In this document: piece by piece, positions 1 to 64,000 of the stretch
Position numbering within the stretch: the stretch's first letter is position 1
How the letters are laid out: each line of letters starts with the position of its first letter
Translations under genes and position numbers: made by a program
DNA from: Candidatus Saccharibacteria bacterium UBA6824
GTDB lineage: Bacteria > Patescibacteriota > Saccharimonadia > Saccharimonadales > UBA10212
Assembly: GCA_002452155.1 (NCBI GenBank)
Contig: DKEK01000006.1
Span: 22,532 to 86,531 of the forward strand
Length of the DNA stretch: 64,000 nucleotides
Direction of reading: 5' to 3'
The notes under the pieces: model-generated
Told to the model about the DNA's origin: nothing
Seen by the model: the letters and a program-made list of their open reading frames with translations, nothing else
Database searches by the model: none

Positions 1-56
1 GTGGCTTTCTGCAGCTCAAGCCGAAGCTCTTCAATCTGTTTTTTTAGCGGATTCAT
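1..56 (-). CDS. 5' end of an unidentified CDS running off the window (MNPLKKQIEELRLELQKA...)
   Basis: ATG at 56 on the minus strand, open to position 1, just downstream of the M16 peptidase stop. Too short to identify. Confidence 0.3.
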   Translation of the reverse strand, partial: MNPLKKQIEELRLELQKA

Positions 57-82
57 TACGTCTTTAGTATAGCTGATCCTGC

Positions 83-1372
83 TCAGCTGCTGTGCCACAG
101 GGGCAGGAGATTGTCACTCAATTGATCGGCGATTTTGGGGTCGGTACCGCCCAATATCCCTACCCCGCCCAGGTTCTGCGCGAAGAGTTTGCGCATAGCC
201 CCGGCCAGGTCGCGTTTGGTTACACCTTTGATTCGGGCCGGCATGGCACGCAAGTCTTCAATGTGGCCGTCGAAGAAATAACGGGAGTAGGCGCTTGAGA
301 CGCTCTGGACAGTTTGCAGTGAGCGCTGAAAAGAGCCGAGCGCATACTGTTTGGCGGTTTCCAGTTCGGCTTCATCGATGATACCATTTTGGATTTTTTT
401 GATCTCGGCCAGCACAATGTCGGCCAGCGCCGACGCATTGCTTGGCAAAACCTGGGCACTCAGCCACCACTCGGTCACGCGGCTGGAAATATGGTGGCCC
501 GAGCTAACGTGGTAAACTAACCCCTTATCGCGCGCCTGTCCAAAAATTCGCGAATAAAGTGTATCGGTTAACATAACCCGGGCGATGGCCAGGGCATCAT
601 CGTCTTTTTGGTTAATGATGTCATTAAAGTGGGTACTGATAATCAGATAAATATTCGGCACTGTTTCGTTAGTAATAAATGTCGGGGCGCTAGGCTTTTT
701 AGCCTTTTCTTCCGGCAACTTAGCACGCGACGAGCCTACCGGCAGTTCCAGTTCTTCCAGCAGCTGCTTAACATTGACCCGGCGACCCCGTAGTGAGCCG
801 GCGATAATAAATCGCATATTTTTGGTGAAGTGGGTTTTCTTGTAATGCTCAATCAGATCTTCGCGCTGGACGTTAGCCATTAAATCAACCCGTTCAAAAT
901 CAGTCGCCACCGAAAATCCAAAACTCTGGCTCATTTGGCCGGCCAGCGCCCGGAAGTGGTTGTTGGTGTAGCTGACTAGCTCGTCACGGATATTGCCGAA
1001 CTCGGCATCGAATTCGGCCTGCAAAAAGAGCGGCTTGGCCAGCGATAATTGCTGCAGCCGCAGCACCCGGTCCCACTCAAAATCGGCCACCTCGCCGACA
1101 TAGGCCACCGAGTAGTAGCTGGTGTAGGCATTGACGTAAGCGCCGTTTTTGCTCATTTCGGCATTGAAAATGGTGCGGTCGGGATATTGTTCATTGGCAC
1201 CGGCCGACACCATGTGCTCCAAAATGTGCGGCGTTTCCCATTTCTTGCGCGGCACCAAAAACTCGCCGGCACGGAAATTGAGTTCGTAGCTGGTGACACT
1301 GGCCCCAGGTACGTCAATTAACAGTCCCCGAGCGCCGTTTTTTAACTGGACCTCACTAACTGTATGTTTCAA
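83..1372 (-). CDS. M16 (pitrilysin/insulinase) family zinc peptidase
   Basis: 429-aa ORF with the inverted zinc motif HxxEH (HILEH) near the N-terminus and a length typical of the M16 family. Confidence 0.85.
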   Translation of the reverse strand: MKHTVSEVQLKNGARGLLIDVPGASVTSYELNFRAGEFLVPRKKWETPHILEHMVSAGANEQYPDRTIFNAEMSKNGAYVNAYTSYYSVAYVGEVADFEWDRVLRLQQLSLAKPLFLQAEFDAEFGNIRDELVSYTNNHFRALAGQMSQSFGFSVATDFERVDLMANVQREDLIEHYKKTHFTKNMRFIIAGSLRGRRVNVKQLLEELELPVGSSRAKLPEEKAKKPSAPTFITNETVPNIYLIISTHFNDIINQKDDDALAIARVMLTDTLYSRIFGQARDKGLVYHVSSGHHISSRVTEWWLSAQVLPSNASALADIVLAEIKKIQNGIIDEAELETAKQYALGSFQRSLQTVQSVSSAYSRYFFDGHIEDLRAMPARIKGVTKRDLAGAMRKLFAQNLGGVGILGGTDPKIADQLSDNLLPLWHSS

Positions 1373-1374
1373 GG

Positions 1375-4014
1375 CTATTTCCGTTTTTTCTTTTTAGCGA
1401 CCGTTTTTTTCTTGCGTTGGCGTTCGGCTTTGCGGGATTTCTTGCGCTGGTTATGCAGGCGGGCCTGGTCCGTCGCGGCGGATTCGTCTTTGCCGGTTTT
1501 AAAGTCGGCTTCGTCGTAGTGTTCGGTCTGCACAATCTGCCTGGCGTTGTCGACCGAACTGCGGGCCGCCCGGGTCAGGTCAGTTTCAACTACTTCTTGC
1601 AGTTGGGACTCTAGCGGCTGGGCGTGCATGATTGCCCGGATGATTTCATGACGCAGTGTCAGCTGCATCTCATCAAAGATCCGCTGGCTTTGGCGGCGGT
1701 ATTCCACCAGCGGGTCGCGTTGGCCAACGCTTATCCAGTGGATGCCTTCGCGCAGATGGTCCATGTTTTCCAGGTGCTGCATCCATAAATTATCCAGTAC
1801 TTGCAAATAAACGTCGCGCTCGACTTTGCGCATAATGTCGGCGCCAAAGACTTTTTCCTGGTTACGATAGAGCTTTTGGGCGGCGGCGGCCAGTGTAGCC
1901 TCAAACTGGCTGGCTTCAGCGTCAAAAAGTGTGTCCAGAGTTTTATCATCCAGCGGGAAAGTCTCATTCAGTATGGCCTCAAAGTTTTGGCTCAAGCTAT
2001 CCGGGTGGCCAGCCAAAAACTCGGCTTCCTCGTCAATAAATTTTTTGATTCGGGGGCTGATGTCCTCGGCCCGCAAGACCTCGCGCCGGACGGCGTAAAT
2101 GGCCCGACGGTGACGGTTCATAACATCGTCGTACTGAACAACGTTTTTACGCTGGTCAAAATTAAAACCTTCAACTTTCTTTTGGGCGCCCTCTAAACTC
2201 TTGCTTATCATACGGCTTTCGATTGGCGTATCGTCGTCGACCTTTAGGCGGTCCATGACGGCCGCGATCCGCTCACCGCCGTAAATCCGCATTAGATCGT
2301 CTTGGCAGGAGACATAAAATTGGGTCATGCCGGGGTCGCCCTGGCGGCCGCTACGGCCGCGCAGCTGGTTATCGATGCGGCGTGATTCGTGGCGCTCACT
2401 GCCCAGTACAAACAGCCCGCCCAGGTTGGTCACGCCTTTGCCCAGTACAATGTCGGTACCGCGGCCGGCTATGTTGGTGGCCAGCGTCACGGCGCCCCGC
2501 TCACCCGCTTTGGCGACAATCGCCGCTTCGCGTTCGTTATTCTTAGCGTTCAAAACCTCATGTTTGATGCCGGCTTTTTTGAGCAAGCCGCTTAGCAACT
2601 CGTTTTTTTCGACGCTGACTGTGCCGATCAAAACCGGCTGGCCCCTTTTTTGGAGATCGGCAAGCTCGCGGACAATAGCCTGCATTTTGCCGGCCTCGGT
2701 TTTATAAATCCTATCAGATAGGTCGTTACGGACGAGCGGCCGGTTAGCCGGTATTTCGACCACGTTGAGTTTATAAATTTGGTGAAATTCTTCGCTTTCG
2801 GTCATGGCCGTCCCGGTCATACCGGCCAGTTTTTTATAAAGACGGAAATAATTTTGGAAAGAAATGGTGGCCAGCGTCATGGACTCTTCCTGAACTTCCA
2901 CGCCTTCTTTGGCTTCAATCGCCTGGTGCAGGCCTTCGTTATAGCGGCGGCCTTTTAGCAGGCGGCCGGTGAAATCGTCGACAATTATAATCTCGCCGTC
3001 GTTGCTGACGACGTAGTGCTTGTCGCGCTGGAACAGGGCGTGGGCTTTGAGAGCTTGTTCGAGGTGGTAAATTGTCCGCAAGTTTTCGGTCGAGTAAAGG
3101 CTCTCTATGCCCAGAATCTTCTGGATAAACTCAATGCCGGCGTCGGTCAGGATGACGCTACGGCGTTTTTCATCCTTTTCGAAGTGTTCGGTTTCTTTGA
3201 GTTGGAGTACCACCCGGGCAAATTGATCGTAGGCCGTGGCACTAGCTGCCGCCGAGGCGCTAATAATCAATGGCGTGCGGGCCTCGTCGATTAAGATCGA
3301 GTCGACTTCGTCAACGATAGCGTAGTGCAGGTCGCGCTGGCGCAACTGGTCGGTTTCGCGGACCATGTTGTCACGCAGGTAGTCAAACCCGAATTCGTTG
3401 TTGGTGCCATAAGTAACGTCAGCTTGGTAGGCCTCTTGGCGGGTGGCCGGCCGCAGGTGTTGCATGCGCGGATCATAATGCTCTTTATTTTCATAGCTTG
3501 GATCATATACATAAGACTCGTCGGGAATAATAACGCCCACGCTCAAGCCCAAGAAATGATAGATCTGGCCCATCCAGCCAGCGTCGCGCTGGGCTAGATA
3601 ATCGTTAACGGTTACAACGTGCACGCCCTTGCCCTCCAGGGCGTTGAGGTAAACCGACAGCGTCGCCACCAGGGTTTTACCCTCGCCGGTTTTCATTTCT
3701 GATACGCCGCCCTCGTGCAGTACCATACCGCCAATTAGCTGGACGTCAAAGTGACGCTGTTTTAGGGTGCGGGTGGCGGCTTCGCGGACAGCCGCAAATG
3801 CTTCCGGCAAAAGCTGGTCCAGGCTGGTGCCTTTTTCCAGGCGTTTTTTGAATTCGGCTGTCTGTTGTTTGATTTGGGCGTCAGTCATTTTTTGATACTT
3901 CGGCGCCAGGGCATTAACTTGCACGACGCGTTTTTTCAGGCGTTTAATAGTTGCTGCCTGGGGATCGCCCAAGACACGTTTTAGCGGCTTTGTACTAAAT
4001 TTTAATTTCAACAA
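1375..4014 (-). CDS. secA: preprotein translocase ATPase SecA
   Basis: 879-aa ORF with SecA DEAD-like motor motifs (MKTGEGKTL, DEVDSILIDEARTPLII, TNMAGRGTDI-like TNIAGRGTDI) and a Lys/Arg-rich C-terminal tail. Confidence 0.95.
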   Translation of the reverse strand: MLKLKFSTKPLKRVLGDPQAATIKRLKKRVVQVNALAPKYQKMTDAQIKQQTAEFKKRLEKGTSLDQLLPEAFAAVREAATRTLKQRHFDVQLIGGMVLHEGGVSEMKTGEGKTLVATLSVYLNALEGKGVHVVTVNDYLAQRDAGWMGQIYHFLGLSVGVIIPDESYVYDPSYENKEHYDPRMQHLRPATRQEAYQADVTYGTNNEFGFDYLRDNMVRETDQLRQRDLHYAIVDEVDSILIDEARTPLIISASAAASATAYDQFARVVLQLKETEHFEKDEKRRSVILTDAGIEFIQKILGIESLYSTENLRTIYHLEQALKAHALFQRDKHYVVSNDGEIIIVDDFTGRLLKGRRYNEGLHQAIEAKEGVEVQEESMTLATISFQNYFRLYKKLAGMTGTAMTESEEFHQIYKLNVVEIPANRPLVRNDLSDRIYKTEAGKMQAIVRELADLQKRGQPVLIGTVSVEKNELLSGLLKKAGIKHEVLNAKNNEREAAIVAKAGERGAVTLATNIAGRGTDIVLGKGVTNLGGLFVLGSERHESRRIDNQLRGRSGRQGDPGMTQFYVSCQDDLMRIYGGERIAAVMDRLKVDDDTPIESRMISKSLEGAQKKVEGFNFDQRKNVVQYDDVMNRHRRAIYAVRREVLRAEDISPRIKKFIDEEAEFLAGHPDSLSQNFEAILNETFPLDDKTLDTLFDAEASQFEATLAAAAQKLYRNQEKVFGADIMRKVERDVYLQVLDNLWMQHLENMDHLREGIHWISVGQRDPLVEYRRQSQRIFDEMQLTLRHEIIRAIMHAQPLESQLQEVVETDLTRAARSSVDNARQIVQTEHYDEADFKTGKDESAATDQARLHNQRKKSRKAERQRKKKTVAKKKKRK

Positions 4015-4070
4015 AAAACACAGACCTCCTCTAGTTGGCTCATACTATTCTAGCGCAAAACCGCTCGGAT

Positions 4071-5369
4071 TTACAGAGTAGCTTGACCGTGCATGTAGGG
4101 CTGCAGGGCTTTGGGAACCCTTACCGTACCGTCCTCATTCTGATAATTTTCGATGATGGCCACCATTGTCCGTCCCATTGCGAAAGCCGTTGCGTCGTTA
4201 TTGTGTACAAAAACGTTTCCGTCGCTAGTCTTGGCACGAGTCCCCGTGCCTTCGGCCTGGAAGTCGCTGATGAAGTCCGCGGTGTGGGTCTCGCAGTATT
4301 TATTTTGGCCCGGTAGCCAGGCTTCTATATCTACGCCCCGGGCATTGGGAAAACCGATATCGGCCGTGCATTTATTTAACACGTGGTATGGCAGGTTCAG
4401 CTGCTGCATCAAATACTCCTGGATGGCAATCATAAAAAGGTGCTCATTCATACCATCTTCGGGCAGCGTGAAGCTTTCCATCTCTAATTTATCAAACTGG
4501 TGGAGGCGGATAATACCTTCCAAGTCCTTGCCGTACGTCCCAGCTTCGCGGCGGAAGGCTGTGGTGTAGCCGACGTAGCGTAGCGGCAGCTGCTGCCCGT
4601 CCAAAATTTCACCCATAAACATGGGCGCCAGAGTGTGTTCGGCGCTGGCGTTGAGCCACAAGTCTTCACCCTCCAGCTTGTAGGTCTGCTCCTCTTTATT
4701 GAGCCGGCCAGTGGCTTCGTAGACTTCGGTGCGGGCAACGGCCGGCGGCAGAGTTGGAGTAAAGGCTTCGGTTGATATATTTTTTAGACCGGCCTCACTT
4801 GCAACTGACTGCAGGATCTTTTCGTCTGTTAAAACCTTCAACGCGAATTGCACCAGCCCAAATTGCAGCTTTACAAGGTCGCCCAGCATATAAGCGAAAC
4901 GTGCGCCAGCAACCTTGGCCGCCCGCTGCTTGTCAATTAGGCCGCGGGGTTCGGCGATTTCCCAGTGCGTTTTGGGCTTGAAGTCAAACTCCGGCTTTTT
5001 GCCCCACTCTTTTACGACTACATTGTCGGCTTCGCTGGTACCGACCGGCACATCGTCTGCCGGCATATTGGGGACAGCTTTAAGTAGTTCTAAAAATTCC
5101 ACTTGCACCGGTTCTAGTTCCAGTTCAAGTTTCTTGAGTTTTTTCTTAAGACCCTGTCCTTTTACTTGATCTTCTTCCGATGGTTTTTGGTCCTTTGTCC
5201 GAGCCGCCAATTCGTTGCGCTCGGCACGGACAGCTTCAATTTCGGCCATCAAGTGGCGGCGATCCTCATCCAGCTGCAGCAGGTGTTTGATATTGACCCT
5301 GTAGCCTTTTTGGCCGGCCTTTTTTTCTACCTCCTCTGGATTTTCCCTGATAAAGCTGATGTCTAACAT
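4071..5369 (-). CDS. serS: seryl-tRNA synthetase
   Basis: 432-aa ORF with an N-terminal coiled-coil arm (MLDISFIRENPE...) and a class II catalytic core (TAFRREAG, GQNKYCETHT..). Confidence 0.95.
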   Translation of the reverse strand: MLDISFIRENPEEVEKKAGQKGYRVNIKHLLQLDEDRRHLMAEIEAVRAERNELAARTKDQKPSEEDQVKGQGLKKKLKKLELELEPVQVEFLELLKAVPNMPADDVPVGTSEADNVVVKEWGKKPEFDFKPKTHWEIAEPRGLIDKQRAAKVAGARFAYMLGDLVKLQFGLVQFALKVLTDEKILQSVASEAGLKNISTEAFTPTLPPAVARTEVYEATGRLNKEEQTYKLEGEDLWLNASAEHTLAPMFMGEILDGQQLPLRYVGYTTAFRREAGTYGKDLEGIIRLHQFDKLEMESFTLPEDGMNEHLFMIAIQEYLMQQLNLPYHVLNKCTADIGFPNARGVDIEAWLPGQNKYCETHTADFISDFQAEGTGTRAKTSDGNVFVHNNDATAFAMGRTMVAIIENYQNEDGTVRVPKALQPYMHGQATL

Positions 5370-5382
5370 ACAGTCATTATAA

Positions 5383-6144
5383 CTACTTTTTAGTTTGCAG
5401 AGCTTTTAGCGTAAGTTCGGTGCGGGCACGGGCATAAGCGCAGTGCTCACAGTCGGGATCTTCTTTGGGCATATCGCCTTCCAAAGTCTGTTTGATTTTT
5501 TCCAGAGTTGGCTCTACCCATTTGTCGCTACCTTTATATGGAAAAATGTTGGTGCGAAATTCTACTTTGTTAAAGAAGCCTTTGCCGCTTGAAATGCCAT
5601 TGGCGTAGACAAAATAGCCGGTGTCGCTGACTTTGTGGCCTTCGCCGCGCAGTAGCCATTGGTAAACTTCCATCTGGCGGCGGTAGCTATCGTGCCATTT
5701 GGACTCCTCCAGATCGGTAATCTCTTTATTTTTAGCAGTGGCTTTATAATCTACGACTACCAGTTTGTCGTCGGGTGTCACCCAAACATCGTCGACACCG
5801 CCGAAAATCAGCAGATTAGTCGCTTGGTGCAGATGCTGAACGCCTGTAAATACATGACGCCAGCGCTCTAGGTCCTTATGGGCAAACGGTTTGGCATCGA
5901 CCTTAAATTCAATCTGCCAGGGGTGTTGCTTGCCTTCTTTTCTATAGACATCAAACTCAGTTTTTAGCAGTGTATCTACGGCGCTATTGATTAGAAATGG
6001 TGGCGAGCTGGGCTGGTTAATTTTGAGGCGCTGGGCCAGCCAGAAACAGCGCGGACAGCGCACAAAATTCTCAATCCGGCTGCGACTTAATTTATAAACT
6101 TCTTTTTGGCCGGGCTTGTAAGCCGGCGATCTCTCGTATGCCAT
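5383..6144 (-). CDS. PD-(D/E)XK nuclease, Cas4/RecB-like with Fe-S cysteines
   Basis: 253 aa with an N-terminal CPRC and C-terminal CEHC cysteine pair bracketing a D..(VVVDYK) D/ExK core and a QMEVYQ (QxxxY) motif. No cas neighbours. Confidence 0.65.
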   Translation of the reverse strand: MAYERSPAYKPGQKEVYKLSRSRIENFVRCPRCFWLAQRLKINQPSSPPFLINSAVDTLLKTEFDVYRKEGKQHPWQIEFKVDAKPFAHKDLERWRHVFTGVQHLHQATNLLIFGGVDDVWVTPDDKLVVVDYKATAKNKEITDLEESKWHDSYRRQMEVYQWLLRGEGHKVSDTGYFVYANGISSGKGFFNKVEFRTNIFPYKGSDKWVEPTLEKIKQTLEGDMPKEDPDCEHCAYARARTELTLKALQTKK

Positions 6145-6168
6145 TAGACACCATTGTATCAGGCGGCT

Positions 6169-6264
6169 TTAGCCAGCCAGCTGAACCGCCAAGAACGATA
6201 CCAGGGCTAGAAATGCGGCGATGACTAAAATCAAAGGGCCGTATTTTTTAAGATTTGGTTGCAT
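6169..6264 (-). CDS. possible 31-aa single-pass membrane peptide (MQPNLKKYGPLILVIAAFLALVSFLAVQLAG)
   Basis: Hand-translated small ORF not in the track. TATACT lies 7 nt upstream of the ATG (leaderless pattern). Hydrophobic core. Confidence 0.3.
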   Translation of the reverse strand: MQPNLKKYGPLILVIAAFLALVSFLAVQLAG

Positions 6265-6344
6265 AAATTTTAGTATAGACCTTTTTCTTGAGCAAAGGGC
6301 GCGGGCAATAATGCCCGCGCCCAGCAAGTTTTGTGAGGTTTATA

Positions 6345-6653
6345 TTATCGTTTGACCCAGCGACCAACCAGGCCTACGACCAGGTAGCCGGCAGCGGCAT
6401 AGAATGCCATGGCGGCCAGGGCGACATAGTCAACCACCCAACCACGGCTGACCACATCGGTCGTGGTAAAGAAATTGCGCAGCGGTTCCAGCAACACCTG
6501 GGTATTGCTGTAGACCCAATGCACAAACGTAGCATCCGGATTCGCATTAAAGAACCGCAGCACCGCGCGGAGCAAGAGCAACAGTTCGGCCAGGCCGACG
6601 AACAAGTTGACCATGCCGGCAACTGATTGCTTGCTTACCTTGTAAAGATCCAT
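6345..6653 (-). CDS. YggT-like small integral membrane protein
   Basis: 102 aa, two hydrophobic segments, LRxxLRFF...P..FV motif resembling the YggT family. Strong SD (AAGGGAGGA) upstream. Confidence 0.5.
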   Translation of the reverse strand: MDLYKVSKQSVAGMVNLFVGLAELLLLLRAVLRFFNANPDATFVHWVYSNTQVLLEPLRNFFTTTDVVSRGWVVDYVALAAMAFYAAAGYLVVGLVGRWVKR

Positions 6654-6773
6654 AAGATCCTCCCTTAATTAGTAATAACTTCATAATATTCCTAGGCGTG
6701 CAAACTTACAATATAGATATCCACAGTTCGCCCCGTCCAGATTTTTATTTAAGTGCCGCCACTCGGGCTTTAA

Positions 6774-6802
6774 TTGACTAAAGTTTCCCGCCTTAGTACG
6801 AT
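6774..6802 (+). promoter_or_regulatory. sigma70-like promoter TTGACT-17-TACGAT
   Basis: Hexamers at 6774-6779 and 6797-6802 with a 17-nt spacer, ~35 nt upstream of the 6837 ATG. Confidence 0.55.
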
Positions 6803-6836
6803 TAAAAAATCATAAGCGTAACGCGGGGGTATTAAA

Positions 6837-7646
6837 ATGAAGGTCATCAAAGATGAGCGCGGCATGTTCCATCCTTTACTAATTGGACTAATTGTAGTGG
6901 TTGTGGCGGCCATTGGTTTTGCCGGCTACAAAGTGTCAAACAAAAACGACAAAAAATCTGTAACTCCTACGGCGGCGGTGGCCTCAAACAGCGCCGCAGA
7001 AAGCGCCTGTAATAAAGAAATAAGCGATAAGACCTTTTGTAAGTTTGTTTCGCATTTTAGCTTAAACAGCGCTTATAAAGCGACAATTGCCAGTACCGAT
7101 AGTAGCGGTATGGTCAGTAAGGTAGAGCTCCAAAATGACAGCAAAAGCAACAGCACAATGGTCACCAAAGATGCCAACGGCAAAGAGACCAGTGCCTTCA
7201 TAACGCTAGACAATAGCAGCTATATAAAGGACGAGTCAGACAATTCCTGGACTAAGTACACCTCTTCCACCGCAACTGATACGACTAAGCCGACTAGCGA
7301 CATTAAGATCGACACTAACGACATTACCAGCAAAAACACCATCAGCTACAAAAATCTGGGCACCGAAGCCTGCGGCAAATTAACCTGTTACAAATATCAG
7401 GTCGTTGATAGTGCCAATGCCGGCACAACCCAGTACATTTGGTTCGATAACAAAAACTATATGATGCAGCGTTGGTACAGCAAGGATGCGAACGGCACCA
7501 TGGACATGAGCTTCACCTATCAGAGCGTCAATATCACCGCCCCGTCACCAGTCAAAGAAGCCTCTACCCAATCAGGCGCTAATGCAGCCGACGTTAATGC
7601 CGCCATTCAGGCCGCCCAACAATCTGCCCAGTACGGAAGTCAGTAG
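6837..7646 (+). CDS. membrane-anchored/secreted Ser/Thr/Asn-rich protein, unknown function
   Basis: 269 aa with an N-terminal hydrophobic anchor (LLIGLIVVVVAAIGFAGY) and a polar extracytoplasmic-looking body. Confidence 0.6.
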   Translation: MKVIKDERGMFHPLLIGLIVVVVAAIGFAGYKVSNKNDKKSVTPTAAVASNSAAESACNKEISDKTFCKFVSHFSLNSAYKATIASTDSSGMVSKVELQNDSKSNSTMVTKDANGKETSAFITLDNSSYIKDESDNSWTKYTSSTATDTTKPTSDIKIDTNDITSKNTISYKNLGTEACGKLTCYKYQVVDSANAGTTQYIWFDNKNYMMQRWYSKDANGTMDMSFTYQSVNITAPSPVKEASTQSGANAADVNAAIQAAQQSAQYGSQ

Positions 7647-7653
7647 TCCAAAT

Positions 7654-8145
7654 TTAGACCGAGGCGTAGGGTACATGACACATTCCACGCCCCGTCTTTT
7701 CAGTGAATTTTTGGTGGTAGGCTTCGGCTAGCCACCATTTACCCGCCGGCTCAAGAGTTGTAACGATTTTGCCGTCGTATTTTTCAGGGTTTAGTTTGTC
7801 GATAATTTTCTGGGCAGCTTCTTTTTGTTTTTCATTAATATAATAAATTGCCGAGCGGTAACTATCGCCTACATTGACCCCGTCCGGGGCATTTTGGGCG
7901 GTTGGGTCCTGGATGCGGAAAAAGTGCTGCAGAAGCGTTTCGTAGCTGACTTTCTTCGGATCAAAGGTAACTTTTACGGCTTCGGCGTGGCCAGTTTTGT
8001 GTTTGTAAACTTCCTCATAGCTTGGGTTATCTTTGTAGCCGCCGGTGTAGCCGGCTTCTGTTTGCAAAACTCCAGGCACTTGCTCGAAATAATACTGCAC
8101 ACCCCAAAAACACCCAGCCGCGAAAATTGCTGTTTCTTTCTTCAT
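7654..8145 (-). CDS. msrA: peptide-methionine (S)-S-oxide reductase
   Basis: 163 aa with the catalytic GCFWG motif near the N-terminus and MsrA-like length. Confidence 0.95.
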   Translation of the reverse strand: MKKETAIFAAGCFWGVQYYFEQVPGVLQTEAGYTGGYKDNPSYEEVYKHKTGHAEAVKVTFDPKKVSYETLLQHFFRIQDPTAQNAPDGVNVGDSYRSAIYYINEKQKEAAQKIIDKLNPEKYDGKIVTTLEPAGKWWLAEAYHQKFTEKTGRGMCHVPYASV

Positions 8146-8220
8146 CCCGTTAGAGCTCCAGTTCGCTGCCAGCGAACTGGCAGATTTTATCTTTGATAAA
8201 ATACTTAGCTCTAACGGGAT
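8144..8220 (-). promoter_or_regulatory. 77-nt three-stem structured intergenic element covering the msrA SD and start codon
   Basis: 14-bp outer stem (8144-8157 with 8207-8220) enclosing a 10-bp hairpin (8158-8180) and an 8-bp hairpin (8184-8202). All pairings read directly from the sequence. Confidence 0.45.
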
Positions 8221-8667
8221 TCATAAATTTATTTTACTTAAGTCCCCATCTAAAACCGCTGTACTCATTCCATAGACCTCTTCGTAGGTGTTGGCGTCCT
8301 TGCTAACGCCATTTAGGATAAAAACAGGCTTTTTCAAAAAATAGGCCAGCCCCCATTCCATAGTCGCGTTTGGGCCAATATACCTAGGCTGACCCAGTTT
8401 GTCATCATTAACGATTAATATGGCGTCACCTTTGGAGACTTCATTAAAGTGATCCATGGCCAGTTGATGCTTTATTTTGAAGAGCTCTGAATTATTCATC
8501 CATGTCTTCACTTTCGAGATGTCATAATCACCATGACCCTTCATTTTCTTGGCCGTAGCGGGCACAACAACTTTATAGCCCATTTGTCTTAGCTCGTCAG
8601 CAATCTGATTAACATGTTTGTAGAACGAACCGCTCGAGCAAATAACAATCGTTTTGGGTTTACTCAT
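8221..8667 (-). CDS. nucleoside 2-deoxyribosyltransferase-like protein
   Basis: 148 aa with a Rossmann-like N-terminus (IVICSSGSF) and a conserved Glu context (MEWGLAYFLKKPVFIL) typical of the family. Confidence 0.55.
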   Translation of the reverse strand: MSKPKTIVICSSGSFYKHVNQIADELRQMGYKVVVPATAKKMKGHGDYDISKVKTWMNNSELFKIKHQLAMDHFNEVSKGDAILIVNDDKLGQPRYIGPNATMEWGLAYFLKKPVFILNGVSKDANTYEEVYGMSTAVLDGDLSKINL

Positions 8668-8672
8668 TTACG

Positions 8673-10196
8673 TCAGGCTTTAAGGTTGAGGCGTTTTATT
8701 AACCAGTCGCGCGGCAAGACCTGCAGGAACCAGCCGGCGCGCGGGCCGCTTTTTTCACCAATCAGAGCGCTGTAGAGCGTCTCGAACATAGCTTTTGGCT
8801 CCATACCGACTTCATCTTTTAGATCATAAAGGGTTTTATGGAACCACTCGCCGCCTGCATCCTTTGGCGCCCCTGCGATTTTTTCGGCTAATTTGGCTAG
8901 AAAACTCTTCTCTTGGTCCGAAAATTCGGACTGACTTATTCCCTTGCGTAGCTCGAATTTGACTTCGTCAGGCGCCCACTTGGCCAGCCATTGGTCGATG
9001 AAGATCAGCTCTTTTTTTATAATTGGTCGCTGTTTTTGCACCACTTGGCCGTGCTCGGTACGTTTAATAATCTCCAGAGTTTTATCGGGGTCTTTCAGGG
9101 AGGCTTGGTAGCTAGCCATCAAGTGGGAAAACGGTATGTTGCTGATGACCGAATCTAAGCCGCCAGTCGAGAGTTCCATCAGCTGGGCTTCGGCCTCGGT
9201 CTTATTTTGCTTGGACTGCAACTGGGCAAACTCGTCGATAAGCTGGGAGATGTGCATCGGATCGAAATAAAGTCGTTTTTGCGGTGCGTAACGCAACATG
9301 AAAAAGCGGATGATCTCCGGCGGCAGAATCCGCATGACTTCGGCGGCGGTTATGCCCGTGCCGGCACTAGCGCTCATCTTTTTGGTATCGCCGGTCCGGT
9401 TGACGAAATCATAAGCCACGGCTATTGGCGGCTTGGCCTTAAAGACCTGGTGCATTATAGCTTCGCCGGTATCAATGGAGCTGCCTTTCGTTGAATGGTC
9501 CCTACCCGAAGGCTCGAGACCAACCTTAAGCAGCCACCATCGGGCCGGCCAGTCGATCCGCCAATCAAGCTTTACCTGCCCTTGGTCGTAGCGTATGGAC
9601 TGTTCTAGGCCAGCTTTATCTTCGTAGTGCAGCGTCTGGGCGGTTTTGTCTAACTTTAAAAAATGACGCTTTTTCAAGTATTCATCTTCCATTATCTGAA
9701 TTGGCGACCAGGTGTCTTCAAGCTGTCGACCCGAAACTTCTTCCAAAATTTTACGCAAGTCGTCTGCCTGCTCCAGAGCCTTTTCTATGGCAGCCACAAA
9801 AAAACCTTCCCGGTATTTTTGGCGGCCACTCAGAAACTCCATTTTAATACCCAGGGCTTTGGCGCTGTCGCGAAGGTCTTTTAAGAAAAAATCGCCATAA
9901 CTGCCGCTGCCTTTGGGGGCTGGGATATCGGCCAGCGGCTGACCAAGGTATTTTTCGTACTGAGACGGTATGTTTTTAGGGATTTTTCTAAGCGCGTCAA
10001 AATCATCGACTACATGGACGTGACGCCCCTGCCGACCACGGCGCTCTACTTCCCTTAAAACCGCGTCAGCCGTGATAATCTCACGCAAGTGACCAACGTG
10101 GTAAGGCCCCGATGGCGCCGAACCGGACTCGATTATGACCTCACCTTCAGGCTGGCGGTTTATAAGTTGATCGACAACGTCATTAAGCCACTGCAT
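8673..10196 (-). CDS. lysK: class I lysyl-tRNA synthetase
   Basis: 507 aa with a HIGH-type motif (HVGHLRE) and a KMSKS-type motif (KMSAS). TATAAT lies 6 nt upstream of the ATG. Confidence 0.9.
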   Translation of the reverse strand: MQWLNDVVDQLINRQPEGEVIIESGSAPSGPYHVGHLREIITADAVLREVERRGRQGRHVHVVDDFDALRKIPKNIPSQYEKYLGQPLADIPAPKGSGSYGDFFLKDLRDSAKALGIKMEFLSGRQKYREGFFVAAIEKALEQADDLRKILEEVSGRQLEDTWSPIQIMEDEYLKKRHFLKLDKTAQTLHYEDKAGLEQSIRYDQGQVKLDWRIDWPARWWLLKVGLEPSGRDHSTKGSSIDTGEAIMHQVFKAKPPIAVAYDFVNRTGDTKKMSASAGTGITAAEVMRILPPEIIRFFMLRYAPQKRLYFDPMHISQLIDEFAQLQSKQNKTEAEAQLMELSTGGLDSVISNIPFSHLMASYQASLKDPDKTLEIIKRTEHGQVVQKQRPIIKKELIFIDQWLAKWAPDEVKFELRKGISQSEFSDQEKSFLAKLAEKIAGAPKDAGGEWFHKTLYDLKDEVGMEPKAMFETLYSALIGEKSGPRAGWFLQVLPRDWLIKRLNLKA

Positions 10197-10259
10197 GAAA
10201 GAATTATAGCGTAAGTGAGTAATTTTTCTTCTCGGGAAGAAGAGCCGGTGTCAGCCGTT

Positions 10260-10721
10260 TTAGGAGATAGAAGTGATTTTGTAGCTGGTTTCTTCGGCGG
10301 GTGTTTTAATTTCAACCTGGTCGCCGACTTTTTTGTTTAGCAGCACTTTGCCGATTGGTGATTCGTCACTTATTTTACCACTCAGAGGGTCGGCCTCCAT
10401 GGTACCAACCACCTGGAACTGGGTCGGCTTGCCTTTGGCGCTTTTGAGCTTGACGGTCGAACCGAGCTTGACGTGGCCATTGGTTTTGGGCTTTTTAATA
10501 ATCTTGCTGTTTTGGACTACGTGCTCCAGTTCACCAATGCGCGATTCCAGGCGGTCTTGTTCTTCGCGGGCCGTCTGGTATTCAGCGTTTTCGGATAAAT
10601 CGCCCAGTTGGCGGGCTTGCTTAATCCGATCAGCAACTACGTGGCGCTGATCTAGCAGGTGGTGCAGCTCTTTTTTCAGCTCTTCCAGCCCGTCTTGGGT
10701 CAAATTGAATAACTTCTTCAT
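10260..10721 (-). CDS. greA: transcription elongation factor GreA
   Basis: 153 aa with an N-terminal coiled coil carrying acidic tip residues (GDLSENAEY) and a C-terminal FKBP-like domain. Confidence 0.9.
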   Translation of the reverse strand: MKKLFNLTQDGLEELKKELHHLLDQRHVVADRIKQARQLGDLSENAEYQTAREEQDRLESRIGELEHVVQNSKIIKKPKTNGHVKLGSTVKLKSAKGKPTQFQVVGTMEADPLSGKISDESPIGKVLLNKKVGDQVEIKTPAEETSYKITSIS

Positions 10722-10782
10722 TAGACAAGAATGTTCCTTTAAGACCTCAAATTACTCGCTATTTTGGTTGCAACTGATTATA

Positions 10783-12033
10783 TCAGTCGCGCAGTGTCTT
10801 GGCCAGCGCGCCGGGCTCGACCAATTGGACTTTATCTGAGGTTCGATTTTTTAATTCCATCGCATTTTTTTGGACTGTTTTTTTACTTACCACCAGCCGC
10901 TTTGGCAGCCCTATTAGATCGGCGTCGGCAAACATTTCGCCGGGCCGCACGTTACGGTCATCATATATTACTCCAACCCCCGCTTCTGTCAATAGTCTGT
11001 AGGCATCGTCGGCCGCTTCGACCACTGTTTTATCATCGCCCAGACGGGCCAAATAGACCTCAAATGGCGCAACGTTCTGGGGCCAGACAAGCCCCCTGTC
11101 GTCGGCGAAAATCTCGGCTAAAACGCCTAACAGCCTGGTAATGCCGATGCCGTAACTACCTAGTACTACTGGCTTTTTACTGCCGTCCTCGTCTGTAAAA
11201 TAGAGTCCCAGCTGCTGCGATTTGGTCGTACCAAAACCGAAGATATTGCCAACCTCGGCGACCGTCACCTTTTGCAGTTTGGTCTTGTCCAGGCGAAGTT
11301 GCGCCAGCACCTCATCGCTCATAACTTCTTCGTTGACGGCGATTTTTTTAGTTTTATCCAAATAGGCGGTGTCTTCACCGGCCTCACAAATGGTCTGGAA
11401 CTCATGACTAAACTGGGTGAAATCGCCGCCGGAGGCAAAGGTTAGGTAGGTCCGGTCATCAATCGCCAGACGCTTAAACACGCGGTGGTAGGCATCAATT
11501 GTCTGGTCGTAGAATTTCTGGTGCTCGGCTTGACTGCGACTGTATGAGTACATGTCTTTCATCACAAATTCGCGGGCGCGCATGACGCCGCTTTTGGCCC
11601 GCAGTTCATTTCGGAGCTTAGTTTGGAATTGGTAAACAGAGGTCGGCAGGTCCCGGTAGCTGGCAATAAATTCTTTCATCATGTCACTAATTGGCTCTTC
11701 GTGGCTCCAGCCCAGGCCAACTTCGGCGCCATTTTTAAGCATTGACTTAAACCAGACATCAACTTTTTTATCATCCCAGCGGTCGGTTTTCTGCCACAAT
11801 TCTTTGCGCTGAAGGCTGGTCATCAAAATCTCATTACTCCCCAGCCCGTCCATCTCTTCGCGGACGATTTGCTTGATCTTCTCGACTGTCGCCAGGCCAA
11901 ACGGCAGTAAGGCGTACACACCGGCGGCGTCTTTATGGATATAGCCGGCTCGGATCAGCAGCTGGGCGCTTTTGCTGGTTTCGTCAGCGGGCACCTGGTG
12001 CCGGGTTTTTACAAATAATTGTGAGCGTCTCAT
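10783..12033 (-). CDS. proS: prolyl-tRNA synthetase (short form)
   Basis: Class II ProRS similarity throughout (MRRSQLFVKT..., SHEFQ, anticodon-binding C-terminus). The track ORF starts at 12054. I prefer the ATG at 12033 because TACAAT lies within the extension. Confidence 0.88.
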   Translation of the reverse strand: MRRSQLFVKTRHQVPADETSKSAQLLIRAGYIHKDAAGVYALLPFGLATVEKIKQIVREEMDGLGSNEILMTSLQRKELWQKTDRWDDKKVDVWFKSMLKNGAEVGLGWSHEEPISDMMKEFIASYRDLPTSVYQFQTKLRNELRAKSGVMRAREFVMKDMYSYSRSQAEHQKFYDQTIDAYHRVFKRLAIDDRTYLTFASGGDFTQFSHEFQTICEAGEDTAYLDKTKKIAVNEEVMSDEVLAQLRLDKTKLQKVTVAEVGNIFGFGTTKSQQLGLYFTDEDGSKKPVVLGSYGIGITRLLGVLAEIFADDRGLVWPQNVAPFEVYLARLGDDKTVVEAADDAYRLLTEAGVGVIYDDRNVRPGEMFADADLIGLPKRLVVSKKTVQKNAMELKNRTSDKVQLVEPGALAKTLRD

Positions 12034-12056
12034 AAACTTATTTAGATTGTACAAGA

Positions 12057-12821
12057 TCAGCCGTGGAAATGGGCGAAAAAGGCGACTAGATTATTGAGCC
12101 CATGCACCATTATCGGCGCATAAAGCGCACCGCTGCGCTCACGCAAATAGACCAACACCACAGACAGGACGAAGGTATCAACGCCGGCCGCCCACAGCGC
12201 GCCGCTGACGCCAGTACTCAGGTGGGCGGCGCCAAAAAGCAGGCTGGTAATAATTAGCGCCGGCCAGAATTTTAGGCGGGAGCGCAGGCCGGAGTATAAG
12301 TAACCGCGCATTAGCGTTTCCTCGCCCAACGGCGGCAATATAACCAGAGCGACGAGGGCAATTATTCGATCTAGCGGCGTGGATAGGACGTTAAAACCGA
12401 CGTCTTGAGGCGCATTTATATCAAAACTGGGGATAAGCAAGCTTATAATGACCGTTGACAGCAGAAGCAGTCCATAAAAGGCCACAAAACCGAGCGCCGC
12501 CCATTTAGCGTCACGCCAGGCCGGACGCCGGCCAAAGCCGATAGACCGTAGCCCCAGCCGCCGGCGGCGCAAAAGCAACATAACTGTGCCGACGGCCAGG
12601 GCCTCGGCCAGTAGGATGTAAAAAAACTGGGCGGCGGCCGATTGGTCTAAAATATTTTTGCTAGCCGGCCGGATGAGACCATAAATCATTTCCAGCAGTA
12701 GTGCCGCCAGAAATTGACTAAGCAAGAAAATAGCGAAAGTGCTCCAAATTACCCGCAGAGGCCCGCCAAAATCTTTTTTAGGCGCGGTCGCGGAGGCGGG
12801 ACTAGAGGAATCGCTTGACAT
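12057..12821 (-). CDS. CPBP (CAAX) family intramembrane glutamic endopeptidase
   Basis: 254 aa, polytopic, with motifs EETLMRG, FGAAH and HGLNN. Confidence 0.85.
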   Translation of the reverse strand: MSSDSSSPASATAPKKDFGGPLRVIWSTFAIFLLSQFLAALLLEMIYGLIRPASKNILDQSAAAQFFYILLAEALAVGTVMLLLRRRRLGLRSIGFGRRPAWRDAKWAALGFVAFYGLLLLSTVIISLLIPSFDINAPQDVGFNVLSTPLDRIIALVALVILPPLGEETLMRGYLYSGLRSRLKFWPALIITSLLFGAAHLSTGVSGALWAAGVDTFVLSVVLVYLRERSGALYAPIMVHGLNNLVAFFAHFHG

Positions 12822-13971
12822 CGACGATTGTTATAAGCGCAAATAACAGCAGTAGCAGGGCCATACTGCCCCCCACTAGGCGTTCTTCCAGCTTTTTATT
12901 GAGCGGCCGCTTAAGCAAGCCGCGGCTAATTAGCATCATCGCCAGCCGCCCGCCGTCGAGCGCCGGCAGCGGCAGGACATTCATCAGCGCCAGGGTCAGC
13001 GACACCACCGCTATAATCATCAACATAAAATTAAAGCCCAAACTACCGCCATTCCAAAGCAGTGCCCCAATAGCCACGGGGCCGCCTACCTGGGCCGTAG
13101 CCTCGCTTTGGCCGTTTACCCTGGCCTCTTTATTACCCGTAAGGGTGCCGGCAATGGCCGACCCCAGACCGCCCAGAGCGTGCCCCAGCCCCTGCACCGT
13201 TAAAACAACCAGCTGACGGCTAAAACCCAGGGCCACAATCGGCGCGCTCCAGGTGGCCCGGTAAATATCCAGTTGGTTGGGCGCAATGCCTAGATAACCT
13301 TTGGGGTGGTCACTATTTTTGCTAGCCTGCACTTCAGCCGACGTCCGCAACTTTACGGTTTTTTGCCGCTGCTTACCATTATGCTTAAGCGTGAGAGTGA
13401 CCGTTTGGCCGGCGAATGCCTGTGTGGCCTGTCGCAGATCCTCGGCCGAACTGACGTTTATGGTTTGGCCGGCGGCGCTAATGGCTTTGATGACATCAGG
13501 CCCGGAAAGACCAGCGCTATCAGCCGGCGAATCGCGCTCGATATAGCCGACCAGCACTTGACGGTGAACAATTTTTGTGTCCGAAGCCACGCTAAATTGA
13601 TTGTCGATAAGTTTGGGTATACCGATAAACGCCAAAATGGTTAGAAGCAATAGTCCGGCCAGCAGGTTCATGGTTACGCCGGCCAGCATAATCTTGCTCT
13701 TGGCCCACAAGCTGGCCGCGCCAAAGCTGCCAGGCCGGTCATCGCTGTCGTGTTCGCCTTTGAGCTTCACAAAACCACCCAGCGGCAGCCAATTAAGGCT
13801 TAAAGCCATGCCCGATTTTAGTTTTCGTCTCCACGCTCGGGGCGGCAAGCCCAGCCCGAACTCCTCTACCTCTACACCGTTGCGGCGGGCGACGATAAAG
13901 TGCCCCCACTCATGGATAAGAATCAGCCCAATAAAAAGAATAAAACCAATGCCGAACACAAGTATCTGCAT
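12802..13971 (-). CDS. rseP: RIP site-2 metalloprotease (M50), RseP-like with PDZ
   Basis: 389 aa with HEWGH zinc motif in TM1, a central PDZ-like region and a C-terminal LPLPALDGG motif. TATACT lies 6 nt upstream of the ATG. Confidence 0.9.
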   Translation of the reverse strand: MQILVFGIGFILFIGLILIHEWGHFIVARRNGVEVEEFGLGLPPRAWRRKLKSGMALSLNWLPLGGFVKLKGEHDSDDRPGSFGAASLWAKSKIMLAGVTMNLLAGLLLLTILAFIGIPKLIDNQFSVASDTKIVHRQVLVGYIERDSPADSAGLSGPDVIKAISAAGQTINVSSAEDLRQATQAFAGQTVTLTLKHNGKQRQKTVKLRTSAEVQASKNSDHPKGYLGIAPNQLDIYRATWSAPIVALGFSRQLVVLTVQGLGHALGGLGSAIAGTLTGNKEARVNGQSEATAQVGGPVAIGALLWNGGSLGFNFMLMIIAVVSLTLALMNVLPLPALDGGRLAMMLISRGLLKRPLNKKLEERLVGGSMALLLLLFALITIVDVKRFL

Positions 13972-14169
13972 AGAAATAGTATAACCTTTATCCTTTCACC
14001 GTTCACCATTAATCATGCATTAACCATGATCCATTCACCGTGGAAAACGGATAACGGTAAACAGATAACGTATAGTAAAAGGTAAACAGAAAATGGTAAA
14101 TGGCTGTCGCTAGACAGCGAGGATGTATCACCATGTGCCATCGTCACTGCCGGGAGCGTCTAGAGCATC

Positions 14170-16590
14170 CTAAAGATCGGTGTCCACACGCCCCGTCTCG
14201 ATCCAGTTGGAGCCGTTATAGCGGAAGCTAATGGTACGGCTCTTGGTGTCGGCGATGGTGGCGCCGAAGGCACCGTTTTTCAAGAAGGCGGCGTTGAAAG
14301 TGATCGGTCCGGTGAAAACAGTGCCACCGCCGATGCCGTTTTTGAAGATAAAGTCGAGCCTTCCGCCAACTGTCGTTCCGAGTGAGACGGGAGCGTTGAC
14401 CGTACGGGCTGCATTGACTGCGAAGGTCCAGGTGTGCAGGTAGGCTTTGGTCGGATCCGGGCTGCCCGATCCGGCATCCGTGACTGCGAACGTGCCCCTA
14501 CCCTGAATGAAGCCCGTCGCAGAGGCGTTGACGATCATGAATTGCCCTGCCGGAAAACCGAGGAGTCGGTTGTTATCGATGAACACATTGGTGGCAGCTG
14601 CATTAACCCAGATTCCGACAGTTTGTGTAGCGCCGCCGGTGTCGTAGATACGATTGTTGATAACGTGAATCTGGTCACAGGCGGCGTTGATGTATACTCC
14701 ATTGTTCTGAATATTCCGCCAGCCGTTGTCGAAAATACGATTCCCATCGATTGTCACTTCGGCAGGTTGGCCGCCGTTGCCGGCGCTCAGCGTAATTCCG
14801 CTTAAGCCAAAATAAGAAATTGAATTACCGCGGATTTCCAGATCCCTAAGCCGCGAAGTTAGGTCAATTCCACTGGCCGAGGATGAAGCCGAACGGGCGG
14901 GAGGGGCTGCGCCAAGCGACCCATCGGGGGTAGTAATTACGGCCGTGGTGGTCGTATTGTCGTTTATTGTGGTGACAAGTCCAAGTGTTCCCGCACCGCC
15001 ACCAGCTGTAGTCATATAGAGTTTTCGCTGGGTCACACCGTAAGGGCCGATGGGGATATTGTTGGCATTAATCTTGGTGTGAGAGGCATCGGCAGTAACT
15101 GGGGCACTTAATGGACTAGCACTAGTTTCTCCTGAGGCGGTAACAAATGTCACAGCTAAGCTATGGGCTCCGGCTGTAACCTGCCCAGGAGTTGAGTCGG
15201 AAACCAGAGCCGGTGCCGGCTGCTTGGGGGCGGTTTCTCCTAACAATATATTGTTAGCAACTATTATCCGCTTTGAAAATTGAACACCAGAGGCCACATT
15301 CTTACCAAGCTGTATACCACCACCGGTAGCACCAGGCTTCAAAGCGACTAGATTAGATGAAATAACAAAATCGGTTTCAGAGAAGTCATAGTTAAGGCCC
15401 AAGGTAATGCCGGCATTGCAATCAGTTACAACATTACCCGTAACTGTTGCCAATTTATCCTCTACATTAATTCCATAACCACAGTTCCTAACCACATTGC
15501 CAGTAATAGCGACTCTGGATCCCCAAGGAATTGGTAGGCCCTTGGTATTAACTAGTCCAATGCCGTAGGTCGCACAGCCTTCGACAACATTGCCCGAAAT
15601 TGTAATATCAGATGAAGAAGGCGGGCCGGTTTCATACACGATTCCATTAGATCCTGCACCACTCGTCCCCCGAACTACGCAATTCGTAACGCTCATACGG
15701 CCGCTATTTGAACCGGCGCAATAAATCGCAAAAGTGGGTACTCCGGTCACATGTACACCACTAATCTCGTGATCCCCCCAAAGACTGTCATTAGTTGAGT
15801 TTTGAGACGAACGAACGTTGATGCCGTTTCCGATACCGGCTCCAATCCGCATTGTGTCAACGACAGTACGTCCACCAATCCAGGTCTTAGTGCACATAGA
15901 CAGATCTATCGATGTATCGAGCGTGTTATAAATGTATACGTTAGAGATTCGGACTCCGTCGACGGTATACACGGCGAGGGCGGCAAAGTCAGTTCCTGGG
16001 CCGTTAACAGTCGCGTTCGTCATATCAATATAAAGATCAGCAATCTCGAAATTGGACAGACGATTATTGGCGCCGCTATTATCGTTACTGGTGTTAACGC
16101 GTAAAAAGCAGTTAGTACCAGTGCCCGTCTTAAACTTCATAATGGTTCCCATTCCAGTGCCAGTCAGCCGAACATTCGACGTATTGAGTGTTAGTTTACC
16201 GACAAGATATGTTCCTGCTGGAAAAAGAATTGTTCCGCCAGTTGAGGGAAGCGCGTTGATCGTGGCCTGAATCGCCGTTGTGTCGTCTGCTACTCCATTA
16301 CCTATAGCCCCATAATCCTTAACATTAAGAAAGAAGTCCCCCTTAGCAACGGCACTAATGTCAGAAGGGGTTAGGGCATCGGTCCCTCCTGTGGCGTGGG
16401 TAGCCTTATGGCTGGTCGAGGCGGCAGCTAGGTTGGCTCGCGCGGTGGTGGCATCAGTGGCACCAGTACCTCCCTTGGTTAGGGGGAGAGTCTTTTGGGT
16501 GCCGTCTGGGTTATGTTCTTGGTTTAGGAAGTCATTTAGAACATCGCCCCATTTACCGTCGTCTCCGCCAGGAGTAGGAAGACGGCTCAT
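14170..16590 (-). CDS. right-handed parallel beta-helix (pectate-lyase-3/tailspike-like) protein, family copy 1
   Basis: 806 aa with the conserved N-terminus MSRLPTPGGDDGKWGDVLNDFLNQEHNPDG. It has the pectate_lyase_3-type entry motif (NVKDYGAIGNGVADDTTAIQ) and many N/G/T-rich beta-helix coils. No signal peptide. Confidence 0.9.
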   Translation of the reverse strand: MSRLPTPGGDDGKWGDVLNDFLNQEHNPDGTQKTLPLTKGGTGATDATTARANLAAASTSHKATHATGGTDALTPSDISAVAKGDFFLNVKDYGAIGNGVADDTTAIQATINALPSTGGTILFPAGTYLVGKLTLNTSNVRLTGTGMGTIMKFKTGTGTNCFLRVNTSNDNSGANNRLSNFEIADLYIDMTNATVNGPGTDFAALAVYTVDGVRISNVYIYNTLDTSIDLSMCTKTWIGGRTVVDTMRIGAGIGNGINVRSSQNSTNDSLWGDHEISGVHVTGVPTFAIYCAGSNSGRMSVTNCVVRGTSGAGSNGIVYETGPPSSSDITISGNVVEGCATYGIGLVNTKGLPIPWGSRVAITGNVVRNCGYGINVEDKLATVTGNVVTDCNAGITLGLNYDFSETDFVISSNLVALKPGATGGGIQLGKNVASGVQFSKRIIVANNILLGETAPKQPAPALVSDSTPGQVTAGAHSLAVTFVTASGETSASPLSAPVTADASHTKINANNIPIGPYGVTQRKLYMTTAGGGAGTLGLVTTINDNTTTTAVITTPDGSLGAAPPARSASSSASGIDLTSRLRDLEIRGNSISYFGLSGITLSAGNGGQPAEVTIDGNRIFDNGWRNIQNNGVYINAACDQIHVINNRIYDTGGATQTVGIWVNAAATNVFIDNNRLLGFPAGQFMIVNASATGFIQGRGTFAVTDAGSGSPDPTKAYLHTWTFAVNAARTVNAPVSLGTTVGGRLDFIFKNGIGGGTVFTGPITFNAAFLKNGAFGATIADTKSRTISFRYNGSNWIETGRVDTDL

Positions 16591-16704
16591 AGTATATGAG
16601 CCTCATTAGAACTATTTAAGCTCTCTCTTTTTTCCTCTCTCTGAAGGTTTTTGGGTTTCACCTATTTATCCCTTATGGTTATTGGCTATAGGAAGATTAT
16701 AGCA
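16591..16704 (-). promoter_or_regulatory. promoter (TGCTATAAT, 16696-16704) and ~100-nt GA-rich leader of beta-helix copy 1
   Basis: Extended -10 sits 106 nt upstream of the ATG. Purine-rich tract at 16621-16643. The block AAAAACCTTCAGAG is shared with copy 3. Confidence 0.6.
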
Positions 16705-16733
16705 TTTTGGGGGGAATAGGAAAGAGGGGGATT

Positions 16734-17297
16734 CTAAACTGTCAGGATTTCTTGCTCTTTGGCGCGGGCGAGGCTTTCGACTTGAGTTTTTTGTTTAGCT
16801 ACCAGTTCGTCTATCTGTTTTTTGGATCGCTCCAGTTCGTCTTTGCCGATGGTTTTATCTTTTTCGGCTTGCTCGAGCTTGTGGAACGCATCGTGGCGGA
16901 CTTGACGGACAGACACAAAACAATCCTCGACTTTTTGGCCGATAATTTTGACCATGGCCTGGCGGTTTTCTTGGGTCATTGGCGGCAGATTGATGCGGAC
17001 AACCCGGCCATCGTCGGTAGGTGTTAAACCCAGGGATTGGTCATTTCGAATGGCTTCGGCGATAGGCTGCAAGTTGCTCGGATCAAAGGGAGTGATTTGC
17101 AGTAGCTGGGCCTCCGGGGCGATTATAGTCCCGACGGCTTTTAGGGGCATGGGCTGGCCGTAGGCCTCCACCATAATGCTATCCAGCATGCCCGGATGAG
17201 CTCGGCCGGTCCGCAGTTTTTTCAGCTCCTCCTGCAAATGAGCCGTCGCGGCGTCAATTTTCTTTCTGGCTTCTTCCAATATTTGAGCGGGGTTCAT
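16734..17297 (-). CDS. frr: ribosome recycling factor
   Basis: Frr similarity from MNPAQILEEARKK. TATAAT (17305-17310) lies 7 nt upstream of this ATG, so the 16-codon extension in the track ORF is probably untranslated. Confidence 0.92.
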   Translation of the reverse strand: MNPAQILEEARKKIDAATAHLQEELKKLRTGRAHPGMLDSIMVEAYGQPMPLKAVGTIIAPEAQLLQITPFDPSNLQPIAEAIRNDQSLGLTPTDDGRVVRINLPPMTQENRQAMVKIIGQKVEDCFVSVRQVRHDAFHKLEQAEKDKTIGKDELERSKKQIDELVAKQKTQVESLARAKEQEILTV

Positions 17298-17314
17298 TAG
17301 CTTAATTATATAAC

Positions 17315-17323
17315 AATTCTTTG
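17315..17323. repeat. target-site duplication AATTCTTTG (left copy)
   Basis: Identical 9-mer at 18878-18886, each directly abutting a terminal inverted repeat. Confidence 0.8.
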
Positions 17324-17404
17324 GGCGACTATCCCATGACAGCAAGTAACTAGACTAGCCCTCAAACCACGTACAGGGTCACACGTGTTCTGAGGGGATA
17401 TTTA

Positions 17405-17719
17405 CTAGGTATCTTCTTTTTCGTCTTCGTGTTGCATGTAATCCACGACAATCTCCACGATTTTTCTAACGGTTTCGTTACACTCCTTGAAAACCACTTT
17501 ATCAAGAACTTCAATCCCAAAATCTCTTATAGGCTCAGTTATCAGTGCGTGAATAAAAGACTGGGTTGCGTCTTCAACACCGCTAAAGTCAAGAGCAACG
17601 TCCTGCTTTTTCTTAAGGGCGGGGATGAGTCGGGTTTGGCGTATTTCTCTCGCAATATCTTTGTCCTGCGCGAATTTACCGGAAACTTTTTCTATACGAA
17701 TTATTACTCCTGTTACCAC
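17405..17719 (-). CDS. STAS-like (DUF4325-type) small protein
   Basis: 104 aa. The core VALDFSGVEDATQSFIHAL...VVFKECNETV matches my recollection of the DUF4325 pattern (v.lDF.gV...t.sF.....f.n.n..v). The GTG start overlaps the upstream stop by 1 nt. Confidence 0.7.
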   Translation of the reverse strand: MVTGVIIRIEKVSGKFAQDKDIAREIRQTRLIPALKKKQDVALDFSGVEDATQSFIHALITEPIRDFGIEVLDKVVFKECNETVRKIVEIVVDYMQHEDEKEDT

Positions 17720-18681
17720 TAGACGAATCTCGCTTTCCTATATTTAGATTTTCTTTTATCCTTAACACCCCCAGAGTAAACAGTTCCAATAAGGTTTAAA
17801 AGTGTTTGGAACTCACTCGTACTATTGAGGGAAATATCTACGGCAACGACCGTTCCTTGCCAAAACGGAAAATCATCACGCTCAGAATGTTTGTCTACGA
17901 ACGGGTCAGCATTAAGGAACCGCACAGGTTTAGAAGCGTTTCTAAGGTGTAGTTTATAAAAGCCCGTTCCACTATAAATCATGAAAAATGACCGATTAAT
18001 GTAGGCGATTGATTTTGTAAAGAAAAGTCCCGCCCCAGCATTTTCCGCCGTCCCTCCAACCCTTTTGGTAGTGCCGGTAATACCAGGAGTCAGAGATAAT
18101 CTTATAGCGGCAAGGTCAGTGGAGGTAGGGTAAGATTCGCTTATGCTTTCTCTTATCCCTATCCCCGTATCAACTATAGCCATGCGAAAAGTATTGCTCT
18201 TCTTGAAATATTGGGCACATAGAATTGCTCCTTGTTTAGATTTAGAGTGCTCAAATACATTTCTTACTACTTCGTAAATAACATAGCGTATAGATTTAGC
18301 CTGTTCAGCTGGAAGGTGAAGTGCAGGAATCATATCTTCCAAAAACTCCGAGAGTTGCTTCGAATTCTCTATGAGCTTGAGGGGGATAAATCTTCCCGCT
18401 GATTCGTGCTCTGAAATATGAGGCGGTTTTATTTTTAAAAACTCATACAACCCCATTCTTACTAAATAATGACCGGAGGTTGCTTCAATTGGCTCACATG
18501 TAATTTTTGCCTTGTCTACTTTCATACCTAGAGCGGCTACCATAGCTAGTACCACGGGGTGAACCGAGAGCCACTTTTTATTTGCAGTAACTTCAAGCTT
18601 ACCTGGCTCAGATGGGTCAAAACCAGCTATAAAGGCATCAATATTACCTATAAACGCACTGTTAGGAAGGTGAATTTTCAT
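17719..18681 (-). CDS. GHKL (histidine-kinase-like) ATPase with a ~140-aa N-terminal domain of unknown function
   Basis: N-box YEVVRNVFEHS, G1 box VDTGIGI and G2 box GAGLFF. The start is placed at MKIHL (ATG 18681) because TAAAAT lies 7 nt upstream. The track ORF extends to 18717. Confidence 0.8.
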   Translation of the reverse strand: MKIHLPNSAFIGNIDAFIAGFDPSEPGKLEVTANKKWLSVHPVVLAMVAALGMKVDKAKITCEPIEATSGHYLVRMGLYEFLKIKPPHISEHESAGRFIPLKLIENSKQLSEFLEDMIPALHLPAEQAKSIRYVIYEVVRNVFEHSKSKQGAILCAQYFKKSNTFRMAIVDTGIGIRESISESYPTSTDLAAIRLSLTPGITGTTKRVGGTAENAGAGLFFTKSIAYINRSFFMIYSGTGFYKLHLRNASKPVRFLNADPFVDKHSERDDFPFWQGTVVAVDISLNSTSEFQTLLNLIGTVYSGGVKDKRKSKYRKARFV

Positions 18682-18692
18682 ATTTCCCATTT

Positions 18693-18737
18693 TACCGGGA
18701 ATCCCGGTAAAAATCAAAATACCGGGAATCCCGGGTA
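18693..18737. promoter_or_regulatory. twin palindromic operator-like sites TACCGGGAATCCCGGTA over the GHKL promoter
   Basis: A perfect 17-bp palindrome at 18693-18709 fills the spacer between TTGATT (18712-18717) and TAAAAT (18689-18694). A near-identical copy sits at 18720-18737, just upstream of the -35. Confidence 0.55.
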
Positions 18738-18760
18738 TTTGCTAGAATAGAACATAGATT

Positions 18761-18841
18761 ATGAGCAAGAAACTATTCAAACGACTAATTAAGCGAGCGT
18801 CGCAGCCCATTCCAAAAGAACAGGACAAACAGCTACCTTAA
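18761..18841 (+). CDS. possible 26-aa basic peptide (MSKKLFKRLIKRASQPIPKEQDKQLP) inside the element
   Basis: Hand-translated ORF. An extended -10 TGCTAGAAT (18740-18748) lies 12 nt upstream. It could equally be a decayed gene remnant. Confidence 0.2.
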   Translation: MSKKLFKRLIKRASQPIPKEQDKQLP

Positions 18842-18877
18842 TTCAATCTGTTTACTTGCTATGAAGGGATAGTCGCC

Positions 18878-18886
18878 AATTCTTTG
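18878..18886. repeat. target-site duplication AATTCTTTG (right copy)
   Basis: Identical to 17315-17323. Confidence 0.8.
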
Positions 18887-18889
18887 CCC

Positions 18890-18918
18890 TTGAAAAATAA
18901 GCTTTATAGTTTTATAAT
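18890..18918 (+). promoter_or_regulatory. near-consensus promoter TTGAAA-17-TATAAT
   Basis: Hexamers at 18890-18895 and 18913-18918 with an exact 17-nt spacer, ~60 nt upstream of the 18981 ATG. Confidence 0.7.
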
Positions 18919-18980
18919 AGCGACATCGTCAACGTGGTGTAAGGGCCAGGTTGGCCCGCACCTTCACCTGAGGAGGAGAC

Positions 18981-19292
18981 ATGATTCTCTTTGACTGGAG
19001 CTACACCTTCAGTTTTCCCTCCGAGCTGCTCTTGGTGGTGCCGCTGGCCATCGCCGGCGTCGTCATGATCTACGGGGCGCACTACCGGTATGTCCATCGT
19101 TCGAAGAAGGTGACCTGGCGAATGATGATGTTCTGGGGCTTCGGGCTTCTGGGCATGGCAGCCTACGCCGGGCTACTCATTCCTTGGCCGCACATGCACC
19201 ACGACCAGTTGATCGCTTTCAGTTGTGTCGCCGGAGCGGCGGCGCTCGGGCTGCTGGTCGACCACTTTGTCCACCCGCCACGCCGGTACTGA
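18981..19292 (+). CDS. small membrane protein (3 predicted TM segments), unknown function
   Basis: 103 aa, strong SD GAGGAGGAG, hydrophobic segments, GC-rich codon usage. Confidence 0.6.
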   Translation: MILFDWSYTFSFPSELLLVVPLAIAGVVMIYGAHYRYVHRSKKVTWRMMMFWGFGLLGMAAYAGLLIPWPHMHHDQLIAFSCVAGAAALGLLVDHFVHPPRRY

Positions 19293-19335
19293 TCCCCTAC
19301 GGCGTCTGGCCCTTCTAGACCGGAAGGAACACAAG

Positions 19336-19524
19336 ATGACGACAATGACCTGGCTGCAGTGTGGCGGGTTCTTTCTGGCCTGGGGCTGGATGGGCTGGCG
19401 GCTGCGGAAAGCCGCTCCGCATGGTAGCTGGCTGAGTTCTTCCGCCCTAGCCGGAACCATGGCTTCGTGGGGAGTGACGGTTTACTCGCTACTGGCGGCG
19501 GCCAGTCTTTACGCCAACAACTAG
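19336..19524 (+). CDS. small membrane protein (62 aa), unknown function
   Basis: In-frame ATG within track ORF 19225-19524, preceded by GGAAGGAA. Trp/Gly-rich hydrophobic sequence. Confidence 0.45.
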   Translation: MTTMTWLQCGGFFLAWGWMGWRLRKAAPHGSWLSSSALAGTMASWGVTVYSLLAAASLYANN

Positions 19525-19541
19525 CGAAAGGAGCCAAGAAA

Positions 19542-19649
19542 GTGAAGAAAGCATACCTGAAAGGCTGTATTACGGGCGTGGCAGTGATGGCGGTCATCCG
19601 TATCTTTCGGATGCATATGACTGACTACCTGCGGAGCGGACAGGCATGA
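19542..19649 (+). CDS. small membrane peptide (35 aa, GTG start), unknown function
   Basis: GTG preceded by AAAGGAG. One hydrophobic segment (CITGVAVMAVIRIF). Confidence 0.35.
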   Translation: MKKAYLKGCITGVAVMAVIRIFRMHMTDYLRSGQA

Positions 19650-19690
19650 AGAATCTTCTCTGGGGATGCGCAACCGCGCATTCCCATCAC

Positions 19691-19732
19691 GGCGGGAGCT
19701 TGAGTGGTTCGCCCACTCGTCCCGCCTTTTTT
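19691..19732 (+). terminator. rho-independent terminator
   Basis: GC-rich interrupted stem GGCGGGA..GAGTGG/CCACTC..TCCCGCC followed by TTTTTT (19727-19732). Confidence 0.7.
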
Positions 19733-19755
19733 AATAACCAAAAATACTTGACTTG

Positions 19756-20220
19756 TTAAGTAATTTCACCGAGTGCCATGCGGCTCAGCCGCCGCACCAT
19801 TATATTCTCGCCCAGCTTGGCGCCGTATTGTTTGACATAGTCGCCCACCATAATTTCGGGATTCTTGACGAACGGCTGGTCTAAAAGTGCCTTAACGTCC
19901 GCCGGTTCCGCAGCAGCAATGTGTAGGGTTAAGTCTTTGACAAGCTCTTTGAACTCATCGGTTTTGGCCACAAAATCGGTTTCGCAATTAACTTCAATAA
20001 TAACGCCGATGCGCCCGTCATGTGAGTAAGTGCCGATCAGCCCCGCTCTAGCCTCACGCTCAGCCCGTTTCTCGGCCTTGGTCAGGCCCTTTTGGCGCAT
20101 GGCGGCTAGCGCTTTATCAAAATCACCGCCGGACTCTACTAAAGCGGCCTTAGCGTCGGTGATGCCTACGCCTGTCAGTTCGCGCAGTCGCTTGACGTTT
20201 TCTATATCAATATCTGCCAT
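19756..20220 (-). CDS. tsf: translation elongation factor Ts (short form)
   Basis: 154 aa with an N-terminal UBA-like domain (VKRLRELTGVGITDAKAAL) and a position downstream of rpsB. Shorter than typical EF-Ts. Confidence 0.88.
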   Translation of the reverse strand: MADIDIENVKRLRELTGVGITDAKAALVESGGDFDKALAAMRQKGLTKAEKRAEREARAGLIGTYSHDGRIGVIIEVNCETDFVAKTDEFKELVKDLTLHIAAAEPADVKALLDQPFVKNPEIMVGDYVKQYGAKLGENIMVRRLSRMALGEIT

Positions 20221-20224
20221 ATTT

Positions 20225-21046
20225 CTAGCCTATACCTTTTACCGGCCCGGTTACAGTCTCTTTCTCTGTCTTCTGTCCTTTGTCATCCGTCTTCTGGCTA
20301 GCGGCGGCGATTTTGGCAGCGGCGGCTTCCGGCTTTTCGTCGGTCGCCACTTTTTTAATCTTGGCTTGCCCATCTGTTATAGCCTGCTTGACATATTCCA
20401 GCACCAAATCAATGGTTTTAGTAGCGTCGTCGTTACACGGAATTGGATATTCAGCAATCGACGGATCGACATTGGTATCGGCCAGCCCGACGACCGGCAC
20501 TCCCAGCTTGTGGGCTTCACGGACGGCAATAACGTCGTTTTGCATATCAACTACAAAAACAGCACCCAGCTTGGCGTGCATGTCTTTGATACCGCCGTAT
20601 AGGTGGTTCATCTCTTCGATTTCTTCCGCAAAACGCTGGACTTCCAGCTTGGAATAGCGGTTTTCCAGTTCGCCATTGGCCATCCGGTTTTCTAAGTCCA
20701 CCAGGTGCTTTATGCGGCCGTTAATGGTATTGAAGTTGGTCAGCATACCGCCCAGCCAACGCTCGGTAACGTAAGGCATTTTGGTGGCCTCGGCCACCTC
20801 TTTGACTTTATCTTTGGCTTGGCGCTTGGTGCTAACCAGCAGGATTTGCTTGCCCTCGGCAGCTATTTTGCTCAAAAACTCGAGAGCCGTGTCTAGGGCG
20901 TCGACAGTCTTGGTTAGATCGATAATATGGTTGCCGTCCCGTTTGCTATGGATAAACGGCGCCATTTTGGGGTGCCAACGGCTGGTTTGGTGGCCAAAGT
21001 GGGCCCCGGCTTCTAGTAGTTCTTTAATATCCACGGACAATGCCAT
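20225..21046 (-). CDS. rpsB: 30S ribosomal protein S2
   Basis: 273 aa with S2 signature regions (LLEAGAHFGHQTSRWHPKM) and an acidic/Lys-rich C-terminal extension. Confidence 0.95.
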   Translation of the reverse strand: MALSVDIKELLEAGAHFGHQTSRWHPKMAPFIHSKRDGNHIIDLTKTVDALDTALEFLSKIAAEGKQILLVSTKRQAKDKVKEVAEATKMPYVTERWLGGMLTNFNTINGRIKHLVDLENRMANGELENRYSKLEVQRFAEEIEEMNHLYGGIKDMHAKLGAVFVVDMQNDVIAVREAHKLGVPVVGLADTNVDPSIAEYPIPCNDDATKTIDLVLEYVKQAITDGQAKIKKVATDEKPEAAAAKIAAASQKTDDKGQKTEKETVTGPVKGIG

Positions 21047-21217
21047 GTATTTTAATCCTTCCTCACCGTTTGGGATTAGCCCGCCAGATTCTACATGAAT
21101 GTTGGCTAGGAGGATTTTCTCCCAAACTGCTTAATTTTTACTTGCTTATTGTACCCCTGTTAGCTACGCTTTGCAATAGTGGAGATTGTTGTTAATTCAT
21201 CCCTTTTATGTTAAAGT

Positions 21218-21463
21218 ATGCAGATGAAAAAGCTGAGATACGAATATGTAGAGGGCCTAACGGTGGCGGCAGCTGGTGCATATGAAATTTTAGATGGCCA
21301 GTATAATCCTGATGTCGTTTTTTGGGAGGCGGCGCTAGAAAATAATAGGGTTCAAGATCCCGGTGAATTGATTGTGGCTATTATTGCAGAGTGTGGCCTG
21401 CAAAGATACCTCGAAATACGTGATAGAATTGCCGCCGAAGAAGTTCTCACAAAAGCAGCTTAA
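21218..21463 (+). CDS. hypothetical protein
   Basis: 81-aa ORF with no recognisable motif. An alternative leaderless-type start exists at 21224. Confidence 0.4.
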   Translation: MQMKKLRYEYVEGLTVAAAGAYEILDGQYNPDVVFWEAALENNRVQDPGELIVAIIAECGLQRYLEIRDRIAAEEVLTKAA

Positions 21464-21467
21464 AGTG

Positions 21468-21496
21468 TTGACCCAACAGATTAAGAACGCTATACT
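21468..21496 (+). promoter_or_regulatory. promoter TTGACC-17-TATACT for rpmE
   Basis: Hexamers at 21468-21473 and 21491-21496. The ATG lies 9 nt after the -10. Confidence 0.65.
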
Positions 21497-21505
21497 AATC
21501 CAGTT

Positions 21506-21871
21506 ATGAAAACCGATATCCACGCTAAAAACTACCGGCCGGTTGTCTTTCAGGACCTGAACGACAGTACTACTATTTTGACTCGCTCGACCATCGAGAC
21601 CGAAGAAACTACAACCCTTGACGGCGTTGAATATCCCCTAGTTAAAGTCCATATTTCTTCCAGCTCGCACCCCTTTTTCACTGGTGAAGAGCGAATTGTA
21701 GATATCGAAGGCCGGGTAGATAAATTTAAGGCTCGCGCCGAGGCCGCCCAAAAAGCCAAGGCCGAAAAGGTCGCCAAAGCAGCTAAGAGTCCCAAGGCCA
21801 AGAAAGCTGCCAAGGAGCAGTCGCAGAAACTAGGCGCCGAAGCGCCGGCAGCCCAACCTGCTGAACAATAA
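21506..21871 (+). CDS. rpmE: 50S ribosomal protein L31 (type B, no zinc cysteines) with Ala/Lys-rich C-terminal tail
   Basis: The N-terminal 80 aa match L31 (YRPVVFQD..., [10 protein letters not shown]). They are followed by ~40 aa of AKKA-type low-complexity sequence. Confidence 0.88.
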
Positions 21872-21936
21872 TTAAAGTTTCTTAAAAACCTGCGAATATA
21901 TCTGTTTCGCGGCGTTTTTTATATACTGGAGCTACG

Positions 21937-22992
21937 ATGGATGAGCAAGAGCAAAGTTTACGCCGGGAATACGAGCAGCTGCAGGCCAAACTGCGCGATC
22001 CTTCTGTTTATTCAAGCCCGGAGTACCCTAAAATAGCCAAACGTCAGAGCCAAATAGAAAGTACCCTGGCCCTGTTTGATGATCTCAAACAGATTAAGGA
22101 CCGTGAGGCCAGCGCCCAAAAGATGGTGGACGATGGTGGCGAACTGTCCGAACTGGCAGCCGAGGAACTGGAAGAGCTGCGTGTCCAGAGATTAACGGCC
22201 GAGCAGACCCTTAATGAGGCCCTGATGCCAAAGGATCCCAATGACGAGCGTGACGCCATCATAGAAATCCGGGCAGCCGCCGGCGGCGACGAAGCTAGTT
22301 TGTTCGCCGGCGACCTGTACCGCATGTACGCCCGCTTCAGCGAAACCCATAACTACAAGGTTGAACTCATTAGTGAGAGCCCGAGCGAAGCCGGCGGCTT
22401 TAAAGAAATCATTTTCATGATTCATGGCCCCGACGCCTATAAAACGCTTAAATATGAAGCCGGCGTCCACCGCGTGCAGCGTGTGCCGAGCACCGAAAGC
22501 CAGGGGCGAATCCACACCAGCACCGTAACTGTGGCCGTACTGCCCGAAGCCGAAGAAGCCGATGTGCAGATAAAACCCGAGGATATCCGGATCGATATTT
22601 TCCGCAGCAGCGGACCCGGCGGCCAATCTGTTAACACCACCGATTCGGCGGTGCGGATTACCCACCTGCCCAGTGGCTTAGTGGTGACCCAGCAAGACGA
22701 AAAAAGCCAAATAAAAAATAAAGCCAAAGCTATGAGCGTCCTGCGGGCCCGCCTGCTCCAGCATAAAATTGATGAAGAACAGAAACAGTTGGGCGACGCT
22801 AGGCGGGCGCTGATTGGTAGCGGCGACCGCAGTGAAAAAATTCGGACTTATAATTTCCCCCAGGACCGCATCACCGACCACCGAATCGGCTATTCCCGCA
22901 GCAATCTGCCCGGCGCCCTAAACGGCGAAATCGACGATCTGATTGAACAATTGCAGAGCTTTGAGCGCCAACTCCTTCAAAATGACAAATAA
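21937..22992 (+). CDS. prfA: peptide chain release factor 1
   Basis: 351 aa with a GGQ motif ([10 protein letters not shown]) and a PST tripeptide in the codon-recognition region. Confidence 0.92.
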
Positions 22993-23806
22993 TCAGTGGC
23001 TGAAACAGGCTACTAACAACTTAAAGAAGGCAGATATCGGCAGCGCTCGCTTGGACGCCCTTATCCTTTTGGAGGACGAGATTGACCAAGACAGGGCTTG
23101 GATTTTGGCCCATCCGCAGGTCCAGATAAAACAAGAACAGCTTAGAAAATTGAACAAAAAAGTTGTTCGACGAAAGACTCACGAACCGTTAGCCTACATT
23201 CGCGGCTTTAGCCAGTTTTATGGCCGGAAATTTAGGGTTAATAAACGAGTTTTAGAGCCCCGCCCGGAGTCCGAGACCATGATTGACCTCCTGAAGGAGG
23301 TAGTCGAGAGTGGAGAGTGGAGAGCGAAGAATAAAATATCCATAGCTGATGTTGGGACTGGGAGTGGCGCGCTGGGCATTACGTCTGCCCTCGAACTGCA
23401 CGATCACAATGTCGATCTTTACGATATCGATGCCAGTTGCTTGGCTGTGGCCAGGCACAACTGCGCTCTGCATGAGCTCCACCTGCACTGTTATAAACGC
23501 GACCTGCTCAACCGCCCAGTTCGCAACTACGAAGTCATTTTAGCCAATCTACCCTACGTGCCAAACCGTTGGAAAATCAACCAGGCGGCGGCGATGGAGC
23601 CGCGGATAGCCATTTTTGGCGGAAAAGACGGCTTGGATCTGTACCGACGCCTGTTTGAACAGCTAAAAAAGCTGCCTTGGCAGCCAAAGTATATATTGAC
23701 CGAGTCCTTGCCGCCCCAACACCAGCAGCTGGCCAAGATAGCCAAAGACGGGGATTATAAATTAGCCAAAACCGAAGATTTTATCCAGCTGTTTGAGAGA
23801 TCTTGA
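22982..23806 (+). CDS. prmC: release-factor glutamine N5-methyltransferase
   Basis: SAM-binding DVGTGSGA and NLPY (NPPY-type) motifs. The start is placed at MTNNQWL (22982), overlapping the prfA end. The track ORF begins at 22943. Confidence 0.85.
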
Positions 23807-23875
23807 GCTTAACAATTTTATAAACCCAGCAGTGCCGGTTTTACAAAATTGAGAGGAGTGGCCAAGATAAACTAA

Positions 23876-26311
23876 CTAAGGTATACCAACGACGGTCGGG
23901 GTCCGGGCACTGGTGCCGGAGTTCATTGCGGGAGTGGTCGGCGGCACGGGAGAAGCGGTGTCTTGGAAGCCAGAGAAGCCAGCCGCCGGCAAGCCATTGC
24001 TTGGGGTCGTCCCCTGGATCTGGGTGGTGTTTGAGGCGACACCGACCGCGATCCAGTCGCCGGTGTTGATCCGGACCGCGGCGTTGAGCGCGACTTGGTT
24101 GAAGTTGTTAGCGTTGGCTGTGGTCGAGACCGAGACCGCCTTTTGCGTGCCCGGCACAGCACTTCGACCCGAGCCGGTGCCAGAGTAGACGGCCACTGCG
24201 ATCTGGTCGGTAGTGCCGGGAGTGGTGGAATCGATCGTGCCAATGTAGACGCCGATCTTTGAGCAGAGACCGCCCCCGGAGGTGACACGCACGTATAAGA
24301 TCCGGTTAGCGGCCCCGAGACTGCTCATAGCGGTGGTCGTTCGGGGATCGACCGCTATCGGCGCCCCGAGGCCTAGCGGGTCACGGTAATCGAGGCGGTA
24401 GAACTGGGCTCCGTTGGTGCCATCAGAGACCTCGCCGGTCAGATTGCCGGCAAAATCGTCGTTGACCGAGCGCACGCTCGTGGCAGTGGCATCGACCCGC
24501 AGGCCATAAGTCTGGAGTTTGGGGCCGCGGGTGTCGTAGCACTTGTTATGCGCCAGAGCGATGTCATTGCAGCCGGGATCGAGAGCGATACCGACCTGGT
24601 TTTGGATACTCCCACCATTGGCGGTGTTGTTGTCGATGCAGTCGTTACCGCGGATCCGGCCAACCGTCGGGGCTATGCCGCCGCTGGCCTCTAGGTAGAT
24701 CCCCGAGCGACCAAAGCCACGGACGGTGTTGTCGGTGATGTCAAAGTCGATAATCCTTCCGCTCGCCCGGATGCCGTAGGACGAGGTGGTGGTCAGTTGG
24801 CCATCTACTTGGTTGCTGCGAATCTGGAGCCGGCGGAGGTAGTTGGTCCCGACCCCCTTGGGGATATATATACCGCTGCCATTGCCGTCGGCGGCCATCA
24901 CCACAGTATTATCGTTGATGGCAAAATCGGTTTCTTCAACATCGAGATTGTTCCCCGCTTCGATCCCGATCCGGCAGTTGGAGATGACATTGTTGGAGAC
25001 CCGGACCATTTCACCGTGGGCCACTATTCCCCGCAGGCTGCCGGATGATGCGACGCCGAACTCGCTCGTCCCATCCTTGCCCCTAATTATATTGTCGGCC
25101 AACAAATACCGATGCGCGTAAATGACCCCCGACCCCGAGCTGTTCTCTGCGGCCACGCCGTGGTCGGAGAAGTCGGAGACGACATTGTTGGTGATCTGCA
25201 GGTCAAAGGCTCCTGGGGAGCCGACCTCAGCGCTAATCGCGCCGAAACAACCCTGGCTCAAATTATGGGCGGCGATCAACCTGAAGGCGTTAAGGCTGCC
25301 AACATAGATATTTTTGTCGGCCTGAACCGTAAGCGTGCCCCCGGTAGCAGCCGACGGGGTGGAGCCTATAGTAGCGGTGAAAGTCGTCGGAGACGGGACG
25401 GAGGCCACGCTTCGGTACCCGTTATAGGCTGGCACACTCACCCCGGTGACCTTGATCGGTTGTCCCACGCTCATCTTGTGGGCCGTCGATGTTGTGAAGG
25501 TGGCGACCCCGCCGCTCGCCGTCGCGGAGCTGATCGCGACGGTGGTCGTATGCTTGATGAAGCAGTGGTCGAAGATCACATCTTCTGTGTCGAGAGATGC
25601 ACCGGCCTGGGCATTGAGGGGGTTGGAGGCGCCCTGCCAGTAGCAGGTGTCGGCGGTGATGAAGGAGAAGCGAACCATGGTGCAAGAGTGGGTAGCAACA
25701 CAGTAATCGCGGCCATTGATGACGAGCAGGTGGTCGTAGTTAACGCCGTCGGTCGCATAGGACTGGATAGCTCCCGGGATCCCCCCGGCTGCCCAGGTCT
25801 GATCGCCGCCGTTGGCGTTGACGGCCAGGTTTTTGATCGCGAAGTTTTTGCGGCGTGGAGGGGTACTGCTTGAGCTGGAATTGCAGCGGATGACGTTGCG
25901 GACGCCGGTGGCGCCCGGCTTGAGGGTGATGACACTGGCCGGTCCTTCGCCGGCGATGGTAACGTTATCGATATCGATGGTGACGGTGCCCGAGATGAGA
26001 TAGTTACCGCGGGGGAAGTAAAGGGTCGCGCCGCCTGCCGGAATGGCGGCAATAGCGCTATTGATCGACGCAATGTCGTCAGTCACCCCGTCGCCTTTGG
26101 CTCCGTAGTCTTTGACGTTGATGACAAGGTCGCCTCTGCCCACGACATTAAGGTTGGTTCTAGCGGTTGGGGCATCAGTCGCTCCAGTACCGCCCTTACC
26201 TACTGAAAGAGTTTTCTGGCTACCGTCTGGGTTATGTTCTTGGTTTAGGAAGTCATTGAGGATGCCTCCCCAGGTGCCATCGTCTGAGCCGGGGGTTGGT
26301 AGTCTAGACAT
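23876..26311 (-). CDS. right-handed parallel beta-helix (tailspike-like) protein, family copy 2
   Basis: 811 aa with N-terminus MSRLPTPGSDDGTWGGILNDFLNQEHNPDG and the entry motif NVKDYGAKGDGVTDDIASIN. GC-rich, with many shadow ORFs. Convergent with prmC. Confidence 0.9.
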   Translation of the reverse strand: MSRLPTPGSDDGTWGGILNDFLNQEHNPDGSQKTLSVGKGGTGATDAPTARTNLNVVGRGDLVINVKDYGAKGDGVTDDIASINSAIAAIPAGGATLYFPRGNYLISGTVTIDIDNVTIAGEGPASVITLKPGATGVRNVIRCNSSSSSTPPRRKNFAIKNLAVNANGGDQTWAAGGIPGAIQSYATDGVNYDHLLVINGRDYCVATHSCTMVRFSFITADTCYWQGASNPLNAQAGASLDTEDVIFDHCFIKHTTTVAISSATASGGVATFTTSTAHKMSVGQPIKVTGVSVPAYNGYRSVASVPSPTTFTATIGSTPSAATGGTLTVQADKNIYVGSLNAFRLIAAHNLSQGCFGAISAEVGSPGAFDLQITNNVVSDFSDHGVAAENSSGSGVIYAHRYLLADNIIRGKDGTSEFGVASSGSLRGIVAHGEMVRVSNNVISNCRIGIEAGNNLDVEETDFAINDNTVVMAADGNGSGIYIPKGVGTNYLRRLQIRSNQVDGQLTTTSSYGIRASGRIIDFDITDNTVRGFGRSGIYLEASGGIAPTVGRIRGNDCIDNNTANGGSIQNQVGIALDPGCNDIALAHNKCYDTRGPKLQTYGLRVDATATSVRSVNDDFAGNLTGEVSDGTNGAQFYRLDYRDPLGLGAPIAVDPRTTTAMSSLGAANRILYVRVTSGGGLCSKIGVYIGTIDSTTPGTTDQIAVAVYSGTGSGRSAVPGTQKAVSVSTTANANNFNQVALNAAVRINTGDWIAVGVASNTTQIQGTTPSNGLPAAGFSGFQDTASPVPPTTPAMNSGTSARTPTVVGIP

Positions 26312-26426
26312 AGTCTAAGCTCCCACCTGCGGTGCTGGTAAAGTTCTCTCTCTCTCTCTCTCTCTGGATTTTAGACATAGCTGTTGGTTTTTACCTTCCT
26401 CATGGTGCTTGAGGTTATTGTAGCAT
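26312..26426 (-). promoter_or_regulatory. promoter (TGCTACAAT, 26417-26425) and leader of beta-helix copy 2
   Basis: Extended -10 sits 106 nt upstream of the ATG. The 61-nt block 26366-26426 matches 43742-43802 with 2 mismatches. Confidence 0.65.
26345..26365 (-). repeat. (GA)10 dinucleotide repeat in the 5' leader of beta-helix copy 2
   Basis: Perfect TC x10 on the plus strand, 34-54 nt upstream of the ATG at 26311. Confidence 0.95.
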
Positions 26427-26497
26427 GTATTATTAAAAGCCACAGGTTTTAGGTTTTAGTTTCTAGGCGACAGGTTCTATTCCCTAGCACCTGTAGC

Positions 26498-27718
26498 TTA
26501 CTGGTTTGGTGCTGCTTCTAAAGTCGCATGGATGGTCATTGTTTTGCCGTCGCGTAGAATTGTCAAATTCACAGCCTGCCCTACTTTGAACTGGCTCAAG
26601 GCGCTGGTGAGGCTGGTTTTATCATTAACGGCGGTGTTATTAACCTTGGTAATAATGTCTTTTTCATGTAGGCCGGCTTTTTGGGCCGGGCTGCCGGGCA
26701 CAATTGACGAGCCATCAGTTGACGGCACAATGTAGGCGCCGCGGTTGACGCTCAAATTATTCTGCTGGGCAATGTCATCGGTTAGCGAAACGTAGCGGAC
26801 GCCTAAATAGGGCTGTTTGAGCTGGCCGGTAGACAGGACTGAGCTTATAAGGCCTTTGAGGTCGTTTATGGGGATAGCAAAGCCGATATTATTGGCGCCG
26901 CCGGCTACGGCTGTGTTGATGCCGATAACCTCTCCGTTGATATTAACCAGCGGGCCACCGGAGTTACCGGGGTTAATAGCGGCGTCGGTTTGGAATAGAT
27001 CGGTCAGATTTTCAATGGCGGCGCCGGTTTGGTCGCCGGCCTGCACATCCCGGCCGTGACCGGAAATAATACCGGCCGTGACCGTATTTTGGAACTGGCC
27101 AAGGGCATTGCCGATAGCCACTACCCGGTCGCCGATTTGCATTTTAGACGAGTCACCAAGCGTTATGGGCGTTAGTTTTTTACCCTTTAGATCTGTAATT
27201 TTAAGAAAGGCGACGTCTAGTGAATTGCCGCCACTAGTGCGGCCGATAACCTGGACGTCCGTGTACTTGGTGCCGTCGGCCAGCGTCACGCTGACACTGC
27301 TGATGCCGGCTGGTACTACGTGGCGGTTAGTGGCGATGATGCCTTGGTCGCTAATTATGAAGCCGGTACCGGCACCCAATTGCTGCTGCGAATACTGGGT
27401 GCCAAAAAAATCTTGGGCGGTAGTTTGAGTTTGGACATTAACGGAAACGACGCTTTGGCCGGCAGTTTTGGCAATTTGGGCGATCAGCTGGCCCTCGCTG
27501 GAAACATATTGCTGTTTTTGGGCAGTGGTAGTTTTGCCCAGACTGCCATGGTTATTGACCTGCGCACCCAGCAAGCCGCCGCCAAAACCGACCAAGCCGC
27601 ACAAAACGACCAGCAGCAGATTTTTTGGCCGGCTGGCCGGCCGCCAGGCCGGCATTTGGGGCAAGTTTGGTCTGTTGAGCTTTCTTATCGCCATCTTATC
27701 TCTCCTTTTTACAGTCAT
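26498..27718 (-). CDS. htrA: HtrA/DegP family serine protease with PDZ domain
   Basis: 406 aa with an N-terminal TM anchor, a trypsin-like core (TNRHV, GNSGGPL) and a C-terminal PDZ domain. Confidence 0.9.
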   Translation of the reverse strand: MTVKRRDKMAIRKLNRPNLPQMPAWRPASRPKNLLLVVLCGLVGFGGGLLGAQVNNHGSLGKTTTAQKQQYVSSEGQLIAQIAKTAGQSVVSVNVQTQTTAQDFFGTQYSQQQLGAGTGFIISDQGIIATNRHVVPAGISSVSVTLADGTKYTDVQVIGRTSGGNSLDVAFLKITDLKGKKLTPITLGDSSKMQIGDRVVAIGNALGQFQNTVTAGIISGHGRDVQAGDQTGAAIENLTDLFQTDAAINPGNSGGPLVNINGEVIGINTAVAGGANNIGFAIPINDLKGLISSVLSTGQLKQPYLGVRYVSLTDDIAQQNNLSVNRGAYIVPSTDGSSIVPGSPAQKAGLHEKDIITKVNNTAVNDKTSLTSALSQFKVGQAVNLTILRDGKTMTIHATLEAAPNQ

Positions 27719-27738
27719 AAGCTTAGAGGAAGCTTAAC

Positions 27739-28503
27739 CTAAACCGTAGAGCCGGTCCAATCCGATAAAATAAGTACAATCAGCAAAATCGCCGACATGA
27801 TTCCCAGCATCTGGCGCTGGAGTGCCGGTGTTAAACGCTCGGTAGCGTCCAAATAATAAAGCCCGGCCAAACAGTAGCCAATGGTCGTTAAAAGAACAAT
27901 TATTTGGGCAATGGTACCGTAAAACAGCAACCAATGCCCCAATATAAAGGCCAGCGAGGCGCTAAAAAAGGCCCAGACGTGCGCCAGCAACGCCGTATGG
28001 GGCTCTTCAAAACTGGTCAAGAAGTGCCGGGCCGCCAGGTATGTAACCACCCAGGTGCCGGCCACTAGTACCGGCAAGCTGGCATCGCCAAACTTGAGAT
28101 ATAAGACTGCCAGACCTAGCAGTTGGCCAATCATTGACTGGGCCGAGACGCTGAGCACGTCGCTGCGCGGTTTGAGCCAAATTAGCCAACCCATATAAAG
28201 CACCATCCAAAACAGCTGCCACCAGGTAACGGAAGTGTTGCTCATAAACAACACCAAAGATACGCCGACTATAATATCCACGCCGTTGGCAGTGGTATTG
28301 GCCAGCCAGTAACGCGGCCGGACGGCTACAATCCGCCATTTACTGATAAGTATCAGCAAGATGGCAATCGCCACAAAATTGATCCGTACCAATATGTAGG
28401 CCAAGATAGGCAAAAGCGCCAGCAGAGCCACGTGCACAAGGTGGGAGAAGCCCTTGGCCGGCTTGATTTTACCTCGTAGTACCATTAACATCTTTGCCTG
28501 CAA
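27739..28503 (-). CDS. polytopic integral membrane protein, unknown function
   Basis: 254 aa with about 8 hydrophobic segments. Overlaps the 3' end of the LCP gene by 35 nt. Confidence 0.6.
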   Translation of the reverse strand: MQAKMLMVLRGKIKPAKGFSHLVHVALLALLPILAYILVRINFVAIAILLILISKWRIVAVRPRYWLANTTANGVDIIVGVSLVLFMSNTSVTWWQLFWMVLYMGWLIWLKPRSDVLSVSAQSMIGQLLGLAVLYLKFGDASLPVLVAGTWVVTYLAARHFLTSFEEPHTALLAHVWAFFSASLAFILGHWLLFYGTIAQIIVLLTTIGYCLAGLYYLDATERLTPALQRQMLGIMSAILLIVLILSDWTGSTV

Positions 28504-30142
28504 TTATAACAAACTTGGTGCCACTTGGGGGTGTTACGCCAAGGCCGGCCGGTAAGCTGTTTTGGGCCGTTACGCCTAGACGCTGTTCCAGATAGTGGCG
28601 GGTGTATTTGGCGGCGCCTCCGCTTAAGTCAACCAGCGTCGACTTAGCCGGGTCGGTGGCTTTTGGCAGGCTATCGACAGTGGTGACATTATAACCATAC
28701 GATTTTAGCAAAGTGGACTCTTTAGTGGCCAGGCCGGCCACGGAGGTGGCGTTATAAATCGCAACCGAGGCGTTTTCTTTGGCCAAAAAGCTATCCCGCA
28801 AAGCGTTTCGGACGTAGTTTTGGATATCACCATAAGCGCTCAGTCCGGCTTTGGGTTGTACTATTGATATGCCGCCCAGGTTACCGGTGGTAAGAAAGTC
28901 GTGCGGCGGGGTCACTAGATCGATAGAGACAATATTGCTGGCCGGAATTTTGCCCATAACCTGGTAAAGACGTGTGATATCATCGCGGGAAAAGTCTGTA
29001 TAAATGTTGCTGCCCAGGCCCGAAAGCAGGTTGGAAACTTTTACCGGATTACTGAAAGTACCGACGTTGAAGATTTTTTCTTTTAGAGCGGTTATCATCA
29101 GCCGCTGGCGTTCGGAGCGGTCGAAATCGCCGCGTGGACTGGTATAACGCGACCGGGCGTACAAAAGCGCCCTGGTGCCGTCAAAATGCTGCTGGCCAGC
29201 CAGCACATTTAAGCTATAGTTGCGATGCATGCCTTCATCCCAAAGGAAATCTTTAACACTTAACTCTTTGGGGACATTGACATCTATACCACCGACAGCG
29301 TCAACCGTTTGTCTAAAAGCCGCAAAATCGACCACCGCGTGGTAATGAATAGGGATGCCTAAGAGGGGTTCTAGGGTCTTATCGACCCAATCCACGCCAT
29401 CGGCGCTCTTTGTAGCCGAGTCTTTTGATTTACTATTGAGTTTTCCGTAGTAGTAAGCTTCGTTTATCTTGCGCGAGCCGTCGGCCGGAATCTTGACCCA
29501 TAAATCCCGCGGGATGCTTAAAAGGGCGACCTTATTATTAACCGGGTCAATACTGGCTATCATAATCGTGTCAGTTAAATCCGGGCCGTCCTGATGCTCC
29601 GGGCCGCCATTGCCCAAAAGCAATATGTTAATTCGGCCATCTCCTTCACCGCGCAGCTTGCTTATATCAATATTGGAGGCCAGCGCCGGCGCGCCACCGC
29701 CGCCCCTAAATAAATGGCGTTGGGTGATATAAAATTTTAGGCCCATAAAAAGGCCGCCGGCGATAATGAGCGCCAAGAGTGTTAGCGCGCTGCGTTTAAG
29801 GCCCCAGTTAGACAGCCAGCCGAAAGGCCAGCGTTTTTTAGCCTTTGAAACCGGAAGATCATCTAAAATAATTGGTTCATCGAGCAGCAGATCGGCTTCG
29901 GCACCGGTGACCGCCAGGCCTAGAGCGCCGGAGCCGGAACGCATTGCGTGAAAGCCTTCAGCCCGCCGCAAGTTACTACCCAGCGAATTAGCCGGCTGAG
30001 CCCGGTTAGCATGAAACGGGGTGGCCGAGGGCGCACCTAGTCTACCGTCAGGCAGTCCCAGCCGGCGGCCATCGCCGATAATTCCATCTATGGAGCGTCC
30101 GCGCCCCGCGGACGTCTGATTTTTTTTATTACCATGCATCAC
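28469..30142 (-). CDS. LytR-CpsA-Psr (LCP) family cell-envelope phosphotransferase
   Basis: 557 aa with an N-terminal anchor and the LCP core (ILLLGNGG...DTIMIASIDP...LLSIPRDLWV). Confidence 0.88.
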   Translation of the reverse strand: MMHGNKKNQTSAGRGRSIDGIIGDGRRLGLPDGRLGAPSATPFHANRAQPANSLGSNLRRAEGFHAMRSGSGALGLAVTGAEADLLLDEPIILDDLPVSKAKKRWPFGWLSNWGLKRSALTLLALIIAGGLFMGLKFYITQRHLFRGGGGAPALASNIDISKLRGEGDGRINILLLGNGGPEHQDGPDLTDTIMIASIDPVNNKVALLSIPRDLWVKIPADGSRKINEAYYYGKLNSKSKDSATKSADGVDWVDKTLEPLLGIPIHYHAVVDFAAFRQTVDAVGGIDVNVPKELSVKDFLWDEGMHRNYSLNVLAGQQHFDGTRALLYARSRYTSPRGDFDRSERQRLMITALKEKIFNVGTFSNPVKVSNLLSGLGSNIYTDFSRDDITRLYQVMGKIPASNIVSIDLVTPPHDFLTTGNLGGISIVQPKAGLSAYGDIQNYVRNALRDSFLAKENASVAIYNATSVAGLATKESTLLKSYGYNVTTVDSLPKATDPAKSTLVDLSGGAAKYTRHYLEQRLGVTAQNSLPAGLGVTPPSGTKFVIIAGKDVNGTTR

Positions 30143-30217
30143 GTCCGCTCTAGTATAACATTTGGCGACGGCCGCTTAAGCTTAGTTAAGCGCATCGTTA
30201 GGTTATAATTAAGATTA

Positions 30218-30823
30218 ATGGAATCCCAAAATTTCTCGGGCCGCTTTAGGCGGACTTTAAATAATGAATGGCTATCGGCCGCATTGTTTATCGCCGGCGT
30301 GGCTTTAGTCTATTTTTTTATCCAGGGCTTTTTAATTCGTACCTACCTGGTGGAGGGCCAAAGCATGGAAACTACGCTGCAAAACGGCGACCGCTTGATT
30401 ATAGATAAAGTACCGCGGACGCTCGCCAGGCTAACCGGCCACGCATATATACCACACCGTGGCGATATTATCATTTTTAACCAGTCGGGCTTGGTGATTG
30501 GCTCCGGCGGCGAAAGACAGCTTATCAAAAGGGTTGTCGGCTTGCCCGGCGAACGGGTGGTAGTCAAAAATGGCAGCCTCATCATCTACAGCCAGGCCCA
30601 ACCGGGTGGTTATGAGCCCGATAAAACCGGTCTCTACCACATAGACGCTTTGTCTACAGCCGGCAATGTTGATGTTACCCTTGCGGCCGGCGAAATTTTT
30701 GTCTGCGGCGATAACCGGGCCAATTCCGAGGATTCGCGTTATTTTGGGCCGGTGAATGCCGACAAAGTTGTTGGCAAATTATCGCTACGCTTTCTGCCGC
30801 CTGGCAAAGCCCAGAAGTTTTAA
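30218..30823 (+). CDS. lepB: signal peptidase I
   Basis: 201 aa with a TM anchor, the catalytic Ser context GQSMETTL, and the KRVVGLPGE and GDNRANSEDSRYFG boxes. Confidence 0.9.
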   Translation: MESQNFSGRFRRTLNNEWLSAALFIAGVALVYFFIQGFLIRTYLVEGQSMETTLQNGDRLIIDKVPRTLARLTGHAYIPHRGDIIIFNQSGLVIGSGGERQLIKRVVGLPGERVVVKNGSLIIYSQAQPGGYEPDKTGLYHIDALSTAGNVDVTLAAGEIFVCGDNRANSEDSRYFGPVNADKVVGKLSLRFLPPGKAQKF

Positions 30824-30840
30824 ACCTGTGAACAAATATT

Positions 30841-31701
30841 TTATCCCAGGTCTTGGGCCAATTTTTCGAGGTCGGTTTCGTTTTTGAAATGAATAATTAA
30901 TTGGCCCCCCTTGGCCGTGTGTCTAACCTTCACCTCGCGGCCCAGTTTTTTAGCCAAATCCTTGGTCAGTCTTGTTTCACTAGCGGTTTTGCCCTTGGCT
31001 TGGTCCAGGCTGGCACCTCTTTTAGCAGCCACCACAAACTGTTCGGCTTGGCGGACAGTCCAGCCGCTGTTTAATATACAACTCAGAAGTTCGGCTTGTT
31101 TGTCGGGTTTACCTTTTAGGGCCAGCACGGCCCGGGCGTGCCCTTCGTTTATCTTGCCTTCTTGGAGGGCTAGCCTGGCGGCCTCCGGTAACTGTAGTAG
31201 GCGGCCCAAATTACTGAGCGTGGAGGGGGCTTTGCCGAGTTTTTCGGCGATGGCTTCAAGAGATAAACTGAATTGATGTTGTAATTTATACACTGCCATT
31301 GCCTGCTCAAGCGGAGATAGGTCTACCCGCTGAATATTCTCGATTATGGCTAGTTCTATCTGCTCTAGTTCCTCTAGTGAGCGAACAATAGCCGGCAGGT
31401 GCGTCAGCCCGGCTTCGTCGGCTGCCCGCCAGCGACGCTCCCCGGCGACTATTTGATAGCCTTTTCCGCCACTTCTGCGAACCACAATGATAGGCTGCAG
31501 CACCCCATGCTTTTTAATCGACGCGGCTAAACCCGATTGTTCGCTCTCATCGAACTGCCGTCGCGGCTGGCCGGCATTGGGGACCAGGTCGGTGATGAGT
31601 ATCTTTTGTATGCGGGCTGAGTCCTCGCCCAAAATTGAAGCGTCTAGATCGGTGGGGATTAAGGCCCCGAGGCCCTTGCCGAGACTGAGCTTTTTAGCCA
31701 T
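30841..31701 (-). CDS. parB: chromosome partitioning protein ParB
   Basis: 286 aa with the ParB box GERRWRA, an HTH region, and a position downstream of parA. Confidence 0.9.
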   Translation of the reverse strand: MAKKLSLGKGLGALIPTDLDASILGEDSARIQKILITDLVPNAGQPRRQFDESEQSGLAASIKKHGVLQPIIVVRRSGGKGYQIVAGERRWRAADEAGLTHLPAIVRSLEELEQIELAIIENIQRVDLSPLEQAMAVYKLQHQFSLSLEAIAEKLGKAPSTLSNLGRLLQLPEAARLALQEGKINEGHARAVLALKGKPDKQAELLSCILNSGWTVRQAEQFVVAAKRGASLDQAKGKTASETRLTKDLAKKLGREVKVRHTAKGGQLIIHFKNETDLEKLAQDLG

Positions 31702-32458
31702 CCAGTTTATTCTCCAGTTCCTGAGCTAAGGCTTTATAGGCCCGGGCGCCCTTACTCCACTTATCGTGCTCGTGGATCGATTTGCCAAAGCTGGGGGCTT
31801 CGGCCAGCCGGATGTTGCGCGGGATCATCGTACTAAAAAGTTTATCACCAAAATGGCGCTCTAGCTCGCTTTTAACCTGTTCGGAGAGCGATGTGCGGTT
31901 ATCGTAAAGGGTTATTACTACTCCCAGAAGGTTCAAGCTGGGGTTAAGGGCCTGGCGAACTTGGCTAATGGTGGAAAGGAGCTGGCTTAGGCCCTCCATG
32001 GCGTAATATTCGGCTTGGACCGGTACTAAAACATCGGTGGCGGCGCAGAGGGCATTGACGCTCAGAAGTCCGAGTGAAGGTGGGCAATCTATAAAGACGT
32101 AGTCGTACTCTAACAGCTCAAGATTTTTTTTGAGTTTCAGCTCCCGGCCTTGTTGGGCCACTAGCTCAACTTCGGCTCCGGCCAGACTCCCATTAGCCGG
32201 CAGCAAATAAAGATTTTTGATATTAGTCGCATGAATAGTCTTATCCAGCTGTGAGCGCGAAAACAGTACGTCGTACAATGTCGCGTCAAGCGAGTTCTTA
32301 TCAAAGCCGAGACCGCTAGTAGTATTGGCCTGGGGATCAGCGTCGCAAATCAAAACCGAACGGCCCTCACGGGCTAAATAAGCGGCCAGGTTGATGGCGG
32401 TGGTGGTTTTACCCACCCCGCCCTTTTGATTTAAGACCGCAATTATATGTTTAGGCAT
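31694..32458 (-). CDS. parA: chromosome partitioning ATPase ParA/Soj
   Basis: 254 aa with the deviant Walker A motif NQKGGVGKTT. Confidence 0.9.
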   Translation of the reverse strand: MPKHIIAVLNQKGGVGKTTTAINLAAYLAREGRSVLICDADPQANTTSGLGFDKNSLDATLYDVLFSRSQLDKTIHATNIKNLYLLPANGSLAGAEVELVAQQGRELKLKKNLELLEYDYVFIDCPPSLGLLSVNALCAATDVLVPVQAEYYAMEGLSQLLSTISQVRQALNPSLNLLGVVITLYDNRTSLSEQVKSELERHFGDKLFSTMIPRNIRLAEAPSFGKSIHEHDKWSKGARAYKALAQELENKLDG

Positions 32459-32525
32459 TTTGTTTTTATGTTCCCTCTACTGCCTATAAGGTTATCATGA
32501 CAGAGGCAGACTAGCGAAAAACTTT

Positions 32526-35500
32526 CTAGTACTTGATTATGTAGTTCAGTGTGAGGTAAGCCCCGCTGTCGAGTGGCGAGCCGGTTGGTCCGATGGTGAC
32601 ATTGCTGTGCGTACCGCTGCCGTCGTTTCTCGCCACGGCGTTGTTCCCATCGCCACAACAGTCCACCGTATCGAGAAGATGATGAGACTTTGGGGTGCGA
32701 TTTGCAAGTGTGGCCCCCTCATTATTAGCAAGAGCATTGACGTCGGTGTTGGAAGAGTTGAGTCCAACCGGCGCTCGACCCCGCAGGTCGGGGAGATTAA
32801 AGGTGGTAGAACCATCACCCACCCCGTAGGTCGTGCCGACGACAGCGAAGAGAGAGGCATAGGTTGTTCGCGAGACGGCCGAACCATCGGCAAGCAGGTA
32901 ACCCGTCGGGGCGCTCGACCCGGCAAAAGGCACAACTGTTCCGGCCGGATTAATCACGGCGCTGCCGCTGAGATCACTCCAGGTACCGCTGGCACAGCCA
33001 CGGAAGGTACCGGAATTGGAGTTATAGTAGATGGCACCGTCGATACAGGTAGGATCACCAGAGGTGTTTTTATTGCCCAGCACCAGCAAAACCGGCGTCG
33101 AGCCGGCAGCACCCAGCGTAATCTTGGAATTGGTGGTGTCGACGCTAAACAAGCTGGCAGTCGAGGTGTTCTGAATCTGGAAAACAGCAGTATTATCAGT
33201 ACCCGGTTTGACAATTACGCCGCCCGTAGCACCCGCCGGGCTAAGGTTAATGTTGCCGGTGCCGGACTGAAGAAGAAGTGAACTGGCAGCTACGGTGGAG
33301 CCAATGGTGATGACGTTTTTGCCAGTGGAAGTAGCTGTAGCACCGATGTTAATGGTGTTGGTGTTGCCTGAAGCGACATTGCCGTTACCAATGTTTATGG
33401 TTTCGCCGGCGGTGGATCGGCCAAAAATTAGGCTGCCAGTGTTAGCCGTAGAGCCCACTGTTACAGTATTGACGTTGGTAGTGCCAATGGAGATAGTGCC
33501 CGAGGTGCCAGCACTCAGGCCAATCGCACTAGCACCAGTACCACCTTGAATGGTCGTGGCCGAAGTGCCGAGTAAATTGCCGATAGTTACATTGGTAGTT
33601 GAGGAAGCAGTGGCGTTGTTGCCAACGTTGACGGTTTGGGCAACAGCTCCGGTAGTAGTTCCAATCTGTACTGTGCCAGCTATGCCGCCGTTGCCTAGCT
33701 CAACTGAGGCGCCGGAGGTATTGACCAGCAGATAGTTGTTGCCGGCCAAGTTTTGAATCCGAAAAGCAGTAGTGGAATCGGCCGCATTTTGGGCCAAAAA
33801 TGTGCCACTGAATTTGTTATTACCGGTGAAGGTCTGCGGGCCGGTGCCGTTTAGCAGAGCGACATTACCAGAGAGTCTAGCATCAGCTACCGTACCAGAG
33901 CTTATGTTCGAGCCGTTGAGACTGGTTAGCGAAGCACCAGAGCCGGAGAAAGTGCCGGCAATGGCCGTGCCGGAGATGTTGAGGTTGCCGGTTTGAGCAG
34001 AACCTGGGGTAGAACCTTGTAATTGAACATAGCCACTACCGCCAATTGATGGAGCATAGCCAGAACAGACAGAGCCAGTCGTACAAATGATGCCGGTTTC
34101 GGCCGGCAGGGTGAGACTGAAGGTGCCCGCCCCAGGATTGGCAGCTTGGAGGGAAATATTACCAGAACCACCGGAGTTATAGAGGGTTAAGTTACCGGTA
34201 AGGGTTGAGGCTTTACCTAAAACTACCCTGGAGCCAGAGGTGTCCACCAGCAGCAGTTCATTGCCGGCCAGGTTTTGAATCCTAAAGGCAGTGGTGGAGT
34301 CGGCCGCGTTTTGGGCCAAAAATGTGCCACTGAATTTGTTATTACCGGTAAAGGTTTGCGGGCCGGTGCCGTTTAGCAGAGCGACATTACCAGATAGACG
34401 GGCGTCAGCTACCGTACCAGAGCTTATGTTGGAGCCGTTGAGACTGGTTAAGTTAACTCCGGAAACAGCTGGCAATTGGGTCGAGCCATTTAACTGAACA
34501 AGTTGCGAGGCCCCGTTAAAGCTGTTGCCCTGCAGTGTGACATTAGAGCTCAGGCGAATATCAGCCACTGTCCCCGAGCTTAGGTTGGAACCGTTTAAAT
34601 TAGTTAGGCTGGCGCCGTTGCCAGAGAATGTACCAGCGATAATAGTGCCCGAAACATTGATATTGCCAGTTTCCTGAGTTCCCGGCGTGCTAGCTTGCAA
34701 GCTGACGCAGTTGCCGAAGGCACAGCTGCCGGTACCGGGTGGACCGGCTGGACCGGTTGGACCGGTGGCGCCATTAGTACCATTTGTGCCAGCGGTACCC
34801 GTGGCGCCGGCTGGACCGGTGGCACCAGGGACACCGGTGGCGCCGGTTGCACCCTGAAGACCTCCCGCGCCAGTGGGACCGCTGCCGGTACAGCCGGTGG
34901 CTGTACAGACCAATACTTTATTAATAGTAAGGCCGGAGTTATTGAGGGAGCTGGTACCGCCGGAGGCAGCCAGACTGCCGCTGGCGGTGAAGCCGCCACT
35001 CAGTTGTAATACACCAGTGGTTGGTTCTGCGACCAGTTGGCCGAGTGTCAGGTTTTTGCCCTTGGCCAGGACGGTGTCGAGGTTTAGGGTCAGCTGGCCG
35101 CCTTTGGTGCTCAGGAGGGCGGAGTCGCTGGCTTGGGAACTTAGGTCGGTGGCCGGCGGTTTATTTTGGCGTAGCAGGCCGGAAAGGGCGAAGGCACCAG
35201 AGACTAAAGCTATGAGTGCCACAAAAGCCAGGCCTACAAAGATTGGCCGGTGGAAAAAAAGACCTGTTCGTCGGGGACCACTGCCCGAATCTTCGATGCC
35301 GCTGTTTACAGGGGCCGACGTAGCTTCCCCCAGCTCAGGAACGGCGGCTAGAGGCACCGAAGTTAATTGATTAATTAAGGAGGGGTGAAGCGGCGGTGTA
35401 CCTATAACCGTTGGCGGGCTAGCCGGCGGCTGCCAGGAGTTTTCCAGCTGCCGCCAGTCAGTGGGGCTGGGGTGGTTGTTGGCAAGGGGTGGTGCGGGAA

Positions 35501-35951
35501 ATGGCGTAGTCTCGAGTGATTTAATTTCTGAGGTTGTGGATGGCGCCCAAGACGGCGCTGCTGCCGGTTGAGCCGGGGGCGCCTCAGACAGAGGTTGGAC
35601 TGGAGATGACGGTGGTGCCTGAGGGGTGGTAAGGGTTGAGGGTGAGGTAATTGCTTGGGAGTTCTCAAAACCGGCCCACCCGGGTAAATCGTCTTCAGCC
35701 ACCCCAGTGCTACTATCGTAATTATCTATGGGCGCTTCCGCTATGGCCGGCGCCAAGGCCCGTAGGCCTAGTGAGCCTTTTAGCTCATCCTCTAATTGCG
35801 CTCCCAGCCGGGCCAGCTTATCGGGCGCAAGCTTGATCGCCTGGCTGGCTCTAAAGACGCGTTTTCGGCAACGCGCCGAACAGACCTTGGCATTGGGCCG
35901 GCCTTCAAACTGCTCATTGCAACCTGGACATAGCTTAGTTTTGGGAGCCAT
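32526..35951 (-). CDS. 1141-aa membrane-anchored fibre protein: N-terminal zinc ribbon, Pro-rich linker, TM helix, collagen-like Gly-X-Y tract, repeated fibre modules, phage tail-collar domain
   Basis: CPGC...CSARC near the N-terminus and the TM segment IFVGLAFVALIALVSGAFAL. GXY repeats are encoded at ~34731-34885. The tail-collar-type motif PFAGSSAPTGYLLADGS...TTFNLPDLRGRAPVG is encoded at 32763-32948. Confidence 0.85.
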   Translation of the reverse strand: MAPKTKLCPGCNEQFEGRPNAKVCSARCRKRVFRASQAIKLAPDKLARLGAQLEDELKGSLGLRALAPAIAEAPIDNYDSSTGVAEDDLPGWAGFENSQAITSPSTLTTPQAPPSSPVQPLSEAPPAQPAAAPSWAPSTTSEIKSLETTPFPAPPLANNHPSPTDWRQLENSWQPPASPPTVIGTPPLHPSLINQLTSVPLAAVPELGEATSAPVNSGIEDSGSGPRRTGLFFHRPIFVGLAFVALIALVSGAFALSGLLRQNKPPATDLSSQASDSALLSTKGGQLTLNLDTVLAKGKNLTLGQLVAEPTTGVLQLSGGFTASGSLAASGGTSSLNNSGLTINKVLVCTATGCTGSGPTGAGGLQGATGATGVPGATGPAGATGTAGTNGTNGATGPTGPAGPPGTGSCAFGNCVSLQASTPGTQETGNINVSGTIIAGTFSGNGASLTNLNGSNLSSGTVADIRLSSNVTLQGNSFNGASQLVQLNGSTQLPAVSGVNLTSLNGSNISSGTVADARLSGNVALLNGTGPQTFTGNNKFSGTFLAQNAADSTTAFRIQNLAGNELLLVDTSGSRVVLGKASTLTGNLTLYNSGGSGNISLQAANPGAGTFSLTLPAETGIICTTGSVCSGYAPSIGGSGYVQLQGSTPGSAQTGNLNISGTAIAGTFSGSGASLTSLNGSNISSGTVADARLSGNVALLNGTGPQTFTGNNKFSGTFLAQNAADSTTAFRIQNLAGNNYLLVNTSGASVELGNGGIAGTVQIGTTTGAVAQTVNVGNNATASSTTNVTIGNLLGTSATTIQGGTGASAIGLSAGTSGTISIGTTNVNTVTVGSTANTGSLIFGRSTAGETINIGNGNVASGNTNTINIGATATSTGKNVITIGSTVAASSLLLQSGTGNINLSPAGATGGVIVKPGTDNTAVFQIQNTSTASLFSVDTTNSKITLGAAGSTPVLLVLGNKNTSGDPTCIDGAIYYNSNSGTFRGCASGTWSDLSGSAVINPAGTVVPFAGSSAPTGYLLADGSAVSRTTYASLFAVVGTTYGVGDGSTTFNLPDLRGRAPVGLNSSNTDVNALANNEGATLANRTPKSHHLLDTVDCCGDGNNAVARNDGSGTHSNVTIGPTGSPLDSGAYLTLNYIIKY
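33741..33928 (-). repeat. internal repeat copy A of the fibre gene
   Basis: ~190 bp nearly identical to 34263-34450 (period 522 bp). Encodes ...NGSNISSGTVADARLSGNVALLNGTGPQTFTGNNKFSGTFLAQNAADSTTAFRIQNLAGN. Confidence 0.9.
34263..34450 (-). repeat. internal repeat copy B of the fibre gene
   Basis: See 33741-33928. Confidence 0.9.
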
Positions 35952-35980
35952 TTTTTTGTGTTTTTGCGGTTTTTCTTTTT

Positions 35981-36000
35981 TATATACGCGCGCGTATATA
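35981..36000. promoter_or_regulatory. perfect 20-bp alternating Py-Pu palindrome TATATACGCGCGCGTATATA in the fibre-gene promoter region
   Basis: Read directly. It lies 30-49 nt upstream of the ATG at 35951 and contains TATATA -10-like hexamers on both strands. Confidence 0.5.
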
Positions 36001-36020
36001 TGTGAACATCTTTAAGTATT

Positions 36021-36071
36021 AAGCATAAGCGTCCCGTTGTCAAGAGTTACGGAACGTTTTTGTCCCGCTTT
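36021..36071 (+). repeat. 51-bp direct repeat copy 1, containing a plus-strand terminator-like hairpin + T5
   Basis: Identical to 36214-36264 (period 193 bp). Hairpin CGTCCCGT/ACGGAACG at 36030-36056, followed by TTTTT. Confidence 0.85.
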
Positions 36072-36213
36072 GGCAGGCACCTTAGTTGGTTGGCTTGATT
36101 GCACCGGATCTGCGCCCTCATTTTGGGCCAGCTTAGCGGCTCCCTAGGGCCGCCCGCTTCCTTGCTCTTTGACAGACGGGTTTTCAAGTAACCTGTAGGG
36201 AATAAGACAGTAT

Positions 36214-36264
36214 AAGCATAAGCGTCCCGTTGTCAAGAGTTACGGAACGTTTTTGTCCCGCTTT
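36214..36264 (+). repeat. 51-bp direct repeat copy 2, containing a plus-strand terminator-like hairpin + T5
   Basis: Identical to 36021-36071. Confidence 0.85.
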
Positions 36265-36271
36265 TTTATGA

Positions 36272-36595
36272 CTATTTTTTAGATGCTGCGTTGCCTATTT
36301 TGGTTATCTTAATCCTTGTCAATTTTTGGCGGTGGCCGCGGCGCTTATTGACCCGCTTTTTGGCTTTATAACGGATGGCCACCACCTTGTCGGCCTTAAC
36401 TTCGGCCTCGATTATCTCGGCTGAGACTTTAACTCCGGCCACAATCGGTGTACCGAGGCTAATTTTTTCACCATCAATCAGAAGTAAGGCCTCAAATTCG
36501 GCCTGCTTATCGCTTCCCAACTTCTCTACCTCCAGCTCTTCGCCTTCAGATACGAGGTATTGGTGGCCGCCAGTCAAAATAACCGCTTTTTTCAT
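36272..36595 (-). CDS. rplU: 50S ribosomal protein L21
   Basis: 107 aa with L21-like sequence (AVILTGGHQYLVSEGE...KRRGHRQ). Confidence 0.9.
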   Translation of the reverse strand: MKKAVILTGGHQYLVSEGEELEVEKLGSDKQAEFEALLLIDGEKISLGTPIVAGVKVSAEIIEAEVKADKVVAIRYKAKKRVNKRRGHRQKLTRIKITKIGNAASKK

Positions 36596-36667
36596 AAATT
36601 TCTCTTCTTGGATCCCAAAAGTTACGTACTTGAGCTTAACAGATAGGAACCCTTTTCACAAGTCCCC

Positions 36668-39568
36668 TTAAGCCTTGGAGAGGCTTATTTTAACCTCTCT
36701 CCCATCTACTTTAACCGTTTGGTTGTAATCCCCTTCCCCCTTAAGCTCACCACTGGCCAGGGCTTCGGCATAAATTTGGTCCCTAAATTGCTCGTAGGCA
36801 TCTGTTATAAGCTTGTTTTTGGCTTCTATGCGCAGCTTTATGCGGTCATCGACGTTTAGGCCGGCTTTTTTACGGGCATTTTGGATATTGCGCACCAGCT
36901 CACGCATAACGCCTTCGGCTCTTAGCTCATCCGTTAACTTAGTGTTTAATTTAATGGCCGGTTTACCCCGTTTGAATTTAACTTCTTTGACGTTTAATTC
37001 ATCGGCTACAACCTCATAAAACTCCTTGGGTTTAGCGATTTGAGAGTTAATTAGGGCCGCAGCCAAGGGCTGACGGACTTTTATGCCAGCTGCCGCGCGC
37101 TGGGCGTGGCCCTCCTTTATTAAGTTTCTAATTTCATTCATATCATCTAGCACTTTAAGACTAGCATTATCCGGCTTATTAACAGATGGCCAGTCACTTA
37201 AGTGGACTGATTTTGGCTGGTCGGTTCCATCTACCAAGTCGCGCCAGATATGATCGGGTAAAAAGGGCGCGAAGGGCGCCATTAACTGACTAATGCGCAG
37301 GAGTACATAATGGAGTGTTTGGTAAGCCTGTTCCTTATCTAGGTCGTTTTCACTCTTCCAAAAGCGCCGCCGCGACCGCCGGACATACCAGTTAGAAATG
37401 TCGTCCAGCAACTCGGTAATCGGTCGGGCGGCTTTATCTAGTCGGTAGGCTTCCATGCCCTCCGTAACCTGGGCCACGGCCTGGTCCAGCCGAGCTAGCA
37501 CCCACTGATCTAAAATACTGCTGCTTTTGAGTTTTTTTAAGGGGTCGCTTGGCTGCCATTTATCGACATCGGCGTATAGTCTATAAAAGCTGTAGGTGTT
37601 ATTGAGGCTCATCAGTACGTTGCGCTGGACATCGCGCAGATATTCGACCGAGAACCGTGTATCTTCGCCATTCATCAGGGGTGAGCTGGCCATGAAAAAG
37701 CGCATGGTATCAACACCGTACTCATCGAAGACTTCGTCCATTGGGGCATAGTTTTTCTTGCGCTTGCTTAGTTTTTCACCGTCGGCGGCCACAATCCAGC
37801 CGCTACAGATGGCATTTTTGAATACCGGACTGTCAAATAGGGCCGTACCAAGTACATGGAGGGTGTAAAACCAGCCCCGGGTTTGGTCAACGGCTTCGGC
37901 GATGAAGTCGGCCGGAAACTTTTTTTCCCACTGCTGCTTGTTTTCAAACGGATAGTGGTCCTGGGCGTAAGGCATAGCGCCCGATTCGAACCAGCAGTCC
38001 AAGACTTCGGGGATACGCTTGGCGATTTTACCAGAGTCAGTTTTAATTTCGACTTCGTCAATGTAGGGCCGGTGCAGATCGCCGATTTTACTAGGGTTAA
38101 CGGCCTTTTCTTTTAGCTCTTTGAGGCTGCCGACCACGACTACTTCGCCGTCGTCGGTGACCCATATCGGTAGCGGCGCGCCCCAGAAGCGATTGCGAGA
38201 AATACTCCAGTCGCGGGCGCCTTCCAGCCACTTGCCGAAGCGTCCATCACGAATATGTTCCGGCACCCATTTAATTTTTTGATTATTGGCTACCAATTTA
38301 TCCCGAACATCTGTCACTTTAATCAGCCAGTTATCGGTGGCGTAATAGAGCAGCGGCGTGTCACAGCGCCAGCAAAACGGATAAGTATGTTCAAAGGTTT
38401 CGGCGGCGTAGACTCGGTCCTTCTTGGTCAAATAAGTGATTATCGGCTCGTCGGCGTCTTTGAAAAACTTGCCGGCGATATCTGCCGCCAGACCGATGTT
38501 GTTCTGGACATGGCCGTTTTCATCGACCGTGATAAAAATCGGCAGACTTTTGTCTTTGGCCAGGTTCAGGTCATCCTCACCGAAGGCCGGCGCCACGTGC
38601 AGCACGCCCGTGCCCTCTTCCAGGCTGACAGAGTCGGCCGTCCAAACTCTGTAGAGCTTTTTATTGTTGGCCTCTTTCAGGTTCTTTAAGTGAAATAGCG
38701 GCTCGTAGCCTTTGCCGGCGAGTTGCTCGCCCGTAACTTCTTTGACGATGTGGTAATCGTCAATGTTTAATACCTCCAATCGCTCGCGGGCCAGCACCAG
38801 CACTTCTTCTTGGCCGTTATCATCTTTCAAGCGCACATAGACATATTTGGCGCCCGGCTTGACAGCCAGTGCGGCGTTGCCCGGCAGGCTCCAGGGCGTG
38901 GTGGTCCAGCCTAACAAATAGCCATCCTCGTCCGTTAGCTTGAACTTCACAAACAAACTGGGGTCCTGCACGCCGTCTTGGTAGCCCTGATTGAGCTCGA
39001 AATTAGAGAGGGGTGTGGCGCAGCGCGGACAGTACGGTGAGCTACGAAAATCTTTATAAACCAGCCCTTTATCATGCAAGGTCTTTAAGGTCCACCAGAC
39101 GCTCTCTATATAGCTCTCATCAAGGGTTGAATAGGTGTTTTCGTAGTCCGCCCAGCGTCCGACGCGGCGGAACATCTTTTCCCAGACGTCCTTGTACTTA
39201 AAAACCGATGCCCGGCACTCCTGGTTAAACTTATCGATACCATAGGCGATGATGTCCTTTTTACTCTTGAAACCATGCTCTTTTTCTATGGCATACTCTA
39301 CCGGCAAACCGTGGGTGTCCCAGCCGACCCGGCGTGGGACATAGAAGCCCTGCATGGTTTTATAGCGGGTGACGGTATCTTTGATGGTGGTTTGTTCCAG
39401 GTGGCCATAGTGCGGCACGCCATTGGCAAATGGCGGGCCATCATAAAAGCTAAACAGCGGGCCGTCACGGCGGTTTTGCAGGCTGAGTTCAAAGGTGTTT
39501 TCTTTCTCCCAGGTGGCTAAAATCTGCTCTTCAATTTCAGCCAGAAAATGCTTTTTGGTCTCACTCAC
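36668..39568 (-). CDS. ileS: isoleucyl-tRNA synthetase
   Basis: 966 aa with a HIGH-type motif (PHYGHL), a KMSKS-type motif (KLSKRKKN), and the CP1 editing domain present. Confidence 0.95.
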   Translation of the reverse strand: MSETKKHFLAEIEEQILATWEKENTFELSLQNRRDGPLFSFYDGPPFANGVPHYGHLEQTTIKDTVTRYKTMQGFYVPRRVGWDTHGLPVEYAIEKEHGFKSKKDIIAYGIDKFNQECRASVFKYKDVWEKMFRRVGRWADYENTYSTLDESYIESVWWTLKTLHDKGLVYKDFRSSPYCPRCATPLSNFELNQGYQDGVQDPSLFVKFKLTDEDGYLLGWTTTPWSLPGNAALAVKPGAKYVYVRLKDDNGQEEVLVLARERLEVLNIDDYHIVKEVTGEQLAGKGYEPLFHLKNLKEANNKKLYRVWTADSVSLEEGTGVLHVAPAFGEDDLNLAKDKSLPIFITVDENGHVQNNIGLAADIAGKFFKDADEPIITYLTKKDRVYAAETFEHTYPFCWRCDTPLLYYATDNWLIKVTDVRDKLVANNQKIKWVPEHIRDGRFGKWLEGARDWSISRNRFWGAPLPIWVTDDGEVVVVGSLKELKEKAVNPSKIGDLHRPYIDEVEIKTDSGKIAKRIPEVLDCWFESGAMPYAQDHYPFENKQQWEKKFPADFIAEAVDQTRGWFYTLHVLGTALFDSPVFKNAICSGWIVAADGEKLSKRKKNYAPMDEVFDEYGVDTMRFFMASSPLMNGEDTRFSVEYLRDVQRNVLMSLNNTYSFYRLYADVDKWQPSDPLKKLKSSSILDQWVLARLDQAVAQVTEGMEAYRLDKAARPITELLDDISNWYVRRSRRRFWKSENDLDKEQAYQTLHYVLLRISQLMAPFAPFLPDHIWRDLVDGTDQPKSVHLSDWPSVNKPDNASLKVLDDMNEIRNLIKEGHAQRAAAGIKVRQPLAAALINSQIAKPKEFYEVVADELNVKEVKFKRGKPAIKLNTKLTDELRAEGVMRELVRNIQNARKKAGLNVDDRIKLRIEAKNKLITDAYEQFRDQIYAEALASGELKGEGDYNQTVKVDGREVKISLSKA

Positions 39569-39609
39569 AATGGTATAAATTGTAGCTTAAAACAGATACA
39601 AAGGATAGG

Positions 39610-39939
39610 CTAAGCCGCCAGTGGCTGGACCACGTGTAGGCGATGGCCGCCAGCCCTTGTGTAGTCGTGAGTTTCTTGGTCGCGGGTATAATAATCGAGC
39701 TCATCCATCAGCGGTATGGGGCTGCCCTGCCACAGCCGCTGCAGCGTGCCGCTGTCGCTAATGGCTAGGAATGCCGGGTACTGGGTGATGTCGTACAGCC
39801 GGGCGTAGTCGGCCCCGGCTTGGGTTTCCAGGCTAATTAACTCTAGTTTCTTGGCCTTGAAGCGCTGGTAGTCGCGGGCAAAATCCTGGACCAGCCCGTC
39901 CTGCTCTGAATGCGGATGATAGAGCACTATCACTTTCAT
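39610..39939 (-). CDS. thioredoxin-fold-like hypothetical protein (no CxxC)
   Basis: The start is set at MKVIVLY (39939) because TGCTACAAT (39946-39954) lies 6 nt upstream. Confidence 0.5.
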   Translation of the reverse strand: MKVIVLYHPHSEQDGLVQDFARDYQRFKAKKLELISLETQAGADYARLYDITQYPAFLAISDSGTLQRLWQGSPIPLMDELDYYTRDQETHDYTRAGGHRLHVVQPLAA

Positions 39940-39991
39940 AAAGCTATTGTAGCACTCCAAATAAAGCCTTACCCCCTAAAATTTAGTGCTA

Positions 39992-40020
39992 TTGCTTATT
40001 AAGGCACTAAATATTATAAT
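39992..40020 (+). promoter_or_regulatory. promoter TTGCTT-17-TATAAT
   Basis: Hexamers at 39992-39997 and 40015-40020. A 9-bp inverted repeat ATTTAGTGC/GCACTAAAT (39981-40012) brackets the -35. Confidence 0.6.
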
Positions 40021-40123
40021 ATGCTTGTCTTGAGGTGTTCGCTGGCAGTTCTTCCGGTGAACGCACCCCAACAAGATCCCTCCGGAGATTGGGCTAATCT
40101 CTAGTGCTCCGAAAGGACGAGTC

Positions 40124-40474
40124 GTGAAGAATAACTCGATTTGTATCGCGGTATACGCGCTTCTGGGTCTGGGCTTTGCCCTCAGCGTCGGTCTGCCGCC
40201 AAGCATCGCTGCGGCGGCGGCGGTTGGCGGTGGTCTGTTGGGCATCTGCGTCATGCTGGACCCCTTCAGGGCTTACATCGTTGGCTGGGTGACCTTCTGG
40301 GTGACCGTCAGTCTCGCCATCACCAACTACGTATTCGGCTTTGGCCTCGGGCTGATGACCGTTTTCGCGGCCGCAACACTGGTCGTTTCCGCTGTCGTCG
40401 GCTACGTGCTGCCCACCGTGGTTTTCGCCGGTCTCGTCGGTCATCGCTATGAAGACGAGATTCGTTACGGCTAA
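40124..40474 (+). CDS. small polytopic membrane protein (GTG start), unknown function
   Basis: 116 aa with 4 hydrophobic Gly/Ala/Val-rich segments. GC-rich. It has its own promoter and terminator. Confidence 0.55.
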   Translation: MKNNSICIAVYALLGLGFALSVGLPPSIAAAAAVGGGLLGICVMLDPFRAYIVGWVTFWVTVSLAITNYVFGFGLGLMTVFAAATLVVSAVVGYVLPTVVFAGLVGHRYEDEIRYG

Positions 40475-40511
40475 GCGCCTACCGTCCGCTCAGCGAAGAA
40501 ACGGACGTTCT

Positions 40512-40550
40512 GCCCCCAACTGTATTGCCAAAAGCAATGCAGTTGGGGGC
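40512..40550 (+). terminator. long-stem terminator hairpin
   Basis: 17-bp stem GCCCCCAACTGTATTGC / GCAATGCAGTTGGGGGC (one G-T pair), loop CAAAA, followed by a T-rich tail. Confidence 0.6.
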
Positions 40551-40584
40551 CTCTTAATTTATTATCACCTTAGCTTTGGTCGTC

Positions 40585-40719
40585 TCAAGAGCAGCCGGTT
40601 GTGGAACCGCAGGAAGTACAGACATAGCAGCTGCCGGCTCTTTGGGTTTGGTTACCGCAGTTGTAGCATAGCGGCGCAGCGTCATCTAGGCGGATAGTAT
40701 CCTCCTTTGGCTCAGGTGG
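40585..40719 (-). pseudogene. orphan duplicate of the nrdJ 3' end (last 44 codons + stop)
   Basis: Encodes PPEPKEDTIRLDDAAPLCYNCGNQTQRAGSCYVCTSCGSTTGCS*, identical to the C-terminus of the intact nrdJ (43867-44001). The frame is closed directly upstream by TGA (40720-40722) and has no start codon. Confidence 0.85.
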
Positions 40720-40721
40720 TC

Positions 40722-41432
40722 AGAGGACGTTCCTCTATAGGTGTTAATCTATGCTAGTTTAATTCAATAATTAGCTAACTGGTATTTAAATTCGCTTAGC
40801 ATGTTTTTTTGCTCTTCGTAATCGGCTACGAATTTTAGGTAATCTGCTCTGGAAGCAAATAGTTTTAAAGCCATCGAGGTATTGAGCCACTGCGGCTCGT
40901 GTCCGGCCAGGTAATAATTGAGGCTTGAGAAGCGATAGTTTCGCCATAGTCTAGGGTTAAGATGTATGTAACGGGTGATGTGTTGCAGGTATGAGTCGTT
41001 GTCGAGCCTGACGGCTTTATAGCGGCTTTCGAACAAAGGCCCGCTGCGCTGGTATTTAAGGTTGAAATAACGGCTGTAGCTGGTCATTAAACTGCGCATT
41101 AGCTTCTCCAGATAAGGCACGTCTTTTTGATAAACCAGCAGGTGCAGATGGTTGGACATAAGACAGTAAGCCAGCAATTGCACCCTGCCCCGATAGTGCG
41201 GGTATGGCTCGCCGGTTTTACTGAGTGCTGATTTGTTAGACAGGTATCTTTCAAACAAAGCCAAAAAGTACTTATAGTCGGCTGCTTCGAGAAATATCTT
41301 TTGTTGGTTAGCTCCCCTAGTGTAAATGTGATAGTACGAGTCGGGAGCTTGTTCTTTATTAACATTGCGCGATGGCATGGAGCAATTATACTGAAACTAG
41401 CACCAAATTACACCTATAGAGGAACGTCCTCT
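40722..41432. mobile_element. RAYT-type unit: Y1 (HUH) transposase gene flanked by perfect 22-bp inverted, hairpin-forming repeats
   Basis: AGAGGACGTTCCTCTATAGGTG (40722-40743) is the exact reverse complement of 41411-41432. Each end contains the hairpin AGAGGA-CGT-TCCTCT. Confidence 0.75.
40764..41378 (-). CDS. REP-associated tyrosine (IS200/IS605-like Y1, HUH) transposase
   Basis: 204 aa with YHIYTRG, the HUH motif in CLMSNHLHLLV, and the catalytic Tyr context RYIHLNP. Confidence 0.85.
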   Translation of the reverse strand: MPSRNVNKEQAPDSYYHIYTRGANQQKIFLEAADYKYFLALFERYLSNKSALSKTGEPYPHYRGRVQLLAYCLMSNHLHLLVYQKDVPYLEKLMRSLMTSYSRYFNLKYQRSGPLFESRYKAVRLDNDSYLQHITRYIHLNPRLWRNYRFSSLNYYLAGHEPQWLNTSMALKLFASRADYLKFVADYEEQKNMLSEFKYQLANY

Positions 41433-41462
41433 AAATTCCTTAAACGTCCTCTAAATTCCTTA
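41423..41462. repeat. 2 x 20-bp tandem repeat AACGTCCTCTAAATTCCTTA overlapping the right inverted repeat
   Basis: Two exact adjacent copies. The first 10 nt of each unit equal the terminal 10 nt of the inverted repeat. Confidence 0.9.
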
Positions 41463-41488
41463 AATTATTTCATCTGTTAGTTCGTTGG

Positions 41489-43660
41489 TCATACGGTTGA
41501 TGAATCCACGATCAGGCCGGTCGCCGCAAGCGCGGTCAGCAGCGACGCCAGGGCTGCGTTCCCTCCGCGCGATCCTGTGACGGTCTGCTGCGTTGCTGTC
41601 GCGTGGTTGTAAAAGCCGAGATTCGCGCCAAGATGCCGAAGGTCGAGGGTAACGTGGAGCGAGTCGTCCGTCTTGAGCACGTCGGCGGCACTGCGGTAGA
41701 GGATCGTGTCGAGGGAACCCGCGCCACTACCCCATCGGATCGCACCGTCAGCGCGAAGCAGCCAGCGGGCGAAGCCGTCGCCAGTAACGAGTCCCTGAAG
41801 CTGTGTGGAGGTTGAGAGAGCGCCAGTGGCCGAGATGAGTGCCCCTGACCCCAAAGAGAAGACACCACTGACCGGATTGAGCGTGAACATACCCACCCCG
41901 GCATTGCGAATCGTAATTATGCCGTCGTGACTAAAATTGACAAGATTGTAAGTTCCAGTGCTCGACTGGAACTGCACTATATCAGAGGTTTGCCCCCCGG
42001 TTTTTTCACGGAATATGACCGGCACCACATCTGCGGTGGGCACGACAATTTGGGGCGTCGAAGGTGACAAGAGCACTGACGACAGCCGGGGATCAGTGGT
42101 TCCCACCGCTGCAACCCATCCGGTCTTGCCCGAACCGGTTTCCTTTACGTAGAGCGATGTCGATGCACCGCCATCGGTGCGACTGTACGCGGAGCCAACG
42201 GGGGCATACAGTACGCCTTCAGGCGAGCCACTACCAATCGCCTCCCGCACAAACCCAGCAGGCGGGGCCATCCCAAGACCGGCGCCACTTTCAACCTCGC
42301 GGTAGTCACGAATTACGCAGTTCAGGAAAACGTCGGGGTCGGCAAACGCGCCTGATCCCACCAGCATCCCCAATGTGACACGGCTATTGTTCGCCTGTTC
42401 GATTACCCCTGAGATCACGCACCCGTCGATTGTGTGACCGCGCGCAACATTGTCAGGGGATCCATCGGCGTTGATTTTTGCGAAAGCGACCCCCTCGGTG
42501 AAAGCCGCACCCGCCGTGCCGATAATATTTTTCAGGTTGACGGTGATCCTGATGTTCCTGTAAACGAGCGCGGTCGTACTGGTGAAAGACACAAGGATGG
42601 GGGCTGCTCCTTGGATACTCCCATCGCTCTCACGGTCATAGTAGTTCAGGGTGATGTTTTCAACCGAGTCGGTGTAACCAACTTTCGAGCTGTTCGACTG
42701 GTTCTTCGCTCTGACAGTAACCTCGTGATTCTTGGCTCCGTACACGAAGTAGGCACGACCTGGGCTGTCGGCATCTACCATCGCCACTAGGTCATCCCCG
42801 GAGTTCTGACAACTCAGCGGATAGAAAGTAAGACTTGTCTTGATGCGCGCATTGATTTGCCGACTCTTATAACTGTCAGGGTCTGAAATGGCCTTTTGGA
42901 ACGCGACGCCAGCACGACCGCCGATTAGTTCCACGTCGAGGTTGATGCCCACACAACCCTGGTAGAACATGAGCAGGTCACGACCCACCTGGCCGTTGCC
43001 GCTGGAGACATCCTGGGACGTGAACTTGAGCCTACCAATGTCGATGTTGTTGCAGGCGCTGAAGCCAAAAAGCACGCCGACCTGTGATCCCGTGAAGGTG
43101 TAGGTGTCGGCAATGCTCGCACCTGACCCCCAGATTTTGATGCCGCGAAGGTTTGTGAAGAGATAGAGAGTAGCGAGACCTGACACCTTGTAAGTGCCTG
43201 CGTCGGGAAAGAACAAGGTGCCACCACCGGAAGCCTGGAGGGCTGCGCACGCCGCAGTTATCGCAGTCGTATCGTCAGCAACGTTATTACCGACCGCACC
43301 GTAAGCTTTGACATTAAAGACTTGGGAGCCTTTGTCTAAGAAAGTGCCGGCATTAAAGGTTTTAGTTCCGGTAATAGTTTCAGTACCAGCCAGGTGAACC
43401 ACAGCCGAATCAGTCGCTTTGGCGGCTAGGTCTGAGGTTAAGTTAGTGATTTTAGATTCAGAGATGACTGAAACATCGGCGTCGGTGATATTAAGAGCAG
43501 CTAGTTTTGACTTAACAATAGCAGCCGTGGACGCTACCTTGGCATTGGTAATAATTCCGTCTTTGAGCGTGCCGTCTGGGTTATGTTCTTGGTTTAGGAA
43601 GTCATTGAGGATGTCTCCCCAGGTGCCATCATCAGAGCCGGACTTTGGTAGTCTAGACAT
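41489..43660 (-). CDS. right-handed parallel beta-helix (tailspike-like) protein, family copy 3
   Basis: 723 aa with N-terminus MSRLPKSGSDDGTWGDILNDFLNQEHNPDG and the entry motif NVKAYGAVGNNVADDTTAIT. The C-terminal motif is LGFYNHATATQQTVTGSRGGNAALASLLTALAATGLIVD. GC-rich. Confidence 0.9.
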   Translation of the reverse strand: MSRLPKSGSDDGTWGDILNDFLNQEHNPDGTLKDGIITNAKVASTAAIVKSKLAALNITDADVSVISESKITNLTSDLAAKATDSAVVHLAGTETITGTKTFNAGTFLDKGSQVFNVKAYGAVGNNVADDTTAITAACAALQASGGGTLFFPDAGTYKVSGLATLYLFTNLRGIKIWGSGASIADTYTFTGSQVGVLFGFSACNNIDIGRLKFTSQDVSSGNGQVGRDLLMFYQGCVGINLDVELIGGRAGVAFQKAISDPDSYKSRQINARIKTSLTFYPLSCQNSGDDLVAMVDADSPGRAYFVYGAKNHEVTVRAKNQSNSSKVGYTDSVENITLNYYDRESDGSIQGAAPILVSFTSTTALVYRNIRITVNLKNIIGTAGAAFTEGVAFAKINADGSPDNVARGHTIDGCVISGVIEQANNSRVTLGMLVGSGAFADPDVFLNCVIRDYREVESGAGLGMAPPAGFVREAIGSGSPEGVLYAPVGSAYSRTDGGASTSLYVKETGSGKTGWVAAVGTTDPRLSSVLLSPSTPQIVVPTADVVPVIFREKTGGQTSDIVQFQSSTGTYNLVNFSHDGIITIRNAGVGMFTLNPVSGVFSLGSGALISATGALSTSTQLQGLVTGDGFARWLLRADGAIRWGSGAGSLDTILYRSAADVLKTDDSLHVTLDLRHLGANLGFYNHATATQQTVTGSRGGNAALASLLTALAATGLIVDSSTV

Positions 43661-43802
43661 AGTCTAGACCTCCAGCTGCAGGGCTGTTTAAGCTCTCCCT
43701 CTGAAGGTTTTTCTGGGTGGGTAAGAGTGTGTGGGTGTGTGGGATTTTAGACATAGCTGTTGGTGTTTACCCTCCTCATGGTGCTTGAGGTTATTGTAGC
43801 AT
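43661..43802 (-). promoter_or_regulatory. promoter (TTGCAG-16-TGCTACAAT, -10 at 43793-43801) and ~125-nt leader of beta-helix copy 3
   Basis: The extended -10 and the 61-nt leader block are shared with copy 2. The AAAAACCTTCAGAG block is shared with copy 1. SD GGAGG lies 10 nt before the ATG. Confidence 0.65.
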
Positions 43803-43866
43803 AAGGACCAAGAACTGCAATTAATTTTATAGCAAATTTTGACCATTTTAAATCTAGGATAGCGGA

Positions 43867-46734
43867 TCAACTGCAGCCAGTGGTGCTGCCACAGGAAGTG
43901 CAGACGTAGCACGAGCCGGCTCTTTGGGTTTGGTTACCGCAGTTGTAGCATAGCGGCGCAGCGTCATCTAGGCGGATAGTATCCTCCTTTGGCTCAGGCG
44001 GGCTGGTAGTCTCCTGCTGGAGATGTTTGAGGTCAGCCGTGCTGGCGGCTACAGTCGTGACGGCTTCGGTGATGGCGGCTTCGGCCTGGGCTACGGTCTC
44101 AAGAGCTTGTTCAACAATTACATCCTGGGGGGCCGCCGCTTCGGATAGTAAGCTGGTTTGGCCCGGCGGCTGGTCGTCTATGCTGGCCAGGCCGACTTCC
44201 AGGCGTTCGTCGAAGCTCAAGTAGGTTTTACCAAGCCGGCGGAAAATATAGTCAATCAGCGAACTGGCAGTCCGGATTTCCGGGTCATCGGTAATGCCGG
44301 CCGGCGCGAAGCTAGTGTTGGCAAATACCCGAACATAACTTTTTAGCGGTACGCCGTATTGCAGGCCATAACTAACGGCTATACCGAAGGCGTCCATGAC
44401 GCCCCGCAGGGTCGAACCCATTTTAGAACTGCTGATGAACAACTCACCGGGCGTACCGTCGTCGTATTCACCAACAATCACGTAGCCCCGGGTGCCGGCG
44501 ACTGTAAATTTAAAGTTTTTGGCGTTGCGGATTCGCGGCAGGTCGCGACGGACCGCTGTATGCGGCACCAGGCTTTCGTTAAATGTAGCAACGAGGGCTG
44601 CCGGACTGGCGTTGCCGGCGGTGGCCACGGACGCCGGTTCTTCTTTAGCGCCGTCTTTTTTGGCCATCGAAAGCGGCTGGGCAACTTTGCAGTTATCGCG
44701 GTAAATAGCCACCGCTTTGAGGCCCATCTTCCAAGCGTCCATGTGCAACTGTTCGACATCCTCAACACTAACGTCCTCGGGCATGTTGACGGTTTTGGAA
44801 ATGGCGCCGGAAATAAACGGCTGGACGGCACTCATCATTTTGACGTGGCCCAAGTAGTGGATGGCGTTATCGCCCATGCTGCAGGCAAAGACCGGTTCGT
44901 GATCTTTTTTCAGATGCGGTGCGTGAAGAATGGTCTTTTCAACGTCGATGTAATTGACGATGTCATCGATCTGGGACTTGTTGTAGCCCAGCGCCTTAAG
45001 CGCCCGCGGCACGGTTTGGTTGACGATGTGCATGGTGCCGCCACCGACCAGTTTTTTGACCTTAACCAGCCCTAAGTCCGGTTCAATACCGGTGGTATCA
45101 CAGTCCATCATTAGGCCAATGGTGCCGGTTGGCGCCAGCACAGTAGCTTGGGAGTTGCGCATGCCGTGCAGCTCGGACAGCTCGACAGCCTCGTCCCAGG
45201 AGCTAGCAGCGGCGGAGAGTAGTTCTTCGGCCGCCAGCGACGGATCAATTTTTTTGACTTCATCGCGGTGCATCTTGAGCACTTTATTCATCCCCTCCAC
45301 GTCTTTGTCATAGCCAGCAAAAGGGCCGACCCGCTTGGCAATTTTGGCGCTGGTAGCGTAAGCGTGGCCGGTCATGAGGGCCGTGATGGCCGCCGCTTGG
45401 GCCCGGCCCTCGTCGCCGTCATAAGGCAGGCCTTGAGCCATTAGCAGCGCGCCAAGATTGGCATAACCGAGTCCCAGCTCGCGATAAGCTCGGGCGGTTT
45501 TAGCGATGCTTTTGGTCGGGTACTCGCTATAGCCGACCAGAATTTCCTGGGCCGTAAACATCAGCTCGACAGTGTGGCGGAAGGCCTCAATATCGAAACT
45601 AAAGTCGTCGTTTAGGTATTTGAGCAAGTTAATCGAAGCCAAGTTGCAAGCCGAATTATCGAGGTGCATATATTCACTGCAGGGGTTAGAAGCATTGATA
45701 CGGCCAGCGTTGGGCGCCGTGTGCCAGCGGTTGATAGTGGTATCAAACTGCATGCCGGGATCGGCGCACTCCCAGGCGGCTTCGGCGATTTGGCGGAAAA
45801 TATCCCGGGCCTTAACCCGCGCTACGGCCTTGCCGGTGGTAACAGCGCTCAGATTCCAGTCGTCGTCGTTTTGGACAGCCTGCATAAAATCATCAGTTAC
45901 ACGCACCGAATTGTTGGCGTTTTGGTACTGGACCGAGAAAGAATCCTTGCCGTCAAGCGTCATGTCAAAACCGGCCGTTTCCAGCACCCGGGTCTTGCGC
46001 TCTTCTATAGCCTTGCACCAAATAAACTCCTGCACGTCCGGGTGGCTGGCGTTTAAGATGACCATTTTGGCCGCCCGGCGAGTTTTGCCGCCGCTTTTAA
46101 TAGCGCCGGCCGATGAATCGGCGCCGCGCATAAATGACAGCGGCCCGGAAGCCGTGCCGGCACTCTTGCCCAGCGGCTCGCGGGAGCTGCGTAGGCTGCT
46201 GACATTGATACCCGACCCACTGCCGCCCTTAAAGATCATGCCCTCTTCGTAGTACCAGTTAAGGATGGCCGGCATGGTGTCTTCAACCGCCAAAATAAAG
46301 CAGGCGCTGGCCTGCTGGGAACGGCCGTGGGCGCCAATATTAAACCAGACCGGGCTGTTAAAGGCCGCCCGCTGGGTGGCTAAGATGTACTTAAGTTCTT
46401 CGCGGAAATCCTCGGCCTCGGCGGGGCTGACAAAATAGCCACCTTGGACGCCTTCACGGGTAATGGTATCGACAACCCGGTTGATAAGTTGTTTGAGGGA
46501 TCGTTCGCGACCCTGGGTATCGGGAGTACCGGTAAAATATTTTTGGGCGACGATGTTGATGGCGTTAAGGCTCCAGCCGTCGGGAAAATCGACATCTTTT
46601 TGTTCAAATACCGGCTTGCCGGTGCCCGGATTAGTGATTAATGAATCGCGTTTGGTCCATGATAGGCTGTCGTAGGCCTTAGTTTTTGGCTTCGTGAAAA
46701 GCCGACGAACCGACAACGTGGCTGCTTGTGCCAT
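43867..46734 (-). CDS. nrdJ: adenosylcobalamin-dependent (class II) ribonucleotide reductase with C-terminal Cys4 zinc-ribbon tail
   Basis: Class II RNR similarity (NPCSEY..., TGIEPD). The start is set at MAQAATLSV (46734), preceded by AAGGAGAGGG. The track ORF extends to 46848. Confidence 0.9.
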   Translation of the reverse strand: MAQAATLSVRRLFTKPKTKAYDSLSWTKRDSLITNPGTGKPVFEQKDVDFPDGWSLNAINIVAQKYFTGTPDTQGRERSLKQLINRVVDTITREGVQGGYFVSPAEAEDFREELKYILATQRAAFNSPVWFNIGAHGRSQQASACFILAVEDTMPAILNWYYEEGMIFKGGSGSGINVSSLRSSREPLGKSAGTASGPLSFMRGADSSAGAIKSGGKTRRAAKMVILNASHPDVQEFIWCKAIEERKTRVLETAGFDMTLDGKDSFSVQYQNANNSVRVTDDFMQAVQNDDDWNLSAVTTGKAVARVKARDIFRQIAEAAWECADPGMQFDTTINRWHTAPNAGRINASNPCSEYMHLDNSACNLASINLLKYLNDDFSFDIEAFRHTVELMFTAQEILVGYSEYPTKSIAKTARAYRELGLGYANLGALLMAQGLPYDGDEGRAQAAAITALMTGHAYATSAKIAKRVGPFAGYDKDVEGMNKVLKMHRDEVKKIDPSLAAEELLSAAASSWDEAVELSELHGMRNSQATVLAPTGTIGLMMDCDTTGIEPDLGLVKVKKLVGGGTMHIVNQTVPRALKALGYNKSQIDDIVNYIDVEKTILHAPHLKKDHEPVFACSMGDNAIHYLGHVKMMSAVQPFISGAISKTVNMPEDVSVEDVEQLHMDAWKMGLKAVAIYRDNCKVAQPLSMAKKDGAKEEPASVATAGNASPAALVATFNESLVPHTAVRRDLPRIRNAKNFKFTVAGTRGYVIVGEYDDGTPGELFISSSKMGSTLRGVMDAFGIAVSYGLQYGVPLKSYVRVFANTSFAPAGITDDPEIRTASSLIDYIFRRLGKTYLSFDERLEVGLASIDDQPPGQTSLLSEAAAPQDVIVEQALETVAQAEAAITEAVTTVAASTADLKHLQQETTSPPEPKEDTIRLDDAAPLCYNCGNQTQRAGSCYVCTSCGSTTGCS

Positions 46735-46874
46735 AGTTTTACCCTCTCCTTGTGGGTTTATTTTGTTTTTAAGTTTTTGTTTAGAGCTAGCCCCAAATTG
46801 CTCCTTCAGACAATTCTTATGATAACTCATAAGCAGTGGCCAAAGCAACCGGCTATTTTTCTCTCTCGCTTAAA

Positions 46875-47348
46875 TTAGGCTTTTTTAGTGTCGGTTTTGC
46901 TCTTTCGGATCCGCGACAGTTCTTTTTCAAAACTGGAAATATCACGGAACTTGCGATAAACGCTGGCAAAACGGACATATGCAACTTCGTTGAGCTTAGA
47001 CAGACCCTGCATGACCAGCTCACCAATGTCGGTGCTGGTAACTTCCGGCTCGCCGCGGCCGTAGAGTTCGCGTTCAACTCCGGCTACAAAGTTCTCGAGC
47101 TGCAGAGATGATAGAGAAGTTTTTTCGCTGGCGTGCTGCAAGCCGCTCATTAGCTTATCGCGGGAGAATAGTTCCCGCGTCCCGTCGCGTTTAATGACGA
47201 CCAAGCTGGGCCGCTCAATTCGCTCGTAGGTAGTAAAGCGGTAACCGCACTTCAGGCACTCCCGGCGGCGGCGGATAGCCTCGCCTTCAGCCACATCGCG
47301 AGATTCTACTACTTTATTGTCTGTTGAGCTACATTGGGCGCATTTCAC
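46875..47348 (-). CDS. nrdR: transcriptional repressor NrdR
   Basis: 157 aa with an N-terminal zinc ribbon (MKCAQCSSTD...CLKCGYRFTTYE) and an ATP-cone domain. Confidence 0.95.
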   Translation of the reverse strand: MKCAQCSSTDNKVVESRDVAEGEAIRRRRECLKCGYRFTTYERIERPSLVVIKRDGTRELFSRDKLMSGLQHASEKTSLSSLQLENFVAGVERELYGRGEPEVTSTDIGELVMQGLSKLNEVAYVRFASVYRKFRDISSFEKELSRIRKSKTDTKKA

Positions 47349-47389
47349 TTATCTGACCTCTTTTAAGCTGTGTTTGTTCAAGGTACGAT

Positions 47390-47403
47390 CACTACATGTA
47401 GTG
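47390..47403. promoter_or_regulatory. candidate NrdR box CACTACATGTAGTG
   Basis: Perfect 14-bp palindrome 42 nt upstream of nrdR. It resembles the NrdR-box consensus acaCwAtATaTwGtgt. A degenerate second site lies ~21 bp away (47411-47424). Confidence 0.5.
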
Positions 47404-47497
47404 GTTGTGAAACTAATACTAGCCCCACAAGTAGCGCCCGTGCAAGTTTTTTTTGATGTGCTTTTCACAAACATGGATTATTATTCAAGCGATTCAA

Positions 47498-48964
47498 TTA
47501 GTTTTTGGGCTGCGAATCTTGAGCACCTTTTTTAGTCTTTTTGTCGTCTTTGGCTTCATCCTTGGCTGACTTTGGGCTTTGGCTTTCGCCCGCTCCCTCA
47601 TCAGTTATTTGACCATATTCATTAGTCTTTTTGGCGTCAGGCTCAACCAGTGATTCATCGCCTTTTTGCCCACCTGACTCGTCGTCGCTTTGCCTTTCTT
47701 GCACCGCCTCATCGCCGCCAGCTGGCTTTTCCTTGCGGCGGCCAAAACGACGTAAAAACGACGGCTTATCAATTTCTTTATCGGCCAATTCGTCGGCGTG
47801 GCTGTCGCCACTCATATTTTGCTCGTCGCCAATTGTCCAAATGTTGGGAGCTTCTTCACTATGAAAATCATGGTCGGCTTTCCCCCGTTCGCCCATATCC
47901 ATGTCGATATCGGCCATGGTGGCATCATCTACCTGGGCGGGTGCCGCGCTTTCATCTTTGCCAGTTTGTTTTATCAGCCGGGCGGCCGCCGGGTTGCGCC
48001 GGGCATAATAGGCATCGTCAAAACCAGTCGCCACAACCGTTACGATTAGTTCGCCCTCGAGCTCTGGGTTAATGGTGGCGCCAAAGATGATAGTGGCTTC
48101 TTCATCGGCTGCGCCGGTAATGGTTTCGGCTACGGTGTTAATTTCGTGCATCGACATATCCAGGCCGCCGATGACGTTGAACAGGATGCCGCGGGCACCG
48201 TCGATAGAAACTTCCAATAGTGGCGAGGAGATAGATTGCTGGGCGGCTTCGATGGCCCGGTTTTCACCGCTGGCCCGGCCGATGCCCATAAGTGCCGTAC
48301 CGGCGCTTTGCATAACCGTCTTAACGTCGGCAAAGTCCAGGTTGACCAGCCCATGGACAGTAATAAGGTCAGAAATGCCCTGGACGCCCTGGCGCAGTAC
48401 ATCATCAGCCACTTTGAAAGCTTCCAGTAGCGGTGTCCGGCGGTCGATAGTTTGCAGCAGTTTATCGTTGGGAATAATAATTAGTGTGTCGACGTTGCGG
48501 CTGAGTTTTTCAATCGCCGTCTCGGCATTACGTCGGCGTTTTTCACCTTCAAAAGCAAACGGCTTGGTGGCAAACCCGACCGTAAGCGCCCCGGCATCCT
48601 GGGCGGCTTTAGCCACAATATAACCGGCACCGCTGCCGGTACCGCCGCCGGCACCAATGGTGACAAAGACCATGTCGGCGCCCTCGACAGCTTTTTCAAT
48701 ATCTTCTTTAGACTCCTCGGCGGCTTTTTGGCCCAGCTGCGGATCGGCGCCGACTCCCAAACCCTTGGAAGTTTCTTTGCCGATATGAACTTTTTGGCTG
48801 GCTTTGGAATGATGCAGAGCCTGGGCGTCGGTATTAATAGCCACAAAATCGACCCCTGTAATTCCCGATTCAACCATCCGGTTGATGGCCGCGCCACCGG
48901 CACCGCCGACCCCTACTACTTTAATACGGGCAAATGTCTCGATGGCTGGCTCTACTTGGGGCAT
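47498..48964 (-). CDS. ftsZ: cell division GTPase FtsZ
   Basis: 488 aa with the tubulin signature GGGTGSGA and a long acidic/Lys-rich C-terminal linker. Confidence 0.95.
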
Positions 48965-49063
48965 ATCTGATCCTCCGCTTCTCTAATTGTCCATTATACG
49001 CAAAAATAATATTTGAATGCAATTCCTACTCACCCAAAAAATCCGCAGGAAACTTTGAATAAT

Positions 49064-50323
49064 TTATTGGTTCAGTTTATTTGATTTTCGCTTGAGCTGG
49101 CCTAGAATGCTGTTCAGCGGTGCTTTAACAGATGCAAAAAGGCTGCTGCTGACCTCGTCAAAACTACTAACCGTAGCCGGGCCGAGGTACATATCGAGCA
49201 GCATCAGGCCGACAGCCGGGGCGAAAATTTGGTCGTCCAGCCCATCAACCACTTTGGACACTTGTTTGCTGCTGCCTACCCGGGCCGGTAGTTGTAGTGT
49301 TTCCTTGGCGAAATCTACCAGACCCGGTAGTTTGGCCGTGCCGCCGACAAAAACTACGCCACCGGGCAATTTCCGGGAGCGGTGGATTTTCTTAAACTCC
49401 TTGTCGACGTACTCCAGTATCTCTTCTACCCGGGCCTCGGCAATTAGGCGCATCATCTCCCGGTCAAAGCGGACTTCTTCGCCATTTTTGACAAAACTGC
49501 CCTCGCCCGATACATGCTTGCTGAGACTGGCGTGCTTGACTTTTATTAAATCAGCTACGTCCAGGTCAGTCTTAAGGCCGATGGCCAGATCGTTGGTGAT
49601 ATGGGTACCGCCCATCGGAATGACGGCTATATGCTCGACTTCTCCGTCTTCAATAACCACCACGTTGGTTGTGGCGGCGCCTATATCGACGACGGCTACG
49701 CCTGATTCTTTCTGCGGCCTGGCCAGCACCGCTTCGGCAGCCGCTAAACTGCTGACGCTCCGGTGAGAGGCCTGCAGTTCCGCCTGCCCGAGGACCTGGT
49801 CCAGCATCTTAAGTCCCGGCGCTGAAGCCAGCAGGATATGGGTGTCGACCTCCAGCCGAACGCCGTGCATGCCGACCGGGTCTTTGATATTTTCCTGGCC
49901 GTCCAGACGATAGTTTTTGGCGAAAATCTGAATGATATTTTTATTGGCCGGCAGCTGGACAATGGTGGCCGCTTCTTCGGCCCGCAGCCGGTCGTCAACC
50001 GCTATTTCACGGTCGGGTGAGGAAATAGCAATTACACCTTTACTATTGATCCCCTGCACGTGGGCGCCATTGACGTTGATGGTTGCCGACTTAATTTGCC
50101 GCCCAGAGACGCGTTCGGCTTCTGTCACGGCGCTGATTACGGCTTGGGCGACTTCCTCAACGTGGGCCACATTGCCCTTTCTCATGCCCCCGTTAGGCGC
50201 CTCCGAAAAGGCAATGATGCTTGGTAAGTTAGCGTCCGGGGTTAGTTCTCCAACCACACAGCGCACGGCCGTGGTGCCGATATCCAGTCCGACAAAATAG
50301 GAAAACTTTTCTTCTGATGACAT
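49064..50323 (-). CDS. ftsA: cell division protein FtsA
   Basis: 419 aa with an actin-like ATPase fold (VGLDIGTT, VVDIGAATT) and a position upstream of ftsZ. Confidence 0.9.
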   Translation of the reverse strand: MSSEEKFSYFVGLDIGTTAVRCVVGELTPDANLPSIIAFSEAPNGGMRKGNVAHVEEVAQAVISAVTEAERVSGRQIKSATINVNGAHVQGINSKGVIAISSPDREIAVDDRLRAEEAATIVQLPANKNIIQIFAKNYRLDGQENIKDPVGMHGVRLEVDTHILLASAPGLKMLDQVLGQAELQASHRSVSSLAAAEAVLARPQKESGVAVVDIGAATTNVVVIEDGEVEHIAVIPMGGTHITNDLAIGLKTDLDVADLIKVKHASLSKHVSGEGSFVKNGEEVRFDREMMRLIAEARVEEILEYVDKEFKKIHRSRKLPGGVVFVGGTAKLPGLVDFAKETLQLPARVGSSKQVSKVVDGLDDQIFAPAVGLMLLDMYLGPATVSSFDEVSSSLFASVKAPLNSILGQLKRKSNKLNQ

Positions 50324-50374
50324 GTTTATTTGAATATATTATCCATCTGCAGTATAGCGCTTAAGCTACCGAAA

Positions 50375-51127
50375 TTAAAGGCTGGTCAAGATTTCGGCGC
50401 CATTTTTGGTAACCAGCACCGTGTGTTCGAAGTGGGCGCCCAAGCTGCCGTCGCGCATAACCACTGTCCAGCCATCGCTGGCTGTATCAATATGCCAATC
50501 GCCCAAAGACGCCATTGGTTCAACCGCAATTGTCACCCCAGCCGGCAGCACCGGGCCGGTGCCGGCCACGCCGTAGTTGGGGATACTGGGTTCTTCGTGG
50601 ATTTTATCGCCAATGGCGTGACCGACGAGGTCACGTATGACCCCCAGCTTGTGCTTATCCAGGGTGTCTTGAATGGCAGCCGAAATATCACCAACTCTGG
50701 TTCCGCCGCCAGAAATCGCATTAATGCCGGCTTCCAAGGCGCGCTTGGTGCCTTCCAGCAGGCGTTTGACATCGGCCGGCGGCTCGCCGGAACCGGCGTA
50801 AACGCTGAGGGCGGAATCAAGGATCAGATTTTTATAGCCGATGGTCAGGTCCAATTTAACGACATCGCCGTCTTTAAACGCTTTTTTGCCCGGCATACCG
50901 TGAACAATGGCTTGGTTAACCGATATGCAAAGCACATCCGGGAAACCTTCATAACCCTTCAGTATGGGCTGCAAACCAGCTTTTTTAACTTCCACTTCGG
51001 CGATATCTGCCAGCTGCCGCGGGGTGATGCCCGGCTGGACTTTTTTGGCCAAGATATCAAGCGTCCTGGCCAGCTTTTTGCCGCCCTCGCGCATAATTTC
51101 AATCTCGGCCGGCGTCTTAGCCCGCAT
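50375..51127 (-). CDS. map: type I methionine aminopeptidase
   Basis: The start is set at MRAKTPAEIEIMREGG (51127), overlapping the adk end. Metal-ligand contexts are present (DLTIGY, HGMPG, FEHTVLVT). Confidence 0.9.
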   Translation of the reverse strand: MRAKTPAEIEIMREGGKKLARTLDILAKKVQPGITPRQLADIAEVEVKKAGLQPILKGYEGFPDVLCISVNQAIVHGMPGKKAFKDGDVVKLDLTIGYKNLILDSALSVYAGSGEPPADVKRLLEGTKRALEAGINAISGGGTRVGDISAAIQDTLDKHKLGVIRDLVGHAIGDKIHEEPSIPNYGVAGTGPVLPAGVTIAVEPMASLGDWHIDTASDGWTVVMRDGSLGAHFEHTVLVTKNGAEILTSL

Positions 51128-51665
51128 TTTTAGTCTCCAAAACTGCCTGGATACTTTTTTCGACTTGGTCGGATGGCGGCGAGCCGTTGATTTCATCGAC
51201 TTTGTAACCTTCCTGACCCAGATAATCCAATACCGGCGTAGTGATTTTGGCGTATTCATCCAGTCGGCGCCGGATGATATCTTCTTTGTCGTCCAGACGT
51301 CCGCGTTTTACCAACCGCTCAACTACGGTCCGAACCGGTACTTTTAGATAGATGATAGCCGTGAATTTGACCTCTCCGGCTTCTATTTTGCTAATAAGCC
51401 ACTTGGCTTGAGGGATTGAGCGCGGCGAGCCATCAAGAATGAACTCGTTTTTATCGGCGTCTACCTTTTTTAGCTCAGGCCCCAAAAGGTCCAGGATATC
51501 TTGGTCGCTTACCAGCGTACCCTCGGCGATTTGCTGCAAATGTCTCGGATCGGCCGCTTGCCTGAGCAGCTGGCTGGTAGAAACTCGGGGGCAATCTAGG
51601 TGTTTTACTAAACGTTCGCCCTGTTCTGTTTTGCCAGATCCTATCGCCCCAAAAAGGACAATCAT
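51117..51665 (-). CDS. adk: adenylate kinase (short-lid form)
   Basis: 182 aa with the P-loop GAIGSGKTEQ. Confidence 0.88.
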   Translation of the reverse strand: MIVLFGAIGSGKTEQGERLVKHLDCPRVSTSQLLRQAADPRHLQQIAEGTLVSDQDILDLLGPELKKVDADKNEFILDGSPRSIPQAKWLISKIEAGEVKFTAIIYLKVPVRTVVERLVKRGRLDDKEDIIRRRLDEYAKITTPVLDYLGQEGYKVDEINGSPPSDQVEKSIQAVLETKNAG

Positions 51666-51667
51666 TA

Positions 51668-52114
51668 CTAGCTCAAATTCTCTTTTACCAGACGAGCAAT
51701 AACAGCACCGTCGGCGCTGGGGCCGGCTTTTTGCTTCACAGCACCGATGATCTTACCCATATCGGCCATTGTCGGCGCGGCGGCGGCGGCGATTTCTTTC
51801 TTGACCAACTGCGCAACTGCCGCGTCATCTAATTGCTCGGGCAAATAGCCTTCGATTATGGCTTTTTCGGCCAGTTCGGCCTTGGCCCTCTCGGTTTCAC
51901 CAGCCTCTTTGTAAATATCGGCTGCTTCCTGGCGTTTTTTGGCTTCACGAGCTAGGACTTTCTGGCTCTGCTCCTCGCTCAGCTGGCGATCGGCCGGATT
52001 TTGGGCTACGGCTTCGTATTGCAGGGCGTTTTTTAGGCCTCTTAGTACTTCGGCGCGCTGTTTATCACCTGCCAACATGGCGCTTTTTAAGTCGCTGTCC
52101 AGCATGTCTAGCAT
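51668..52114 (-). CDS. GatB/YqeY domain-containing protein
   Basis: 148 aa with typical YqeY sequence (LKSAMLAGDKQRAEVLRGLKNAL...). Confidence 0.85.
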   Translation of the reverse strand: MLDMLDSDLKSAMLAGDKQRAEVLRGLKNALQYEAVAQNPADRQLSEEQSQKVLAREAKKRQEAADIYKEAGETERAKAELAEKAIIEGYLPEQLDDAAVAQLVKKEIAAAAAPTMADMGKIIGAVKQKAGPSADGAVIARLVKENLS

Positions 52115-52119
52115 AGCCG

Positions 52120-52332
52120 TTATTTTCCGAGTTTGAGTTTTTTAATCTTAGCGGCTTTGCGCTGGCCACGCAAAATAGCCTTAGTCCGGCGATCGCGCTT
52201 GGAAATCGGCTTTTCAAAATATTGGCCCTGTTTAGCAGTAGCCAATACGCCGGCCTGGGAAACCTTACGCGAAAAGCGCCTGAGCATATTTTCAACCGAT
52301 TCTTTACCGTCTTTTCTGGTGACTTGGATCAT
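52120..52332 (-). CDS. rpsU: 30S ribosomal protein S21
   Basis: 70 aa (MIQVTRKDGKESVENMLRRFSRKV...). Confidence 0.9.
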   Translation of the reverse strand: MIQVTRKDGKESVENMLRRFSRKVSQAGVLATAKQGQYFEKPISKRDRRTKAILRGQRKAAKIKKLKLGK

Positions 52333-52628
52333 AGTTGCTGACGTTTACTCTGGCTGGCGCGTTGGGATTTGAGCACAATACTTTGGAGCTCCTTAAAAAT
52401 TGGGAATTGCTTGTTAGTGTAGTAAATTTTGGTATTGCTTTGACGCTCGCTGATCAAAAAACCAATCTTTTCCAGGCGCTTCAGCTCGCGCTGGATGTTA
52501 CCGGCGTCTTCTTTGATGAGCTTAGCCAAACCCCTTACATGCGTCCTAAAATCGGGGTATTTAGCATATACCACGATGATTTTTCGACGCACCCGGGAAG
52601 TGATAAACGTATCTAACACTGGCAACAC
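52329..52628 (-). CDS. winged-helix (ArsR/MarR-like) DNA-binding protein
   Basis: 99 aa with HTH-like HVRGLAKLIKEDAGNIQRELKRLEKIGFL. Overlaps the rpsU start by 4 nt. Confidence 0.65.
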   Translation of the reverse strand: MLPVLDTFITSRVRRKIIVVYAKYPDFRTHVRGLAKLIKEDAGNIQRELKRLEKIGFLISERQSNTKIYYTNKQFPIFKELQSIVLKSQRASQSKRQQL

Positions 52629-52756
52629 CTTTTTACTTAGTTGATCGACGTAAAGTATACATCACCCTGCCCTAAGCGGGCAAGTTAAAAGCCAAAAGTC
52701 CCTAGCTATGAGCCACTCTATCTTCTAGCTTTGAGCATTAAGCTTTGAGCTTTCAG

Positions 52757-52762
52757 CTAGAA
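52757..52762 (+). promoter_or_regulatory. -10 box TAGAAT, 7 nt upstream of the priA ATG (leaderless-type)
   Basis: GCTAGAATAGAAC followed by ATG at 52770. The same 13-mer occurs at 18741-18753. Confidence 0.5.
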
Positions 52763-52769
52763 TAGAACT

Positions 52770-54719
52770 ATGTTCTATTACGAGGTATATTTGGCCGATA
52801 GTCACTACCGCAGTAGCACGCCGTTGACTTATGGCTCGGCAAATAAACTAAAGCCGCTATCGATCGTCACGTTGCCGCTGCAGAACCGGATGGTAACCGG
52901 CTTTGTGCTGCGTGAAGTAAAAAAGCCCAGCTTTGCCACCAAACCGATAAAAACACTTTTGAGCGACCAACCTCTGCCGAAGCAATGCCTGCAGCTGGCC
53001 CAGTGGCTAGCCGATTATTATGCCACCAGCCTGAGTGATAGCCTGCGCCAATTTACGCCGGTTACGACCACCCTCCGGCGCAGCCGGGCCGAGAATGAGC
53101 AGTCCATGACTGCCACACCGGCTGTCCAAATTGAATTTGATCTGCCTCTAACAGATGACCAGGGTGGGGCAATCAAGGCCATTTCAAGCAGTAAAAATAC
53201 GACGGTCCTGCTGCACGGCGATACCGGCACTGGTAAAACCCGCGTTTATTTAGAGTTGGCCCGCGGGACACTGGCGGCCGGCCAATCGGTAATGCTGCTA
53301 ACTCCAGAGATCGCCCTGACCACCCAGCTGGCAGCAGCTGTGCAGCAGCTGCTGCCCTACCCCGCTTATATACTGCACTCCCAACTGGCGGCCGCCGAAC
53401 GCAAAAAACTGTGGTTCTCGATTTTAGAATCTAGCCAGCCAGTGGTAATTATAGGCCCCCGCTCGGCCCTGTTCGCGCCGGTCAAAAATCTCGGTCTGAT
53501 TGTGGTTGATGAGGCTCACGAGCCGGCCTACAAACAAGAGCAGTCGCCGCGCTACTATGCCCTACGGGTAGCCAGCCAGCTAGGCGTCATATCGGGCGCT
53601 AAGGTTATTTTGGGCACGGCCACGCCCTCAGTTGTCGATTATTATATCGCGCAGCAGAAAAAGACCGTGGTCAGAATGAAAACGTTGGCAATTGCCCATA
53701 ACTATGGCGAACCAGCAGCCGAAATCATCGATATCAAAGACCGCAGGGATTTTAGTCGAAACCCATACCTATCAAATCGACTAATTGATGAGATGAATAC
53801 AACGTTATCCGCCAAAAAACAGGTTATGATTTACTTAAATCGGCGCGGCTCGGCCCGCCTGATTTTGTGCGATAACTGTGGCTGGCAGATGCTCTGCCCG
53901 AACTGCGACGTACCCCTGGTCTACCACAGTGATAAACATATTGCCCGCTGCCATATCTGCGGCCACGCCGAAGCACCACCGCTAAAGTGCCCGGCCTGCC
54001 AGAATCCAGACATTATATATAGGAGCATCGGCACCAAAGCGCTGATAGAAAATATCGCCAAATTGTTCCCCCAGTACCGTCTGGCCCGCTTCGATAGCGA
54101 CAACCTGGCCGGCGAGCATATAAATGAGGTCTACACGAAGTTGCGAGCCGGTGAAGTCGACATCTTGGTCGGCACCCAGCTACTGGCCAAGGGCTTTGAC
54201 CTGCCCAAACTCAACCTGGTAGGTATAGTGAATGCCGAAACCTCACTGGCCCTACCCGATTTCACCAGCCAGGAACGGGCCTTTGCGCTGCTTTATCAGG
54301 TTATGGGACGCGTTGGCCGGGGCCACAGCCGTGGGCACGTTATTATCCAAAGTATCGATCCGGCCAATATCGTGGTTAAAAGCGCTGTTGCACGCGATTG
54401 GCGTAGCTTCTACAATCACGCCCTGGCCGAACGCCAAGCTTTCCGTTTTCCACCCTTTGCCTACCTTATGCAGCTGACCTGCCGCCGGACTACAGATAGC
54501 GGTGCCAAAAACGCGGCTGAGAATTTAAAAAAGAAACTGGCCGGCCAAAAACTGCCGGTTGAAATTATCGGGCCGGCAGCCAGTTTTTATGCCCGCCGGG
54601 GCAAATATTATTACTACCAGCTGGTTTGCAAAAGCAAAGACCGGCAGCACCTGCTCAAACTGGCCAAAGAAGTTCCTGCAGATTGGATCACTGACCTAGA
54701 CCCCGTAAATTTATTATAG
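52770..54719 (+). CDS. priA: primosomal protein N' (replication restart helicase PriA)
   Basis: 649 aa with Walker A GDTGTGKT, a DEAH-type box (VVDEAHE) and a Cys-rich zinc insertion (CDNCG...CPNC...CHICG...CPAC). Confidence 0.9.
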   Translation: MFYYEVYLADSHYRSSTPLTYGSANKLKPLSIVTLPLQNRMVTGFVLREVKKPSFATKPIKTLLSDQPLPKQCLQLAQWLADYYATSLSDSLRQFTPVTTTLRRSRAENEQSMTATPAVQIEFDLPLTDDQGGAIKAISSSKNTTVLLHGDTGTGKTRVYLELARGTLAAGQSVMLLTPEIALTTQLAAAVQQLLPYPAYILHSQLAAAERKKLWFSILESSQPVVIIGPRSALFAPVKNLGLIVVDEAHEPAYKQEQSPRYYALRVASQLGVISGAKVILGTATPSVVDYYIAQQKKTVVRMKTLAIAHNYGEPAAEIIDIKDRRDFSRNPYLSNRLIDEMNTTLSAKKQVMIYLNRRGSARLILCDNCGWQMLCPNCDVPLVYHSDKHIARCHICGHAEAPPLKCPACQNPDIIYRSIGTKALIENIAKLFPQYRLARFDSDNLAGEHINEVYTKLRAGEVDILVGTQLLAKGFDLPKLNLVGIVNAETSLALPDFTSQERAFALLYQVMGRVGRGHSRGHVIIQSIDPANIVVKSAVARDWRSFYNHALAERQAFRFPPFAYLMQLTCRRTTDSGAKNAAENLKKKLAGQKLPVEIIGPAASFYARRGKYYYYQLVCKSKDRQHLLKLAKEVPADWITDLDPVNLL

Positions 54720-54759
54720 CTTTTACCTATTAACAGAGGTGGGTTATACTGTCTTCATT

Positions 54760-55332
54760 ATGTCTGCCAAAGATCTGATTATTAGCCTGCCCCATCCGCA
54801 TTTGCGCGGCCGGTCAAAAAAAGTCGCTATCTTCACCGATCAAGTTCATAAGGTGATCGCGGACATGAAGGCGGCAACACTGGATTGGGAGGCTGGCCGA
54901 CCCCACGAGGTAGGTGTAGCCCTGGCGGCTGTCCAGATCGACCAGCCGCTACGGATAATAATCATCCGCAGCGATTTCGATAACAAGAAGGACAAGACTT
55001 TTGCCGTCTTTATAAACCCCGAAATAGTCAAAAAAGAGGGTGAAATCGGGGCCGATTATGAAGGCTGCTTAAGCGTCCAAGACATTTACGGCAAAGTCCC
55101 CCGCTACCCTAAAATACGTATGAAAGCGCTTGATGAACAGGGGCGTGAAGTCCGGGTCCGAGCGGAAGGCTTTTTGGCCCGCGTCATCCAGCATGAGCTT
55201 GACCACCTAAAGGGCAAGCTATTCATTGATTACATAGAAGACAAGCCTGAAGCTTTTTATAAACTGACACCAGCTGGCAAATTAATTAATATACCCCAAG
55301 ATGAAATCACAAAAACTGGTATTTTTCGGTAG
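54760..55332 (+). CDS. def: peptide deformylase
   Basis: EGCLS and HELDH motifs. The ATG at 54760 lies 9 nt after TATACT. The track ORF begins at GTG 54739. Confidence 0.9.
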   Translation: MSAKDLIISLPHPHLRGRSKKVAIFTDQVHKVIADMKAATLDWEAGRPHEVGVALAAVQIDQPLRIIIIRSDFDNKKDKTFAVFINPEIVKKEGEIGADYEGCLSVQDIYGKVPRYPKIRMKALDEQGREVRVRAEGFLARVIQHELDHLKGKLFIDYIEDKPEAFYKLTPAGKLINIPQDEITKTGIFR

Positions 55333-56176
55333 CGGTCCGGTTGCCGCCTCGGCCCTTCGGCTACTAGTCAAAGGTTTTGATATTGAGGCCATAATTACCA
55401 AGCCGCGGCCAGCGCACCACCGCGGCGAAGTGCCGATTCTGGCAGCGGCGCAGGAGCTAAGCCTTCCAATTTTTACGGCCGCCAATAAGCAAGAGCTTGA
55501 TGAATTATTTTCAACCAACCCCGTCAGTAGCCGGCTGGCCGTCTTAATCGATTTCGGCATAATTGTTTCACAAAAAATCATCGATTACTTCCCTCTGGGC
55601 ATCATCAACAGCCATTTTTCGCTACTGCCCCAGTGGCGCGGTGCTGACCCTATCACCTTCGCCATACTCAGCGGACAAGCAAGGACCGGTGTCAGCTTGA
55701 TGCTGCTAGTTGAAGCTATGGACGAAGGGCCGCTACTGGCTTTTGGCGAGTATAGTCTGCCGCCTGATATGACCACACCCAAATTAACAGATGAGCTTAT
55801 CGAGCTCAGCCACGCCCTGCTTTTAGAAGCACTGCCCAAATACATCGCTGGCCAGTTGCAGCCGGTGCCGCAAAGTACTACCAAACAGCCGGTCTCGTAT
55901 TCGCGCAAGCTAATCAAAGCCGATGGGGCCGTGGACTTCCGCAAACCGGCCGAGCAAATCGAACGCGAGGTCAGAGCCTACGCCGGCTGGCCCAAGAGCC
56001 GGACCAAAATTTTCGGGCATGATGCAATTATCACAAAAACCCGCCTGGCTAAGGATAAAAACGACGGTGCTCTAGTTATGCAGTGCCGGCCCGGCTATCT
56101 GGAACTAGTCGAGTTAATTGCACCCAGCGGGCGGAAAATGTCTGGCGCCGACTTCTTACGTGGCTACAGAAAGTAG
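55301..56176 (+). CDS. fmt: methionyl-tRNA formyltransferase
   Basis: 291 aa with the formyltransferase core (INSHFSLLPQWRGADPI) and a position downstream of def. Confidence 0.9.
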   Translation: MKSQKLVFFGSGPVAASALRLLVKGFDIEAIITKPRPAHHRGEVPILAAAQELSLPIFTAANKQELDELFSTNPVSSRLAVLIDFGIIVSQKIIDYFPLGIINSHFSLLPQWRGADPITFAILSGQARTGVSLMLLVEAMDEGPLLAFGEYSLPPDMTTPKLTDELIELSHALLLEALPKYIAGQLQPVPQSTTKQPVSYSRKLIKADGAVDFRKPAEQIEREVRAYAGWPKSRTKIFGHDAIITKTRLAKDKNDGALVMQCRPGYLELVELIAPSGRKMSGADFLRGYRK

Positions 56177-56177
56177 T

Positions 56178-56531
56178 CTAGGCAGCTTTGGGCGCTTCGG
56201 TTGGGCCGCCGCCCATTTCCTTCATTGTGGACTCGACGATGGCCGGGGCCTGTTCTTTGATCTCAGCTTTTAGTTTTTCCAGCTCGTCGGCTACGACTTG
56301 TTTATAGTTGGGGAAGTTAGTTTCCAGCCACTTCAGGGCACCGCCTTCGTCATTGGCGTCTATAAATTTTTCAAATTCATCCAATTGGGCATCGGTCATC
56401 TGTTCGGCCAGCTTCATGCCCACCCGCAGTTCCAGGGTTTCATAAATATGGGCCAACATCTTATTTTTCTCGGCCGGCGGCAAAGTCCCCAGGCCAAGCT
56501 CACGCAGTAAATTGTCATCAAGCTGAAACAT
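56178..56531 (-). CDS. hypothetical acidic helical protein
   Basis: 117-aa ORF with no motif I can name. Confidence 0.5.
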   Translation of the reverse strand: MFQLDDNLLRELGLGTLPPAEKNKMLAHIYETLELRVGMKLAEQMTDAQLDEFEKFIDANDEGGALKWLETNFPNYKQVVADELEKLKAEIKEQAPAIVESTMKEMGGGPTEAPKAA

Positions 56532-56575
56532 AACTGGTCTTATTTTATCACACGACCTCTATGAGAAAAGCCGAT

Positions 56576-58339
56576 CTAAAGGGTGCGGGTTTTGGTTTCG
56601 CGAGTATAAAGTTCCAGGCGGTCGCCCTCGGCTACATCCAGTTTAGCTTCAGTTTTGAGGCTAAGGCCGCTCATTTCGCCTGTCTGGACTTCCTTGACAT
56701 CGGTTGGCCCGCGTTTGAGGTTGGTAACTTCCAGTTCGTCGGCGATAGTCTCTTTGGCGCGGGACAACCGGGCCAGAGCCGGTACGACCAGCTTACCCTT
56801 GGTTACTTCGCCGCCAATAATAGCCTGGGTTGGACTGAGTTTAAATATGCCCTTAACAATTAAGGCTCCCGTTACTTGTTCAATAACCTCCGGAGCCAGC
56901 AGACTTTCCAGTTCCTTTTTGACATCGTCGATAAGTTCGTAAATTACGCTGTAGAGGCGGATAGGTACGTGGTCGCGGGCAGCCAACTGCTTGAGGCTAG
57001 CTGGTAAATTGGTATGAAAACCGTAAATAATAGCGCCGCTGGTAGCCGCCGAATGGACATCACTTTCACTAATTACGCCGACGCCGGAACTGACTATTTT
57101 AACCGCCACTTCTTCTGTATCCAGCGCCCGCAAGCTATCAACAACAGAGGTCAGCGAGCCTTGAACATCGGCTTTAACAATAATATTAAATTCGTTCAAC
57201 TTATTTGTTCGGCTGATAATGCGAAGTAGCTCGCTGCCGCTGGTAGTGCTGGCGGCGCCGTCATCTTTTTTAATTTGATTTTTCTCGGCGGCTTTGTCGC
57301 GGGCTTCTTTTTCGCTGCCAACGACAAAGAATTCTTCGCCAAAATCCGGCAATTCTTTTAGCCCAGTAATGATGACCGGCGTCGACGGCCCGGCGGATTT
57401 TAAAACTTCGCCGGTAGTCGTTTCTAGGTTGCGCACCTTGGCGTAGGTACTGCCGGCCACCACGAAATCACCGGCCGACAGTGTGCCTTGTTCCACCAGG
57501 GCAATGGCTACCCGGCCGCGGCCGGTTTCCATGTGCGATTCAATGATAATCCCTTGGGCGGGGCCCCCCGTATCGGCTTTCAGCTCTTCGACATCGGCCA
57601 CCAAAACAACCATGTCCAGCAGCTCCGGTAGGCCTTCTTTAGTTTTAGCCGATACCGGCAGTACAACCGTATCGCCGCCCCAATCATCCGGCATTAGCTC
57701 GTTTTCACTGAGTTGTTGTTTGAGGCGGTTTATATCGGCGTCCGGCTTGTCCATTTTATTGGCCGCCACGATTATCTTGACACCGGCGTTTTTAGCAAAG
57801 CGTATGGCTTCGATGGTTTGTGGCTTAATGCCTTCATCGGCTGCTACAACTAGCACCACTAGGTCGGTCAGACGGGCGCCGTGTTCCCGCAGGGCGGCAA
57901 AAGCCTCGTGCCCCGGTGTATCGATAAATGTCAGCAGTCGGCCCTTATGCTCGGCTTGGTAGGCGCTAAGGTGCTGGGTTATACCGCCGGCTTCACCCTT
58001 GACTACTTCGGCGCCTCTAATTGCGTCCAATAAGCTGGTCTTACCATGGTCGACGTGACCCATAACCGCCACCACAGGCGGCCGTAGACTGGCATCTTTG
58101 CTAGTCTCACGTTTGACCCGTGCTGCCGGTCCGGTTTGGACTTTTTTGGCTAGTTCAACCTCTGGTAAATCCAGCTCGCCGACAATGATCTGGGCCGTAT
58201 CAAAATCAATATTCTCATTAACGGTCGCCATGACGCCGTTTTTAAAAAGTTCGGCTATTAATTTGGAGACGGGCAAATCAAGCAGACTGGCCAATGCGCC
58301 AACGCTGATTTGCTCGTCAATTTCAATAGTTTTTGCCAC
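56576..58339 (-). CDS. infB: translation initiation factor IF-2 (short N-terminus)
   Basis: 587 aa with a GTPase domain ([21 protein letters not shown]). Confidence 0.95.
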
Positions 58340-58352
58340 TTTTTGACTACTT

Positions 58353-59426
58353 TCATTTCTTTACGTCTTTAAGCGACAAGGCGATTTTTCGGTTCTCTTT
58401 GTCGATTTCCAGCACCTTGAACTTTTTCTTTTCGTTGAGCTTGAACAGCTTTTCGGGGTCGATGCCTTCGTCGTCGCTCATTTCCGATACGTGCACCAGG
58501 GCTTCGACGGCCGGCGACAGCTGGACAAAGGCGCCAAAGGGCGTAATACGGGTAATTTTACCCTCAACAATGTCGCCGGCGGCGAAAGCTTTAACTTCAG
58601 CCATCCAGGGGTCTTCGCTCATTTGTTTAATGGACAAACTTAGACGGTCTTTGTCGATGGCAATAATTTTGGCCTTAACCACCTCGCCGACTTTGACATA
58701 AGCTTTAGGGTCTTCCACCCGTTCCCAGGAAATTTCGCTAATATGCACCAGACCTTCGATGCCATTGACGTTCACAAAGGCGCCAAAATCAATCACCCCT
58801 GTTACTACGCCCTCGACCATGTCGCCGACTTTTAGATCGGCCAGGCGTGATTGCATGTCATCACGCACGGCTTCTTTTTCGGAAAAGATCAGCTTATTAT
58901 CCTTGCGGCTGACATCCAAAATACGTACCCGCAGGGTCTTGCCGACTAGACTGCTAAGTTTGGTCAGGATTTCATCTTTATCGGCATCAGAAACGCGCGG
59001 ATAATTTTCGGCCGACAGCTGGCTAACCGGCATAAAACCACGGATGCCTTCCAGTTCGACCAACAGCCCGCCGCGGTTGGCGCTATAAGGCACAACCTCT
59101 ACGATTTCCTGGGCGTCAAAAATCCGCTGCAGCTCACCCCAGCCGCGGTCTTTGCTGGCCCGTTTCATGGAAAGCAGGGCGTAACCTTCGTCTAACTCGG
59201 GGTCGACAACACTGGCCGAAATGGTTTCGCCCTCGGCCATGGCAGTGCCGCCGATTTCGCGGCGGAAAATAACGCCTACCCCGTTGGGGCCTAGGTCGAT
59301 CCAAATTTCGTGTTTTTTGACCGAGCTAACTACACCCTCCACCACGTCGCCGGCTTTAATCTGGGCAACGTCAGAACCCGCCAATAGCTCGTCCATAGTT
59401 AAATTTTTAGTGGCAGTCTTCGGCAT
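58353..59426 (-). CDS. rpsA: 30S ribosomal protein S1 (four S1 domains)
   Basis: 357 aa with a repeated S1 OB-fold pattern (G..V.G.V....fGaFV). Confidence 0.88.
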   Translation of the reverse strand: MPKTATKNLTMDELLAGSDVAQIKAGDVVEGVVSSVKKHEIWIDLGPNGVGVIFRREIGGTAMAEGETISASVVDPELDEGYALLSMKRASKDRGWGELQRIFDAQEIVEVVPYSANRGGLLVELEGIRGFMPVSQLSAENYPRVSDADKDEILTKLSSLVGKTLRVRILDVSRKDNKLIFSEKEAVRDDMQSRLADLKVGDMVEGVVTGVIDFGAFVNVNGIEGLVHISEISWERVEDPKAYVKVGEVVKAKIIAIDKDRLSLSIKQMSEDPWMAEVKAFAAGDIVEGKITRITPFGAFVQLSPAVEALVHVSEMSDDEGIDPEKLFKLNEKKKFKVLEIDKENRKIALSLKDVKK

Positions 59427-59591
59427 GAACAGATACGTTCCCTTCTCGTGAGCATATTTCCGCTTAAGAACATTTAAAGTTAATAAAGCAGATTAAGCAC
59501 TATTGTAAGGGGTAATTTCTCTTTTGTAAAGAGAAATAGCCCTTAGCCTTTAGCTCTTAGCTATCAGCTATGTGCTATCGGCTGCCAGAGT

Positions 59592-59600
59592 TGCTAAACT
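59592..59600 (+). promoter_or_regulatory. extended -10 TGCTAAACT, 6 nt upstream of the ROK kinase ATG (leaderless-type)
   Basis: Read directly. ATG at 59607. Confidence 0.5.
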
Positions 59601-59606
59601 AGACAT

Positions 59607-60416
59607 ATGTATTTGGGGATCGATGTGGGCGGAACAAAAACCTTATTAGCCGCCTTTTCGTCAGGCGGCCAGATTAAAAAAGAATATAAGTTCCCCACCC
59701 CCAAAAAATACCAGGATTTCCTGGATGAGCTCAAAAAAGCCCTCCAGGAATTTAGTGAATACCGCATTAGCGCTTGTTGCTGTGCCATACCGGGCAAGGT
59801 TGATCGTCAAAAAGGCATTGGGCTGGTTTTTGGCAACTTAGGCTGGCACAATACACCAATCAAAAACGACCTTGCCAGGCTGCTGGACCATGCCAAAATA
59901 CTGGTTGAAAATGACTCAAACCTAGCCGGACTCCATGAGGCACTCATATTTCATAAAAAGTATAAAAAGGTGCTTTATATAACAGTTGGTACGGGTATCG
60001 GCGATGGAATTATCATGGACGGTAAGATTGATCCCGATTTTGCCGATAGCGAATCTGGTCAAATGGTGCTCGATTATAATGGAAAGCTTGTACGCTGGGA
60101 AGATATTGCTTCCGGCCGGGCCCTCAAAAAACGCTATGGCAAGCCAGCCAGCGAAATTGAAGATCCCAAGATCTGGCGGCAGTTTGCTAAAGATTTAAGC
60201 CTTGGTCTAGTTGAGCTAGTGGCGACCCTTCAGCCGGATGTGATAATTATCGGCGGCGGCATTGGCACCCATTTTGACAAATACGGACGGTTTTTGGAGG
60301 CTGAGCTAAAGCGGCACGAAAATCCCATGGTGCCAATGCCGCCGGTTATTAAAGCAAATAAGCCCGAGGAGGCTGTAATCTATGGCTGTTACGATTACAT
60401 TGTCCAGCACAACTAA
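59607..60416 (+). CDS. ROK family sugar kinase (glucokinase-like)
   Basis: 269 aa with an N-terminal ATP-binding motif (LGIDVGGTK) and an ENDSNLAG motif. Confidence 0.8.
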   Translation: MYLGIDVGGTKTLLAAFSSGGQIKKEYKFPTPKKYQDFLDELKKALQEFSEYRISACCCAIPGKVDRQKGIGLVFGNLGWHNTPIKNDLARLLDHAKILVENDSNLAGLHEALIFHKKYKKVLYITVGTGIGDGIIMDGKIDPDFADSESGQMVLDYNGKLVRWEDIASGRALKKRYGKPASEIEDPKIWRQFAKDLSLGLVELVATLQPDVIIIGGGIGTHFDKYGRFLEAELKRHENPMVPMPPVIKANKPEEAVIYGCYDYIVQHN

Positions 60417-60867
60417 AAAGTTTATCCGTGATGTCGGCAAAGACTACCCCGACTTTACAATCGAGCGCGGCAGACAAGAACATTGGTCACCCAAGTCCAA
60501 CACTATTACCTTCAACCCCAGCCAAACGCCGGAACGAATCCGCTTTGGTATCTTGCACGAACTGGCCCATGGCCTGCTGGACCATAGCACTTACCAAAGC
60601 GACTTTGAGCTGCTGAAGATGGAGAGTGAGGCTTGGCACTTGGCGTCACAAATCGGCCTAAAGTACGGTGTTAGTATTCCCCAAGACCATATTCAAGATT
60701 GCCTGGATACCTACCGCGACTGGCTGCATCACCGCAGTGCCTGCCCGACCTGCGGCATGCATGTCTTACAAGATAGCGACTCGAGTTATAAATGTTTTAA
60801 CTGCGGCACGGTCTGGGACGTTAGCAGCGGCCGATTTGTGCGACCCTACAGAAGGACCCGCAAATAG
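60382..60867 (+). CDS. ImmA/IrrE-like zinc metallopeptidase with C-terminal zinc ribbon
   Basis: 161 aa with HExxH in ILHELAHGLLDH and CPTCG...CFNCG at the C-terminus. Overlaps the ROK gene end by 35 nt. Confidence 0.6.
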   Translation: MAVTITLSSTTKKFIRDVGKDYPDFTIERGRQEHWSPKSNTITFNPSQTPERIRFGILHELAHGLLDHSTYQSDFELLKMESEAWHLASQIGLKYGVSIPQDHIQDCLDTYRDWLHHRSACPTCGMHVLQDSDSSYKCFNCGTVWDVSSGRFVRPYRRTRK

Positions 60868-60918
60868 CAAAAACCATCCGCCAAAGCGGATGGTTTTTAC
60901 AGTCTCTCGTAAGATCTT

Positions 60919-61122
60919 TTAAGCAGCGATTTTGGACTTGCCGCGGCGGCTAATTCGGCCACCAAGGGCACCAGCTTTGCGGGCTAGATCGCGGTTAGCG
61001 TAAAAGCCACCAGTGTGGCCCATCTTACCGCCCATAGCCCCGATGCGGGCGTAAAAGTCTTTGCCGTACTTGTTCTTGTTAGTTGAAGCCGCTTTGCGGC
61101 CACCATCTTTAGTACCAGCCAT
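60919..61122 (-). CDS. KGG-repeat general stress protein
   Basis: 67 aa, Gly/Lys-rich with repeated GG(K/R) units (GAMGGKMGHTGGF, AGALGGRISRRG). Confidence 0.65.
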   Translation of the reverse strand: MAGTKDGGRKAASTNKNKYGKDFYARIGAMGGKMGHTGGFYANRDLARKAGALGGRISRRGKSKIAA

Positions 61123-61155
61123 AAATAACTCCTTTGATTAATGACTTTCTCGATA

Positions 61156-61227
61156 CAAAAAGAGGGCGCAAACCCTCTCTTTCATCGAAACTACGCTTAT
61201 GGTATCACTCTATAGCTCACTTGTCAA
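61156..61227 (-). promoter_or_regulatory. promoter TTGACA-17-TACCAT plus a leader containing a terminator-like hairpin + T5
   Basis: -35 at 61222-61227, -10 at 61199-61204. Hairpin AGAGGG/CCCTCT at 61161-61178, followed on the minus strand by TTTTT (61156-61160). All lie upstream of the SD AAAGGAG. Confidence 0.5.
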
Positions 61228-61317
61228 CAAGATATTAATGCTTAAAAATGTTTGTGCTGCCCCTCCTTTCTATGGCTTATGCTTGCGTAGATTTCGAATG
61301 GGAATAAAATTACAAAC

Positions 61318-61815
61318 ATGTCAGAACATTTAGGTGAAGGGCTACCGGATGGCTTATCAGAAGATGACCTTAGATACGTTCACCCGCAGCTGTTTCCCCC
61401 TTCTATGGCAATGCAGGGCTGGAACACAGTACTTAAGTTTGATATTGATGGTAATCCTTATAAAGTCGATTATCGCCTAGCTCGTCCACTAGATGCCGAT
61501 TTTGGTATAGAGGAATTTTCCAAACTAGCGAGTCAAGTCGGCATATTTAATGAAGAGGAAGACATTCTTCCCTCATATACTTTCAGGATCGATACTTTCG
61601 GGGAAGGTCGGACCGAATACGATGCGCTTCATGACGCCATAAACCCCCACGTCGATACTTCTCGACTTCTAATATTTGAGTTTTGCGGCTTCCCCACCAA
61701 CCAGACTATGGATGTAATGATAGCTTTAGAGAAAGCCTTCCAGCCTCAGCCAAAAAAAGGCTTAGTCTCCCGAATACTAGGGCGTTTCAGTCTAGGTACG
61801 GCCGCAAGGGAATAA
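61318..61815 (+). CDS. hypothetical protein
   Basis: 165-aa ORF. TAAAAT lies 7 nt upstream of the ATG. No motif recognised. Confidence 0.5.
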   Translation: MSEHLGEGLPDGLSEDDLRYVHPQLFPPSMAMQGWNTVLKFDIDGNPYKVDYRLARPLDADFGIEEFSKLASQVGIFNEEEDILPSYTFRIDTFGEGRTEYDALHDAINPHVDTSRLLIFEFCGFPTNQTMDVMIALEKAFQPQPKKGLVSRILGRFSLGTAARE

Positions 61816-61949
61816 ACTGGCTAACAAAAAGTTTAAAATTTTAGGCTTATGCAATATAGGCAAGACCTAGTCAATACCTATGCAGTAACAGATAACATAC
61901 TTGTCATTATTACAAACAAGTTAAATTAAAGTAACGCCCTGAAGAGACG

Positions 61950-62426
61950 CTACTGGGCGGCGGCTGGTTGGCTAGTGCCGATGTTGACCGGAGCGATTTC
62001 GATGATTTTATTGGTTAAAGGCCGGTAGAGTATAGCCTTTTTAGCTTGGGTATAGATTAAAACTTGGTCGCCGACTTTTGCGTTAGCAAAAAAGGCTTGG
62101 TCTTTAAGTTTAGCCGGGTCGTTCACGGTAGCTAAGGTTGGAGTCTCCCCGGACGGCAAATCGACTAATCGGCCTATTTTAGTCACGGCATCACTAACTT
62201 GGACTTTGGCCGATGTTTGTGGGTTGGACAGTTGGGCTACCTTCTTTTGAGAGTCGTGGTACTTATTGTAGTAATAACTCCCGCCGATGGCCAATGCTAC
62301 AATCAGCAACGCGGAAACTAACATCATTAAAGACTTTTTATTATTGAGCGTTTTTAAATTAACCAATTTACTTCTCCTTCTTAAATCAATTAGATTAATC
62401 ATAGCAAGCAGATAACGCTTGTGCAA
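61950..62426 (-). CDS. membrane-anchored protein, tandem paralog 1
   Basis: 158 aa with one TM segment. The C-terminal ~80 aa are homologous to the neighbour (PTLATV.D..KLK.Q.FFANA..GD.VL.Y..AKKAILYRP..NKI.E). Confidence 0.6.
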   Translation of the reverse strand: MHKRYLLAMINLIDLRRRSKLVNLKTLNNKKSLMMLVSALLIVALAIGGSYYYNKYHDSQKKVAQLSNPQTSAKVQVSDAVTKIGRLVDLPSGETPTLATVNDPAKLKDQAFFANAKVGDQVLIYTQAKKAILYRPLTNKIIEIAPVNIGTSQPAAAQ

Positions 62427-62444
62427 TGAGTAATTTCTTGAATA

Positions 62445-62996
62445 TTACGGTGAGGGCTGATTGGTGGAACTCAAGGGGGTCATTTCTACTATTTTATTTA
62501 GGCTAGGACGATACAAAATAGCTTTTTTAGCTTTTTCATAGACCAACACTTTGTCGCCGTTAGCGGCGTTGGCAAAGAATGACTGACCTTTTAGTTTGGA
62601 TAAATCTGTAACTGTAGCCAGTGTTGGCTTTTCGTCATTTGGCAAGACAACTAGTTTGCCCACTTGCCCTACTACTTCTTTTACCGCCTCTTCGAGGCTT
62701 GTTGGGCCTTGTAATTTTTGTTGTAAATCGTTAAGCTTTTTTTCGGTATTTTTGTTTTGAGCGTAAAAATAAACCGTCGGAATAATCGCAATTATTAATA
62801 CGAGGCCTACGTAAAGCCACTTTTTATTGGCCGGCAAGCGTAGTCTTAAAGTCCGAATTGTCGGTGATTGAGCAACTTGTGTACTCGGCCATGACCCCTG
62901 TTGTATCTGCTCAATTTTACGTGGACGACCACGGCCGCGCTTAGCTGGCTGCGTAGTTTCGGTCAATAAATTATTTCTTTTTTTAAATAATGCCAT
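62445..62996 (-). CDS. membrane-anchored protein, tandem paralog 2
   Basis: 183 aa with a basic N-terminus and one TM segment. It has the same C-terminal domain as 61950-62426. Confidence 0.6.
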   Translation of the reverse strand: MALFKKRNNLLTETTQPAKRGRGRPRKIEQIQQGSWPSTQVAQSPTIRTLRLRLPANKKWLYVGLVLIIAIIPTVYFYAQNKNTEKKLNDLQQKLQGPTSLEEAVKEVVGQVGKLVVLPNDEKPTLATVTDLSKLKGQSFFANAANGDKVLVYEKAKKAILYRPSLNKIVEMTPLSSTNQPSP

Positions 62997-63173
62997 TTTT
63001 GAATTAATTACCTAAGTTGTCTTTGCCATTAGCGATATTTTACCAATTAAACTGTCTCTTCGCCATTCGTAAAACCTTCTCGCTTAATGAACTTACGGTT
63101 AATTGTATTGGTGCCGATGTCATATTGCAAGATTAATTTTAGAACTGGCGCACTATAATTTATAATGACCTGG

Positions 63174-64000
63174 ATGAATAAGGTTAAGTTTTTCCGTGCT
63201 CACAGAATTCTAGTTTCTATTGTAATAGTTGCCTTACTGGCCATCATTTTTTGGTTGGTTTACGCTATGACGATCGCCACCGAAACCTCCAACTCGAAAA
63301 AATGGGTTGCTGAACATCCTTTGTTGAGTAAAAGGCTCTCAATTGAAGCTCAAAATGATATATTGATTAATTTCGCCCCTTTACGCGAAGCACTGCAACT
63401 ATACTTCTCGAGGATTGACGCTAAATACAGTTTCTATTTTGAATATCTGCCTACAGGTACTTCCATACAGATAGGTGATAATACCGAACTGGTTAGTGCC
63501 TCGCTCCTTAAACTGCCTTTAGTTATGGATTTGTATAAAACTGTTGAGCTTGGAACTACTAGTCTTGATAAAGAGGTTACTATTGCCCAAAAAGACGTAG
63601 ACCCCCTTTATGGTTCTCTTTGGGAGAAAGGGGCAGGAGCAAAATTATCCTTGAAGGAGGCGGTCCGTCTTACCCTGGTAGACTCCGATAATACGGCCGC
63701 AAACCTACTGACCGATGAAGTTGTACCTAGACTCCCTCCTCAACAGGGTTCTTTCAGCCAGTTGGATATCCCTACTGATAAAAACAACATGTCAATATCA
63801 GTTATTACTGCTAAAGCCTACAGCTCAACCCTAAAGTGCTTATACCTATCCTGTTTCCTCAAACCAGAAGATTCTCAGCAGATTCTAGGTCTCTTGGCCC
63901 TGAGCGATAATCCCCGCATCAAAGCCGGAGTGCCTTCCTACATAACCGTTGCGGACAAAATTGGTACTTTCAGCACTAAAGTTCAGAGCGACTGCGGTAT
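63174..64000 (+). CDS. class A beta-lactamase-like serine hydrolase (3'-truncated by the window edge)
   Basis: Hand-translated, open to the window end. N-terminal TM anchor, SxxK (SASLLK), SDN (DSDNTAANLL) and a KIG (KTG-like) motif. Confidence 0.65.
   Translation, partial: MNKVKFFRAHRILVSIVIVALLAIIFWLVYAMTIATETSNSKKWVAEHPLLSKRLSIEAQNDILINFAPLREALQLYFSRIDAKYSFYFEYLPTGTSIQIGDNTELVSASLLKLPLVMDLYKTVELGTTSLDKEVTIAQKDVDPLYGSLWEKGAGAKLSLKEAVRLTLVDSDNTAANLLTDEVVPRLPPQQGSFSQLDIPTDKNNMSISVITAKAYSSTLKCLYLSCFLKPEDSQQILGLLALSDNPRIKAGVPSYITVADKIGTFSTKVQSDCG

Follow-up and report, generated by a model that had tools for sequence, protein, structure and literature searches.

The window (the whole stretch of DNA that was analysed, 64 kb in length) derives from a soil Saccharibacterium and includes nrdJ, the 3' end of which is present twice and brackets a cassette of 3,282 bp (~3.3 kb). 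The features of the locus are, in the direction of nrdJ transcription:

43867-46848, minus strand: nrdJ, encoding a B12-dependent (class II) ribonucleotide reductase whose C-terminal tail is Cys-rich; start uncertain, public calls begin at 46830 or 46734
43867-44001, minus strand: repeat copy A, the last 44 codons and stop of the expressed nrdJ, consisting of CCG, core (43915-43998) and cassette-borne tail A (43867-43914)
43661-43866, minus strand: spacer from the nrdJ stop to the beta-helix gene, with a putative -10 (TACAAT, 43793-43798) and a 61-nt leader (43742-43802)
41489-43660, minus strand: beta-helix cargo gene, 723 aa, tailspike-like, its N-terminal module conserved and its G+C-rich body unique
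41394-41462, no strand: RAYT unit, left end: inverted-repeat arm carrying hairpin AGAGGA-CGT-TCCTCT (41394-41432), plus a tandem pair of 20-mers (41423-41462)
40764-41378, minus strand: Y1 (HUH) transposase of RAYT / IS200-like type, 204 aa (Pfam Y1_Tnp, 3.2e-9)
40722-40760, no strand: RAYT unit, right end: inverted-repeat arm, again carrying the hairpin, stopping 2 nt short of repeat copy B
40585-40719, minus strand: repeat copy B, the displaced, untranslated nrdJ end, consisting of CCA, core (40633-40716) and tail B (40585-40632)
40512-40550, no strand: hairpin with a 17-bp stem separating tail B from the convergent small gene; it resembles a terminator and has its T-run on the plus strand
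40124-40474, plus strand: small hydrophobic protein of 116 aa (from translation), convergent with nrdJ and outside the cassette
39610-39960, minus strand: o116, the conserved next gene after nrdJ in related Saccharibacteria, marking the ancestral right flank

The nrdJ locus and its cassette

The nrdJ product, of 987 aa or 955 aa in public gene calls, matched the Pfam families Ribonuc_red_lgC (5.6e-142), Ribonuc_red_2_N and TSCPD. The gene order ftsZ-nrdR-nrdJ-o116-ileS is conserved in 80 related species, and o116 was found at most of these 80 loci (in L001 it is 81% identical and starts ~40 nt past the nrdJ stop). The spacer between nrdJ and o116 holds unrelated inserts in many lineages, including a paralogous beta-helix gene in L021 that comes without a duplication. 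The gene for the 116-aa protein is located in a ~625-nt stretch that is absent from related species; the protein had no family match, and tblastn against the 80 related loci returned no hits.

Only two credible genes were found in the cassette, encoding the beta-helix protein and the Y1 transposase. A domain search of all ORFs of the insert detected no integrase domain, in agreement with a preliminary description of this DNA, which had reported neither a tyrosine nor a serine integrase. As cargo the cassette brings a tailspike-like beta-helix protein that varies between strains. Its gene has a putative promoter of its own, assigned from reading the sequence, and a leader with 97% identity to positions 26366-26426, which lie upstream of a paralogue. 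The protein matched Pect-lyase_RHGA_epim and BppL_N in Pfam, and its N-terminus matched phage tail-spike PHROGs. Most matches cover only the first ~80 aa, and no close full-length homologue was found (best match 35% identity over 53% of the length). Along the gene G+C rises from 47% to 63%, with a mean of 63% in the last 400 nt and an 80-nt maximum of 74%. The compositional mosaic noted previously is thus real, but the RAYT gene has a mean G+C of 44.6% and not the 35% given before, the earlier hand counts being local values; the lowest 80-nt stretch (27.5%) falls immediately outside this gene, in the inverted-repeat arm of the right end.

In translation the Y1 protein shows SNHLHLLV as its HLH motif and RYIHLNP as the site of its Tyr, and it scored 41 bits with NCBIfam REP_Tyr_transpos, below the cut-off of 80. 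It has 1575 homologues, of which the best 120 are nearly all ~204 aa long. The left-end hairpin also flanks homologues in L105, L106 and L108, and in an alignment with L105 and L108 conservation ends at ...CCTCT, i.e. at window position 40722, where the joint with copy B reads ...CCTCTGA/CCACCTGAG. The unit was found at different loci in different species and has therefore moved over evolutionary time; within one species the homologues are single-copy and in fixed context. A scan for dispersed REP/REPIN copies of the hairpin, covering the 64-kb window and the 80 related nrdJ loci (each of up to ~23 kb), detected none.

The duplicated nrdJ end

A repeat search of the window recovered a 135-nt direct repeat (40585-40719 and 43867-44001) with 121/135 identical positions (~90%) at a spacing of 3282 nt. 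Compared codon by codon on the minus strand, both copies consist of 44 codons plus TGA and encode the same peptide, PPEPKEDTIRLDDAAPLCYNCGNQTQRAGSCYVCTSCGSTTGCS*. Their 14 nucleotide differences are spread over 10 codons and all 14 are synonymous, including three switches between serine codon families (TCG/AGC, AGC/TCC and AGT/TCT). Among random single-base changes in the differing codons 24% would be synonymous, and a synonymous outcome in 10/10 codons is therefore not due to chance. A core of 84 nt is identical (43915-43998 in copy A, 40633-40716 in copy B), with a single difference 5' of it (CCG in A, CCA in B) and the other 13 in the last 48 nt (1/87 versus 13/48, Fisher p = 4.5e-6). The repeat search and codon comparison thereby reproduce the preliminary account of a 135-bp repeat with an 84-bp identical core, 14 solely synonymous differences and three serine switches. 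That account had also called the distal copy dead, and indeed the homology ends at 40719/40720, the frame of copy B is shut by TGA at 40720-40722 and a start codon is absent.

The two tails share 35/48 positions, which is the average seen between lineages, and of the cassette's nrdJ copy only these last 48 nt look foreign as judged from the comparison of sequences. The core covers a stretch that varies between lineages, yet it is identical in copies A and B, from which it follows that the core of the cassette came from the same species. Synonymous-only divergence had been taken to mean that both ends evolved as functional gene ends in different lineages. Such a pattern would arise between whichever two lineages are compared, since the last ~30 NrdJ residues are nearly invariant across Saccharibacteria. 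A donor of tail A was not found among 68 lineages (best match 40/48).

The identity of the core stops exactly at the end of a DNA-conserved block, ...CAAAGAGCCGGC. At this point a crossover with foreign DNA would begin to show, which favours an insertion that happened once and has not moved since, with a left end formed by homologous recombination in the DNA-conserved Cys-motif block and a right end formed illegitimately at the transposase hairpin. Such a static insertion would also be in line with the varied occupants of the nrdJ-o116 spacer, including the L021 paralogue. A left crossover downstream of the right joint, however, cannot give an 84-nt duplication in one simple replacement.

Empty, integrated and circular forms

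Two independent contigs from the same sample series, L103 (JGI 3300011992) and L128 (JGI 3300011999), represent the empty site. Both read nrdJ-CCG-core-tail B followed by 40584 downward, with tail A and the insert absent, and outside the repeat they differ from the window by one and four SNPs, respectively. It follows that tail B is part of the uninterrupted allele and that tail A moves together with the cassette. The empty site is arranged as had been predicted for an uninterrupted locus, and in related species nrdJ is likewise followed directly by the next conserved gene. A complete RAYT gene was on no contig from the L103 sample. The L128 sample contains a cassette variant (L130) alongside the empty site, and this variant (L130/L131) is 2-5 SNPs from the window cassette.

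The integrated form is spanned by single contigs assembled at k=119, all at 100% identity: L115 crosses copy A and enters the cargo gene, and L083 and L088 lead out of the cargo gene, across copy B and on to the genes downstream. The same form is present in two long public contigs. The cassette is thus a real gain/loss polymorphism between near-identical strains of sister samples. A merging of the nrdJ ends of two strains during assembly is very improbable: the window does come from a metagenome-assembled genome, and a public MAG scaffold (L094) joins core B to the beta-helix gene via a 10-N gap, but the arrangement is 100% identical in independent JGI, NCBI and ENA assemblies. Chimeric assembly as the source of the integrated arrangement is contradicted by the k=119 contigs across both copies.

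Circular forms, for which a search had been proposed, are represented by two contigs of exactly 3282+79 nt (L084) and 3282+77 nt (L085) with matching terminal overlaps. They begin at arbitrary positions inside the cargo gene and carry the predicted reciprocal junction, RE-CCA-core-tail A. The outcome is ambiguous, as their k-mer sizes of 77 and 79 are below the 84-nt core, so that they may be assembly loops, such as a de Bruijn graph can form when a sample is mixed or poorly covered. On the static-insertion account they would be just that and the empty sites the ancestral allele, and it agrees with this that the k=119 assemblies hold integrated junctions only, continuing after the transposase end solely into the B-type junction. 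Against it, the cycles are complete and unbranched and come from two samples, whereas branch-bounded contigs elsewhere end in the core as expected (L086 for k=51, L087 and L095 for k=31). Further, the cassette variant (2-5 SNPs) shares a sample with an empty-site strain (4 SNPs), which hints at more than one gain or loss. Taken together, we consider a static insertion possible but rather doubtful.

Across all 80 related species there was no second nrdJ tail, hence also no duplication without an insert, which had been named as the finding that would speak against integration; the cassette architecture of the window was likewise in no other Saccharibacterium compared. This uniqueness is a further point for the static insertion, and the cassette may reflect a single historical event rather than a recurring process.

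Gain and loss of the cassette, and known systems

The reading we favour, with a probability of about one half, is that a single reciprocal crossover in the 84-bp core, probably via host homologous recombination, accounts for both gain and loss of the cassette. An empty site reading nrdJ-CCG-core-tail B and a circle of 3,282 bp reading transposase end-CCA-core-tail A would interconvert with the arrangement in the window, through Campbell-type integration in one direction and loop-out between the 84-bp direct repeats in the other. The CCG/CCA marker segregates as a crossover within the core predicts in 4/4 junction types. In the inserted state, the cassette brings its own copy of the last 44 nrdJ codons: tail A completes nrdJ, and the chromosomal tail B is left as a dead fragment 3.3 kb farther downstream. 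The need for a replacement tail is explained by the Cys-rich tail of NrdJ being needed for catalytic turnover (PMC5704485), and the enzyme is unchanged because the peptide encoded by both tails is the same. Natural competence has been described for Saccharibacteria, which integrate incoming DNA through homologous recombination (PMC10633639); from this and the lack of an integrase we infer the host machinery as the agent, and transformation, aided by the long homologous flanks, could spread the cassette from strain to strain. On its right-hand side the cassette is joined exactly at the outer hairpin of the RAYT/IS200-like unit, and this joint was probably created by the Y1 transposase or the hairpin end when the cassette was first assembled.

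Two points weigh against this model: homologous recombination is deduced only from the absence of a recombinase, and the fusion of a species-identical 84-nt stretch to a 48-nt tail as diverged as that of another genus does not follow from it.

The four junction types would fit conservative site-specific exchange equally well, with the circle inserted by its own Y1 transposase or by a recombinase encoded elsewhere and the core serving as attachment site. The transposase is intact with both HUH and Tyr motifs, the unit has changed loci over evolutionary time, and within a 3.2-kb insert chance would hardly place the right-end hairpin as close as 2 nt to copy B. Y1 transposases of the IS200/IS605 type use target sites of 4-5 nt with a hairpin near each cleaved end and, to our knowledge, make no long att-like repeats. 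In the nrdJ cassette, 2.5 kb separate the left hairpin from the left boundary, the 84-bp identity far exceeds the need of such an enzyme, RAYT adjoins a duplicated gene end in no relative examined, and the single-copy, fixed context within species is that of domesticated RAYTs (PMC5581495). A site-specific element is, on this balance, unlikely.

The closest parallel to the crossover reading is element e14 (or phage 21) in the 3' end of Escherichia coli icd. According to PMC13626634 (citing Hill et al. 1989), the element supplies an alternative end that keeps the gene functional, while the original end persists beyond the element as pseudogene icdC; most differences between the ends are synonymous or conservative, and excision recombines the gene with its displaced end. 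The nrdJ cassette similarly lies within the end of an essential-pathway gene, supplies the 3' end and has the displaced end at its far side. The e14 element is a ~15-kb cryptic prophage with its own integrase and excisionase and SOS-induced site-specific excision, whereas the nrdJ insert is 3.3 kb with no integrase, a Y1 transposase as its sole enzyme and a shared core of 84 bp in a lineage-variable part of the gene.

Campbell-type single crossovers of a circle bearing a 3'-terminal gene fragment are a laboratory design (insertion-duplication, suicide plasmids). They give the same layout, in which the intact gene takes its end from the circle and is followed by the insert and a promoterless 3' fragment, and which recombination between the repeats can reverse, but in the nrdJ case a natural 3.3-kb circle with an 84-bp arm is putative. 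Minimal mobile elements of Neisseria are exchanged through transformation and homologous recombination. These and the replacement flexible genomic islands of aquatic prokaryotes (PMC4033161) resemble the nrdJ-o116 spacer, which holds differing cassettes across Saccharibacteria without dedicated mobility genes, but they involve double crossovers in flanking genes and no duplicated gene end. Like RAYT/REPIN and IS200/IS605 systems, the unit has a ~200-aa HUH-Tyr (Y1) protein between inverted palindromic hairpins, and like RAYTs it is single-copy per genome and conserved phylum-wide (PMC5581495, PMC3116915). It differs from RAYT/REPIN in the lack of dispersed hairpin copies in the regions searched and in its score below the NCBIfam RAYT cut-off; as the edge of a strain-variable cassette, it has a property not described for RAYTs.

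Islands at the 3' ends of tRNA, tmRNA or protein genes, e.g. tycheposons (10.1101/2020.12.28.424599), likewise have direct repeats of the target end bracketing the insert, a strain-polymorphic arrangement and niche-related cargo. They are defined by a tyrosine or serine recombinase beside one attachment site, for which the nrdJ cassette was tested with a negative result. As the parallel with e14 in icd shows, the cassette belongs to a general kind already known, set apart by having no integrase of its own.

The duplicated nrdJ end and its surroundings

The nrdJ product has the features of a class II NrdJ: a catalytic barrel, the N-terminal domain of that class and a Cys-rich zinc-finger tail of CxxC...CxxC...C pattern (CYNCGNQTQRAGSCYVCTSCGSTTGCS), which is conserved in 68 relatives and needed for catalytic turnover (PMC5704485). 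The 3' end of the gene occurs twice as a 135-nt direct repeat, with copy A at 43867-44001 closing the nrdJ ORF and copy B at 40585-40719, 3,282 nt apart, and it is these nrdJ ends that bracket the cassette.

Features of the nrdJ locus
43867-46848, minus strand: nrdJ, a 993-codon ORF with Pfam matches to the class II ribonucleotide reductase barrel, N-terminal and TSCPD domains
41489-43660, minus strand: beta-helix protein (cargo gene), 723 aa, with a pectate-lyase-type signature and N-terminal similarity to phage tail spikes
40764-41378, minus strand: Y1/HUH transposase, 204 aa, Pfam Y1_Tnp
Joint of the transposase (RAYT) unit and copy B: ...CCTCTGA/CCACCTGAG; counterpart nrdJ sequence ...CAGCCCG/CCTGAG
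39961-40584: spacer of ~625 nt between the end of copy B and the small gene o116 (39610-39960), 54.5% G+C overall and ~60% locally, with a hairpin of 17-bp stem
40124-40474, plus strand: ORF for a 116-aa hydrophobic protein within this spacer

Compared codon by codon over the last 44 codons and the stop, the two copies are identical at 121 of 135 bases, and the 14 differences, which fall in 10 codons and include three serine family switches, are all synonymous, the encoded peptides being identical. The differences are unevenly distributed: an 84-nt core (43915-43998 and 40633-40716) is identical, a CCG/CCA difference lies just 5' of it, and the remaining 13 are within the last 48 nt, here called tail A and tail B (1/87 versus 13/48, Fisher p = 4.5e-6). 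Copy B has no start codon and an in-frame TGA directly before it, with the repeat homology ending at 40719/40720. The preliminary description had reported the same coordinates, core, synonymous differences, serine switches and dead distal copy, and was accurate in each. A random single-base change in these codons would be synonymous in only 24% of cases, and both tail versions therefore evolved under selection as functional gene ends. As the tail is nearly invariant across the group in its last ~30 residues, synonymous-only divergence is expected between any two lineages in the conserved part.

Since the core spans the lineage-variable stretch PPEPKEDTIRLDD, this part of the copy in the cassette can only have come from the same species. 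The tails, in contrast, share only 35 of 48 positions, which equals the between-lineage mean (33.6 and 35.3 of 48 for the two tails against those of 68 other lineages), so the nrdJ fragment of the cassette is itself a mosaic and, judged by its bases, reads as a native core with a foreign-looking end. Native sequence gives way to foreign-looking sequence at the end of a Cys-motif block conserved at the DNA level, and the tail fused to the native 84 nt is as diverged as that of another genus; possibly an earlier crossover with foreign DNA inside this block produced the fusion. No donor of tail A was found among the tails of 68 related species (best match 40/48), and both tails are about equally distant from all of these lineages. 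Whether the relatives' tail is A-like or B-like had also been raised, and here the closest relative (L001) is slightly closer to B (39 versus 37), which is not decisive. When the core was read for a dif-like or integrase-type core site, the only palindrome was a weak, imperfect one of 17 nt (GGAGGATACTATCCGCC).

A search with nrdJ gave 80 related loci, labelled almost exclusively Saccharibacteria, of which L001 is closest with 87% protein identity. The gene order ftsZ-nrdR-nrdJ-o116-ileS is kept across them, and a second nrdJ tail copy is found in none of the 80. Within the group, the tail hardly changes over its last ~30 residues (CYNCGNQT...CGSTTGCS), and the preceding 13 vary. The 139-aa nrdR gene call had no match by exact-protein look-up.

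In the closest relatives (L001 and L002), o116 starts ~40 nt past the nrdJ stop, while in about a dozen lineages the spacer holds 0.5-1.4 kb of unrelated small genes (inserts were noted in L003, L009, L011, L015, L022, L025, L030, L038 and L047). In another species (L021, 12805-13448), the gene that directly follows nrdJ, past a terminator, is a paralogue of the beta-helix gene and shares its N-terminal module. This paralogue and the spacer genes elsewhere indicate that the nrdJ-o116 site is a recurrent landing place, or insertion hot spot. The ~625-nt spacer beyond tail B has no match in the 80 related loci, the closest species having ~40 nt there, and represents an insertion distinct from the cassette and of earlier date at this site.

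Just beyond the hot spot, ileS (36668-39568) has only 56-57% identity with its counterparts in the two species nearest by nrdJ (80-87%), and 66-77% with those in species whose nrdJ reaches only 72-75% (comparison set L001, L002, L011, L014, L025 and L065). This discordance suggests that ileS was replaced, via horizontal transfer or recombination. Further along, a perfect 52-nt direct repeat (36020-36071 and 36213-36264, spacing 193 nt) lies just downstream of rplU (L21; 36272-36595). The neighbouring gene (32526-35951) encodes a 1141-aa protein in which collagen-like triplet repeats are combined with a phage tail collar domain. A stretch of 238 nt is duplicated inside this gene (33691-33928 and 34213-34450, 86%), and repeats of 9-nt period lie at 34726-34880; public gene calls disagree on its length (943 versus 1141 aa).

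Cargo gene and transposase unit

Two credible genes lie between the repeats, and the only Pfam matches in the insert are Pect-lyase_RHGA_epim, BppL_N and Y1_Tnp. The preliminary description had seen no tyrosine or serine integrase, and the Pfam search of the ORFs agrees: none was found in the insert, as its six further ORFs match no family. The compositional mosaic is likewise real, with G+C climbing to 63% in the body of the beta-helix gene, although the earlier hand counts were local values (the means are 44.6% for the RAYT gene and 63% for the last 400 nt of the beta-helix gene). A blastn search for a phage or plasmid origin found no similar DNA among 50,697 phage and 72,556 plasmid records.

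Among 5.8 billion proteins there was no close full-length homologue of the cargo protein that could represent a donor; the best match has 35% identity over 53% of the length, and most matches are confined to the first ~80 residues. Another beta-helix gene of the window, a paralogue, has a similar promoter-leader and 5' end, with 61 nt at 97% and 131 nt at 87%. The cargo is a modular, strain-specific surface or tailspike-like protein. The 61-nt block (43742-43802 and 26366-26426, upstream of the two paralogues) holds a -10-like hexamer, TACAAT, and a small hairpin (CCTCAAGCACCATGAGG), while the sequence around it is only 77-87% identical; the block has no Rfam match and may be a conserved leader or regulatory RNA of the beta-helix gene family. 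No Rfam family was found within the window, nor any gene-end duplication beside the other beta-helix paralogues there.

The Y1 fold of the transposase is indicated by a Pfam Y1_Tnp match (3.2e-9), an HLH (HUH) motif and the Tyr in RYIHLNP, while the NCBIfam RAYT model scores 41 bits, under its cut-off of 80. Inverted arms of 39 nt, 87% complementary and each with a hairpin AGAGGA-NNN-TCCTCT, flank the gene. The homologue family comprises ~1,575 proteins, the best 120 matches being nearly all ~204 aa and 60-79% identical, across Saccharibacteria, and the hairpin pair also surrounds the homologues in three other species (L105, L106 and L108). RAYTs are described as single-copy (PMC5581495). In each of four species examined the homologue sits at one fixed locus, different between species, whereas in the present species the gene lies inside a strain-variable cassette. 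As for dispersed REP/REPIN copies, the hairpin occurs only twice in the 64-kb window and is absent from the 80 related nrdJ loci. All 15 contigs with this RAYT (13 exact, 2 with a one-residue variant) have the same flanks, and among them the unit was never found alone at another site, in contrast to an IS200/IS605 insertion sequence, for which several copies or insertion polymorphism of the transposase unit by itself, beside a short target motif, would be expected. A metagenome scan with the RAYT protein gave four loci, three of them distant, and was unhelpful for target-site analysis.

In another species (loci L116-L123, with RAYT homologue P0034, and L105-L109), the RAYT unit lies between the ATP synthase operon and a gene for a 1446-aa surface protein with Gly_rich_2 and Laminin_G_3 domains, and Saccharibacterial RAYT units may tend to adjoin large surface-protein genes. 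Extra repeats were seen at unit ends, namely a second right-end hairpin in L108 and a tandem 20-mer at the left end of the unit in the window.

In an alignment with two homologous units, conservation stops at ...CCTCT, which corresponds to window position 40722; as nrdJ homology starts at 40719, the displaced tail is only 2 nt from the transposase unit. Because the hairpin abuts the displaced tail so exactly, we suggest that the Y1 enzyme, or its end, may have made the right joint during assembly of the cassette. The hairpin position would also fit recombinase-driven, site-specific movement of the whole cassette by the Y1 protein or a trans-acting enzyme. Y1 transposases, however, use short targets and have a hairpin at each cleaved end, and they are not known to make long repeats; this mismatch, together with the fixed single-copy context of the homologues, makes such movement unlikely. 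Direct-repeat scans found nothing comparable to the nrdJ bracket around the RAYT units of L105 and L108.

Cassette-bearing and empty alleles, circular contigs and a proposed mechanism

Exact-protein look-ups identified two sequences 100% identical to the window (JGI 3300039109 Ga0120178_000001 and NCBI GCA_036804945.1) and several short contigs, seemingly from one sample series. Contigs assembled at k=119 connect nrdJ with the cargo gene across copy A (L115) and the cargo gene with the genes downstream across copy B (L083 and L088), in both cases 100% identical to the window. As these cross both copies, the arrangement is no assembly chimera, and the probability that the locus is an assembly artefact is negligible.

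The preliminary description had predicted an uninterrupted locus, and two contigs have it, in support of the interpretation given there: L103 (JGI 3300011992, 3,634 nt) and L128 (JGI 3300011999, 2,623 nt) both read nrdJ-CCG-core-tail B and then continue from 40584 downward. They carry 1 and 4 SNPs outside the repeat, respectively, and thus represent strains distinct from that of the window. Since both empty sites end in tail B, this tail belongs to the uninterrupted allele and tail A arrives with the cassette. No contig from the L103 sample has the complete RAYT gene, while in the L128 sample a variant of the cassette (L130 and L131, 2-5 SNPs) occurs together with the empty site. We put a probability of about 0.9 on the claim that the locus is polymorphic for the insertion of a cassette that brings a replacement tail. 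The core 30-mer had no match in a metagenome-contig collection that evidently lacks these samples. Another candidate for an empty or alternative site, L094 (GCA_036771655.1, DAIPGW010000016.1), was rejected: in this public MAG scaffold a gap of 10 Ns (1155-1164) stands between core B (window 40668) and the beta-helix 5' end (43570), a repeat-caused scaffolding artefact that in gene tables could pass for a locus without the cassette.

In two further contigs, L084 (3,361 nt, JGI 3300013766) and L085 (3,359 nt, JGI 3300013763), the two ends overlap by 79 and 77 nt, respectively, so each represents one 3,282-nt cycle (3282+79 and 3282+77). Their junction reads from the transposase end through CCA, core and tail A into the cargo promoter, and the four junction types, including the CCG/CCA marker, are interconvertible by one reciprocal exchange inside the core. 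The overlaps, which equal k, are however shorter than the 84-nt core, and a de Bruijn graph would hold the cycle even if the integrated form alone existed; the circle junction is absent from the k=119 contigs. The ends expected of branch-bounded unitigs are seen in L086 (3,298 nt, fitting 3,198 + 2x50 at k=51) and in L087 and L095, which stop 30 nt inside the core (k=31). L084 and L085, unlike these, are complete cycles starting at arbitrary positions in the cargo gene, so that the chromosomal branches must have been missing or pruned in their graphs. This hints at, and does not prove, excess cassette copies or a mixed population, and we hold the free circle to be real only tentatively, at somewhat under even odds. 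The empty-site contigs, from two independent assemblies with their own SNPs, are much more credible.

The mechanism that we favour for the polymorphism is that a circle with an nrdJ 3'-terminal fragment would integrate in Campbell fashion, leaving the gene intact with the circle's end and displacing the resident one. Host homologous recombination would mediate integration, loop-out and spread between strains, as suggested by the missing integrase, the 84-bp shared segment and the natural competence of Saccharibacteria, in which DNA is integrated by homologous recombination (PMC10633639). Because the NrdJ tail is required for turnover (PMC5704485), an insertion here would be tolerable only with a replacement tail. 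This scenario as a whole has, in our estimate, about an even chance of being correct.

A single static insertion, in which the ancestral empty allele has survived and the circles are artefacts, would agree with the unique architecture and with the caveat that k is below the core length, yet it explains the duplication poorly and leaves the coexistence of variant cassettes and empty sites unexplained; we regard it as rather unlikely. A bolder reading, and a long shot, sees the 3,282-bp unit as a circular, autonomous element that works without an integrase and would be of a new kind. Circle formation, perhaps with rolling-circle copying, would be the work of its HUH/Y1 protein and hairpins, and the host-derived nrdJ arm of 84 bp would serve for homing, which with the foreign spare tail would allow harmless entry and exit at an essential gene. 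If true, integrase-poor CPR bacteria would have a dedicated way of shuffling host-interaction genes.

Significance and relation to known systems

Classical mobile elements are scarce in the tiny genomes of Saccharibacteria, yet the strains differ in surface proteins, which probably decide to which host bacterium they attach. The locus represents one concrete route to such differences, with presence or absence of the cassette among near-identical strains of one habitat, and it links a transposase of the RAYT type, supposed to be domesticated, with a cassette that varies between strains. The cassette lies inside the end of an essential, highly conserved gene and is harmless there through its built-in spare end; the nrdJ 3' end could offer a natural safe gene-insertion site in the newly tractable, naturally competent Saccharibacteria.

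The closest analogue is e14/phage 21 in icd of E. coli, where the gene runs on into the element and its C-terminal pseudogene (icdC) lies on the far side; most of the differences are synonymous, and icd recombines with icdC on excision (PMC13626634). The nrdJ cassette carries this principle over to the candidate phyla radiation and to an element that has no integrase, and its repeat logic is also common to tRNA-gene-targeting genomic islands. With gene-end integrative elements it shares gene-end repeats, a functional proximal and a dead distal copy, and precise empty sites; unlike them, it has no integrase of its own. Compared with RAYTs, the fold and flanking hairpins are found here, and the fixed loci of the homologues resemble the published single-copy picture (PMC5581495); dispersed REPINs did not turn up in the 64-kb window or the 80 related nrdJ loci, and the NCBIfam score is below the cut-off. 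The nrdJ cassette works like a gene-end integrative element yet should not be filed as a member of that class; it is an integrase-free, gene-end-replacing cassette of 3.3 kb in a CPR bacterium, polymorphic in a natural population and with a RAYT-type unit at its edge.

Follow-up and report, generated by a model that had tools for sequence, protein, structure and literature searches.

The 711-bp Y1 unit at positions 40722-41432 of the window, the 64,000-nucleotide stretch of Candidatus Saccharibacteria bacterium UBA6824 DNA analysed here, best fits the TIRtron/TIRYT type, in the form of a large Patescibacteria clade. TIRtrons, or TIRYT, were described by Di Nocera et al. 2013 (PMC3733652), and TIRYT corresponds to TnpAY1 subclass 2.1 (Quentin et al. 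2018, PMC6006769) and to the Group 1 RAYTs (Bertels et al. 2017, PMC5581495). With a probability of roughly 0.7, the unit is a TIRtron composed of a RAYT-like class-2 Y1 HUH gene and hairpin-ended terminal inverted repeats (TIRs), is a rare, single-copy element resembling an insertion sequence (IS), and ends an acquired polymorphic segment.

The Y1 gene and its hairpin-ended repeats

The features of the unit are as follows.

40722-41432: Y1 unit, 711 bp, with a stuttered upstream edge that reaches 41462
40722-40760, minus strand: downstream TIR, with the hairpin AGAGGA-CGT-TCCTCT at its outer end (40722-40736)
40764-41378, minus strand: Y1 HUH transposase gene, RAYT-like class 2, a 204-aa ORF
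41385-41390, minus strand: TATAAT, a -10-like box 6 nt upstream of the ATG, read from the sequence
41394-41432, minus strand: upstream TIR, with its outer-end hairpin at 41418-41432
41423-41462, minus strand: exact 20-nt tandem duplication (41423-41442 and 41443-41462), made of 10 nt of the hairpin and 10 nt outside it

The 204-aa protein matches the Pfam family Y1_Tnp (PF01797) at 37.4 bits, compared to a cut-off of 23, and no other Pfam family matches it at E values up to 1. The HUH motif (N76-H77-L78-H79) and the tyrosine Y137 in RYIHLNP are invariant in an alignment of 32 sequences, in which the relatives are 58-79% identical, and so is the SS motif S151-S152. The HUH motif and the tyrosine align with the DHVH motif and the catalytic-tyrosine region of ISDra2 TnpA. 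The AlphaFold model has a pLDDT of 86, with lower confidence in the helices at the C-terminal end (168-203). The top 30 Foldseek matches are all Y1 transposases; the best is 4ER8 (E 7e-6), a structure of E. coli TnpAREP in complex with a REP hairpin, followed by the TnpA proteins of ISDra2 and IS608. A single-sequence search of the PDB with the Y1 protein gave no match, and a profile search of the PDB gave a marginal match to ISDra2 TnpA (E 0.8). Across the Y1 family dN is 0.13-0.30 and dS is saturated, indicating purifying selection. The intact 204-aa Y1 HUH gene of the original prediction is thus supported by the Pfam score, the invariant catalytic residues and the Y1 fold. The catalytic motif, whose degradation was to mark an inert relic, is intact, and the protein falls inside the Y1 HUH family.

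The perfect 22-bp inverted repeats first described are exact in coordinates and in complementarity. AGAGGACGTTCCTCTATAGGTG occupies 40722-40743 and its exact reverse complement, read directly from the sequence, occupies 41411-41432; a repeat search extends the pair to 39 nt at 87% (40722-40760 and 41394-41432). The inverted-repeat score of the unit flanks is 24, compared to at most 9 in shuffled flanks. When folded as single-stranded DNA, each arm forms the hairpin that had been predicted for it, with a 6-bp stem and a 3-nt loop. With 2 mismatches allowed, the 64-kb window still has exactly two copies of the 15-nt hairpin core, which agrees with the earlier claim that no further copy is present there; 0.04 copies are expected in a shuffled window, and none of 100 shuffles reaches 2. 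The heptamer ATAGGTG lies 3' of the hairpin on its inner side (CACCTAT 5' on the other strand), and the outer side is unrelated flank. The unit is also more AT-rich than its neighbours, as had been observed, with a GC of 0.437 and a GC3 of 0.53 compared to GC3 values of 0.60-0.64.

On the downstream side, the unit ends where the hairpin has its outer edge, and 24 related ends show a sharp outer boundary. On the upstream side, the end of the element seems to lie ~10-21 nt beyond the hairpin. The 20-bp end duplication reported at this repeat is an exact tandem copy and is identical in all contigs of the strain. Such a "stutter" is found at the outer hairpin edge in 7 of 24 ends compared to 0.6% of control positions, and it is plausible that the 20-nt duplication is a footprint of cleavage and rejoining. 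The TATAAT box, going by its letters, is a putative promoter element; the same box is found at the matching place in some relatives (L092, L096), and a consensus promoter scan that requires a -35 box does not call it.

It is highly improbable that the unit is an inert relic whose hairpins matter only as transcription signals for the neighbour genes. It is true that the genes on either side of the hairpins are co-directional, that the Y1 gene is single copy and that the stems are weak, the window hairpin being modest at about -4 kcal/mol with z between -1.9 and -2.8. However, no catalytic residue is missing from the intact ORF, the family-wide dN/dS is far below 1, and the repeat is identical across lineages with saturated synonymous sites. 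In addition, the terminator scan is silent on the TIR hairpins, and no T-run follows them.

Probable assignment to the TIRtron type

Subclass 2.1 proteins have the key motifs NHVH or NH[YF]H, W[EQ] or FQ, YIELNP or Y[IV]HLNP, and an SS tail (Table 1, PMC6006769). Compared at the level of these motifs, the window protein has NHLH (family consensus NHFH), FE in LFESRYK, YIHLNP and S151-S152. As in TIRtrons, the RAYT-like Y1 gene is framed by long TIRs and not by GTAG REPs, the copy number is low, and extra repeat copies are few or moderately few; TIRtrons are the most IS-like of the RAYT groups. The TIR motif of this type, GGGGWSAS, is matched by the window repeat GAGGACGT at 5 of 8 positions and by repeats of clade relatives at 7 of 8 (AGGGTCAG) and 6 of 8 (GGGGACGT). 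Proteobacterial plasmid relatives have TIRs with GGGGACAG (8/8) or AGGGTCAG, which fit the motif, and AATAAAGGGGAC is common to L098 and a P. aeruginosa plasmid TIRtron.

The Patescibacteria units also differ from the described type. The window protein is shorter (204 aa compared to a median of 238 aa in subclass 2.1) and has 12-17 additional aa between its first helix and second strand. The C-terminal helix-turn-helix (DnaA_C, HTH_23 or HTH_28-like) typical of subclass 2.1 was undetected in it, and a Legionella relative has Bac_DnaA_C and HTH matches. In the clade, a tight, co-varying hairpin of 5-9 bp has the GGGGWSAS-like motif as its 5' arm and loop, whereas subclass 2.1 has been reported without REP-like structures. 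The stutter duplications that recur at hairpin edges are a further difference. Patescibacteria are not mentioned as hosts in PMC6006769, and they lie outside the taxa listed in PMC3733652 and, for Group 1, in PMC5581495.

The Y1 protein has ~1,575 homologues. Flanking inverted repeats score above all 40 shuffles at 55 of 83 homologous loci, which is a lower bound since some of the 28 loci with no significant inverted repeat are start-codon miscalls. A perfect stem of at least 5 bp is present in 32 of 45 arms (shuffles: mean 3.4, maximum 8), and the 23 different inner stems among the arms imply that pairing was kept through compensatory change. An identical 19-mer and ~40 nt of common repeat flank genes that are only 62-77% identical in protein, and units with saturated synonymous sites still have the identical 19-nt repeat. 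Judged by these comparisons, selection maintains the hairpin-bearing inverted repeats throughout the family.

The genomic contexts of the closest relatives are all different. Synteny with nrdJ or ileS is seen at 8 of 101 loci, and the position beside these genes is therefore not ancestral for the family. About 11 distinct solo repeat copies are found in intergenic DNA of other metagenome contigs; the ORFs adjoining two of them (L091, L110) have no Pfam match. In the relic L096, only MPSRNV is left of the Y1 gene. An extra repeat copy lies within +-6 kb in 5 of 55 relatives, and additional copies or clusters lie near the units of L068, L057, L094 and L124. Target-site duplication was tested in two relatives and is absent from both: in L050 the filled site GGTCAA-unit-TAAAAA can be compared to the empty paralogous site GGTCAATAAAAA, and in L012 the R1-unit junction can be compared to the R2 end. 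Taken together, the units appear to behave as rare single-copy IS-like elements that insert with no target-site duplication and leave solo repeats and relics, and not as the centre of a genome-wide REP family.

The original prediction assigned the unit to the REP-associated RAYTs. As a classical domesticated RAYT (REPtron), its hairpins would be members of a genome-wide REP/REPIN family maintained by the enzyme, with dispersed copies of AGAGGACGTTCCTCT (at most 2 mismatches) across the whole genome. This system (E. coli TnpAREP, RAYT, subclass 2.2; REP/BIME; PMC3333891, PMC3479197) provides the best structural match, 4ER8, and JGI names the relatives "REP element-mobilizing transposase RayT". 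The gene is likewise single copy, strongly conserved and flanked by inverted hairpin-bearing repeats, the class-2 tyrosine motif Y---NP of the classical RAYTs (subclasses 2.2, 2.4 and 2.5) is present as YIHLNP, and the solo repeats and nearby clusters would suit such a family. However, the 5' GT[AG]G guide at the hairpin foot is absent from both window repeats, the score against the NCBIfam equivalog NF047646 (REP_Tyr_transpos) is 41.4 bits, below the cut-off of 80, and there is no high-copy dispersed family in the 64 kb. For these reasons the unit is most probably not a classical REP-associated RAYT, and this part of the prediction needs correcting. The small share of relatives with an extra nearby copy also counts against it, as do the variable contexts of close relatives, unlike those of vertically kept RAYTs, and the foreign composition of a unit that sits within acquired DNA. 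Overall, the classical RAYT assignment is unlikely.

The same prediction used the label IS200/IS605-type, which has to be given up as well. An ordinary IS200-type insertion sequence (IS200/IS605 family, TnpA only) would share with the unit the Y1 HUH fold and Pfam family, a size of ~0.7 kb, hairpins at both ends and insertion with no target-site duplication, as in IS608 and ISDra2. The asymmetric end geometry, in which one end lies ~20 nt beyond its hairpin and the other near its own, is also that of IS608 LE and RE, and single-strand "peel and paste" is a natural model that may be borrowed from this family. In contrast, IS200/IS605 proteins (subclass 1.1) have Y---Q, D-H-[VI]-H and a core of ~150 aa only, compared to YIHLNP (class 2, Y---NP), NHLH and 204 aa with a 60-aa C-terminal tail in the window protein, and the ISDra2 TnpA profile match is no better than marginal. 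IS200/IS605 elements have subterminal hairpins without TIRs, whereas the window unit has true inverted repeats, so that each of its strands carries the same kind of 3' end. They also occur in several near-identical copies per genome, compared to a single copy here: the exact Y1 protein is found at one place in the assembly, and the 64 kb contain no second gene copy and the unit no tnpB. The tyrosine motif, the inverted-repeat ends and the single-copy gene together show that the unit is not IS200/IS605; this reading, already largely refuted by motif and ends, is improbable.

The polymorphic cassette at nrdJ

The TIRtron-like unit forms one end of a cassette inserted at the 3' end of nrdJ, for which the following features are relevant.

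40512-40550, minus strand: G+C-rich 17-bp hairpin directly after the orphan nrdJ end; it is palindromic, and the scan reported it on the plus strand
40585-40719, minus strand: orphan copy of the nrdJ 3' end, 135 nt (R-left), with the "Y" tail, as in the empty site, followed by the native terminator
40720-44001, minus strand: polymorphic cassette of 3,282 bp, whose gene order runs from the replacement nrdJ 3' end through a 206-nt spacer and the 723-aa gene to the Y1 unit
41489-43660, minus strand: cargo gene for a 723-aa tail-spike-like or pectate-lyase-like protein
43867-44001, minus strand: last 135 nt of the intact nrdJ (R-right), with the "X" tail and an 84-nt core identical to R-left

Since 40585-40719 duplicates 43867-44001 (135 nt, 90%), the left hairpin begins 2 nt after the end of the nrdJ homology. 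The coordinates of this duplication confirm the spacing given originally, and the nrdJ repeats together with the position of the left hairpin bear out the placement of the unit exactly at the cassette junction. The X tail has 13 differing positions, all of them synonymous; counted over the two nrdJ tails, which encode the same 44 aa, there are 14 differences, again all synonymous. The hairpin at 40512-40550 is read as the native nrdJ terminator, and no known RNA family matches the region at E values up to 1. The N-terminal ~80-aa module of the 723-aa protein is common to many Saccharibacteria proteins; a search for the donor lineage by way of this protein found no close full-length homologue, only the N-terminal module being shared. 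The cassette contains no tyrosine or serine integrase, and the tail-spike-like and Y1 ORFs are the only ones with family matches.

Three states of the cassette, all from public metagenomes of one strain, are shown. The integrated form is present in the window and in L001-L003, and the exact empty site is present in L146, which is of the same strain and 99.96% identical. The comparison of the junction with and without the unit, proposed at the outset, could therefore be made within a single strain. Two circular-type contigs, L004 and L005 (3282+79 and 3282+77 nt), carry the reciprocal junction with 0-1 mismatch to the predicted recombinant. These contigs represent a circle or a tandem duplication, and both fit; the host chromosome contig in the sample with the circular-type contigs breaks inside the repeat. 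The cassette thus has the traits of a Campbell-type insertion: the insert lies between direct repeats of the nrdJ 3' end, and both the empty site and the reciprocal circle-or-tandem junction can be recovered. The agent behind the three states may be RecA-type homologous recombination or the Y1 enzyme.

One further contig, L113 (GCA_036771655.1), was considered as an empty site and rejected, as a 10-N scaffold gap joins window position 40668 to 43570 in it. In a search for close strains, the 90% NrdJ cluster consisted of this strain only, and the NrdR look-up was without a match.

An origin of the cassette from a virus or plasmid was considered and rejected. The cassette DNA has no match among phage records, the unit repeat has none among viral contigs, and the Y1 protein has none in PHROGs. 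Relatives of the Y1 protein in viral contigs number only two and are distant, and those on plasmids are likewise only distant (26-40%). Under the preferred reading, the segment would have been acquired from a diverged relative and would comprise a replacement nrdJ 3' end, the tail-spike-like gene and, as its last part, the unit. The segment is now polymorphic in the population, under the same reading through recombination inside the 84-nt identical nrdJ core.

A possible role of the Y1 enzyme in the cassette

By analogy with the TnpA proteins of IS608 and ISDra2 and with E. coli TnpAREP, the Y1 enzyme would most likely bind the hairpins in single-stranded DNA, and cut and rejoin the strand beside them, at cleavage sites placed solely by the element boundaries. 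It is tentatively possible that the enzyme and the downstream hairpin end made the 3.3-kb cassette and perhaps still move it. This is compatible with the TIRtron explanation and adds a role to it. The strand would be cut at the outer edge of the downstream hairpin and joined to an upstream site in the donor's nrdJ, which may be a TIR-like hairpin in the nrdJ core. The resulting circle would consist of the nrdJ tail, the cargo gene and the unit. Its entry into a cassette-free chromosome could take one of two routes, homologous recombination within the nrdJ core or an HUH-type site-specific strand transfer using the shared hairpin. The hairpin in question is the following.

40688-40706, minus strand: TIR-like hairpin in the nrdJ core, AGGAGGAT-ACT-ATCCGCCT followed by AGATG, with a second copy at 43970-43988

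The TIR-like pattern has 5 matches in 128 kb (the two TIRs, the two nrdJ-core copies and one other), compared to a shuffle mean of 0.65, and the empty site has the nrdJ-core hairpin as well. This hairpin may serve as a recognition site; since the search pattern was drawn up with the hairpin already in view, it counts as no more than a lead.

Several observations are consistent with an active part of the Y1 enzyme. In the window, 0-5 nt separate the novel joint from the outer edge of the downstream hairpin. The TIR-like hairpin with AGATG lies 13 nt inside the repeat, within the identical core, and apart from the TIRs it is one of just two sites of its kind in 128 kb. The cassette has no enzyme gene other than the Y1 gene, and all three states of an excising and integrating element were recovered. 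In the unrelated locus L012, one copy of a 1,223-nt direct repeat begins right at the downstream repeat and the other stops 21 nt short of the upstream repeat; in L124, a second copy of the unit's 3' end and repeat lies 2.4 kb away. However, the crossover falls in 84 nt of perfect identity, for which homologous recombination or unequal sister exchange suffices, and unequal exchange yields the same two junctions. The distribution of the position-2 variant (CCA/CCG) is the one expected from a crossover within the core, and not from a precise insertion at the boundary. The L012 repeat contains no TIR-like site, the pattern itself was chosen after the site was seen, the bases 5' of the repeat starts are unlike the two inferred insertion targets, and the geometry is found in only 2 of ~85 loci.

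A broader proposal, which is rather doubtful, is that the Y1 TIRtron powers a minimal two-gene integrative cassette. Here the downstream hairpin end and an upstream surrogate site would give rise to a 3.3-kb circle that enters at the nrdJ 3' end. The circle would package the tail-spike-like host-interaction gene and a piece of nrdJ, and the stutter duplications would be by-products of the same cutting and rejoining. Comparable behaviour is known from other HUH enzymes: IS91/ISCR elements undergo one-ended rolling-circle transposition, and relaxases can carry out recombination or integration at oriT-like sites. Only under this proposal would the cassette resemble IS91/ISCR and relaxases, in that a single bona fide end, paired with a surrogate site, would turn the neighbouring DNA into a mobile circle, and an HUH enzyme would act at a hairpin-like site common to element and target. 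IS91/ISCR and relaxases belong to other HUH families (Y2 transposases and relaxases), unlike the Y1 enzyme.

As a gene with its repeats the unit is ordinary: it represents a Patescibacteria clade within a type, TIRtron / Group 1 RAYT, that had been described before. This clade gives a poorly understood type a very large, compact and clean set of examples, in which covariation and the identity of repeats despite saturated synonymous sites provide direct evidence of a selected tight hairpin inside the repeat, and filled and empty sites define the ends of the element. More interesting than the unit is its setting, a 3.3-kb cassette with a tail-spike-like gene that is found in integrated, empty and circular-or-tandem states in one strain. 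If it is true that the Y1 enzyme makes the joint, the cassette would provide a testable function for the enigmatic Group 1 RAYTs and would show how genome-reduced episymbionts exchange host-attachment genes. If the broader proposal is also true, surface-protein genes would be moved between strains in an ultra-small Patescibacteria genome without an integrase.

The Y1 unit and its place among known elements

The features of the unit and of the cassette that carries it are as follows:

40585-40719 and 43867-44001: two copies of the last 135 nt of nrdJ, spaced 3,282 nt apart
40720-44001: polymorphic cassette (nrdJ 3′ end, 723-aa gene, Y1 unit)
40722-41432, minus strand: 711-bp Y1 unit
40722-40743 and 41411-41432: 22-nt repeat and its exact reverse complement
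40722-40760 and 41394-41432: full inverted-repeat arms, 39 nt at 87%
40764..41378, minus strand: 204-aa Y1 open reading frame
41423-41462: exact 20-nt tandem duplication
41489-43660: 723-aa gene

Every item in the original prediction's description of this unit is confirmed in place. The 22-nt repeats are read directly in the sequence, and a repeat search of the window extends the arms and recovers the tandem duplication. Single-stranded DNA folding bears out the proposed hairpin, with its 6-bp stem and 3-nt loop, in either arm; it is weak, at about -4 kcal/mol (z -1.9 to -2.8). As had been claimed, the window holds no further copy: the 15-nt core occurs exactly twice in 64 kb with up to 2 mismatches allowed, compared to a shuffle expectation of 0.04. 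Because the duplicated nrdJ homology ends at 40719, the left hairpin does begin 2 nt after it. The unit is also more AT-rich than its neighbors (GC 0.437; GC3 0.53 compared to 0.60–0.64), and it is compositionally foreign in the window.

The encoded protein exceeds the cut-off for Pfam Y1_Tnp, and its score of 41 bits against the NCBIfam REP-associated-transposase equivalog (cut-off 80) is sub-threshold. It has 1,575 relatives in public proteins, nearly all of about 204 aa, with the named ones being from Patescibacteria or Saccharibacteria. Across 32 aligned relatives (58–79% identity), H77 and H79 of the HUH motif, Y137 of RYIHLNP, and Ser-Ser 151–152 are invariant. An AlphaFold model made from this alignment (mean pLDDT 86) has as its top structural match E. 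coli TnpAREP with its REP hairpin (4ER8), followed by the ISDra2, IS608, and IS200 transposases; searches of solved structures by sequence alone gave uninformative or marginal matches. Pfam match, invariant residues, and fold together uphold the assignment to the Y1 HUH family with an intact catalytic motif. Between units that are 59–78% identical in protein, dN is 0.13–0.30 and synonymous sites are saturated, which places the gene under strong purifying selection.

Classical RAYTs have flanking REPs, with GT[AG]G at the foot, that form abundant dispersed families; IS200/IS605 transposases, of about 150 aa, have a Y---Q motif and no inverted repeats, and are multicopy (PMC6006769). Neither description matches the unit. 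The RAYT/IS200-type reading is partly supported: it stands as regards a Y1 HUH enzyme within inverted hairpin repeats and is less apt as regards a classical REP-flanked RAYT or IS200 class. Di Nocera et al. described RAYT-like genes in long terminal inverted repeats as “TIRtrons” and their enzymes as “TIRYT”; GGGGWSAS is common to many of these repeats, some of which are partly self-complementary (PMC3733652). Quentin et al. place the TIRtron enzymes in TnpAY1 subclass 2.1, with the motifs NH[YF]H or NHVH, Y[IV]HLNP, and SS in the tail, a median length of 238 aa, a C-terminal helix-turn-helix, and “no REP” found (PMC6006769). Bertels et al. treat the same set as Group 1, the most IS-like RAYT group (PMC5581495).

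The window protein has NHLH (NHFH in its family), YIHLNP, and SS. In addition, distant proteobacterial plasmid relatives carry the flanking repeats GGGGACAG and AGGGTCAG, and AATAAAGGGGAC is common to one member of the Patescibacteria clade and a Pseudomonas repeat. These shared motifs and related repeats place the clade with the already known TIRtrons, where it would belong even though the helix-turn-helix, a defining feature of subclass 2.1, is undetectable in it. The clade differs further in an insertion in the protein core and in its G-rich motif, which is a tight, co-varying hairpin. The unit is better regarded as a TIRtron, or Group 1 RAYT, than as a REP-flanked RAYT of the classical type or an IS200 element. 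Judged from family membership and end structure, it most likely cuts and joins single-stranded DNA at the ends of its repeats, guided by the hairpins.

Conserved repeats and mobility

Homologous loci comprise 80 from genome assemblies and others reached through exact-protein look-ups. Of 83 testable loci, 55 have an inverted repeat around the gene that scores above all 40 shuffles. This figure is a minimum, since several of the loci that failed have a miscalled start codon and score well in a separate inverted-repeat test. Perfect hairpins of at least 5 bp with loops of at most 4 nt occur in 32 of 45 arms (shuffles: mean 3.4, maximum 8). The 23 different inner stems, among them AGAGGAC/GTCCTCT, AAAGGTC/GACCTTT, TGAGGTG/CACCTCA, and GGGGAGGGT/ACCCTCCCC, indicate that pairing has been preserved through changes on both sides. 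Flanking inverted repeats are a property of the whole family.

Searching metagenome contigs for the 19-mer AGAGGACGTTCCTCTATAG recovers 21 stretches, five of which are pairs around Y1 genes and represent three distinct units (L111 duplicates L092, and L107 duplicates L103). The Y1 proteins inside these pairs are just 62–77% identical. All matches have about 40 nt of repeat in common, and similarity stops precisely where the hairpin ends on its outer side. With the repeat identical despite saturated synonymous sites, its sequence must be directly selected.

The three closest long-contig relatives lie in three unrelated gene neighborhoods, and only 8 of 101 loci have any neighbor in common with the window. 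Intergenic DNA contains about 11 distinct solo copies of the repeat seen in the window; after one of them (L096), all that is left of the gene is its first six codons, MPSRNV, which makes this copy a deletion relic. Additional repeat copies within ±6 kb of the gene are rare (5 of 55 loci; none in the window). At paralogous sites in L050, GGTCAA is followed by TAAAAA when empty; when filled, it is followed by 21 nt and the repeat, and the second repeat by (T)AAAAA. In L012, the R1 end, before the unit, can be compared with the R2 end, the same sequence without the unit. Target duplication is absent in both comparisons, which place the upstream end of the element about 21 nt beyond the upstream hairpin and its downstream end at the downstream repeat's outer edge.

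The L050 versions lie side by side at 4942-6634 (CAYOPE010000001.1), adjoining two paralogous genes: a 133-nt repeat and a 46-nt element are contiguous at 4942-5121, and a Y1 unit at 5916-6588 interrupts the other version. In L124 (JAWVHH010000620.1), the Y1 gene 3′ end and downstream repeat occur twice (6456-6658 and 9082-9284), the second copy 2.4 kb downstream at 97% over 204 nt with two unrelated genes in between; several 40–100-nt repeats are dispersed in this locus (650-762, 981-1083, 3101-3175, 3892-3931). Window-type solo repeats at L094:8820-9180, L106:2487-2560, and L109 (reverse strand, ~182-247) form arrays or tandems with hairpins from other subfamilies (AGAGTCCGTCCTCT-AACAGAT, AGAGGACTGTCCTCT-AACGGATG, GGGGACGGTTCC...), those in L094 upstream of a distant (26%) Y1_Tnp gene; the window has no such REP-cluster-like array. 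By eye, the solo repeats in L093:3539-3700, L095, L104, and L108 apparently lie beside tRNA-like or structured-RNA-like sequence. In L091:1074-1740 and L110:1010-1700, ORFs of 201 and 167 aa lie inward of the conserved repeat; they have no Pfam match and are not Y1 transposases. These may be units with a replaced gene; L110 has a second hairpin copy at 678 nt in direct orientation.

The polymorphic nrdJ cassette

Both nrdJ ends encode the same 44 aa and differ at 14 positions: a single one at the upstream edge and, beyond an 84-nt identical core, 13 within the final 48 nt. All differences are synonymous, so one tail derives from a diverged yet functional nrdJ. The integrated state is found in the window and in L001–L003. 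The proposed comparison of the junction with and without the unit is provided by an exact empty site in the same strain, L146, which contains nrdJ, core, native tail, terminator, and neighbor genes, lacks the 723-aa gene and the Y1 unit, and matches the window at 99.96% identity across 2,655 nt.

The reciprocal junction is proven to exist. Contigs L004 and L005, from two samples, measure 3,282+79 and 3,282+77 nt with exact terminal overlaps, run in the order unit, hybrid nrdJ fragment, 723-aa gene start, end at different points inside the 723-aa gene, and show 1 and 0 mismatches to the predicted recombinant circle. Host chromosome was found in these samples, and in one its contig stops inside the repeat core. 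The junction may represent either a free circle or a tandem duplication; unequal sister exchange would yield the same empty and duplicated products. L113 (GCA_036771655.1, DAIPGW010000016.1), whose annotation seems to be missing the Y1 unit and the greater part of the 723-aa gene, was rejected as an empty site: 10 N at 1155-1164 join window 40668 to 43570, a scaffolding artefact due to the nrdJ repeat.

The cargo protein is tail-spike-like. Only its first ~80 residues (65–79% identity) are common to dozens of Saccharibacteria proteins, which have very different lengths and C-terminal domains, and a close full-length homologue was not found. Such modularity is the pattern expected of receptor-binding proteins. 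No links of the cassette to known phages or plasmids and no Rfam families over it were found. The palindrome GTCTAGAC occurs twice, 3 nt apart, at 43646-43667, so as to span the 723-aa gene's start codon (coding strand: GTCTAGAC-TAT-GTCTAGAC), and looks like an operator or translation-control element. A few kb from the cassette, ORF 32526..35951 encodes another phage-tail-fibre-like surface protein, with collagen/tail-collar domains (1,141 aa; public annotations differ, 943 versus 1,141 aa), and contains a 222-nt direct repeat (90%; 33708-33928 and 34230-34450). A 57-nt direct repeat (98%; 36015-36071 and 36209-36264) lies in the spacer between the L21 and collagen/collar genes.

The hairpin edge and the cassette joint

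It is unlikely, at a probability of roughly 0.25–0.3, that the Y1 unit made the cassette junction. The novel joint lies 0–5 nt from the downstream hairpin's outer edge, the cassette has no enzyme gene other than the Y1 gene, and the same geometry occurs independently in L012:1453-4636 (JBAXJI010000026.1, a Candidatus Saccharibacteria MAG). There, the Y1 gene (2765-3379) lies between 1,223-nt direct repeats, each with two genes and 99.5% identical; one copy stops 21 nt short of the upstream inverted repeat, and the second begins immediately at the downstream inverted repeat's outer end. What few differences there are between the copies are concentrated in the final 30 nt, a pattern also seen in the window. 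Recombination of a “repeat + unit” circle into a unit-free chromosome would give this geometry. However, this geometry is seen in only 2 of about 85 loci, and 84 identical bases suffice for ordinary homologous recombination, with the CCA/CCG variant distributed as for a crossover inside the core. A repeat-like hairpin (AGGAGGAT-ACT-ATCCGCCT, then AGATG) located 13 nt into the nrdJ repeat, and part of its identical core, is suggestive of Y1 action but is not found in L012; the pattern for such hairpins, written after the nrdJ site was seen, matches in 128 kb only the two repeats, the nrdJ site (twice), and one other place.

The 20-nt duplication occurs in every contig of this strain. Exact duplications (“stutters”) of at least 9 nt across the outer hairpin boundary, within 45 nt, are found at 7 of 24 distinct AGAGGAC-type repeat ends, compared to 0.6% at control positions of the same loci (binomial p ~7e-11); examples are GCTTAAG three times and GGACAAAGAGG, GTTCTAGAG, and GGATTAAGA twice each. 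This recurrence shows a tendency to local duplication at the hairpin edge, possibly through repeated cutting and rejoining by the Y1 enzyme or through polymerase slippage at the hairpin. The novelty of the unit itself is modest; worth following are the polymorphic cassette, the joint at the hairpin edge, and the recurrent stutters.
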